A DNA stretch of 36,294 bases, from NCBI GenBank assembly GCA_965648905.1, contig CBFGIT010000024.1, positions 1-36,294 on the forward strand, written 5' to 3'. The notes under the pieces were generated by a model, which saw only the letters and a list, made by a program, of their open reading frames with translations, ran no database searches and was not told the DNA's origin. Positions 1-36,294 of the stretch are shown here, piece after piece (positions within the stretch are counted from its first letter, which is position 1; each line of letters starts with the position of its first letter). Source of the DNA: a candidate division WOR-3 bacterium. GTDB lineage: Bacteria > Hydrothermota > Tepidihabitantia > Tepidihabitantales > Tepidihabitantaceae. The position numbers and the translations under genes are program-made.

Positions 1-262
1 TGGTGGAGAGCCAGAAGGTGTCTGCACCATCAGGCCGCACTGGACAATGAGGCGGATTCGAGTAGAAATCTATTTTGAGGCAACGGGGCGCCGCCGGAGT
101 AGGCCCATATATGAGGCAACAGGGCAGGCGCAGCCTCCTGAACTGAGATTGAACCGCCAGGCGAGGACCCGGAGGTCAGGAGGCAGAGCACAGAAGGGCG
201 GTCGGCAGAGGGCGAGTGGCGTTTCTGCCTGTTTGACGGTCGGCCGGTTCGCGCTCCGGCGC

Positions 263-290
263 TTGACCCGTGCGCGTGTCGGTCTAGAAT
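263..290 (+). promoter_or_regulatory. sigma70-type promoter (leaderless geometry) for the DUF763 operon
   Basis: TTGACC (263-268), 16 nt, TAGAAT (285-290), 6 nt, GTG start at 297; no Shine-Dalgarno. Confidence 0.75.
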
Positions 291-296
291 GGGCAG

Positions 297-1382
297 GTGC
301 GAAGCGGCATCGCGACCCTGCCCCTGCACTGGGGCACAGCTCCGAAATGGCTGTTTGACCGGATGGTCCGGCTGAGTCGGGCCCTGGTCGAGCTCATCGT
401 CTTCGAATACGGACCCGCGGAGCTGCTCCGGCGGTACTCAGACCCGGTCTGGTTCCAGAGCCTTGGTTGTGTGCTCGGGTTTGACTGGCATTCTTCCGGA
501 GTGACAACCACGGTTACGGGCGCACTCAAGGAGGCGGTGAAGGGTCGAGAACAGGAGCTGGGTGTGTACGTGTGCGGCGGCAAGGGAGCAGCTTCGCGCA
601 AGACCCCGGCCGAGATCACGGCCAATGCCGAGCAACTGAACCTGGACCCGGACCGGTTGGTACGCGCCAGTCGGTTGTCGGCCAAGGTTGACTCGGCTGC
701 CTTGCAGGACGGGTTCCAGATATACCACCATGTGTTTATCGGCACCGGCGACGGTTCCTGGGCTGTTGTGCAGCAGGGCATGAACACCGACACGCGCTGG
801 GCCCGGCGGTACCACTGGCATTCTGAAGGACTCGCTGACTTCACTTCTGAGCCGCATCAGGGCATTGTCTGTGACCACAGGGGCGAGCCGTTGAACATGG
901 TGGCAGGCGAGGCAGCGGACGCACGCGCCGCGTCGGTCGAGATTGCCGGCGAGGAACCGGACAAGACCCTGCGCGAGTATGAGCGCGTACGCCGACTGGC
1001 CATGCCCGAGAAGCACCCGGTCGGCCTGGCCGACCTGAATCCGAAGTATCTGCTGAAGGCCCTGGTCAGGACCTACGAGCATGCACCGCCGGACTTCTCG
1101 GCACTGCTGCTTGAGCCCGGGGTGGGGCCGAAGACCGTCCGCGCTCTGGCTTTGATTGCTGAGGTGGCGCACGGCGCAGCCCTGAGTTTCCGCGACCCGG
1201 TGACCTATTCGTTCGCGGTCGGGGGCAAGGACGGCTGGCCCTATCCGGTTGACCGCAACGCATATGACCGTTCAATCGCGTTCCTGGAACGCGGCATAAG
1301 AGAAGCCAAGCTCGGGCAGCGCGACCGGTTTCTGGCTCTGCGCCGGCTTGAGCGCTGGTCAGAGGAGACGGCTCGGGCATGA
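297..1382 (+). CDS. DUF763 domain-containing protein
   Basis: 361 aa ORF with family-typical motifs LPLHWG.AP.WL, GFDWHSSG.TT, KVD..ALQDG, VVQQGMN..RRYHW, SFAVGGKDG.P; HhH-like LEPGVGPKT segment. Confidence 0.9.
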   Translation: MRSGIATLPLHWGTAPKWLFDRMVRLSRALVELIVFEYGPAELLRRYSDPVWFQSLGCVLGFDWHSSGVTTTVTGALKEAVKGREQELGVYVCGGKGAASRKTPAEITANAEQLNLDPDRLVRASRLSAKVDSAALQDGFQIYHHVFIGTGDGSWAVVQQGMNTDTRWARRYHWHSEGLADFTSEPHQGIVCDHRGEPLNMVAGEAADARAASVEIAGEEPDKTLREYERVRRLAMPEKHPVGLADLNPKYLLKALVRTYEHAPPDFSALLLEPGVGPKTVRALALIAEVAHGAALSFRDPVTYSFAVGGKDGWPYPVDRNAYDRSIAFLERGIREAKLGQRDRFLALRRLERWSEETARA

Positions 1383-2314
1383 GCCGGCAGCCTCGGCCTT
1401 TGCCAAGAGAGTTCATTGAGCGGTACTCGCAGTTCATCCCGGACTTCGACCAATTTCTCTGTTCGATGCGTACGCCTCTGCGCCGCACTTTCCGTATCAA
1501 CACGCTGAAAACGAGCCGCGAGCGTGCGCTGGAGCTGCTCGCTGACCTGAACCCGAAACCGATTCCGTGGACCGAGCTCGGTTTCTCGGTCGAGGACGGC
1601 GAGCGCCTAGGCCTGCGCATCGAGCATTTCATCGGTCTGATTTACGTGCAGGAGGCCGCGTCGATGATTCCACCCCTGCTGCTTTCGCCGTTGCCGCGCG
1701 AGCGTGTGCTCGACCTTGCGGCCGCGCCCGGGTCCAAGACCACCCAGATGTCGGCCATGATGGAGAACTCCGGGCTGGTCATTGCCAATGACCAGTCTCC
1801 GGGCCGGGTGCGCGCGCTCATCTCCAACGTGGACCGGGCCGGCTGCCTGAACGTGGTCGTCTGCCGCAGAGACGGCGGCGTCCTGGCTCAGGCGCTCAAG
1901 GGTTCGTGCGACCGGGTCCTGGTTGACGCGCCCTGCTCTTCCGAAGGCACGATGCGTAAGTCGGGTGAGGCGCTTGACCGCTGGTCGGTTGCGGCTATCC
2001 GTCGGTTCTCCGGTCTCCAGCGTCGGCTTGCTCTGGCCGGGTACGATGCACTCAGACCAGGCGGGGTCATGGTCTACTCGACCTGTACGATTGCACCTGA
2101 GGAAAACGAACAGGTCATTGCCGAGCTGCTGCGCGTTCGGCCTGAGGCAGAGCTGCTGCCTGCTTCTCTGCCCGGACTGAAAACCCGTCCCGGGCTTGCC
2201 GAGTTTAACGGGCAGGAGTTTCCCGCGCTGCTTTCCCGGGCATCAAGAATCATGCCCCAGGACAATGATACCGAGGCGTTCTTCGCCGCGCTTGTCAGGC
2301 GGCCAGAAGCATGA
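1379..2314 (+). CDS. RsmB/RsmF (NOL1/NOP2/Sun) family RNA cytosine-C5 methyltransferase
   Basis: Motifs YVQEAASM, DLAAAPGSKTTQ (SAM binding), DAPCS (motif IV), YSTCT (motif VI); ATGA overlap with the upstream gene. Confidence 0.93.
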   Translation: MSRQPRPLPREFIERYSQFIPDFDQFLCSMRTPLRRTFRINTLKTSRERALELLADLNPKPIPWTELGFSVEDGERLGLRIEHFIGLIYVQEAASMIPPLLLSPLPRERVLDLAAAPGSKTTQMSAMMENSGLVIANDQSPGRVRALISNVDRAGCLNVVVCRRDGGVLAQALKGSCDRVLVDAPCSSEGTMRKSGEALDRWSVAAIRRFSGLQRRLALAGYDALRPGGVMVYSTCTIAPEENEQVIAELLRVRPEAELLPASLPGLKTRPGLAEFNGQEFPALLSRASRIMPQDNDTEAFFAALVRRPEA

Positions 2315-2739
2315 AACATATCACCAGCATCAAGCTGAAGTTCGGCATTCCGGACAAAGTGTTTGAGAGGCTGGCCGCAATTCAGGTTCAGGAGACGGTG
2401 TTTGTCGGTACGCCCGAGGTGATGAAGTTCAATGCCGTCAACCCGATGCGTCGGGGTATCAGGCTTTGCCGTGTCTTCTCCTACTCGACCAAGCCGACCA
2501 CGTGGGCGATGCAGGTGCTGGGAAGCCAGGCAACAAAGAACGTGCTTTCGCTCACTGACGAACAGGCCCGATTCATCATCAACGGCGGCGAGCTGCGAAT
2601 TGAGGCCGAGGTAGAGGACGGATTCGTCCTGTTGCGCTGGCACGAATTCACGATCGGCGTCGGGCTCTACAAGAGACCGGTGCTCAAGTCCCAGATACCG
2701 CGTTTCCGCAGCGTCGAAGAGAACCCGGCCGGAGACTAG
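2311..2739 (+). CDS. PUA-like RNA-binding protein resembling the RsmF C-terminal / NIP7-like domain
   Basis: 142 aa; KPTT.AMQ.LG..ATKNVL.L...A...I.G, GFVLL.....IGVG...LKSQIP pattern; ATGA overlap with the methyltransferase. Confidence 0.65.
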   Translation: MKHITSIKLKFGIPDKVFERLAAIQVQETVFVGTPEVMKFNAVNPMRRGIRLCRVFSYSTKPTTWAMQVLGSQATKNVLSLTDEQARFIINGGELRIEAEVEDGFVLLRWHEFTIGVGLYKRPVLKSQIPRFRSVEENPAGD

Positions 2740-3344
2740 TCCAGCCAGTCTCCGCGCCGCAGCAGCTCGTAAAGCACTATGCCCGCAGCAGTTGCGACGT
2801 TAATCGAGTTCTTGTAGCCGAAGACCGGAATCTGCACAACCCCGTCACAGTGCGCAAGTACCGCGGGCGACACGCCCAGCGCCTCGTTGCCCAGCACCAG
2901 TCCGACCGGGAAGGTGAACTCGAACTGATGGAACAGAGGTGCGTTGTCGGCTGTTTCCAGGGCGATGACCTGAATGCCGGAGTGCTTCAGTGTGTCGACT
3001 GCGTCAGCCGTCTGGGCGAACCGTTGCCAGGGTACGGAGCGGGTCGTACCGAGCGAAGTCTGCTCCAGCTTGTGATGGGGCGGGCACGCAGTGTAGCCGC
3101 AGGGTATCACCTCGGCGGCCCGGGCTGCGTCGGCCAGCCGGAATATCGCGCCGACGTTGAACGCGCTGCGGAGGTTGTCGAGCACGATGTGAATCGGCCT
3201 GCGCTCCAGACGACGAAACTCCTCGGGTGGAAGTTGCGAGTCGCGCGAACGAACTTCATAGAACGTCTCAATCCCGTCCGGCGACTTCCAGCCCTTGAGC
3301 GAGCGGCCCGGCTTGAGTGACTTACCTTTGGTTCGGGGTTTCAT
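2736..3344 (-). CDS. TrmH/SpoU family (SPOUT) RNA 2'-O-methyltransferase
   Basis: VLDNLRSAFNVGAIFR, LVLGNEALGVS, IPVFGYKNSINVATA motifs; start moved to ATG 3344, which forms an ATGA overlap with the aldolase stop. Confidence 0.9.
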   Translation of the reverse strand: MKPRTKGKSLKPGRSLKGWKSPDGIETFYEVRSRDSQLPPEEFRRLERRPIHIVLDNLRSAFNVGAIFRLADAARAAEVIPCGYTACPPHHKLEQTSLGTTRSVPWQRFAQTADAVDTLKHSGIQVIALETADNAPLFHQFEFTFPVGLVLGNEALGVSPAVLAHCDGVVQIPVFGYKNSINVATAAGIVLYELLRRGDWLD

Positions 3345-4081
3345 GAACGCCCGGCCGCGGCATGACGAATTGCCCGGCACTGAGCAGATGAGAGTCCGGT
3401 GCCCATCGTGCGACGTTCGCCCAGTCGCAAAGCGATGTCTGCGGCCTTGTCGGCAAGTTCAATCAGGTCAAGCGCACTGGCTAGGGTCGGGCCGGACGCA
3501 ATCATGCCGTGAAACGGCCAGATGACCGCGGACACGCTCTCGAACGCACGGGCAGTTGCCTGGGCCAGTTCATTTGAGCCGGGAGGAAAGAAGGGAATTG
3601 CCACGACCCTGTCCTCTATCAGGACCGGGCCCTCGCTGTGCATCCGAATGAGCCCGGCGACAAGTTCCTCGGGTCTGCGCTCAAGCAGGCTGAGGGCAAC
3701 CAGTGCGGTTGGGTGGGCGTGCAGCACGGCCCGGTCACGGGACCGAACCTGGGCGAGTACCCGGTGCACTGCGATGTGCGAGGCGAGTTCGCTGGTTGGG
3801 ACTGATCCCCGGGGCTTGACCGAGGAGATGCGGAACTCCTTGTCCAGACTTACCCGACACAAACCCAGTTCCGGTTGCCGGGCAAGGTCCCGCATGCGTA
3901 CGCCGGTCTGTTTGGTCAGGAGCACTGCTCCGGACTGCCTGTTCCTGCCGGCCCAGACTCCAAGCCGAAAGGACAGGTTGCCACTGTTCGCCTCGGCCCA
4001 GTTGCGGCGAACCAGCTCGGCCGCGGTCGTAGCCACGTCCTCCCGCACCCTGCGAGTCAAGGCGACTGAATACTGCGTCAC
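3341..4081 (-). CDS. class II aldolase/adducin family protein (rhamnulose-1-phosphate aldolase-like)
   Basis: WAEANSGNLS, PTSELASH, VLHAHP, W.FHG metal-binding motifs; substrate not determinable. Confidence 0.85.
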   Translation of the reverse strand: MTQYSVALTRRVREDVATTAAELVRRNWAEANSGNLSFRLGVWAGRNRQSGAVLLTKQTGVRMRDLARQPELGLCRVSLDKEFRISSVKPRGSVPTSELASHIAVHRVLAQVRSRDRAVLHAHPTALVALSLLERRPEELVAGLIRMHSEGPVLIEDRVVAIPFFPPGSNELAQATARAFESVSAVIWPFHGMIASGPTLASALDLIELADKAADIALRLGERRTMGTGLSSAQCRAIRHAAAGRS

Positions 4082-4087
4082 AGAACG

Positions 4088-4115
4088 ATAATCCGCGAAC
4101 CCGGCCCGCAGTCAA
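4088..4115 (-). promoter_or_regulatory. promoter (leaderless geometry) for the aldolase-TrmH operon
   Basis: Minus strand TTGACT (4115-4110), 16 nt, GATTAT (4093-4088), 6 nt, GTG at 4081. Confidence 0.6.
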
Positions 4116-4139
4116 GTTCTGCTCCGGGCCGAGTCGGCC

Positions 4140-4167
4140 TTGACTTGGCCCCAGCAGTGGCTAGCAT
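4140..4167 (+). promoter_or_regulatory. promoter for the DUF4177 gene (divergent from the aldolase promoter)
   Basis: TTGACT (4140-4145), 16 nt, TAGCAT (4162-4167); AAAGGAG SD before ATG 4191. Confidence 0.65.
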
Positions 4168-4190
4168 GGGCTGTCGAAAGGAGTCGCCCA

Positions 4191-4445
4191 ATGACGAAGT
4201 TCGAGTACAAGTTCGTGCAGATTGACGTCAACCTTAGTCCGATTCTGAAGATGGCCCGGTGGGGTGTCGTGGTCCCGGGCGAGAAGAAGCCTCGTGACAC
4301 CATGGAAGGCGTCGAAGCTTACATCACCCAGCTCGGCCATGAAGGCTGGGAACTCGTGGCCGCTTTCAACGGCAGCGAGCAGACCGGAATCATCACCCGG
4401 GCAATACTGCTCATGAAGCGTCAGTTGCCCGAGGCTTCGTCCTAG
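4191..4445 (+). CDS. DUF4177 domain-containing small protein
   Basis: 84 aa MTKFEYKFV...LGHEGWELV...LLMKR pattern; good SD upstream of 4191. Confidence 0.8.
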   Translation: MTKFEYKFVQIDVNLSPILKMARWGVVVPGEKKPRDTMEGVEAYITQLGHEGWELVAAFNGSEQTGIITRAILLMKRQLPEASS

Positions 4446-4484
4446 TCAACGACTCCGGCTTGTCCCCGGGCCTCGCGGCGCCTG

Positions 4485-4979
4485 ATGATGCGCTACGACT
4501 GGCTGGACTGGGCAGCACTCGGCTTCGTGGCGACCGTCGCTGGTGTGCAGCTCTTGAGAGCGGTCCGGGACTTCTCGCGCGTGCTCTACGAGACCCTCTT
4601 CTTCATCGGCGCTCTCCTGCTCACCAACCGGCTGTTCATCCCGGTGCAGGAGCTTACTCATCTTTCTTACCCGGTCTCGTACCTGCTGCTGTTCCTCGTC
4701 TCTGCCGGACTGGCGATTCTCCTGGCCGCGCTCCTTAACTCCCGGGTAGCATTCGGCATGGGAGCGTTCAACTACATCCTTGGACTTCTGTTGGCCGTAG
4801 TCTGTGCTTACACCATCGGCCATGTGGCCATTCGTGTGCCGTACATCGCCTTTGCCCATCAAGACCGTCAGTTCTTCGAGGCGGTGAACCGTTCACTTGT
4901 CGCCCGCGACCTGCTGCGCTTCCGCACCATGGTTGAAGTCCTTGCCGTCCTGCGCCAGGCGCGCTGGCTGAACCTGTGA
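4485..4979 (+). CDS. membrane protein, CvpA-like
   Basis: About four hydrophobic segments, N-terminal WLDW, later NYILG.LL motif reminiscent of the CvpA family. Confidence 0.55.
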   Translation: MMRYDWLDWAALGFVATVAGVQLLRAVRDFSRVLYETLFFIGALLLTNRLFIPVQELTHLSYPVSYLLLFLVSAGLAILLAALLNSRVAFGMGAFNYILGLLLAVVCAYTIGHVAIRVPYIAFAHQDRQFFEAVNRSLVARDLLRFRTMVEVLAVLRQARWLNL

Positions 4980-5012
4980 ACACACTTCAGTGCTCGTAGC
5001 AATCGGCGCCCC

Positions 5013-6731
5013 ATGACTGACGTCACCATTGTGGTCGCCGGCCAGGCCGGTCAGGGCGTTGATACTGCCTCGGAACTGCTCGCCCGAACGATGATGCGCA
5101 GCGGCTACTACGTTTTCGCCCACCCGGACGTCATGTCGCGCATCCGGGGCGGGCATAACTTCACCGCGATCCGCGTTGCCGATCGGCCAATCGCGTCCAC
5201 CACCGGCACGGCCAGTCTCGTGCTGGCGCTGGATGAATCATCAGTGAGTCTGCGACGTCCTGATCTGATACCGGATGGAATGGTCGTGGCTGAGGGTCAA
5301 CCTGAAAACGGCGTCCAAGACGGCACGTTTCGGGTGCCAATGGCCAGACTGGCGGCTGAGGTCGGCGGAGCGAGGACGATGGCCAACACCGTAGGACTGG
5401 GTGTGCTCTTCGCGCTGGTCGGCCATCCGCTCAAGCCCCTGCTTGAACTGCTGGCCGAGCGATTCAAGGCCAAGGGCCGGGACATGGTGCGTCTGAATCA
5501 GGCATGCGCGCAGGCTGGTTACAAGTCGGTGGCTGCGACGTCGGCTCGTTCGTGTCCGTGCACCATCCCAGCACTGGAGAGACCGGCTTCACGACTGCTG
5601 CTTTCCGGCAACCACGCAATTGCCCTCGGCGCACTCTGCTCCGGAGTTCAGTTCTTCTCCGGCTACCCAATGTCGCCTGCGACACCGATAATGGAGTATC
5701 TGGCCGGCAGGCAGGAGGAGTTCGGCGTCCTTGTTGAGCAGGCAGAAGACGAACTCGCCGCAATCAATCAGGTCCTGGGCGCATCGTATGCCGGAGCTCG
5801 AACGATGACTGCAACCTCAGGCGGAGGGTTCTCGCTGATGGTCGAAGGTCTGGGTCTGGCCGGGATGGCGGAACTGCCCTGTGTCATTATCCTTGCCCAA
5901 CGCCCGGGACCCGCCACCGGCTTCCCCACCAGAACCGAGCAGGCCGAACTTCTGTTTGCCATCTCGGCCTCAGGCGACGACTTCCCGCGTTTTGTCTTTG
6001 CTCCGGGCACTGCCGAGCAGGCGTTCGACCTTACCCGCCGCGCGTTTGACCTTGCCGAGAAGTACCAGGTACCGGTGATTGTCCTCTCCGACCAGTTCCT
6101 GTCCGACTCGCTCTGGACAGTTCCCAGCCACTGTCTCGCCAAGGCGATTCCCGCCGAGGAAGGGACTACTCGGCCCGGACAAGTTCGCCCGCCGTTCTCC
6201 TACCAGCGGTATGCCGACACAGCCAACGGCGTTTCCCCCAGACTCTGGCCCGGTACCCCACACCAGATTGTCCGCAGCATGGGCAACGAACACGATGAGA
6301 ACGGACTCCAGATTGAAGACGCGCAGACCCGCGTCCGGATGCATGACAAGCGGATGAAGAAACTGCCGGCAATGAGCGAGGAGATTGACGTGGCGACCGC
6401 CTATCCGGTTGACAGTGCTGAGTTCACGCTGGTCTGCTTCGGTTCGACCATCGGTCCGGTCCGAGAGGCAGTTGACATTCTCCGGGCGGAGCGCATCAAT
6501 GTCAATGCCGTGCATCTGACTGAACTCTGTCCTTTCCCGCGCGCAAGCGCTGTCGCCCGGCTCAGTACTTGCCGGCGCGTCTTCACCGTCGAGAACAACT
6601 CGACCGGCCAGCTTGCCCGCCTGCTTCGCCGGGAAGCGAGAATCCTGGCCGACAGCGAGATTCTGAAGTTCGACGGCCGGCCTCTTACTGGTGTCGAACT
6701 GGCCGGGCAGCTCAGGAAGGTCTTACGGTGA
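5013..6731 (+). CDS. korA: 2-oxoacid:ferredoxin oxidoreductase subunit alpha (fused gamma-alpha), copy 1
   Basis: GQAGQGV, SRIRGGHN, YPMSPAT, QAEDE, ATSGGGFSLM, QRPGPATG.PT, VENN..GQL, KFDGRP; substrate specificity not determinable. Confidence 0.93.
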   Translation: MTDVTIVVAGQAGQGVDTASELLARTMMRSGYYVFAHPDVMSRIRGGHNFTAIRVADRPIASTTGTASLVLALDESSVSLRRPDLIPDGMVVAEGQPENGVQDGTFRVPMARLAAEVGGARTMANTVGLGVLFALVGHPLKPLLELLAERFKAKGRDMVRLNQACAQAGYKSVAATSARSCPCTIPALERPASRLLLSGNHAIALGALCSGVQFFSGYPMSPATPIMEYLAGRQEEFGVLVEQAEDELAAINQVLGASYAGARTMTATSGGGFSLMVEGLGLAGMAELPCVIILAQRPGPATGFPTRTEQAELLFAISASGDDFPRFVFAPGTAEQAFDLTRRAFDLAEKYQVPVIVLSDQFLSDSLWTVPSHCLAKAIPAEEGTTRPGQVRPPFSYQRYADTANGVSPRLWPGTPHQIVRSMGNEHDENGLQIEDAQTRVRMHDKRMKKLPAMSEEIDVATAYPVDSAEFTLVCFGSTIGPVREAVDILRAERINVNAVHLTELCPFPRASAVARLSTCRRVFTVENNSTGQLARLLRREARILADSEILKFDGRPLTGVELAGQLRKVLR

Positions 6732-6762
6732 CTTGTCGGCAGTCTCTCCGGGCATTCAGAAG

Positions 6763-7635
6763 ATGAGCCGCCAGTCTGAGCAGTGGTCGACGAACGTTGA
6801 TTCCACCTGGTGTCCGGGCTGCGGTAACTTCGCAATCCTCAAAGCAATTCGCCAGGCATTGACCGAGCTGAAGCTCAAGCCCTGGCAGGTTTGTGTTGTC
6901 GCTGGCATCGGTCAGGCGGGCCGGGTTGCCCACCATCTCGGATGCAACTACCTCCATGGACTGCACGGTCGGGCTCTGGCTCACGCGCTCGGCGTCAAGC
7001 TGGCCAACCACAGTCTGACCGTCATCGCCATCGGCGGCGATGGTGACATGTATGCTGAGGGCGGCAATCATCTGCTTCACGCCGTCCGGCGCAACCCGAG
7101 CATCGCCTGCTTTGTCCACAACAATGGGGTCTATGGTCTCACTCGCGGCCAGCCTGCCCCGACCGGCGTATCAGAGCTTGTGCGACGAGAGGGGCCGCAT
7201 CTGATGCCGCCGTTCAACCCTGTTCTGTTTGCTCTGGGACTTGGCGGGACCTTTGTGGCGCGTGGATTTGCCGGAGACCAGACACACCTGACACGGCTCA
7301 TGGTCGAGACGCTCAGTCATCCCGGTTTCGGACTGCTCGATATCCTTCAACCCTGTGTCACTTACAATCGCGTCAACACCTTTGCCTGGTACAGAGAAAG
7401 GGTATATGACTTGGCTGCTGACGGACATGACCCTTCTGACCTGGCTAGGGCTTTGGCGCGAGCGATGGAGTGGCCCGCGCCAGATGCCGGAGATGCGCGT
7501 ATTCCAGTCGGTGTCTTCTTCCGGGCACGCCGCCCGGCTTATGAAGGTCAGTTGAGGCCGCTTCAGCATGGCCCGCTCGTCCACCGCGCCCCAGACCAGA
7601 GAAGACTTAAGGCCGCATTCAGGGAATTCCGATGA
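6763..7635 (+). CDS. korB: 2-oxoacid:ferredoxin oxidoreductase subunit beta, copy 1
   Basis: WCPGCGN, LHGRA, GGDGD TPP motif, NNGVYGLTRGQ, ILQPCVTYN; start placed at ATG 6763. Confidence 0.92.
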   Translation: MSRQSEQWSTNVDSTWCPGCGNFAILKAIRQALTELKLKPWQVCVVAGIGQAGRVAHHLGCNYLHGLHGRALAHALGVKLANHSLTVIAIGGDGDMYAEGGNHLLHAVRRNPSIACFVHNNGVYGLTRGQPAPTGVSELVRREGPHLMPPFNPVLFALGLGGTFVARGFAGDQTHLTRLMVETLSHPGFGLLDILQPCVTYNRVNTFAWYRERVYDLAADGHDPSDLARALARAMEWPAPDAGDARIPVGVFFRARRPAYEGQLRPLQHGPLVHRAPDQRRLKAAFREFR

Positions 7636-9308
7636 ATCCGACTGACTCAGGAATCGTCATTGCCGGCCAGGCTGGCCAGGGCGTCCAATTCTGCTCAAGA
7701 CTTCTGGCCCGGGTCTTGGTGCGAAGCGGTTACCATGTACTCGTGACGCAGGACCTGATGTCACGGATTCGGGGCGGACACAACTTTGCCCGTGTTCGGA
7801 TATCAGATCGGCCGGTCGCGGCAGATTCCGACTCACCGCTGCTCGCGGTCCTGCTCGACCCGACCCTGCTGTCTCAATACATCGATTCGGGCGCGACGGT
7901 ACTGGTTGAACAAGGAACTGGTGCGAACATCCTGCCCATCCCAATGGCGGCTCTTGCTGTCGAGGCGGGCAAGGGCGCACTCGATACCAACATCGTGGCG
8001 CTGGGTGCGCTGCTCGCGCTGCTCGGCCATCCGCTCGAACCTTTGCTCGAGATTCTGAAGGAGCGACTCCCGGCCGGAACCATTGACTCAGACCATGCGT
8101 GCGCCCGGGCCGGATACAAGTACGTGCAGAGTCATGTCGGTCCGGTTGTGAGTCTGCCCGAACGGTCCGGGACAGAGCGGCTGCTCGTCACCGGTGCGCA
8201 AGCGCTCGCGCTCGGGGCCCTTTTCGGCGGAGCCCGGTTCTTCACCAACTACCCAATGGCCCCGGCCAGCCCGATATTCGAGTACGTGGCCCGGCATGCT
8301 GACGTACTCAACGTCATCTGTGAGCAGCCCGAAGACGAAATCGCCGCGGTCAATCTGGCAATCGGCGCTTCGTTTGCCGGAGCGCCGGCTTTCACCTGCA
8401 CCTCGGCAAGTGGATTTTCATTGATGGTAGAAACGTTGAGCCTGGCCGGCATGACCGAGACGCCGCTTGTCATCGGGCTAGGTATGAGACCAGGTCCGGC
8501 AACCGGCATGGCCACGCGCACCGCCCAGGCCGACCTGCTCTTCGCACTCAGTGCCGGCCACGGTGAATTCCCGCGCATCGTGTTTGCGCCCGCGGATGCG
8601 GCACAGGGGTTCTGTGCTGCTCGCGACGCAGTTCGACTTGCCGAGCAGTATCAGACCCCGGTCATCGTGCTCTTTGACCAGTACATGGCCGATGCGAGCT
8701 GGACCGTAGAACCTGATTACCTCGTTCCAGCCGACACCACCATACGTCTACAACTCGACTCAATCCCGGACAAGCCGTACCGTCGCTACGAGATTACTGA
8801 CAGCGGCATTTCGCCGCGCCTGCTGCCTGGAACACCCGGCCAAGTCGTGTACGCTGACTCAGACGAGCACACGCCTGAGGGCCACATCACTGAGTCAGCT
8901 GCAATCCGCCAGCAGATGGTCGCAAAGCGAAACCGCAAACTGGCTGATGCCAGTTTCGATCCGCCTGAGTACATCGGCCCGTCCGAGCCGGAAGCTTTGG
9001 TCTTCTGCTTTGGCTCGACCCGCGGTATCGTTGCCGAGGCTATGGCACGGTTGAACCAAAGCGGACTCAGCCTGGCAATGCTGCACCTTGCCCGAGTTTG
9101 GCCGTTTCCACTCGAAACCGTCCGGCAGTCTGCGGCCGGTGCGAAACGCCTGTGCACGGTCGAAGGGAACTACTCGGCTCAGCTTGCCCAGCTCCTGGCC
9201 CAAGAGAGCCGCCTCCGCGTCACCGGCTCAGTCAGAAAGTACGACGGCCGACAGTTCTCGGTTGCTGAAGTCGAAACCGGGCTGAGGAAGCTCGTCGAAT
9301 CGCCATGA
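7632..9308 (+). CDS. korA: 2-oxoacid:ferredoxin oxidoreductase subunit alpha, copy 2
   Basis: GQAGQGV, SRIRGGHN, YPMAPAS, QPEDE, RPGPATG, SDEH..GH, KYDGR; ATGA overlap with beta 1. Confidence 0.92.
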   Translation: MNPTDSGIVIAGQAGQGVQFCSRLLARVLVRSGYHVLVTQDLMSRIRGGHNFARVRISDRPVAADSDSPLLAVLLDPTLLSQYIDSGATVLVEQGTGANILPIPMAALAVEAGKGALDTNIVALGALLALLGHPLEPLLEILKERLPAGTIDSDHACARAGYKYVQSHVGPVVSLPERSGTERLLVTGAQALALGALFGGARFFTNYPMAPASPIFEYVARHADVLNVICEQPEDEIAAVNLAIGASFAGAPAFTCTSASGFSLMVETLSLAGMTETPLVIGLGMRPGPATGMATRTAQADLLFALSAGHGEFPRIVFAPADAAQGFCAARDAVRLAEQYQTPVIVLFDQYMADASWTVEPDYLVPADTTIRLQLDSIPDKPYRRYEITDSGISPRLLPGTPGQVVYADSDEHTPEGHITESAAIRQQMVAKRNRKLADASFDPPEYIGPSEPEALVFCFGSTRGIVAEAMARLNQSGLSLAMLHLARVWPFPLETVRQSAAGAKRLCTVEGNYSAQLAQLLAQESRLRVTGSVRKYDGRQFSVAEVETGLRKLVESP

Positions 9309-10168
9309 GCAGACCAGGCGACATTTGGCAGAGCAGCGACGAAGTCGCCTGGTGCCCGGGCTGCGGCAACTTCGGCATCAGAGAGGCACTAAGGCTGGCG
9401 CTTTCCGAACTTGGCCTCAGGCCCGAGCAGACATGCTTCGTATCAGGCATCGGTCAGGCTGCCAAGGCTCCCCACTACATCAGGTGCAACCTTTTCAACG
9501 GTCTGCACGGCCGGACCCTACCGGTGGCAACCGGGATCAAGCTGGCCAACCCGGACCTGACCGTGATTGCTGAAGGCGGCGACGGCGACGGCTATGCTGA
9601 AGGCGGGAATCATTTCATTCACGCTCTGCGCCGGAACATTGACATCACCTACCTTGTTCACAACAACCAGGTCTATGGGCTGACCAAAGGTCAGACCTCG
9701 CCCACCAGCGATGCCGGCACGGTCACGAAGACCACACCTTTCGGCTCGCTGTCGCCCGGCTTCGACCCGGTAGCTCTGGCCGTGCTGATGGACGCCGGGC
9801 TTGTGGCACGCGGCTTCTCAGGCAAACAGCGTCACCTTGCCGATACGATTAAGGCGGCAATGACTCACCGTGGCTTCGCCCTTGTGGACATCCTCCAGCC
9901 CTGTGTTTCCTTTAACCACGTCAACACGTACAAATGGTACAGCCACCGCGTGTATGAAGTCGAGGGCGAGTCGAAGTACACCCCTGAAGACAGAACTCAG
10001 GCGTTCTTCAAGGCGCAGGAATGGGGCAACCGGATACCGATTGGCGTGCTCTACCGCTCCCGGCGCCTGGCGTACGACCAGCTTCACCCGTTGGCAGCGC
10101 GCGGCGGCATCGTCCGAACCCAGACCGCACCGGAACAAGTCCAGGAACTCATCCGCAGCCTGCGCTAG
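9305..10168 (+). CDS. korB: 2-oxoacid:ferredoxin oxidoreductase subunit beta, copy 2
   Basis: WCPGCGNF, SGIGQAAK, LHGRTLP, GGDGD, NNQVYGLTKGQTSPT, ILQPCVSFN. Confidence 0.93.
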   Translation: MSRPGDIWQSSDEVAWCPGCGNFGIREALRLALSELGLRPEQTCFVSGIGQAAKAPHYIRCNLFNGLHGRTLPVATGIKLANPDLTVIAEGGDGDGYAEGGNHFIHALRRNIDITYLVHNNQVYGLTKGQTSPTSDAGTVTKTTPFGSLSPGFDPVALAVLMDAGLVARGFSGKQRHLADTIKAAMTHRGFALVDILQPCVSFNHVNTYKWYSHRVYEVEGESKYTPEDRTQAFFKAQEWGNRIPIGVLYRSRRLAYDQLHPLAARGGIVRTQTAPEQVQELIRSLR

Positions 10169-10195
10169 GCTGCCCCGGGTACTATCCTATGGGTG

Positions 10196-10230
10196 AAGGC
10201 AGAATGCCGAGTGCGGAATGGCGAGGACGG
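10196..10230 (+). repeat. degenerate 7-bp tandem repeat between convergent genes
   Basis: AAGGCAG AATGCCG AGTGCGG AATGGCG AGGACGG. Confidence 0.5.
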
Positions 10231-10249
10231 GCAGGGCGTGTTCTTGACT

Positions 10250-11635
10250 TCACGGACTGAGTTCTTGAGAGGCATACGGCTCCGGCTTGACGATGCCGAG
10301 TTGCTTAAGACGGCGAGAGAGATGTGAACGTTCGACCTCCAGCGCGACTGCGGCCCGGGAGATATTCCACCCGAACCGCGCCAGTTGTCTCTCGAGATAT
10401 GCCTTCTCAAGTTCATCCCGGGCCGTGCTTAGCGGTCTGGTTCGCGTGAGCAGGTCGCTCTCATGCGGCCGCTCGTGCCGGCAGTCAACCTGGAGGTCTT
10501 CGCGGCCGATTACCGAACCTCGGGCGGTGATTGCCGCACGTTCGACCAAGTTCTTGAGTTCACGGACATTCCCGGGAAAGGGCAGGCTGGAGAGAAAGGC
10601 AAGCGCATCTCTGCTCAACTGACGCGCCGGCATGCCGTTGTCCTGGCAGTAGGCGTCGAGCAGGTACACCGCGAGCATCGGAATGTCCTCAGGATGTTCG
10701 CGCAGAGCTGGAACATGAAGCGTGAAACCATTGAGTCGATGGTAGAGGTCAGCACGAAACCGACCTGCTTCAATCTCGTCCTTGATATTCTTGTTGGTGG
10801 CTGCGATGAAACGTATGTCGGCCCTAAGCATCCGCGTCGAGCCTAACCGTTCGAACTCGCCGCTTTCCAGCACTCGCAGCAGCTTAGCCTGGAGCAGCGG
10901 GTCCATATCGCCGATTTCGTCCAAGAACATCGTGCCGGTGTTGGCCAGCTCACATCTGCCTGGCTTGGGCGCGGTCGCGCCCGAGAAGGCCCCTTTCTCA
11001 TAGCCGAACAGCTCGCTTTCCAACAGGTCACGCGGGATGGCGGCGCAGTTCAGCTTCACGAACGGCCGGTCACGACGCAGTGAGTTTCGGTGTAGCCAGT
11101 AGGCAACGAGCTCCTTGCCGGTACCGGATTCACCGGTAATGAGCACACGGGCATTGGTCGGCGCCGCCATGGCGATCTGCGCTTTGACCTGCTTCATCGC
11201 AGTTGAATCGCCGACGATGCGGTAGCGCTCTTCTTCAGCCCGACTATGAGCCGAGCAATCGAGGGCCAGGTTGCGCCGCTCCAGAGCACGCGCTACGGTT
11301 GTCAGCACTCGCTTCATCGAAAGAGGTTTCTCAACGAAGTCATACGCCCCAGCTTTTATCGCCTCAACAGCCATATCGACGGTGGCGTGACCGGAGATGA
11401 CGACAACTTCAACTTCGGGGTAGGACGTCTTGACCGTCCGCAGCAGGTCAAGCCCGGAACCATCAGGGAGCATCACGTCGAGGAGCATCACTGCCGGCGG
11501 TTCTACCTCCACCAGCCCGAGGACCGCGGCTGCCCGATCAGTCAGGATTACCTCATAGCCCTCGTCGGTCAAGATGTCGTCCAGCGCCGAAAGGATGTTC
11601 GGTTCATCGTCAACTATCAGCACTCTGGCTCTCAT
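10250..11635 (-). CDS. sigma-54-dependent response regulator (NtrC/NtrX family; REC-AAA+-Fis HTH)
   Basis: Receiver VLIVDDE/LLDVMLPD, Walker A GESGTGKE, ESELFG.EKGAFSGA, FLDEIG, FPGNVREL, C-terminal HTH; AAGGAG SD. Confidence 0.95.
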   Translation of the reverse strand: MRARVLIVDDEPNILSALDDILTDEGYEVILTDRAAAVLGLVEVEPPAVMLLDVMLPDGSGLDLLRTVKTSYPEVEVVVISGHATVDMAVEAIKAGAYDFVEKPLSMKRVLTTVARALERRNLALDCSAHSRAEEERYRIVGDSTAMKQVKAQIAMAAPTNARVLITGESGTGKELVAYWLHRNSLRRDRPFVKLNCAAIPRDLLESELFGYEKGAFSGATAPKPGRCELANTGTMFLDEIGDMDPLLQAKLLRVLESGEFERLGSTRMLRADIRFIAATNKNIKDEIEAGRFRADLYHRLNGFTLHVPALREHPEDIPMLAVYLLDAYCQDNGMPARQLSRDALAFLSSLPFPGNVRELKNLVERAAITARGSVIGREDLQVDCRHERPHESDLLTRTRPLSTARDELEKAYLERQLARFGWNISRAAVALEVERSHLSRRLKQLGIVKPEPYASQELSP

Positions 11636-11711
11636 CAGTTACTCCTTGTGGCAGAGTAATCACGAAGCGGGTCCTGGTATCGTCGGGTTCGGTTTCGAGC
11701 CGAAACGGCAT
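11610..11711 (-). pseudogene. 33-codon ORF resembling the extreme C-terminus of a sensor histidine kinase (remnant)
   Basis: MPFRLETEPDDTRTRFVITLPQGVTDESQSADS*; LETEP..GT.F.ITLP-like HATPase terminal strand; overlaps the regulator start as cognate kinases usually do. Confidence 0.45.
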
Positions 11712-11717
11712 CGCCTA

Positions 11718-11745
11718 AGAATCCGCGACCGGAGCGGGAAGTCAA
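11718..11745 (-). promoter_or_regulatory. promoter upstream of the kinase remnant and response regulator
   Basis: Minus strand TTGACT (11745-11740), 16 nt, GATTCT (11723-11718), 6 nt, ATG at 11711. Confidence 0.55.
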
Positions 11746-11877
11746 GTGCTGCGTGGCCACGCGTTGTTTCGCACGCGCTGGTGAAAACGCCGGTCCATCT
11801 GTCCTGTCAAGCCACAGCAAATAAGTCAAAGGACAGTAAGCTGAGCTGCAGACGATCGAGCTCGAATAGCGATACCT

Positions 11878-12179
11878 TACGCCTGTGGGGCGTTCCAGCG
11901 GGCGCTGCGGCGGTCTGGCATGGTTCCGAGCATGAGTCGCAAGGGCGACCCTTATGACAATGCGGTGGCGGAGAGTTTCTTCCGGACGCTGAAGGTGGAG
12001 TTAGTCTACCGGCGGCGGTTTCGGACCCGCTCGGAAGCGAAGGCCGCGATTGTCGAGTACATCGAGTGGTTCTACAATAGTCGACGCCGGCACTCGAGCC
12101 TGGGCTATCTCAGCCCGAATGAGTTTGAGAGACAGGCCGGTGCCGCCTAAGAAAGTGTCCATCAAATCGGGGCATACCA
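11878..12179 (+). mobile_element. truncated IS3-family element (3' end of the integrase-core transposase plus right inverted repeat)
   Basis: Frame reads YACGAFQRALRRSGMVPSMSRKGDPYDNAVAESFFRTLKVE...IVEYIEWFYNSRRRHSSLGYLSPNEFE*; followed by GTGTCCATCAAATCGGGGCATACCA ending in CA at 12179; the 5' part is missing. Confidence 0.9.
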
Positions 12180-12786
12180 GCGTCGCGGGGCTCCAGGAGG
12201 CCACGGCGACCTTGCCTGGTTCTGCAACAAAGTTAGTGCAGTACCGCAGAGCCTCGGAAGCACCAAACAGAGCTGCCGTGCCAACCACGGTCAGAACCGC
12301 GGTTTGAGCGCAGGTCGGTTCAGCGCAGCCGGCCAACAGCTGAGCCATGAACAGAACCACGGGCGCAGGGACAGGCATCTCGGCAGGGTGGACGTCTGGG
12401 CCGGCGTGGGCCAGAGCGAGACCAGCCGCGACCGGCAAATCAGTTCTCATAGCGATGAAAGGAACCGCATTCGGTGTGACAACGGAGACTGTGCCCCAGT
12501 AGAATGTGGTATCGAGCCAAGTCACAGTAAGCCAAACGGTTGACCAGAAATCTCGGTTACTAGTGGGTTACAATATATGTAAACCAGAACACCGCTATCC
12601 GGAAAACTGGCCGTCGGACCTGATAGCACCTGTCCACGTGCTTCAGGGCTGGATCTGGGCTGCGCACCGCTTAGCGCCGAATCAGGTCTAAGCACATTGG
12701 CACATACGAATATGACGATGTGTCGATGCCCAATGCGGCAGTATCGATTCAAATCTAGGTGTTTGCGAATCAAAGGAGCAGAAACA

Positions 12787-14001
12787 GTGAGAAAGGCAGC
12801 ACTGGTTTTCATTACAGTCAGCGCGATGGCGTTCGGCCAGTCTTGGGTATCGCAGACAAGCGGCACCGGTAACAACTTGGACGGGGTCTGGTTTGTCGAC
12901 AACGCGCGAGGCTGGGCAGTCGGCGACGCCGGGACCTCGCTGCGCACAACAGACGGCGGTCAGACCTGGACCGCTTTTTTCATTACTAATCAGGATCTTG
13001 AGGATGTAGCATTCCACCCCAGTGACCCGGCAATCGGTCTGATCGTCGGCGATGATGGCCGGATTTTCAGGACTACCGACGGGGGCGGGAGCTGGTCTCA
13101 GGTGTCAAGCGGGATCGCCAGTAACCTGCGGGCGGTCGCTTTCAGTACCGGGAGCATTGCCTATGCCGCCGGCAGCGACGGTGTCATCCTGCGCTCGAAC
13201 GACTATGGCGCAAGCTGGTCAGTGGTCGAGAGCGGCACGGTCCGCTGGGAAGGCATCTGGGCGGTTGGCGACAATCTGGCCTGGGTAGTCGGTCGCGAAG
13301 GGAACATCAAGGCGACCACGAACGCAGGACAGAGCTGGAGCGTCCAACCCAGTTCCACCGGCAGCGACCTGCACGGTGTGTTCTTCATCGACTCAAACAA
13401 CGGCTGGGCAGTCGGGCAGAACGACGTAGCACTCAGAACCACTAATGGGGGCGCGAGTTGGGCCATGTCGAACGCCGGAATCAACGTCAGTCTTGACGGC
13501 GTCCATTTCGAGAGCGCCAGCGAGGGCTGGGTTGTCGGCAGTCTCGGTCGCATCTGGCAAACGACGAACGGTGGGACCAACTGGGTCCAGGAAACGAGTC
13601 CGGTGTCGAGCGAGCTGAACGACGTCTTCTTTACCGACGCGAATCACGGATGGGCAGTGGGAGCTTCGGGCCGCATAGTTGCCCGTATCAGCTCAGGCAT
13701 TGAGGACAAGCCGGTGCCGGGTCAACGTGGCGCCATCGAGGTGCGGCCGAATCCGGTTACCTCGCACAGCAGCATCAGCTATCTGGTGCCGGCATCAGGC
13801 CGGACTGAGGTGCGGGTTGTAGACGCACTTGGGCGCCTAGTCCGCGTGCTGGCGAGCGGCACGGTCGCGCCAGGACGGCACGAGGCGAGCTGGGACCTGA
13901 CCGATGACACTGGCCAAAGAGTCGGAACCGGTGTCTATTTCTGCGAGGTCGCGCTGGGCGCGTCAGACCAGCGGTTGCCGGTAGTCGTAGCCGAACGCTA
14001 G
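12787..14001 (+). CDS. secreted YCF48/BNR-repeat beta-propeller protein with FlgD-Ig/T9SS-type C-terminal domain
   Basis: GTG 12787 after AAAGGAG; signal peptide; repeated GWAVG..G....TTDGG.SW units; CTD PNP...D..GRLVR.L...WD..D..G..V.TGVYF. Confidence 0.85.
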   Translation: MRKAALVFITVSAMAFGQSWVSQTSGTGNNLDGVWFVDNARGWAVGDAGTSLRTTDGGQTWTAFFITNQDLEDVAFHPSDPAIGLIVGDDGRIFRTTDGGGSWSQVSSGIASNLRAVAFSTGSIAYAAGSDGVILRSNDYGASWSVVESGTVRWEGIWAVGDNLAWVVGREGNIKATTNAGQSWSVQPSSTGSDLHGVFFIDSNNGWAVGQNDVALRTTNGGASWAMSNAGINVSLDGVHFESASEGWVVGSLGRIWQTTNGGTNWVQETSPVSSELNDVFFTDANHGWAVGASGRIVARISSGIEDKPVPGQRGAIEVRPNPVTSHSSISYLVPASGRTEVRVVDALGRLVRVLASGTVAPGRHEASWDLTDDTGQRVGTGVYFCEVALGASDQRLPVVVAER

Positions 14002-14027
14002 CTTGAGGTCACGATGGTTGAGCATCC

Positions 14028-14071
14028 AAGGGCAGGGATGCGGAAACTGCACCCTGTCCTTTGCCCTTTTT
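14028..14071 (+). terminator. probable intrinsic terminator hairpin
   Basis: AAGGGCAGGG(A)TGCGG-AAA-CTGCACCCTGTCCTT followed by TGCCCTTTTT, 26 nt after the stop codon. Confidence 0.55.
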
Positions 14072-14113
14072 CGTCTGGTGCGTTTGCACGAACTCATACT
14101 GGAGGCAAGTACG

Positions 14114-16282
14114 ATGAAGCTGATGCGTAGGTCGGTATTTCTTGCTGTAATAATGGCAGGCGCGGTGGCAGGCCAGAACCTGCAGTGGAAGATACGGACG
14201 CCGGGCAACACCGGCACGATGGGTGACTATTCGTTCGCGATACTGGTTGATTCGGCAGGCAGACTCTGGGCGCACGGTTACCAGCCCAGCTGGCACCAGG
14301 GCGGAATGGCGATGTTCGACGGCCGGCGCTGGCACAACTGGTCCACTGTGGACAGCCTGTGCCCGAACGAAGACCTGCGCTCGTTCCAACTCGACCGCGC
14401 CGGCAACGTCTGGTGCGGCTCGCAGGCCGGGCTCCTGAAGTTCGACGGCACCCGCTTCACCGTGTACAACCGAAGTACCGTACCCGGTTTCCCCTGCGAC
14501 ACGGTGGGCGATGTGGCCATCGATACCGCGGGTAACATCTGGTTCGCAATGGCGAACTTCAACGGCAACAACGGCGGCATTGGTCGGTTCAACGGCACGA
14601 GCTGGACGTTCTGGAAGCGTGGACAGGGGCATCCGTTTCCTGCTCCGTGGAACCCGGTGTATGCCATTGCCTGTGCCCCAGATGGCGATGTCTGGGCCGG
14701 TTCAGTGGTAGGGCTGGCACGATTTCGCAGCGGCGCGTGGACCCATTTCGACACGCTCCAATACGAGGTCAACGATATCTTGGTCGACTCGAATGGCGTG
14801 GTCTGGATTGGCCAGACCTATCTTATTAGCTACGACAACGGCACCTGGCGCAATCATGGCTCATCTGGTTCCCTGCCCGTACTCGGGCTGGCTCGGCGCA
14901 GCGCGGGTGGGCTCTGGGTCGGGGCGCCGAATGGACTCTTCGCCTACCACAACAACACTTGGACAAACCAGAACTGGCCGGGCGGGTTCTGTTATCTCGC
15001 AGCCGAGTCACCGGACGGCAGCCTGTGGGCATGTGGCATCGGTGGCGTGGCGCAGCGAGTCGGCGGCAACTGGGAGTTATACAACATTTCGCGCACCGGT
15101 TTGAATGATTATTGGGTCTACGGCATTGACTTTGACAGCCGCCGCAATGTCTGGATGTGTGCCGGCTATGGAATATGCACCTTTGATGGCGAGGTATGGC
15201 GCAACTTCAACCGCTATGGCGGCACCATGCCTTGGCCCTGGCCCACGGATATTGTCCACGCCGCGGTCGAGGGTCTCGACGGTAAGATCTGGGTCGCGAC
15301 CTATGCATCCGGAGTGATCGTCTGGGACGGTAACGACTGGGTTGAGCAATATGCTGATGGCGAGGTCATTAAAGACGTCATCCGCGACTCGACCGGTGTC
15401 ATCTGGGCGTACGAGGACTTCAGCACGCGCGGGCTGTATCGCATCGCCAACGGCAACCTGCAGAAGTTCGACTACACCAACTCGCCTATCACCAGCTATG
15501 TGCAGGGCATCTGTGCCGACGCGGGCGGCTACATCTGGGTGGCGACTCTGGGCGAGCTGATTCGCACCGACGGCACAAACTGGGAAATCTACGACCCGGC
15601 CAGGGCGCGGATGCCTGGAACCGGCCGGTGCTGGAGCCCGGCGCGCGCACCTGACGGCACTCTCTGGCTCTCGGTCGCTCTAAGCCCTGACCTAACGCAG
15701 ACCGGACTTGTCCGGTTCGATCGCCGGGATACGAGCTGGACCCTGTATGACTCAACCAACTCGCCGGTCAAGGCCGGCGGGATTTCTGCGGTCACGAGCG
15801 CTGGCGTGCTCTGGCACGCCTTCTTCCGCGGGAACATTTATCCCTATCGAGGTGCGCTGCTGCGGTTCGACGGCACAACCTGGACTCGCTTTGACCGCGA
15901 CAACTCGCCGCTGCCGCACGAGCAGATATACGACATCGGCATTGACTGGAATGACAACCCATGGGTAAGCTGTGCAAGCGAAGGCATTGCTGTCATCTAC
16001 GACAATCCAGTGGCCGTCGAGGAAGAACATGCTGCACCTGAAGTATCGCGCAGGATAGCCGGCCGGACGACGCTGGTCCGTAGCATACTAACACTTCCAG
16101 AGTCGAACGTCGGGCAGCTCGCCACAAGCGTGCTCCTTGACGCTGCCGGTCGTGTGGTGATGGGCCTTCGGCCCGGAGCCAATAGCGTATCGCCGCTCGC
16201 GCCAGGTGTGTATTTCGTCAGAGAACCAGGAAGTACGGGGCGGTCAGTAGCCGCGACTCGTAGGGTTGTTGTCACCAGATAA
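14114..16282 (+). CDS. secreted Reg_prop (two-component regulator propeller)-type beta-propeller protein with short sorting CTD (PorZ-like architecture)
   Basis: ATG 14114 after GGAGG; signal peptide; many D..G.VW / FDG..W repeats, NSPLP motifs; tail LLDAAGR...PGANSVSPLAPGVYF...RRVVVTR. Confidence 0.82.
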   Translation: MKLMRRSVFLAVIMAGAVAGQNLQWKIRTPGNTGTMGDYSFAILVDSAGRLWAHGYQPSWHQGGMAMFDGRRWHNWSTVDSLCPNEDLRSFQLDRAGNVWCGSQAGLLKFDGTRFTVYNRSTVPGFPCDTVGDVAIDTAGNIWFAMANFNGNNGGIGRFNGTSWTFWKRGQGHPFPAPWNPVYAIACAPDGDVWAGSVVGLARFRSGAWTHFDTLQYEVNDILVDSNGVVWIGQTYLISYDNGTWRNHGSSGSLPVLGLARRSAGGLWVGAPNGLFAYHNNTWTNQNWPGGFCYLAAESPDGSLWACGIGGVAQRVGGNWELYNISRTGLNDYWVYGIDFDSRRNVWMCAGYGICTFDGEVWRNFNRYGGTMPWPWPTDIVHAAVEGLDGKIWVATYASGVIVWDGNDWVEQYADGEVIKDVIRDSTGVIWAYEDFSTRGLYRIANGNLQKFDYTNSPITSYVQGICADAGGYIWVATLGELIRTDGTNWEIYDPARARMPGTGRCWSPARAPDGTLWLSVALSPDLTQTGLVRFDRRDTSWTLYDSTNSPVKAGGISAVTSAGVLWHAFFRGNIYPYRGALLRFDGTTWTRFDRDNSPLPHEQIYDIGIDWNDNPWVSCASEGIAVIYDNPVAVEEEHAAPEVSRRIAGRTTLVRSILTLPESNVGQLATSVLLDAAGRVVMGLRPGANSVSPLAPGVYFVREPGSTGRSVAATRRVVVTR

Positions 16283-16862
16283 CGCCCCACAGGGTTTGGC
16301 AGTCTGAGCAGAGTCCCAGCAACTGCCCGCACCGCCAAGAACGAATTTGAATGGCCCGGCCTTGAGCAAGTGGCTTGTCCAACAAACCACCGTGAGAAGG
16401 TCTTGGGTTCGCAAGCTGAGTTGTGGCAGGGCGGGAGAGACTAAACAGTCGAATGGCGCGGAGTTTGCCGACCCAGTCATGCCGGACATGAGTCAAGCCG
16501 TCAAACTACCCTGCATTTCAACCTTGGTGCCGGTAGTGCAGTAACTCCACATGCTGGGACTAAGCTGGCGTACCTGCCCGCCGTAACGGCCGGTGTTATG
16601 ATTGGTGACCTCACGGGCGGACTACCGCTAAGCAAGAACAGCCAACCGAAGCGAGTGCGGCACCCACGCTGGCAGCAACAATCCTTCCCAACTGGTGGTA
16701 CCGTTTAGACGAGCTGGCGGCCGCGGTTGCCGTGGAAGACTCCTCTTCGTCATCATAGCGTACCAACCAGCAACTACATCACCTTTGTCAAGACTGGCAT
16801 TTTCCTCGTGCCATTACCCTATGACATTATCGCTGTGCTATCACAGTCAGGCGCAGTTGTCC

Positions 16863-16890
16863 TTGACCACGGTCGTAGGACGGGTATTAT
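16863..16890 (+). promoter_or_regulatory. promoter for the 17003 gene
   Basis: TTGACC (16863-16868), 16 nt, TATTAT (16885-16890); ~105 nt leader ending in TAAGGAGG. Confidence 0.7.
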
Positions 16891-17002
16891 TGTTTGCTCT
16901 GGGACAGCCTCACACGGTCACGTCTGGCCGCAGCCCGTGAGGTCAGTTTGGCAAGAAGTCTCTTGGAGCCAGATATCAGCAACACCATAAGGAGGTCTGC
17001 TA

Positions 17003-18733
17003 ATGCGTAAGTCAGTTGTCCTGTGCTTGGCCTTGGCCGTCGGACTCGCCCTGGCCGGCACTGAGCGGTGGATCGGGCCCAGTCCCGCAGTCCACTACGC
17101 CATTCCGAATCCTGAGCCCGGCATCTTCCCTTACAGCCCGGGTCTGTTCATGCCCGCGCTCGATACGCTCCGTTACGATGACAACATGCCGGCCAGCGCT
17201 TGGGCGATGCGTGCCCGGGGCGGTGGCTGGGGCGTCAAGTTCATCAGCCCGGGCGACAATGTCACCCTTGCCGGTGCGCTGATTCACTTCTATTCGGGCT
17301 GGCCTGTGCCCGGCGGAACGCGTGCCCTGGTCAAGGTCTATGCCGACGATGGGCCTAATGGTTCGCCCGGCACCGAGTTGTTCGCCTCGGACACAGTCAC
17401 GGGCATCGTTCGCGGCCAGTGGAACTACATTCCCATCAACACCTCCATCGTCGGGAGCAACTTCTACGTCTTCTACTGCCACGCCGATACCTACCCGAAT
17501 TGCCCGGGCCTTTCGATCGACGCGTTCAACAATGCACCCTACCACCGCAAGTGGCAGACCATGGGCCCGGGCCAGTTCAGTGAAGACAATACTCGTGGCG
17601 ACTGGCTGATTCGTGCCGTTCTCGACTGGACGCCGCAGGACGTCAACGCCTCCGCGCTCTGGTTTGCAACGAACATGCCCAAGGACACTCTGCCCAACAT
17701 CAACTTCCAGATCCGGGCGATGATCAAGAACCTGGGCAACAATGCTCTGCCTGCCGGCACACCGGTTCGCCTCTTGATAACCGGCCCTCAGGCCTACGTC
17801 TACGAGGGCACGATGAACACGAGCTCGGCCCTGAACCGGGGCCAGACCCAGCAGATGAACTTTTCTCCGGCCTGGCGTATCCCTACAACCTCGGGTGACT
17901 ATCTCATCAAGGTGTGGACCGAGGCTGCCGGCGAGCAGTGGCCGGCGAACGACACCATCGCCTACAACCTGAGTGTGGCGCGCTGGCTCCAGTACTTCAA
18001 TGAAGCCGGCCTCGCTTATCTCACCTGGGCTGGACCGCAACGGGCAGTCAAGTTCAACCCACAGCAGTTCGGGGTGCCGTACCCGGTTGGCCTGGGCAGG
18101 GCGCGGGCGCAGTTCTACTGGCACCAGCAGTACCCCTGGCCCGACTCCAGCTTCAAGTTCTGCGTCTATGACGAAGATGGCTCGACTTTGCTCTACGAAA
18201 GTGAGGAGGTTGAAGCAATCCCCGGGCAGCCCGGCGCGTTCAAGGCCGTGGATTTCGACTCCGTGCTCATCTTCCAGTCCGGCGAGTTCTACGTCTCGGT
18301 AGCGCCGACCAGTCCGACCGGGCACCCATCAAGCTGCGGCAGCGACTCGGCAGTTGGCCGCAGCTTCTACGGTATGCCGGGCGGGTGGCAGCCCTGGGCA
18401 AACGGTGAGCTGTTCATATCAGCTTCGGTCCAGGGCGGAGTCGGACTTGAGGAGGGTTATGACCCGCTGATTCGGCGTCCGAGCCTTACCGTCGGCAGCT
18501 ACCCGAACCCGAGCGAAGGTCAGGTGATTGTCAGGTGGCAGGTCCCGAACCGCCAGACTGTGGACATCAACCTCTACGATGCCACTGGTCGGCTGGTGCG
18601 CAACCTGTTCACAGCCGACAATGCGCGCGTCGGCACTCTCACGTTTGACACCAGAGCGCTGGCTTCAGGCATCTACCTCCTCAGTCTTGAAGCCAAAGAC
18701 GGTACTGCTACCCGCAAGCTCGTCGTGCGGTAG
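17003..18733 (+). CDS. secreted protein with CARDB-like Ig domain and T9SS type A sorting domain
   Basis: TAAGGAGG SD; signal peptide; IKNLG...PANDT CARDB-like segment; CTD YPNPS...LYDATGRLVR...LASGIYL...TRKLVVR. Confidence 0.85.
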   Translation: MRKSVVLCLALAVGLALAGTERWIGPSPAVHYAIPNPEPGIFPYSPGLFMPALDTLRYDDNMPASAWAMRARGGGWGVKFISPGDNVTLAGALIHFYSGWPVPGGTRALVKVYADDGPNGSPGTELFASDTVTGIVRGQWNYIPINTSIVGSNFYVFYCHADTYPNCPGLSIDAFNNAPYHRKWQTMGPGQFSEDNTRGDWLIRAVLDWTPQDVNASALWFATNMPKDTLPNINFQIRAMIKNLGNNALPAGTPVRLLITGPQAYVYEGTMNTSSALNRGQTQQMNFSPAWRIPTTSGDYLIKVWTEAAGEQWPANDTIAYNLSVARWLQYFNEAGLAYLTWAGPQRAVKFNPQQFGVPYPVGLGRARAQFYWHQQYPWPDSSFKFCVYDEDGSTLLYESEEVEAIPGQPGAFKAVDFDSVLIFQSGEFYVSVAPTSPTGHPSSCGSDSAVGRSFYGMPGGWQPWANGELFISASVQGGVGLEEGYDPLIRRPSLTVGSYPNPSEGQVIVRWQVPNRQTVDINLYDATGRLVRNLFTADNARVGTLTFDTRALASGIYLLSLEAKDGTATRKLVVR

Positions 18734-18757
18734 CCGCGACGCAATCCGGATTCTTTC

Positions 18758-18787
18758 GGGGCGGAGACATCTCCGCCCCATTTCTTC
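18758..18787 (+). terminator. intrinsic terminator
   Basis: GGGGCGGAG-ACAT-CTCCGCCCC perfect 9-bp stem followed by ATTTCTT. Confidence 0.75.
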
Positions 18788-18800
18788 TGGTCTGACCGAC

Positions 18801-18828
18801 TTGACCGCGGGCCCGGTTTCCGGATACT
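18801..18828 (+). promoter_or_regulatory. promoter (leaderless geometry) for the glycosyltransferase gene
   Basis: TTGACC (18801-18806), 16 nt, GATACT (18823-18828), 6 nt, GTG at 18835; no SD. Confidence 0.65.
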
Positions 18829-18834
18829 TCTGAC

Positions 18835-20763
18835 GTGAAATTGGCTGTGAGGCGAAAGCATCCGGCCGGGCCTTGGTTCTTCGTGGTCACCGGTGTTGCC
18901 TTTTTACTCAGGCTGCTCTACTTGTTGCAGGCTCGGGCCAACGACCCGCTGTTCTTTTCTCCCCAGATGGATGCCTTGTACCATCATCAATGGGCTCTTG
19001 CGGTGGCGGCCGGCCGCGAGTTCATCGCGGACGCGTTCTTCCGAGCGCCGCTCTATCCCTGGTTCCTAGGTCTGGTGTACAAGCTGTTCGGTCCGAACCT
19101 GTTTTCGGCGCGTGCTGTTCAAGCCGCGGTCGGTAGTCTGTCCTGTGGCCTGACATACCTCTTGGCCCGGCGCCTTCTTGGTCGCGCAGGCAGTACTCAG
19201 TCGGTCACGTCCGAAGTTGTCGCCCGAGCCTCAGGCTTTGGCCTTGCCGCATATCCACTCGCGATCTACTTCGACGGAGAGTTGCTCATTGCCGGCCTGC
19301 TGGTTTTCCTCGTGGTCGCCGGGCTGCTGTTGTTCGTGCGCAGCCGAGACCTAGACCGTCAGTGGTATCTGCCCGGTGTCGTCTTCGGCCTTGCGGCGCT
19401 GGCCCGGCCCAATGTGCTTGCCTTTCTCGCCGTCCTGCCCGTCTGGATGTTGACTGAATACGGTCGCAAGGCATGGTCCCGCCTGGCCTGGGTCTGGCTC
19501 GCGGCTGCACTCGTGATTCTGCCGGTCACGGTCCGCAACTATGTGGTCAGCCGCCAGTTTGTGCCGATTGCCTGGCAGGCCGGCACCAACTTCTACATCG
19601 GCAATAACCCGACTTCAGATGGCGTTACCGCGGTCTTGCCCGGTACACGCGCGACCTGGTGGGGCGGGTACAACGACGTCAAGGCATTGGCTGAAAGAGC
19701 GCAGGGCAGGCAGCTCAGAGGCGCCGAGATCGACCGCTACTGGTTGAAGCAGGGACTCAGGTTCTGGCAGGAGCACCCGGGCAAGGCCCTGATGCTGCTC
19801 GCACGGAAATCATTTCTCTGGTTTTCGGGTTTTGAGGTCTCCAACAACCGCGACCTGTACTTCTTCAAGCGTTACACCGTGCTGAGATACGCGCTCCACA
19901 ACCTGCCGGTGCTCAAGTTTCCCTTCGGTCTAGTGCTGCCGCTGGCGCTGACCGGGGTCTGGCTCCTGCGTAGGAGCTGGCGTCGGTTTCTGCCTGTCTA
20001 CCTGTTTGTCGCCGCGTACAGCATCTCGTTCATCCTTTTCTTCGTGGCCGACCGGTTCCGAATGCCGTTGGTTCCCATCGTTCTCATTCTTGCTTCAGCG
20101 GCAGTGTTCCGTCTTGTCCGGCTCCGAGGCAAAGAATTCACTGCACCCGTAGCAATCTTCCTTGCCGCCTTCGTGTTACTGAACCTCAACGTCGCTGGAG
20201 CCGGCCGCCATGCGCCCGAGGCCCAGAGTCACTTCGCGGCCGCGGTTGGCCTGCACCAGCAGAACAGGCTTATGCCGGCCCTGTCGGAACTGGCCTGTGC
20301 ACTCGAAAGCGACTCGGCCACCAATCACCTTTCCCTTGAAGCAACTATCCACACCGCTCAAGGACGCCTCGATCGGGCTCTGGCTGCGGCTCGGGCCGCA
20401 GTTCGCATCCATCCGGACGAGGCTGATGCCCACAACCTGCTCGGTAGCGTCCTGGCCCAATCCGGTCGGCTCGACTCAGCCCGAGTTTGTTTTGAGCAGG
20501 CGCTGGCTCTTGACCCGTACTCGATTCAGGCGTGGAATAATCTCGGCAACATTGCCCTTGCGCGAAACGAGTTCGTTGCTGCCCGCCATTTCTATGAAGG
20601 GGCGCTACGCATCAACCCAGCGTTTGCGGGGGCTGTCTTCCATCTTGGTCTACTCGACTACTACGAAGGCAACATAGCTCGGGCACATGCCCGCTGGCGC
20701 CAGGTCTTGGAACTCGACCCCTCACACGAGCGCGCGCGGGCCGCGCTCAGCGAACTCCGCTAG
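18835..20763 (+). CDS. GT-C fold membrane glycosyltransferase (PMT_2/ArnT-like, GT39/83) with C-terminal TPR repeats
   Basis: Polytopic membrane N-terminus with MDALYH..WA, FFRAPLYP.FL, RPN, NFYIGNN, RFRMP motifs; C-terminal TPRs (AHNLLG..LA, AWNNLGNI). Confidence 0.85.
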   Translation: MKLAVRRKHPAGPWFFVVTGVAFLLRLLYLLQARANDPLFFSPQMDALYHHQWALAVAAGREFIADAFFRAPLYPWFLGLVYKLFGPNLFSARAVQAAVGSLSCGLTYLLARRLLGRAGSTQSVTSEVVARASGFGLAAYPLAIYFDGELLIAGLLVFLVVAGLLLFVRSRDLDRQWYLPGVVFGLAALARPNVLAFLAVLPVWMLTEYGRKAWSRLAWVWLAAALVILPVTVRNYVVSRQFVPIAWQAGTNFYIGNNPTSDGVTAVLPGTRATWWGGYNDVKALAERAQGRQLRGAEIDRYWLKQGLRFWQEHPGKALMLLARKSFLWFSGFEVSNNRDLYFFKRYTVLRYALHNLPVLKFPFGLVLPLALTGVWLLRRSWRRFLPVYLFVAAYSISFILFFVADRFRMPLVPIVLILASAAVFRLVRLRGKEFTAPVAIFLAAFVLLNLNVAGAGRHAPEAQSHFAAAVGLHQQNRLMPALSELACALESDSATNHLSLEATIHTAQGRLDRALAAARAAVRIHPDEADAHNLLGSVLAQSGRLDSARVCFEQALALDPYSIQAWNNLGNIALARNEFVAARHFYEGALRINPAFAGAVFHLGLLDYYEGNIARAHARWRQVLELDPSHERARAALSELR

Positions 20764-20796
20764 GCCAGGGACCGGCTTCGGAACGCTCGGGCGGTT

Positions 20797-21495
20797 TCAC
20801 GGCACCTTGTTCCTGAGGGCCTGAATTGCCGCCAATCCGGCTTTGACGTCGTCTCCCTTCTCACCTTCCGGCTTTTCCTTGAGTAGATGACGGTAGACCG
20901 CTTCGGCCTTGTCGAGTTGATTGACCTTGCGGTAGCACCGGGCTGCAGCCAGCATCGCATCAAAGGCGAATGGTGACTTGCGGTAGTTTCGATAGACCGC
21001 TTCATAGGCTCGGGCCGCGGCGACATGGTTGCCGAGTTGCTCCTCGCAGTTGGCAATGCCCATCTGCGCGGCAGGTGAGAGCAGAGGGTCTTTCCTGGTT
21101 CGGCCGAGAAACCGACCAAACTCAGCCTTTGCCTCGGCGTAACGCTCGGTGTTGTAGTAGACGTTGGCCAGGTAGAATCGAGCCTTGGCGCCAAGGAAAT
21201 CTCGGCCGAAACGGCCGGCAATGTCCTTGAAGACCTGCTCAGCCTGCTCCATGTTCCCGGAGGAGTAGATCCCCAGCCCCTCAGTGAACCTGATCTCGGC
21301 CTGAACATTGACGCCCTTGCCGGTGTTCTGCACAAGGAGGATGATGCCGATGATAACCGCAACCGCAACTCCGAGACCAATCAGGAATTTCTGCCGGTCG
21401 CGGTAGTACGCGGCAGCCGTCTTCTCGACCAGGGTCTGAAACCCATCCTGCTTCAAATCTTGTTTGCTTACCCGGTGTTTGCCTCTGAAACGCAT
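20797..21495 (-). CDS. membrane-anchored tetratricopeptide repeat protein (YfgM/CpoB-like)
   Basis: N-terminal K.DLKQD, single TM helix, TPR units (ARFYLAN, AQMGIANC, AMLAAARCY); AAGGA SD just after the tRNA. Confidence 0.85.
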   Translation of the reverse strand: MRFRGKHRVSKQDLKQDGFQTLVEKTAAAYYRDRQKFLIGLGVAVAVIIGIILLVQNTGKGVNVQAEIRFTEGLGIYSSGNMEQAEQVFKDIAGRFGRDFLGAKARFYLANVYYNTERYAEAKAEFGRFLGRTRKDPLLSPAAQMGIANCEEQLGNHVAAARAYEAVYRNYRKSPFAFDAMLAAARCYRKVNQLDKAEAVYRHLLKEKPEGEKGDDVKAGLAAIQALRNKVP

Positions 21496-21510
21496 GTTGT
21501 CCTTTGTTGC

Positions 21511-21584
21511 TACCCCTGGGGCGATTCGAACGCCCGACCTGCGGTTTAGGAAACCGCCGCTCTATCCACCTGAGCTACAGGGGT
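21511..21584 (-). tRNA. tRNA-Arg(CCT)
   Basis: ACCCCTGTAGCTCAGGTGGATAGAGCGGCGGTTTCCTAAACCGCAGGTCGGGCGTTCGAATCGCCCCAGGGGTA: 7-bp acceptor stem, D arm, anticodon CCT, TTCGAAT loop; CCA not encoded. Confidence 0.96.
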
Positions 21585-21593
21585 GGAAGCGAA

Positions 21594-21621
21594 ATTATAC
21601 GACGAATCCTGCCGAAGTCAA
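21594..21621 (-). promoter_or_regulatory. promoter for the tRNA-Arg and TPR gene
   Basis: Minus strand TTGACT (21621-21616), 16 nt, TATAAT (21599-21594). Confidence 0.8.
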
Positions 21622-21638
21622 AACCAGAATGGATGCCT

Positions 21639-24600
21639 CTAGCGGGCAACCTGTATCTTCCGGACAAGTCGTGCATCCGGCGTGGCTAGCCGGCAGAAGT
21701 AGACTCCGGGCGGCAACTGGTGCACGGCCAGCGACTGATTCCACCAACCGCGAGTTTGGCCAGCACGGACTATCGTCATCACCCGGCGGCCGGTCGGGTC
21801 GAACAGTGCCAGGTCAACCGGCATGGCCCGGGCCAGCCCGTATTGGACTGTGGCGCAACCTGTGGTCGGGTTGGGCCAGAGCGGCATGAGCACAGTGCCG
21901 ACGGGCAGCGGCTCGGGCGCTGCGGTGACGGATTGGACGCCGGCAAGTCCGAAAGAGAAGTAGCTCGCACTCGCGTAGCCGTCGGCCTCAAGGATCAGAG
22001 TCATCTCGATGATTGAATCAGCCGGCGATGAGGTGACCGCGTAGATGAACGGGTCTGCCTGATTGCCAGCTTGAGCGCCGACCGGCAGGTCAGGTAGGGC
22101 TGAAGACGAGTCGAGCAAGACTCCCTCACCGTCGTCAACGCGGACACGGGCGGAGACGCTTGACGCGGTGGCGCTGCCCGAGTTCCGCACGAGCACCGAG
22201 ACGGTCAGGGTCTCGCCCGGTTCGGCAAAGCCGTTGTTGTTGCCGTACAGCGAGTCGCTAATCCGAAAAGACACCAGGACAAGCCACGGCCGCGAATTGC
22301 TGCATGGTGGCCAGGTCGTGAATCGCAGAGCCCGCCCGCTCTGGACGTAAGCCGCGGTCGGCGCATGGACATTGTTGTAGAGGTACTGTATGCCGCGCGT
22401 CTCAGTGTTGTCTTCGATACCGACCGTGCAGCCGGAGTTGAGCGAGACGCGGTTGTACTGAAAGATGATGTCGCCGTCGCCGGTCGGCGTCGGATGAAAC
22501 GCCGGGTCGTAGAGGATGGCCTGGAACGTCTCGCGGATGCTGCCCTGATTGATGTGTGCGAACTCCTTGAACTCGACAATCCAGCGGTGATTCGCGGTGT
22601 CGTGGTACTGATAAGCGGTCCCGTACCCTCCTCGGCTCTCGTCCGGGTCCAAGTCGTCCCAGAACGGCGCAATCATCGAGGCGGGCCCCGCGGTATCCGG
22701 AATCGGTCGGTTATAGCCGGTGCGCGAGGTCGTATACCCCTGGCACAGCCAGCCGTTTGAGCAGACCGAAATGAGATTGTCAGAATTGCCATAGTAACGG
22801 AACAGGAACGGCGCGGCCAGCGTCCTTGTTGCCGCGTCCGAGTCTGATACTGCCGGAATCACTTCACCCGGCCCGGGTGGAGCGAGCTCGAGCCAGTCGT
22901 AGACCGGTGCCCGGCCGGACTCGACGTCGGTATCATCATAGCACCAGTAGCCGTAGGCGTCAGGCCCGGTCGGCTCGCCGACCGACCCTTGCTCGCCCGG
23001 AACTTCAAGACTGAACGTGTCGGCATAGTGGTACGTGCCGCCGTCGCCGCTGAGCCGCACGCGAAATTGCACCGGCTGGTTCCGTGCCAGCCCGGGCCCG
23101 GCGGTCACGCCGAACCGGTCAGTTCTGCCCGCAAGCGTCTCGCCGGCTCGCGCCGGGCCATAGAACCCGAGCGAATCGGTGATAACGACGTTCGAGTCCA
23201 GACAGGCCAGAACACCAATCACTCCACTCAGGTTTCCGCGACCCGAGTTGGCGATGCGCAGCTCAAGCCTGCCGCTCTCACCTGCACCCAGGCGGCCGTT
23301 GCCGTTTCCGAATGGGGGGGAATCAAGTAACTGCACTGACACGATGCCAAGCCGACCGGCCCGCACGACGATGTCAATCGGGCAGGCCCACGAATCACCC
23401 TCGCTGTCGTGCATCTTGAGTACAGCCGATACTACCTGCCCCTCGACCGTGCTCGAATCGACTGCCAGGTCAAACGGCTCGCCGACAACCGTGCTCTCGG
23501 GCATGACAACGCCGAAGTACGCCGTGCTATCGTAGACCGTCACCACTGGATCGGCAATGCGCAGCAGAGCGGTAACACCGGTCGCAGTCGCGCCGCCCAG
23601 GTTGCGCAGCGACACAGTCATGCGGAATCTCTCGCCGGGATTCACGACCCGGTCATGATTGCCGACAAAGTCGTCTATCACAGTCCCCGCGACCACAAGA
23701 TACGGCGCGTTGCTTACCATGACTCTGCCGGTGCCCTCGAACGGCAGCAGGTTCGACCCGGTCACGGTCACGCTCATCGTGCCGACATGAGTGGGGTTGA
23801 TTGGCAAGCCAACCTGACCCGAACCCGAGGTTGTGCCCACGGCATAGACAACGCTGTCCATCCAGACGCAGACCTGCGCACCGGGCACAGGCCCACCCTG
23901 CGCGGTCACCGTGACGGTGAAAGTCTGCGGAGCCATCGGGACGACCGAGTCATACTGCACCACCAGTTTCTGGGGCATGCCGGTCCAGACTCCCATATCC
24001 GGGTCTCCAAGCAGGTTCCATTCCTCGTACCGTGCCTGCACGTGATACAACGAGTCAACCCGGAACCTTCCGCGCAGCGTTGCCGGCCCGAGACGATACT
24101 CCTTCTCGTCGTAGAGCGCATTGAAGAAACCCCGATAGACCGCGCTGCGGTAGTGCGCCCCGCTCGATATCGAACCGGTCGTACCGAAATATGCTACTGC
24201 CCCACCCAGCAGCAGCGGGCTGCCGGCCCGGACAAACTGGTCTCCGTACATCGACTCGCCCGGCGACATCGTGATAGTCGCACAAGTTCCACCGACGACG
24301 ACCGGCAGTTCACCGCCGTTGTTCCAGCCGTTCGGGGCGACGGCATTGAACGGCGACCACCAGGTCCCAACGCCCTGGCCCCGATAGGTGATGAACGCGC
24401 GGCCATCAGCCGCGGCCGCATTCACGTTACTGCTGTTGTGACCGCGGTTCATGCTGAAGCTGTCGATCATCTGGTATCCCCGTCCCTGCCAGAACCGATG
24501 GGCGAACCGCGAATCGCCCCAGTAGAAAGTATCGTTCGCATCCTCGCGGACACAGGTCGTCGCCCTCAGGAACCACGTCGTGTCACCGATGAATGACGGC

Positions 24601-25025
24601 CGTTCGTACGCCAGTATCTTGTTCACCATCGTGCTGCACTCGCGGGCCGTGGTCGCCGGCAGGCGGCCGACCGAAATCTCCATCTTGAAGTCGCCCGTCA
24701 TGTTGCCGTAGTAGCAGTCATGGGTGTTGGCGTAGGCCGGAATCTGACTCGGCTGACCGACGAGCAGCACGAACTCCGGCCGAACCGGCCAGGTGTTATA
24801 CGCGTTTCTGATGTAGGTTTGAATCGCAGTGGAGTTAGCGCCAATCTCCGAGACGGGCACGACCTTGGCCAGCGTCCCCTTCCTGGTCTTCCAGTTGGCC
24901 AGCGGCTGAACCACACCGACGTAGCTGTCATAGGCGATAATCAAGTACTTTGCCCCCGGTTCCGCCAGAGCGACCGACGCTGCCAACACCAGCAGCGCAA
25001 GGAACGCGGATTTTGCCTTCATCAT
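21639..25025 (-). CDS. C25 (gingipain)-family protein with Ig/CARDB-like and nidogen-like domains and T9SS-type CTD; non-canonical active site
   Basis: KYLII, WK..KG, FVLLVG, ISVGRLPA, KILAYE, YRGQG, GTC, GAVAYFG, WNLLGDP; C-terminal PNP...FDPTGR...PGVYF. Confidence 0.88.
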   Translation of the reverse strand: MMKAKSAFLALLVLAASVALAEPGAKYLIIAYDSYVGVVQPLANWKTRKGTLAKVVPVSEIGANSTAIQTYIRNAYNTWPVRPEFVLLVGQPSQIPAYANTHDCYYGNMTGDFKMEISVGRLPATTARECSTMVNKILAYERPSFIGDTTWFLRATTCVREDANDTFYWGDSRFAHRFWQGRGYQMIDSFSMNRGHNSSNVNAAAADGRAFITYRGQGVGTWWSPFNAVAPNGWNNGGELPVVVGGTCATITMSPGESMYGDQFVRAGSPLLLGGAVAYFGTTGSISSGAHYRSAVYRGFFNALYDEKEYRLGPATLRGRFRVDSLYHVQARYEEWNLLGDPDMGVWTGMPQKLVVQYDSVVPMAPQTFTVTVTAQGGPVPGAQVCVWMDSVVYAVGTTSGSGQVGLPINPTHVGTMSVTVTGSNLLPFEGTGRVMVSNAPYLVVAGTVIDDFVGNHDRVVNPGERFRMTVSLRNLGGATATGVTALLRIADPVVTVYDSTAYFGVVMPESTVVGEPFDLAVDSSTVEGQVVSAVLKMHDSEGDSWACPIDIVVRAGRLGIVSVQLLDSPPFGNGNGRLGAGESGRLELRIANSGRGNLSGVIGVLACLDSNVVITDSLGFYGPARAGETLAGRTDRFGVTAGPGLARNQPVQFRVRLSGDGGTYHYADTFSLEVPGEQGSVGEPTGPDAYGYWCYDDTDVESGRAPVYDWLELAPPGPGEVIPAVSDSDAATRTLAAPFLFRYYGNSDNLISVCSNGWLCQGYTTSRTGYNRPIPDTAGPASMIAPFWDDLDPDESRGGYGTAYQYHDTANHRWIVEFKEFAHINQGSIRETFQAILYDPAFHPTPTGDGDIIFQYNRVSLNSGCTVGIEDNTETRGIQYLYNNVHAPTAAYVQSGRALRFTTWPPCSNSRPWLVLVSFRISDSLYGNNNGFAEPGETLTVSVLVRNSGSATASSVSARVRVDDGEGVLLDSSSALPDLPVGAQAGNQADPFIYAVTSSPADSIIEMTLILEADGYASASYFSFGLAGVQSVTAAPEPLPVGTVLMPLWPNPTTGCATVQYGLARAMPVDLALFDPTGRRVMTIVRAGQTRGWWNQSLAVHQLPPGVYFCRLATPDARLVRKIQVAR

Positions 25026-25032
25026 TCACCTT

Positions 25033-26325
25033 CTATTCACCAAGAAGCACGAACATCGCACTCACGCCCCCCGGCTCAACCCGGCAAAGATACACGCCGC
25101 TCGGCACCGCCTGAAGGTCCAGCCGCTTCGACGACGCTCTGCTATCGAAAGGCCACTGCAGGACCAGACGGCCGCAGGCGTCAAAGATGCCAATCGTCTG
25201 TTGCCTGTTGTCTGCTGGCGGTTGGCTGCTTACCACGGCAAAGCCGCGGCATGGGTTGGGTGTTATCCTGATTGTCTTATGCTTACTGACTGGTCGTTGC
25301 CTGTCCTTCGGTTCCTCAACTCCGCCGAAACAGCGTATCCACTCCTCACCTCCGTCGGTCGTGAACAGGACGACGGAATTGCCCGCAATCATCCCGCGCA
25401 GGGAATCAGCAAAGTCAATGTCAAACAGCGTTGTGTCGCTGACTGCCTGCTGATAATGCCAGTTCGCACCGCCGTCAGTTGTTCTGATGATAGTGCCATT
25501 CCGGCCGCAGGCCCAGCCACGGTTTCGGTCCACGAAGTCTACCGCGCGCAGAAACTTCGCCTGCGTTGGCACGTTCTGTCTTGCCCAGTCATCTCCGCCA
25601 TTGGTCGTGTGATAGACCACCGCAGCCATGGTTGAGTCTTCTCCGCCGACAACCCAGCCGTGCTGGGCATCACTGAAGTGAACGTCGTAGAAGTCGTACA
25701 CCGTGTCCTTGTGCTGCAGTTCGTGGATGAACGTGTCACCACTGGCTGTGACCTTGGCGATGTAGCCTTGGCCGCGTCGGAACAGAGTCGGATTGCCCAG
25801 GGTATCGAGTTCCGGATACCGGCCGGCCGCAAGCCAGCCGGTAGTTCTGTCAACGAACGAAAGCCCCTGGAAATCGACTGTCTCCGGCACAAACGGAGGG
25901 TTCGGAAAATAGTCCAGCCGCCAGGTCGAACCGCCGTCATCGGTGACGAGCAACATCGCGGTGCCGCCGGACGACCAGCCGTAAGTCGTGTCCAGGAACT
26001 GGATGCGACTTGAGAACTTCGGGCCGCCCAGATTCTGACGAAACCAGCTCGCGCCGCCGTCAGTAGTGGCATGAATCGCGCCGACGTCACCGCAGGTCCA
26101 GCCGCGCTGCTCGTTTAGGAAGAAGAGACCGAACAGCCGACGCATCGTCGGGATGTCCTGAGGTTCCCATGACTCGCCAAAGTCAGGCGTGTGATAGATA
26201 GCAACCGACTCGTTATCAATCACCCAGGCATCGAGCCCATTCGGCGCGACCGCGACGCCGTGATAGACCTGTCCAGTGACCGGAACAACAATCAGAACCA
26301 AGAGGAAGAGAATTGACTGCTTCAA
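25033..26325 (-). CDS. secreted YCF48/BNR-repeat beta-propeller protein with T9SS-type CTD
   Basis: TTG start 5 nt after TAAGGAG; signal peptide; T.DGG..W repeats; CTD ITPNP...FDACGRLV...PSGVY. Confidence 0.85.
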   Translation of the reverse strand: MKQSILFLLVLIVVPVTGQVYHGVAVAPNGLDAWVIDNESVAIYHTPDFGESWEPQDIPTMRRLFGLFFLNEQRGWTCGDVGAIHATTDGGASWFRQNLGGPKFSSRIQFLDTTYGWSSGGTAMLLVTDDGGSTWRLDYFPNPPFVPETVDFQGLSFVDRTTGWLAAGRYPELDTLGNPTLFRRGQGYIAKVTASGDTFIHELQHKDTVYDFYDVHFSDAQHGWVVGGEDSTMAAVVYHTTNGGDDWARQNVPTQAKFLRAVDFVDRNRGWACGRNGTIIRTTDGGANWHYQQAVSDTTLFDIDFADSLRGMIAGNSVVLFTTDGGEEWIRCFGGVEEPKDRQRPVSKHKTIRITPNPCRGFAVVSSQPPADNRQQTIGIFDACGRLVLQWPFDSRASSKRLDLQAVPSGVYLCRVEPGGVSAMFVLLGE

Positions 26326-26334
26326 GCGCACTCC

Positions 26335-29300
26335 TTAGTCTAGAACTACAATCCGAGTTGACCATAGTCTACGCTGGGTCGTCTGGTTCGTCAAAATAAG
26401 GCAATAGACCCCGGTTGGCATTGTCCTCAGGTCAACACGGAACGACGAAGTTCGATGGTCGAACGGGAATTGCCGGACCAGGCGACCGGATGCGTCGAAC
26501 ACCGAGAGAGCAGGAGCTGAGGACCCAGCGATTCGTGGGCTCAGGCGGAGTGTGGTGAGTCCTCGGCAAGGGTTGGGCGTGATGCTGACCGGCTCGTGGC
26601 CGTTTGCTGTCTGCTGTTCGCCGACAGCCGTGAATGTATCCGGCGGGTTGGTCGTGAACCTGATTGCCCGGTTCGGCACGATTGGTGCAGCCGCAGCCGG
26701 GCGCGAGCCGGCAAAAGTGCACTCAAGGCCGTCGTTGTGGCCCGGGCTCTGGATGCCGACGGTAGCATAATTATGGTTGTTGCCCCAGAGTGTATCGTCA
26801 TCCTGGACCACAAGATACTGGACGACAATCGGCCCGTCGCCGGTCTTTGTCGGGTAGTACTGCGGGTCGTACAGCAGGGTCTGAAACGTCTGCTGTTCAG
26901 CCGGATAAGGCGGCCTGAACCCGTGCACGTGCACGCACCGGCTCCACTCAACGACAAACCGGTGGCTCGAGGCATCGTGCCAGCAATAGACACCAGATGC
27001 ATCCATAGTGTCGGTCCGGAAATCATCCCAGAAGGCTGCAACCATCCCATCTGGTCCCATCGGAGATGGGATTGACCAGTTGTAGGCATCTCCGAGCCAG
27101 GTGCTGCCCATCGCCAGGTAGCCGTTGTCGCAGACCGACACCGTGCCGTACTCTTGGCCATAGAACCGAAACGCGAACGGCAACTGAACCGGGACCGACG
27201 TGTCATTCGCCAGATTCACCCTGGTTCCACTGCCACCATGAGCCGGGTCAATCTCAACCCAGTTGAAGTCAGGACGCTCGGCATAGCCGACATCAATATC
27301 GTCGTAGGCGTAGTACCCGTAGTGGTCAGGTCCAAGGGGTGACTGTTCAGTCGGTCTGCCAACAGTGACCACGAAGTCCCTGACCTGCTCCACGCTGCCG
27401 CTGGACAGAACCAGTCGCAGGCTGAAAGCGCGGCCGATGCCGATTGCTCCGGCGGCGCGAACTGCAAATCGGTCTCCGGTGTTCAATACTGAATCACCAG
27501 GCAGCAGGTCCCCGAAGCTCCCAGTTGAATCGAGCACGGCGACGGCTGCCGGATTCAGCGAGCGCAACACGCCGACCAGTCCTGATGCAGTAGCACTGCC
27601 GGTATTGCGCACTCTGACCGACAACTCAGCGCTTTCGCCCGGGTCAAGGATACCGTTCGCATCATGCACCGTGTAACCTCTGGTTGTCAGAGTCGGAGCA
27701 ATTACCACAAGCTCAAGACCGGATTCCCAAGTGTTGCTGCCACTCGTGACGCTCAGACCCAGGGGAATCACCTGCCTGCTGGTGCATGATGCAGTCACCA
27801 CCAGCAGGAACGGAGCCGCGTTTGCTGAATTGCCCGGTTCGATGTTGCCGTAGTCACGTACCGAATCCAGAACCACTGCGGCATCGTCCAGCGCCCGCAG
27901 CACGGCCCTGACCCCGGTCGCGGTCTGACTCGTGCCGAAGTTCTTCAACGTGATGCTCAAGTTGACGTTTCCCGGCCGAGCCTCAGTCGGGCTATGTTCG
28001 AGACATCCGACAAAGACCGGTGAGGAAACCACCTGGACTCTGCCCAGATGAGGCGTCAGGTTCGGCCCGGACACAGTGACAAGGAGCGAGTCCGCCACCG
28101 TGCTCGGCAGTGCGAACCTTGCCCGGCCTGACGCGCCTGTGCGTCGAACCAGGTGTACCTGCCCTGGGCCCAGCAGACTGACCGACGCGCCTGTCACTGG
28201 CATCGAGGCCCCGTCCCTGACCTCAACCTCAAACGAACTTGTGCCGGCTGGAATCGAACCCGGGTAAGTAACCGCGAGAGAGCGTGGTACGCCGGTCCAC
28301 ATCTCAAGTGACGGGTCGCCCAGCAGATTGTACACGTGGAAGTAGAGCCTCAAATCAAACGAGTCTTCGAGCAGAGGGAAGTTTTCAAGCTGCGCCAGCT
28401 TGCCTGAGTACATTGCCGGGCCGCAGGTCTGAATCCCCTGGTCAAACACGGCGCGGTAGATACCATAGTCCATGCAGTTGTTCCACCGGGTCGACGTACC
28501 GGAGTAGGAACTGCCCCAGAACGCGACCGCACCCTTGGGATTGGTCGGAGTACCGGCCCTGAGCCAGGCTTCACCAAAGCACGGGTTGCGCTGGAAGTTA
28601 CCGGTCCCGCAGTAGATGCTCGTTACGACCGGGAGCATCCAGCCGTTGGCCAGACCATAGACGTCGTTGATTAGAAACTGAGGATAACCCCACCCGTCGT
28701 AATTACCCCAGCCCCGACCATTGATGAACAGCACCCCTTGGTTCACTGCCGTATCGACCGGGCCACGACCGTATCTTGTCGGTGGATAGAAGATGGTATC
28801 TACTGTATTGAATCCTTTGCCGAGCAGGTAGTCCCGAATCCACCGTTTTGTGACCAGAGCCGTGACCGCGGGCGTACCGCCCTCCTGATACGATGTCCCG
28901 ACCATCAGGGCACGACGATACCATGACGTATCTGCCGTGTACGGTGTCATCTCGTAGCCAATGGTCTTCGCAACCATGCAATCAAGCTCCGAGGAGTTGG
29001 CCGCGGGCAGTCTGCCCACATACAGGTCGGCCAGGTAGTCGCTGCCGTCCACACAGGCATAGGGGTGGTCGGTAACGCAGGGCGTTCCGCCGGTGATGAA
29101 TGCTGGAAGCTTGTTCACTGCGCCGACCAGCAGCACATAGCTAGGACATGGCTCCCATGTTGCATAAGCGTTGGCGATGAAGGCCCGAATCTGCTCCTTG
29201 GTGGAGCCGGTCTCAGACAGCCGTTTGACCCAGACCTTGAATCCCTTTCGTTCCTTCCAGGCCGCCAGAGGCAGAATCGACGAATAGAAGTCGTCCGGCA

Positions 29301-29772
29301 CGATGATGAGATAGCCGGTCTGCTCAGTTCCGCCGTCCTGTTCAGAAAGGCCCAACTCTGCTGCAAGTCTCCTTCCCATCTCACCTCTGCCGTGCTGCGA
29401 CACGATTGGCCGGTCATAGTGCAGGCGCAATTTCACTTCGCTGCGTCCCTGTGTTGCAGTTTCTTCGGGCCGCCGGACAATCAGCGGCACGACCTCGAGC
29501 CCGGCAGCAATTGCCGGCTCACCGAAGCTCACCACACCGGCCCAGTTGCCGTCTCCTGAAGCTTCAGGTCCTCTATCCATCTCTACGGTCGGCAGCATCC
29601 CATCCGGGGCCGGAACCAGATGCGCGGCCGCACCTGAGCCAGCACTGGAGTCAGCTCTCTTCAGACCGGTTACGACAATCTGCACCGTGTTCGCGCCGGT
29701 CATGCGCAGGTGCCAGGACGGCTCGCTCGGCTCGGACAAACCGGCCGCAATCAACAGCCAGAGAATGCACAT
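26335..29772 (-). CDS. C25 (gingipain)-family protein with short pro-region, Ig/CARDB-like and nidogen-like domains and T9SS-type CTD; non-canonical active site
   Basis: GYLII, WKERKG, YVLLVG, TDHPY..VDG.D, VGRLPA, GRGWG, IYCGTG, CFGEAW, KGAVAF, YNLLGDP; CTD ITPNP...FDASGRLVR...PTGVY. Confidence 0.88.
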   Translation of the reverse strand: MCILWLLIAAGLSEPSEPSWHLRMTGANTVQIVVTGLKRADSSAGSGAAAHLVPAPDGMLPTVEMDRGPEASGDGNWAGVVSFGEPAIAAGLEVVPLIVRRPEETATQGRSEVKLRLHYDRPIVSQHGRGEMGRRLAAELGLSEQDGGTEQTGYLIIVPDDFYSSILPLAAWKERKGFKVWVKRLSETGSTKEQIRAFIANAYATWEPCPSYVLLVGAVNKLPAFITGGTPCVTDHPYACVDGSDYLADLYVGRLPAANSSELDCMVAKTIGYEMTPYTADTSWYRRALMVGTSYQEGGTPAVTALVTKRWIRDYLLGKGFNTVDTIFYPPTRYGRGPVDTAVNQGVLFINGRGWGNYDGWGYPQFLINDVYGLANGWMLPVVTSIYCGTGNFQRNPCFGEAWLRAGTPTNPKGAVAFWGSSYSGTSTRWNNCMDYGIYRAVFDQGIQTCGPAMYSGKLAQLENFPLLEDSFDLRLYFHVYNLLGDPSLEMWTGVPRSLAVTYPGSIPAGTSSFEVEVRDGASMPVTGASVSLLGPGQVHLVRRTGASGRARFALPSTVADSLLVTVSGPNLTPHLGRVQVVSSPVFVGCLEHSPTEARPGNVNLSITLKNFGTSQTATGVRAVLRALDDAAVVLDSVRDYGNIEPGNSANAAPFLLVVTASCTSRQVIPLGLSVTSGSNTWESGLELVVIAPTLTTRGYTVHDANGILDPGESAELSVRVRNTGSATASGLVGVLRSLNPAAVAVLDSTGSFGDLLPGDSVLNTGDRFAVRAAGAIGIGRAFSLRLVLSSGSVEQVRDFVVTVGRPTEQSPLGPDHYGYYAYDDIDVGYAERPDFNWVEIDPAHGGSGTRVNLANDTSVPVQLPFAFRFYGQEYGTVSVCDNGYLAMGSTWLGDAYNWSIPSPMGPDGMVAAFWDDFRTDTMDASGVYCWHDASSHRFVVEWSRCVHVHGFRPPYPAEQQTFQTLLYDPQYYPTKTGDGPIVVQYLVVQDDDTLWGNNHNYATVGIQSPGHNDGLECTFAGSRPAAAAPIVPNRAIRFTTNPPDTFTAVGEQQTANGHEPVSITPNPCRGLTTLRLSPRIAGSSAPALSVFDASGRLVRQFPFDHRTSSFRVDLRTMPTGVYCLILTNQTTQRRLWSTRIVVLD

Positions 29773-29775
29773 CGC

Positions 29776-30987
29776 TTACTCCTCATGCTTGATGACAACC
29801 AGTCCCAGGTCGCGGTCGCCGCCGAACACACAGCGCCCGGCCGCGAACACGCCGACCATGTGCGGCGTGTCCAGACGGGCAATAAGTCGCGGCGCGTCAG
29901 GTACTGAAACGTCTACTACTGACAGCCCGCCGTCACCGCAGGCAACATAGGCATAGCCCTCATCGACAGTCACCCCGAGCGCGTACCCGCTCAACGCCAG
30001 ACGGCCAATCGTCTGCGGTGCTCTGGGATTCGAGATGTCGGCAACAAGCAGCCCCTCACGGCCATCGGCGATAAATGCGCGACTACCCCGGACCGCGATT
30101 CCTCGGGCGTTACCGGGCGTGTCCATTGCCCCGACCTGAATCGGCGGCTGAGTGTCAGTCCGCCAGCAGGCCATGCCCAGTTGCCCGACCGCGACATACG
30201 CATTCGTACCCGACAGAACAACCCCGCGGCAGTCGCGCGGATAGTAACCCTGATACACGAGTTCGGGTGACGCCGGGTTGGTGATTCTTATCTTGACGAA
30301 CTGAGCATCGGCCGCGACATAGACGAACGAATCCTGGAGCGCGATGTCATACCCGTAGCCGGGCTGGAGGTATTCGAGCACGCCGGTGATTGCCAGACTG
30401 TCCGGGCGCCGCACGTCAATAACGACCAGCTCCTTGTAGCCGTACGCGACGTACGCAAAGCTGTCACTTGCGGTTACTCCCCAGGCTTCGTTCAGCGAGT
30501 CCATCTTGGAACCAAGAAACACAGGCCCGAGCGGGTCGGTAACGTCGAACACTGCCAGCCCGGCCTGACCGTCGGCCACGTACGCGCGGTTGCCCTGTAC
30601 CCAGACGTCGTGCGGGTAGCCCTGAGTCTTGGCGCTGGCAGCCAGCCGAAATCGCTCCAGCGTGACCATACGGGTGTTGCTCCAATCGCCCCATGCCCCG
30701 GCCGCGCTGCGCGGTCGCACACGCCAATAGTAGACACCGTCCGCTCCGAGGTTCAGCTCCAGCGACTCAGTCGCTACTGTTGTATCGGCAAGCAGCTTCT
30801 TGAGCTGGCGGTCGGTCCCGACTTGGAACTGGCTCGTTGCCGCGTCGGTCTGCCAAGAGAAGATGACAGCCGGCCGCCGGACCACTGCGCTATCCTCGGG
30901 TGCGAGCAGGGTTACACCGGCCGGCTCCGGCAGCGGCCTGACGCAACCGAATAATGCCAGAAGTCCGAACAACGTTACCTGTCTCAT
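29776..30987 (-). CDS. lipoprotein with an Fn3-like domain and LVIVD-repeat beta-propeller
   Basis: Lipobox LFGC; YYWRVR..WGDWS Fn3-like segment; repeated AYVADG..GL.V.DV..P units. Confidence 0.85.
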   Translation of the reverse strand: MRQVTLFGLLALFGCVRPLPEPAGVTLLAPEDSAVVRRPAVIFSWQTDAATSQFQVGTDRQLKKLLADTTVATESLELNLGADGVYYWRVRPRSAAGAWGDWSNTRMVTLERFRLAASAKTQGYPHDVWVQGNRAYVADGQAGLAVFDVTDPLGPVFLGSKMDSLNEAWGVTASDSFAYVAYGYKELVVIDVRRPDSLAITGVLEYLQPGYGYDIALQDSFVYVAADAQFVKIRITNPASPELVYQGYYPRDCRGVVLSGTNAYVAVGQLGMACWRTDTQPPIQVGAMDTPGNARGIAVRGSRAFIADGREGLLVADISNPRAPQTIGRLALSGYALGVTVDEGYAYVACGDGGLSVVDVSVPDAPRLIARLDTPHMVGVFAAGRCVFGGDRDLGLVVIKHEE

Positions 30988-31998
30988 CTAAGACCTCCCT
31001 GCCGCTGTCACAGTGACCCCGACGCTAAACCGGCCCGTCCGATAGTTCTTGATGTCTTCGATCTTCTCGCTGCAGGGCGAGCTGACCTCACGCCATTCGG
31101 ACTCGTAACCAGCGGTCAAAGTCGTCTGGCTGATCCGGTAGCGGGCCTCAACCGAGATTCCCTCAAGCAGGTCAACCCGACCAGCATGTCCGGGGTCAAC
31201 GGCCTCGGTGTTGGCCGTTGTGAACTGCCGTCGGGCGAGCGAGAACCCCGTTTCCAGACTGAACCGAACGAGCCGCCGTGGCCGAGTTAGAATCTTTATC
31301 TCGCCGCGGTGCTGGGAGTAGGATATGTCCGGCACCGGCCCTTTGGCCGATGCGAGCTTGTACTCATAGTCCAGCGCAAGACCAAGACCGCGCAGCACCT
31401 CCCAGTTCAGTTCCGCACCGGGCCGGTGTGCACGCGTGTCGTAGAACCCGAACGGCCGGACGTAACTGTCAATCTCGAACCGGTAGCGCGGCTCCAGAGT
31501 CACTGCCCCCACCCGCTGTCTAACCCGAGCCGTAAGCAGATGCTCGGTGAAAGCACATGCTGCGTACTCGCCGACCTTTGTCGGGTCGCGAAAGTGCCTT
31601 ATCAGATAGCTCGGGATATAGAGGTATGAAAGGCTGGCGCGGCTGGCCGCGGTCAGCCCTTGCGAGACCAGAATCGTCAGCATGCCGTAGCTCTTCGTCG
31701 GATTGGAGACGTATCCGTGCAGCCGCGTTCTCAAGTTTAACAGGGTTCCTCGCCCGACGGTTCGAATTCGTTGGCCGAGACTGAACTCAAGCGTCGCCCC
31801 GAGGTCATCGGCGGTGCGAATCTGGAACCGGACCGGGTCGGTTCGATTGCGGAACGCTTCAAGGTCGGCGGGCGAGTATTCGAACAGATTGTCGGAGTAG
31901 ACCAGTGCCCCCTGCATCTGCCATTCGGTTCGAGCACCGGCAAACCCCAACCCCAGGGCCAGGAAGAGCCAGACCCCTGTCATGCCCCGGCTATTCAT
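30988..31998 (-). CDS. probable outer-membrane beta-barrel protein
   Basis: Signal peptide; N-terminal Y.DN motif; many amphipathic strands with alternating aromatic/aliphatic residues (LSYLY, LEPRYRF, LDYEY, VEARYR, AGYE.EWR); start at ATG 31998 overlapping the upstream stop. Confidence 0.65.
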   Translation of the reverse strand: MNSRGMTGVWLFLALGLGFAGARTEWQMQGALVYSDNLFEYSPADLEAFRNRTDPVRFQIRTADDLGATLEFSLGQRIRTVGRGTLLNLRTRLHGYVSNPTKSYGMLTILVSQGLTAASRASLSYLYIPSYLIRHFRDPTKVGEYAACAFTEHLLTARVRQRVGAVTLEPRYRFEIDSYVRPFGFYDTRAHRPGAELNWEVLRGLGLALDYEYKLASAKGPVPDISYSQHRGEIKILTRPRRLVRFSLETGFSLARRQFTTANTEAVDPGHAGRVDLLEGISVEARYRISQTTLTAGYESEWREVSSPCSEKIEDIKNYRTGRFSVGVTVTAAGRS

Positions 31999-32857
31999 AC
32001 TTCTCGCCCGCAAGCACGTCCACGGCGAGGGCTGCGGTTCGAGCCAGTGTCCCGCTCACCGCAAGGGAAAGCTCATGCTTACCGGGCCCGAGGTTGAACC
32101 ATGCTTTTCGCTCAGTGGACGGGGCGAGCCCGGGCTCGTTGCCGTAGACGGCAGACGGTGACCGACTGACCCGGAAGGCGCGACGAACCAGTGCGTTCTT
32201 ACCTTCACTCACGACCAGGCTGAAACTCTGCTCTCCCAGCAGGTCCGGCGTATAGTTAAGACGGGCACGTAGACGCACGCGACAAGGTCCTTCAACCGTT
32301 AGCTTCGTTGGCTGCCTTGCTGCTACTTCGTGGAAGGTGGTGCTGTCCCGACCCTCGATTAGTTCAAGCGGCTTGGTTCCGAGTCTTGCTGTCCGCCACG
32401 GCCGCGGTTCCTGGAATCCGAATCTGACCCCGACCGTGTCCGACCCGGCCTCATCGAGCACAAGCCGGTAGCGGTTAGCGCCAGGCGGAACCTGGACAAA
32501 GAATGACCGCCACTGTCCCACATTTCGGTGATTCGGCCCGTAGCTTGAAGGCGAAATGCGGACTTCGTGTTCGACCGGTCGCTGGGCGTCGTCCTGCCAC
32601 AAACTGAGCCGGTAGCGTGCCCGGTCGGTTGCTGAAGCTGGCCACCACAACCGGGTGTAGACCCGAAGCCAGGTTGGCCCTTCGACCTCAAAGTCAAGCG
32701 GCGCGTTGCCGGTCAGCAGATAGTAACTGACGTCAACCCGCCGCACTACGCTCACGTCAACGCGCGCCGCGTTCGAAGGAACCTTCACCTCTGCGGACCG
32801 CGTCAGCCCGAACGCAACCAGCAGCGCCATCAGCGTGCCAGTCATTCGCCGTTTCAC
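31991..32857 (-). CDS. secreted hypothetical protein with two repeated beta-rich domains
   Basis: Signal peptide; internal repeat VEGPTWLRVYTRL / VEGPCRVRLRARL; GTGA overlap with pgsW. Confidence 0.75.
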   Translation of the reverse strand: MKRRMTGTLMALLVAFGLTRSAEVKVPSNAARVDVSVVRRVDVSYYLLTGNAPLDFEVEGPTWLRVYTRLWWPASATDRARYRLSLWQDDAQRPVEHEVRISPSSYGPNHRNVGQWRSFFVQVPPGANRYRLVLDEAGSDTVGVRFGFQEPRPWRTARLGTKPLELIEGRDSTTFHEVAARQPTKLTVEGPCRVRLRARLNYTPDLLGEQSFSLVVSEGKNALVRRAFRVSRSPSAVYGNEPGLAPSTERKAWFNLGPGKHELSLAVSGTLARTAALAVDVLAGEKYE

Positions 32858-33951
32858 ACCGCCTCCTTGTCCAGCGCATCATCCCGGACGCCCAAATACC
32901 ACTCGACATCGTAACGCACCGAGAACACGAGTAACCCGAGTAGAAGCAGCGCCAGGCCGCCGGCCAGCACGACCGAGTAGCGCTGCTCAAAGAACAGCCT
33001 GCCCCTGCCCGGCGCAGGCAGGGGCACCGGTGCAACCGGCAGATGGTAGCTCAGTGCCACCGAGTTCGGATTGATGATGTTGACTACCGGAACCTGCCGG
33101 TCGCGTGCCCGGCCGACCAAGCCCCTGTAATGACTCCGGCGCCACCGCTCAGAAATGACGCGTGACGGAACCCGCTCCAGGGGCCCGCCCGAATTCGCCA
33201 CTGCCCGGCCCAGCGTGACAATCACCCGGGCGTGCTGAAACAGGCTGTCGCGCAGCGCCACACCCTGTTCAAGACTCTCCGGTACGTGCAGCCTGACATG
33301 AGCCGACTCGACCGCGGCAGCGAGCAACGAACGACCCTCGGGTGAAAGTCCTCGTCCATCGTCGTCCTCGCCGCCCAGGAACGCCGCCGTACTCCGAAAA
33401 TGCCACAGGTCCGAACTGACCAAGTGCCGTTCAACGTCGAGCCACGACAACCCCGGCAGGTTTGCGCCCCACATCCCGGCGCTCTGGGTTGTGGCAATCA
33501 CCGGCACAATGCCGAGCGCGCTGCAGGCTGCGAGAAGTTGAACGTTCAGAGCCGGATAGGTTCCGTCCCAGCTCACGCCGACCGTGTCGCCGCGCCTTGC
33601 CCCGGCCTGGGTCAGCATCTCGACCAGTGCCGCGCTGAAGTTCGGATTCGTCGTGGTCAGCGCGTCGCTCAGGTCACTCCGTCCATAGGTCGTCTGGGAG
33701 TACTGCACGCCAACCAGCGCAGTTCCGTTCGGGTCGTTGACGCTGTCCACCGGGAACCCGAGACCATGTCGTAGTTCAGTCATCAATTGGAATGCACGAC
33801 GTGACAGCTCGACCGCAGCCATCTTCTCGTCAAAGAGCCGGGAACGCACCGGCCGCGCGCTGCGGCTCACCAGCCAGTAGCTGACGACCGACAGCACGGC
33901 GAGCACGACCAGCACCCAACGATTGACCTTGCCTCTTCGTCGCCGGATCAG
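32854..33951 (-). CDS. pgsW: poly-gamma-glutamate system protein (PgsW-like); probable CTG start at 33951 (first standard start GTG 33915)
   Basis: NDPN.T.LVG, TT.G, TTNPNF.A, G.YPALN, MWGAN.P, GGEDD.G motifs; N- and C-terminal TM segments; directly after pgsC. Confidence 0.85.
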   Translation of the reverse strand: MIRRRRGKVNRWVLVVLAVLSVVSYWLVSRSARPVRSRLFDEKMAAVELSRRAFQLMTELRHGLGFPVDSVNDPNGTALVGVQYSQTTYGRSDLSDALTTTNPNFSAALVEMLTQAGARRGDTVGVSWDGTYPALNVQLLAACSALGIVPVIATTQSAGMWGANLPGLSWLDVERHLVSSDLWHFRSTAAFLGGEDDDGRGLSPEGRSLLAAAVESAHVRLHVPESLEQGVALRDSLFQHARVIVTLGRAVANSGGPLERVPSRVISERWRRSHYRGLVGRARDRQVPVVNIINPNSVALSYHLPVAPVPLPAPGRGRLFFEQRYSVVLAGGLALLLLGLLVFSVRYDVEWYLGVRDDALDKEAV

Positions 33952-34391
33952 AATGCGCCTCCGGTCAGCACGGTAATCGTCAGGCGTGTCAGCACTGCGG
34001 CCAGAAGCATCGTCGCGATTGTCTCCAAAATCCCTTGTCGGTTCATCCAGTACGCCACGAGGCCGGGAATCACGTAGCCGATGACGCCCAGGTCAAAGTG
34101 CGCCGCGCCGACCGTCAGATGCGGTACAATCCGAGTAACGTAGCCGAGCAGGTATCCGACCAGGACCCCGAGCAGAAGCATCCGTCGGCCGAACACGAGC
34201 ATGAACCGACCGACAACCTTGATGATGAGCAACGTCGCAAGCGAAACCGCGATGGTTGCTGCCACCCTGACCGGTTCGTTCAGGGCTAACGCGAAGTAAC
34301 CGGGCACGACAATCCCACCCGCGGCAACGCCGATCGTCTCGGTCAGAACGAACGACGCGAGCATCCCGAGCCCAATTGTCTCAATAACCAT
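33948..34391 (-). CDS. pgsC: poly-gamma-glutamate biosynthesis membrane protein PgsC/CapC
   Basis: E..G..AGGIVVPGY.AL, FGRR, IGYVIPGL.A.W..RQG motifs; TAATG overlap with pgsB. Confidence 0.93.
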   Translation of the reverse strand: MVIETIGLGMLASFVLTETIGVAAGGIVVPGYFALALNEPVRVAATIAVSLATLLIIKVVGRFMLVFGRRMLLLGVLVGYLLGYVTRIVPHLTVGAAHFDLGVIGYVIPGLVAYWMNRQGILETIATMLLAAVLTRLTITVLTGGAF

Positions 34392-35590
34392 TAGTCGACC
34401 CTGGCCACTGCATCGTTTTGACCGTTGACTTGCGTGTTCTGTGCCCGTTGTGCCAGATACTCAATCAGCCGCTCGCCGTAACCTACTGTGTTGCCCGTCG
34501 CAAAGACGAGCGCTTTGGCCTTGACCAGCCGGACCAGCCCGTCGTAGACCAGTGCCGGCTCACGCTCGTCACCCAGGTCGTGCAGACGCCCGGGCGGAAT
34601 CCCGACTTCCTTTGCCCGGTTGGTGAAGACCCGCGTGGCTCCACCGGTCGCAACATAGCCCGCCGCATCCCACGACGAAACCAGCTCGGCCAGTTGCCGC
34701 GAGCGATCGGGCCGGTCTGCCCGGCAGTTGACCAGCACAATCCGTTCGGCACTGCGCCCCTTGACCATGTCCCAGAGCATCGCAATCGAATCCGGGTCAT
34801 TGGCCGCCATTGTGTAGACGACCTCCATCTCCCGATCCGAGTTCTCAATCCGGTAGATGCGCATCACGCCGAAATCCGGGTCGCTGCGCTGCATGCCGGC
34901 CAGAGCCTGGCTCCGTTCGACGTTCAGACTGGCGCAGACGTCCAGAGCCAGTGCCACATTCTCCTTGTGTTCGATGTAGCCAAACCCCTTCATCTCTTCA
35001 TCGCTGACCGTATTCGGGTCGGCAACGGTCATCTTGACGCCGGGTCTCACTCTGCGACGGAGAGTTGCAAGCTGCGGCCCGCGCTCGGCAGTGAAGAACA
35101 TCCCCTTGTGCGGCACGGTGTTCGCCAGGGCCCGCCCGACATCGGTGACGGTCGGGCCCATTACGTCGAGATGGTCGGCCCGGACATTGGTGATGACGCC
35201 GTGGGTCGGCCGAATCAGCATCTGGTTTTCAAGCCGCTGATACTCGGGCACGAGCGCCATGCACTCTATCACCAGCGCGTCGGCACGGTGCTTCCGCGCC
35301 AGCCGGACAATCCGCAGCTCCTCGATGATGTTGGCTTTGCCCAATCGGCGAACCGGATGCTCCTCATGGTCGCTGACAATGAACCTTGGCCTCGTGCCGG
35401 TCACCTTGGCTGCCACGCGCATGCCCCCGCCTCGGAGACCGGCGGCAATCAGCCGCGTCACTGACGACTTGCCGCGCGTTCCGTTGACTTGGACTCTTAC
35501 CGGAATCTGCGCCAGATTACGGCGGTGGAGGGCATACTCTGCTATTCCGTAACCGATGAACAGCAGCACGAGAATGAGAACAAACAGCAT
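34391..35590 (-). CDS. pgsB: poly-gamma-glutamate synthase PgsB/CapB (Mur ligase family)
   Basis: N-terminal TM, VNGTRGKSSVTRLIAAGL, ANIIE, ECMAL.P, TNVRADHLDVMGP, HKENVALAL, AANDP.S, NCRADR.DR; start at ATG 35590. Confidence 0.95.
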   Translation of the reverse strand: MLFVLILVLLFIGYGIAEYALHRRNLAQIPVRVQVNGTRGKSSVTRLIAAGLRGGGMRVAAKVTGTRPRFIVSDHEEHPVRRLGKANIIEELRIVRLARKHRADALVIECMALVPEYQRLENQMLIRPTHGVITNVRADHLDVMGPTVTDVGRALANTVPHKGMFFTAERGPQLATLRRRVRPGVKMTVADPNTVSDEEMKGFGYIEHKENVALALDVCASLNVERSQALAGMQRSDPDFGVMRIYRIENSDREMEVVYTMAANDPDSIAMLWDMVKGRSAERIVLVNCRADRPDRSRQLAELVSSWDAAGYVATGGATRVFTNRAKEVGIPPGRLHDLGDEREPALVYDGLVRLVKAKALVFATGNTVGYGERLIEYLAQRAQNTQVNGQNDAVARVD

Positions 35591-35607
35591 CGGGGGACTG
35601 GCGCTTG

Positions 35608-35635
35608 AGTATAGCCATTCGGTTCTGCATGTCAA
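35608..35635 (-). promoter_or_regulatory. promoter of the pgs-C25 operon
   Basis: Minus strand TTGACA (35635-35630), 16 nt, TATACT (35613-35608), 17 nt before ATG 35590. Confidence 0.8.
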
Positions 35636-36206
35636 ATTCCCGGCGCGAGTGGTAGTATCCTTAGTTGTGTGTAAATTGACTGGAAAAGTGCCGGGCAGGG
35701 CGCATCCTCTCATGTGGCGGCGGGATATTAGCAAACCATGAGGAGAATAGCCAATACCCGACAATGACTACATCTATACCTTGAGCCGCACCACCCAGCG
35801 CGAAGCGGCAGGCTGGCAGCAACACTATATTGACCACTGGCAGGACAACAAGGACTCCTTTGCCGACGCGAGGCTGAGCCGATGATGGCCCCGATGCGCC
35901 CACTGACAGCGTTCAAGCGGAACCATCGGTACGGCTGAGTCTGCATGGCTTGGCGGGATGGATTGTTGGCTGAAAAGGGCTGCAGCCGGACCGTGCAAGC
36001 GAACTAGCAGCGAGTGTGCTAGGCGTCAGACCGCGGGTTGGATGGTCCCACGCTGGTTGTCGTGCTTGAGCAATGCTTGTGGTAGTCGGACCCATGTCCT
36101 CCATCCCCTGGCTGGTAAGGGGGACGGTTCCCCTTTCCGAACCCCCTGCCCCGGCGACGGCCGAAACCGGTGATGTCCTATACTTCCTGTAAATTCGCGG
36201 GTGGTT

Positions 36207-36234
36207 TTGACTGGAAAGAAAGAGGGCGTAAGCT
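36207..36234 (+). promoter_or_regulatory. promoter for a gene starting at the window edge
   Basis: TTGACT (36207-36212), 16 nt, TAAGCT (36229-36234); AAAGGA SD near 36275-36280 and GTG at 36291. Confidence 0.55.
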
Positions 36235-36294
36235 CCATGGTCAATGTCCGTTAACCGCCGGCAGTGGCCGGCAGAAAGGATACTTACGCCGTGA

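Follow-up and report, generated by a model that had tools for sequence, protein, structure and literature searches.

Two proteins encoded beside the poly-gamma-glutamate (PGA) synthesis genes of a candidate division WOR-3 bacterium, C25-A and C25-B, have the gingipain fold and a T9SS sorting tag, retain an invariant Cys and an invariant pocket Arg, and lack the catalytic His. This His-less, Cys/Arg-invariant C25 component of a diderm polyglutamate cluster is new here: nothing on C25 components of diderm pgs clusters was found in the literature searched, which likewise describes no surface component that processes or holds PGA in two-membrane bacteria. Judged from the sequences, the best reading is that both may be His-independent modules that handle PGA at the cell surface, whether by catalysis or by binding alone, and all of the data are consistent with their not being conventional Cys/His proteases. 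Databases nevertheless label proteins of this type 'C25 family cysteine peptidase', a name under which genome surveys tally them as proteases.

The pgs locus and its conservation

The window, i.e. the whole stretch of DNA analysed, comprises 36,294 nucleotides of contig CBFGIT010000024.1 (assembly GCA_965648905.1). It contains an operon of nine tightly packed genes, all on the minus strand, in the order pgsB, pgsC, TIGR04332, unk2, unk1, LVIVD lipoprotein, C25-B, BNR propeller and C25-A. The PGA core set is complete, with pgsB, pgsC and TIGR04332 adjacent and all above curated cut-offs; in kind these are the three core genes of diderm PgsB-PgsC-TIGR04332 clusters. TIGR04332 is the third gene in PgsA-less systems. 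The listed TTG start of pgsB is probably too far upstream, since the HMM match spans 34454-35584. Neither unk1 nor unk2 had a significant match in Pfam, and the lipobox of the LVIVD propeller (LFGC) was recognised by eye. The BNR propeller gene sits between the two C25 genes, and its synteny is kept.

Features of the pgs locus, with coordinates in the window
Feature	Coordinates	Strand	Length, evidence or remark
C25-A gene	21639..25025	-	1128 aa; ORF and translation
C25-A peptidase_C25 domain	23994..24947	-	residues 27-344; PF01364 E 6.2e-44
C25-A Cys248	24282..24284	-	codon TGT; catalytic-Cys equivalent; invariant
C25-A Gln217	24375..24377	-	codon CAG; catalytic His position
C25-A Arg215	24381..24383	-	-2 from old His site; invariant
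BNR/Ycf48-like beta-propeller with T9SS C-terminal domain	25033..26331	-	PF14870 4.7e-28; PF18962 30 bits
C25-B gene	26335..29772	-	1145 aa
C25-B peptidase_C25 domain	28300..29313	-	residues 154-491; PF01364 E 1.7e-66
C25-B Cys388	28609..28611	-	codon TGC; catalytic-Cys equivalent; invariant
C25-B Trp355	28708..28710	-	codon TGG; catalytic His position
C25-B Arg353	28714..28716	-	-2 from old His site; invariant
LVIVD-repeat beta-propeller, probably a lipoprotein	29776..30987	-	PF08309 3.1e-42; syntenic
unk1, candidate outer-membrane beta-barrel	30988..32013	-	feature matches to outer-membrane beta-barrel clusters (0.98), a lead only; syntenic
unk2, secreted protein, no known family	31991..32857	-	syntenic
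Poly-gamma-glutamate system protein TIGR04332	32854..33915	-	1.3e-57, 195.4 bits, cut-off 100
pgsC	33948..34391	-	TIGR04011 114.8 bits, cut-off 96.45
pgsB	34391..35764	-	TIGR04012 4.6e-117, 391 bits, cut-off 222.7

Pfam and NCBIfam matches divide C25-A into a signal peptide (recognised by eye), a C25 domain that follows it directly, without a prodomain, an Ig-like domain, CARDB-like repeats, a NIDO-like domain and a T9SS C-terminal domain. C25-B is built similarly, with an N-terminal region of ~153 aa, the C25 domain, an Ig-like domain, repeats, a NIDO-like domain and a T9SS C-terminal domain; its N-terminal ~150 aa had no significant family match in the Pfam search. The T9SS sorting domain TIGR04183 scored 24.3 bits in both proteins (cut-off 23), while PF18962 reached 25.4 bits in C25-A and 24.4 bits in C25-B, slightly under its cut-off of 27.

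Both C25 genes are conserved as part of the pgs cluster. Gene order was kept in 10/11 genome loci, as far as contigs extend, and in 18 of the 20 loci sampled across the phylum. A B-like gene lay 4.0-6.2 kb downstream of pgsB in 44/89 pgsB genomes, and pgsB, pgsC or TIGR04332 was found upstream in 38 of 42 metagenome loci having at least 7 kb of upstream sequence. These counts from genomes, the phylum sample and metagenomes support the possibility, raised in the preliminary description, that C25 domains reading RGxG at the old His site are enriched next to pgs genes.

The former active site in the fold and across relatives

PF01364 matched over its full profile in both proteins, with 151.2 bits for C25-A and 225.4 bits for C25-B (cut-off 23). 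AlphaFold2 models, compared by Foldseek, superimposed on the gingipain structure 1cvr (C25-A: pLDDT 95.3, E 9.3e-31, TM 0.89/0.87; C25-B: pLDDT 95.1, E 7.1e-33, TM 0.87/0.89), with TM scores against RgpB of 0.87-0.91 for the two models. In both, the old His position and the Cys each directly follow the C-terminal end of a beta-strand; a passage of a clan CD review likewise places the His/Cys dyad at strand ends (PMC4357240).

All four codons of the two site pairs were verified on the minus strand. phmmer alignment to PDB chains (E 3e-15 for C25-A, 7e-31 to 8e-32 for C25-B) placed Gln217 of C25-A (FITYRGQGVGTWW) and Trp355 of C25-B (FINGRGWGNYDGWG) opposite RgpB His211 (YTGHG), and Cys248 (VVVGGTCATI) and Cys388 (VVTSIYCGTGN) opposite RgpB Cys244. 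The earlier statement that both paralogues keep the catalytic Cys and replace the His was thus correct; no His occurs within 10 residues on either side of the old His site or of the Cys in either protein. Because the catalytic His is missing, C25-A and C25-B are C25 homologues outside the active Cys/His peptidase class.

The same pattern extends well beyond the locus, in agreement with the earlier suggestion of a wider RGxG subfamily. Among B-type cluster representatives 149 of 150 lacked the His, as did 120/120 A-type homologues, and all of these sequences retained the Cys, so that exactly one relative examined, a B-type representative, departs from the pattern; at related loci, C25 ORFs without the His and with the Cys numbered 43/43 and 100/100. 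The metagenome loci were scanned with a profile built from a 13-row alignment and selected by a pattern containing RGW, which biases the count of W among them. His loss is shared by all orthologues and is a fixed trait of two large families; it is therefore not a chance event of one locus.

The Arg at position -2 from the old His site was invariant in 121/121 A-family and 151/151 B-family sequences, and the Arg353 equivalent was kept in 100/100 C25 ORFs of related loci. Over the pgs-linked domains, Cys and Arg were each present in 45/45, with 20 of 338 columns near-invariant. In the B family just four residues reach 100% invariance, Cys and Arg among them, and these two are invariant in the A family too. 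Absence of the His thus marks a large, old clade in which the Cys and the pocket Arg are under strict selection.

At the old His site itself, B-type orthologues carry W, I, D, N, S, V, R or Q, and A-type orthologues Q, S, N, V, I or P. Gln and Trp are therefore not functional substitutes for the His, and a stand-in role for either was rejected on this variation. Gln is nonetheless frequent in the A type, in 75/120 homologues and in 7/7 close orthologues, where it lies beside the Cys in the fold. This proximity would suit non-nucleophilic or self-directed chemistry of the Cys, for example an internal thioester with the A-type Gln, of the kind found in thioester-domain adhesins, or else a redox switch or metal site. 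The proteins would then act as covalent adhesins or sensors. We regard such chemistry as very improbable: elsewhere in the A type the site holds V, L, S, I, A, N or P, and in the B type Trp or another residue, which leaves the clade without a conserved Cys-Gln pair, and the family alignments showed neither a second invariant Cys nor a metal ligand.

A relocated catalytic His was likewise rejected. No alternative His is conserved, the fullest columns reaching 65% among B-family and 53% among A-family sequences (98/151, 80/151 and 61/151 for the best B-family columns, at most 64/121 in the A family). RgpB Glu152 paired by HMMER with E297 of C25-B and with D162, beside E161, of C25-A, in a loop whose alignment is uncertain. 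The equivalent residue is E in just 10/151 B-family sequences, while A-family position 161, close to that of Glu152, is acidic throughout, with E in 113 and D in 8 of 121. These data bear on the idea that C25-A and C25-B are ordinary protein endopeptidases that rely on a different general base, be it a non-conserved His (for instance at position 427 of the B family), the Arg or the A-family acidic residue, perhaps with acidic P1 specificity, and that their link to pgs is one of co-regulation only. The invariant Cys, the acidic residue of the A family, the His at position 427 in 80/151 B-family members and the 27 PF01364 matches of the genome, which suggest a protein-degrading lifestyle, are all compatible with this idea. 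We nevertheless consider it improbable, as C25-B itself has Ser at position 427 and no His column exceeds 65%, a tight phylum-wide operon order with PGA genes is hard to attribute to co-regulation alone, and the clan CD enzymes described to date rely, in a passage of the review cited above, on the His/Cys dyad (PMC4357240).

Candidate roles of the invariant Cys and Arg

Arg215 and Arg353 align with RgpB Thr209, which in a passage on the RgpB structure forms the floor of the S1 pocket and lines it (PMC9559808). The preliminary description had proposed that the Arg could bind a carboxylate such as glutamate. Such a role is reasonable in view of the invariance of the Arg and its S1-lining position, but the Arg is not special to the His-less proteins. 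Among the genome's PF01364 paralogues, whose domains were delimited by Pfam match coordinates, five that bear the His read YRGHG, and in a C25 tree the YRGHG clade is the sister of the His-less families; the Arg therefore predates His loss and is not its replacement, and the possibility that it arose as a novelty accompanying His loss was excluded. Four of the six His-less paralogues of the genome lie far from its only pgsB. The A-type family overall is not PGA-specific.

We tentatively favour a reading, which we place only a little short of probable, in which C25-A and C25-B are T9SS-exported surface proteins other than Cys/His proteases and serve as dedicated accessories of a two-membrane PGA system with a His-independent Cys step. 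Synthesis of the polymer at the inner membrane would fall to PgsB, PgsC and the TIGR04332 protein, its passage across the envelope to unk2, the unk1 barrel and the LVIVD lipoprotein, and its handling at the surface to C25-B, the BNR propeller and C25-A. There the invariant Arg, if oriented into the S1 pocket, would confer affinity for carboxylates, most simply the free alpha-carboxylates of PGA, and the adjacent invariant Cys may perform a His-independent covalent step on PGA, be it trimming, transfer or anchoring, which would correspond to the job of CapD in Bacillus. Retention of the Cys counts for this reading, since in an active site gone dead the Cys, too, should tend to disappear, as it has in the paralogue C6_36860, where Ser replaces it. 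At the same time, the variability of the old His site and the poor conservation of the Glu152 equivalent in the B family mean that no general acid/base is evident, and a non-catalytic protein fits this equally well.

The latter could take the form of binding-only pseudo-proteases: the gingipain fold would be retained as a scaffold at the surface, or as a module that binds polymer, and would tether or arrange the PGA layer or some other anionic ligand, while the Cys would serve ligand contact or local structure. An Arg-lined pocket suited to binding and the synteny with pgs genes agree with this, as do the loss of the His at a position that varies even in orthologues and the apparent loss of the Glu152 equivalent in the B family, with no conserved replacement His; since the A type has no prodomain, control of latency would not be needed. 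We consider it rather unlikely all the same, because the Cys is invariant in all sequences examined while most positions drift, a thiol would be an unusual requirement for mere carboxylate binding, and the inactive relative C6_36860 does replace it. Taken together, retention of Cys and Arg without the His would represent either an unusual clan CD catalytic mechanism or a well-defined pseudo-protease family, and the near-obligate linkage to pgsB, pgsC and TIGR04332 makes these proteins a concrete candidate for PGA processing or retention on the diderm surface.

Comparison with gingipains, PorU and CapD

RgpB and Kgp of Porphyromonas gingivalis (MEROPS C25, clan CD; reference structures PDB 1cvr, 4ief, 4rbm and 6i9a) share with C25-A and C25-B a catalytic domain followed by an Ig-like domain (TM 0.80-0.91), the Cys at the equivalent strand end, the D..Y..GR motifs of the N-terminal subdomain and a T9SS C-terminal sorting domain. 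By contrast, the two proteins have Gln or Trp, variable in relatives, for the catalytic His, and the invariant Arg for RgpB Thr209. The Asp163 charge anchor of the RgpB S1 pocket has no evident counterpart (HMMER pairs it with Ala305 of C25-B and Arg173 of C25-A, and alignment of the loops around RgpB Asp163 and Trp284 is uncertain). C25-A also differs from the gingipains in having no prodomain, and both proteins are encoded in a poly-gamma-glutamate operon and not in a virulence or nutrition locus.

PorU resembles C25-A and C25-B in its C25-related fold and its connection with T9SS. According to the abstracts of two papers it is a T9SS sortase that acts as a transpeptidase and not as a plain protease (PMC8545088, PMC4560394), a precedent for transfer reactions by C25-like domains. 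However, PorU is part of the T9SS machinery, while C25-A and C25-B are T9SS cargo; the PorU model NF033707 (cut-off 420) gave them just 47.9 and 28 bits, respectively, and Foldseek comparison with PorU (6za2) yielded TM of about 0.4/0.19. The genome encodes two PorU-like genes of its own, with GHG and Cys.

In Bacillus, PGA is depolymerised and anchored by CapD, of the gamma-glutamyltranspeptidase (GGT) family (PF01019). A search of the genome, which is 99.6% complete, yielded no gene of the GGT/CapD family (PF01019). CapD/GGT has a fold unrelated to that of C25-A and C25-B and a Thr nucleophile, so that any likeness would be functional only, that of an enzyme at the cell surface, encoded alongside pgs/cap genes, by which PGA is cut or transferred. 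In its most specific and unlikely form, this likeness would make the clade a new type of clan CD enzyme, a His-independent Cys/Arg gamma-glutamyl transferase/hydrolase that cuts PGA or attaches it covalently to the diderm outer surface, with the substrate alpha-carboxylate or the pocket Arg in the acid/base role: a diderm counterpart of CapD on a gingipain fold.

The old catalytic site of C25-A and C25-B

The preliminary description held that the two gingipain-fold genes of the window, C25-A and C25-B, had replaced the catalytic His while keeping the catalytic Cys, and this was borne out by translation of both open reading frames and by all four codons concerned (see table). The Pfam Peptidase_C25 profile (PF01364) was matched along its entire length by both proteins (C25-A, 6.2e-44; C25-B, 1.7e-66). 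In a phmmer comparison with PDB sequences, FITYRGQG of C25-A and FINGRGWG of C25-B paired with NYTGHG of RgpB, so that Gln217 and Trp355 fall on RgpB His211 (the old His site), while Cys248 and Cys388 both paired with the catalytic Cys244. No His was found within 10 residues of the old His site in either protein.

AlphaFold models of the C25 and Ig-like parts were confident (pLDDT 95.1 and 95.3) and matched RgpB with TM-scores of 0.87–0.91 and Kgp with 0.77–0.83, the match to PorU being much weaker; the models show the gingipain fold for both proteins. In each, the old His site and the Cys come right after the ends of two strands, and a passage of a review (PMC4357240) places the Cys/His dyad of clan CD at the ends of two strands. 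Profile matches also show a T9SS tail on both proteins, each passing TIGR04183 (24.3 bits, cut-off 23), with Pfam PF18962 slightly under its cut-off. The two share a further C-terminal domain (GPD.YGY..YDD.D ... FWDD), which resembles Pfam NIDO (PF06119) weakly (E 0.0045 and 0.0048; 17.4 bits, under the cut-off of 25); NIDO is also annotated on two A-type homologues, P0263 and P0271.

Histidine loss among homologues and in the same genome

When 1.84 billion cluster representatives were searched in full by HMMER with the C25-B domain, 11074 proteins matched at E ≤ 0.001 (1355 at E ≤ 1e-30), and the best 150 of the 11074 were aligned with MAFFT. Among these 150, the Cys was kept in all and the catalytic column held His in one only (P0022); the remaining 149 carried W (90), F (17), Y (11), A (7), T (6), L (4), I (3), G (3), S (2), R, N, C, D and P (once each) and one gap. 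A word-indexed search with the C25-A domain gave 305 matches, the best 120 of which include three proteins from the window's own genome, G000; of those that carry a name, most are labelled 'C25 family cysteine peptidase [candidate division WOR-3 bacterium]' and some belong to Latescibacteria. In these best 120, Cys was present in 120/120 and His in 0/120, the old His site being occupied by Q in 75 and otherwise by V, L, S, I, A, E, T, P, N, G, D or M. The earlier suggestion that the RGxG variant might be a wider subfamily rather than a peculiarity of one locus is thus supported by the absence of His from 149/150 B homologues (best of 11074) and 120/120 A homologues (best of 305).

The 3.0-Mb genome itself holds 27 PF01364 matches, most of them proteins of 1000–2100 residues, a number that marks gingipain-fold surface proteins as unusually expanded. 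Twenty-three were aligned, leaving out two split-gene pieces on C17 and two weak partial matches on C10 and C16. His and Cys were both present in 16 of the 23, two PorU-like genes of this genome retain GHG and Cys, and Cys without His was found in six (C25-A, C25-B, C1_40353, C25_30826, C15_73033 and C29_9510). His without Cys was found in one, C6_36860 (G000:C6:36860-37852), which keeps HVGHS and has Ser for the catalytic Cys, a loss that is the reverse of that in C25-A and C25-B.

The motif YRGHG occurs in five paralogues of this genome, which therefore have the His. In a 68-row maximum likelihood tree (quick search, LG+G4), the YRGHG clade was sister to the His-less sequences. Among these are the A family, with 25 rows and an SH-aLRT of 100, and the B family, with 26 rows, at whose unresolved base stands the His-bearing C30_17057; the tree requires two changes of His state, with one also possible. 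The five paralogues and the sister position of the YRGHG clade rule out that the Arg arrived together with His loss. The alignments mark loss of the catalytic His as an old, clade-wide trait.

The pgs operon and its conservation

C25-A and C25-B belong to a run of nine minus-strand genes so tightly packed that neighbours overlap or are separated by at most 32 bases. The listed TTG start of pgsB adds ~60 N-terminal residues that lie outside the TIGR04012 profile and the orthologues, and the gene probably starts further downstream. Since pgsB, pgsC, the TIGR04332 gene, unk2 and unk1 are single-copy in this genome, its four other His-less paralogues are not pgs-linked. The envelope-protein genes unk1 and unk2 accompany pgsB, pgsC and TIGR04332 throughout the phylum, and together are a candidate for the route by which the polymer leaves through the outer membrane. 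The plus strand carries oxidoreductase genes and three more surface-protein genes.

Features of the window
Feature	Position	Strand	Details
2-oxoacid:ferredoxin oxidoreductase	5013–10168	plus	two successive alpha/beta gene pairs, POR/PFOR-type domains
BNR/Ycf48-like protein	within 12697–18733	plus	FlgD-Ig domain
Reg_prop propeller protein	within 12697–18733	plus	weak PorZ-like match
T9SS-tailed protein	within 12697–18733	plus	no known family
C25-A (gene 9)	21639–25025	minus	ORF, 1128 aa
C25-A, shared C-terminal domain	22386–23000	minus	
C25-A, Cys248	24282–24284	minus	TGT
C25-A, Gln217	24375–24377	minus	CAG
BNR/Ycf48-like propeller (gene 8)		minus	T9SS tail
C25-B (gene 7)	26335–29772	minus	ORF, 1145 aa
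C25-B, shared C-terminal domain	26590–27300	minus	
C25-B, Cys388	28609–28611	minus	TGC
C25-B, Trp355	28708–28710	minus	TGG
LVIVD propeller (gene 6)		minus	lipobox by eye
unk1 and unk2 together	30988–32857	minus	
unk1 (gene 5)		minus	family-less; protein-atlas feature matches to outer-membrane barrel clusters (0.98), a lead only
unk2 (gene 4)		minus	secreted, family-less
'Poly-gamma-glutamate system protein' (gene 3)		minus	TIGR04332, 195.4 bits
pgsC (gene 2)		minus	TIGR04011, 114.8 bits
pgsB (gene 1)	34391–35764	minus	TIGR04012, 391 bits

Scanning species-representative genomes with C25-B gave 11 loci. In ten of them an orthologue (43–72% identity) is present and the gene order agrees up to the contig ends; the eleventh holds a distant paralogue in non-syntenic surroundings. 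NGRGWG...YC[GA]TGN was read in 10/10 of these B orthologues and YRGQGV in the 7/7 visible A orthologues. In a sample of 201 genomes from the phylum, pgsB was present in 89 and a B-like gene (E ≤ 1e-100, with no more than three candidates considered in each genome) in 80; 70 had both, 19 pgsB alone and 10 the B-like gene alone. Of the 89 genomes with pgsB, 44 had the B-like gene on the same strand 4.0–6.2 kb downstream, 5 had it on the pgsB contig in another arrangement and 21 had it on other contigs only, many assemblies being fragmented; 19 gave no B-like match at this threshold.

Among 20 regions from different families and classes, 18 preserved the full order, frequently with additional A-type copies, and in the other two (L049 and L050, from genomes G119 and G063) LVIVD, C25-B, C25-A and BNR stand upstream of pgsB and pgsC. 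In many related operons (loci L031, L037, L038, L042, L114, L115 and others), BNR is followed by a tandem array of two to four A-type C25 genes rather than by a single one. All 43 C25 ORFs of the 20 regions lack the His and keep Cys and Arg; B-type orthologues from the window's own order have W at the old His site, and those from elsewhere have I, D, N, S, V, R or Q; A-type orthologues have Q, S, N, V, I or P.

Metagenome contigs were also scanned with a 13-row B alignment, and 80 loci were kept, in which the W count is biased because RGW was part of one of the two patterns used for searching. All 100 C25 ORFs of these loci have Arg and Cys and no His. Where at least 7 kb of upstream sequence was available (42 loci), pgsB was found in 14, pgsC and/or TIGR04332 in 24 more, for which pgsB would fall past the flank, and none of these in 4. 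The tie between the His-less clade and pgs genes, raised as a possibility in the preliminary description, was thus recovered in 44/89 pgsB genomes, 18/20 regions and 38/42 metagenome loci whose upstream flank reached 7 kb or more. C25-A and C25-B genes are constant members of the diderm poly-gamma-glutamate (PGA) cluster.

The retained Cys and Arg, and known systems

Only D235, R254, R353 and C388 are identical in 151/151 B-family rows, and their A-family counterparts D103, R121, R215 and C248 are likewise invariant; R353 and R215 are the Arg two residues ahead of the old His site. The alignments show strict conservation of the Cys and of this putative pocket Arg. According to part of a review citing the crystal structure (PMC9559808), the RgpB S1 pocket has the C-gamma atoms of Val242 and Thr209 at its base, is lined by Gly210-His211 and has Asp163 as its charge anchor. 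As Thr209 is the residue aligned with the invariant Arg, the Arg can reasonably be placed pointing into the old S1 pocket, where it would favour an anionic group. At the position of RgpB Glu152, where loop alignment is uncertain, the B family has E in just 10/151; near it, the A family, with the same uncertainty, retains an acidic E161 (E 113, D 8 of 121).

We tentatively propose, at somewhat less than an even chance, that the pair forms a His-independent PGA-processing module: both proteins would be exposed on the cell surface and work on what the operon makes, and a carboxylate would be accommodated in the Arg-lined pocket. Strict retention of the Cys argues for a continuing chemical role, given that other degenerate relatives, such as the paralogue C6_36860, have swapped it. 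The same retention speaks against a module that only binds, a reading we consider rather unlikely, although such a module would accord equally well with the freely varying residue at the old His site, with a B family in which no acid/base is conserved and with a C25-A that has no prodomain. Self-directed Cys chemistry, for instance a Cys-Gln thioester, is weakened by the non-conserved Gln and seems very improbable.

That these are ordinary proteases using another base is improbable. A conserved replacement His column was sought in both families and none was found, the top His columns being filled by His in 98, 80 and 61 of 151 B-family rows and in no more than 64/121 A-family rows. The 80/151 column (position 427, motif THTR) lies in a loop matching residues Trp284 to Met288 of RgpB, a stretch that lines S1; C25-B carries Ser427 there and its close orthologues also lack the His, and some B members might have another active-site make-up. 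No GGT/CapD family gene was found in this genome, which leaves a PGA trimming or anchoring role unfilled by known families there; CapA-like PF09587 genes are present elsewhere in it.

Identity with PorU was rejected (47.9 bits for C25-A and 28 for C25-B against a cut-off of 420). Full-text literature outside subscription journals yielded nothing on WOR-3 gingipains, WOR-3 PGA, pgsB with type IX secretion or gingipain-like pseudoproteases. What the present alignments add is that a His-less, Cys/Arg-invariant clade supplies the C25 component of the diderm PGA cluster. C25-A and C25-B are homologous to MEROPS family C25 but lack the Cys/His dyad that defines it, and should not be listed among active peptidases of the gingipain type.
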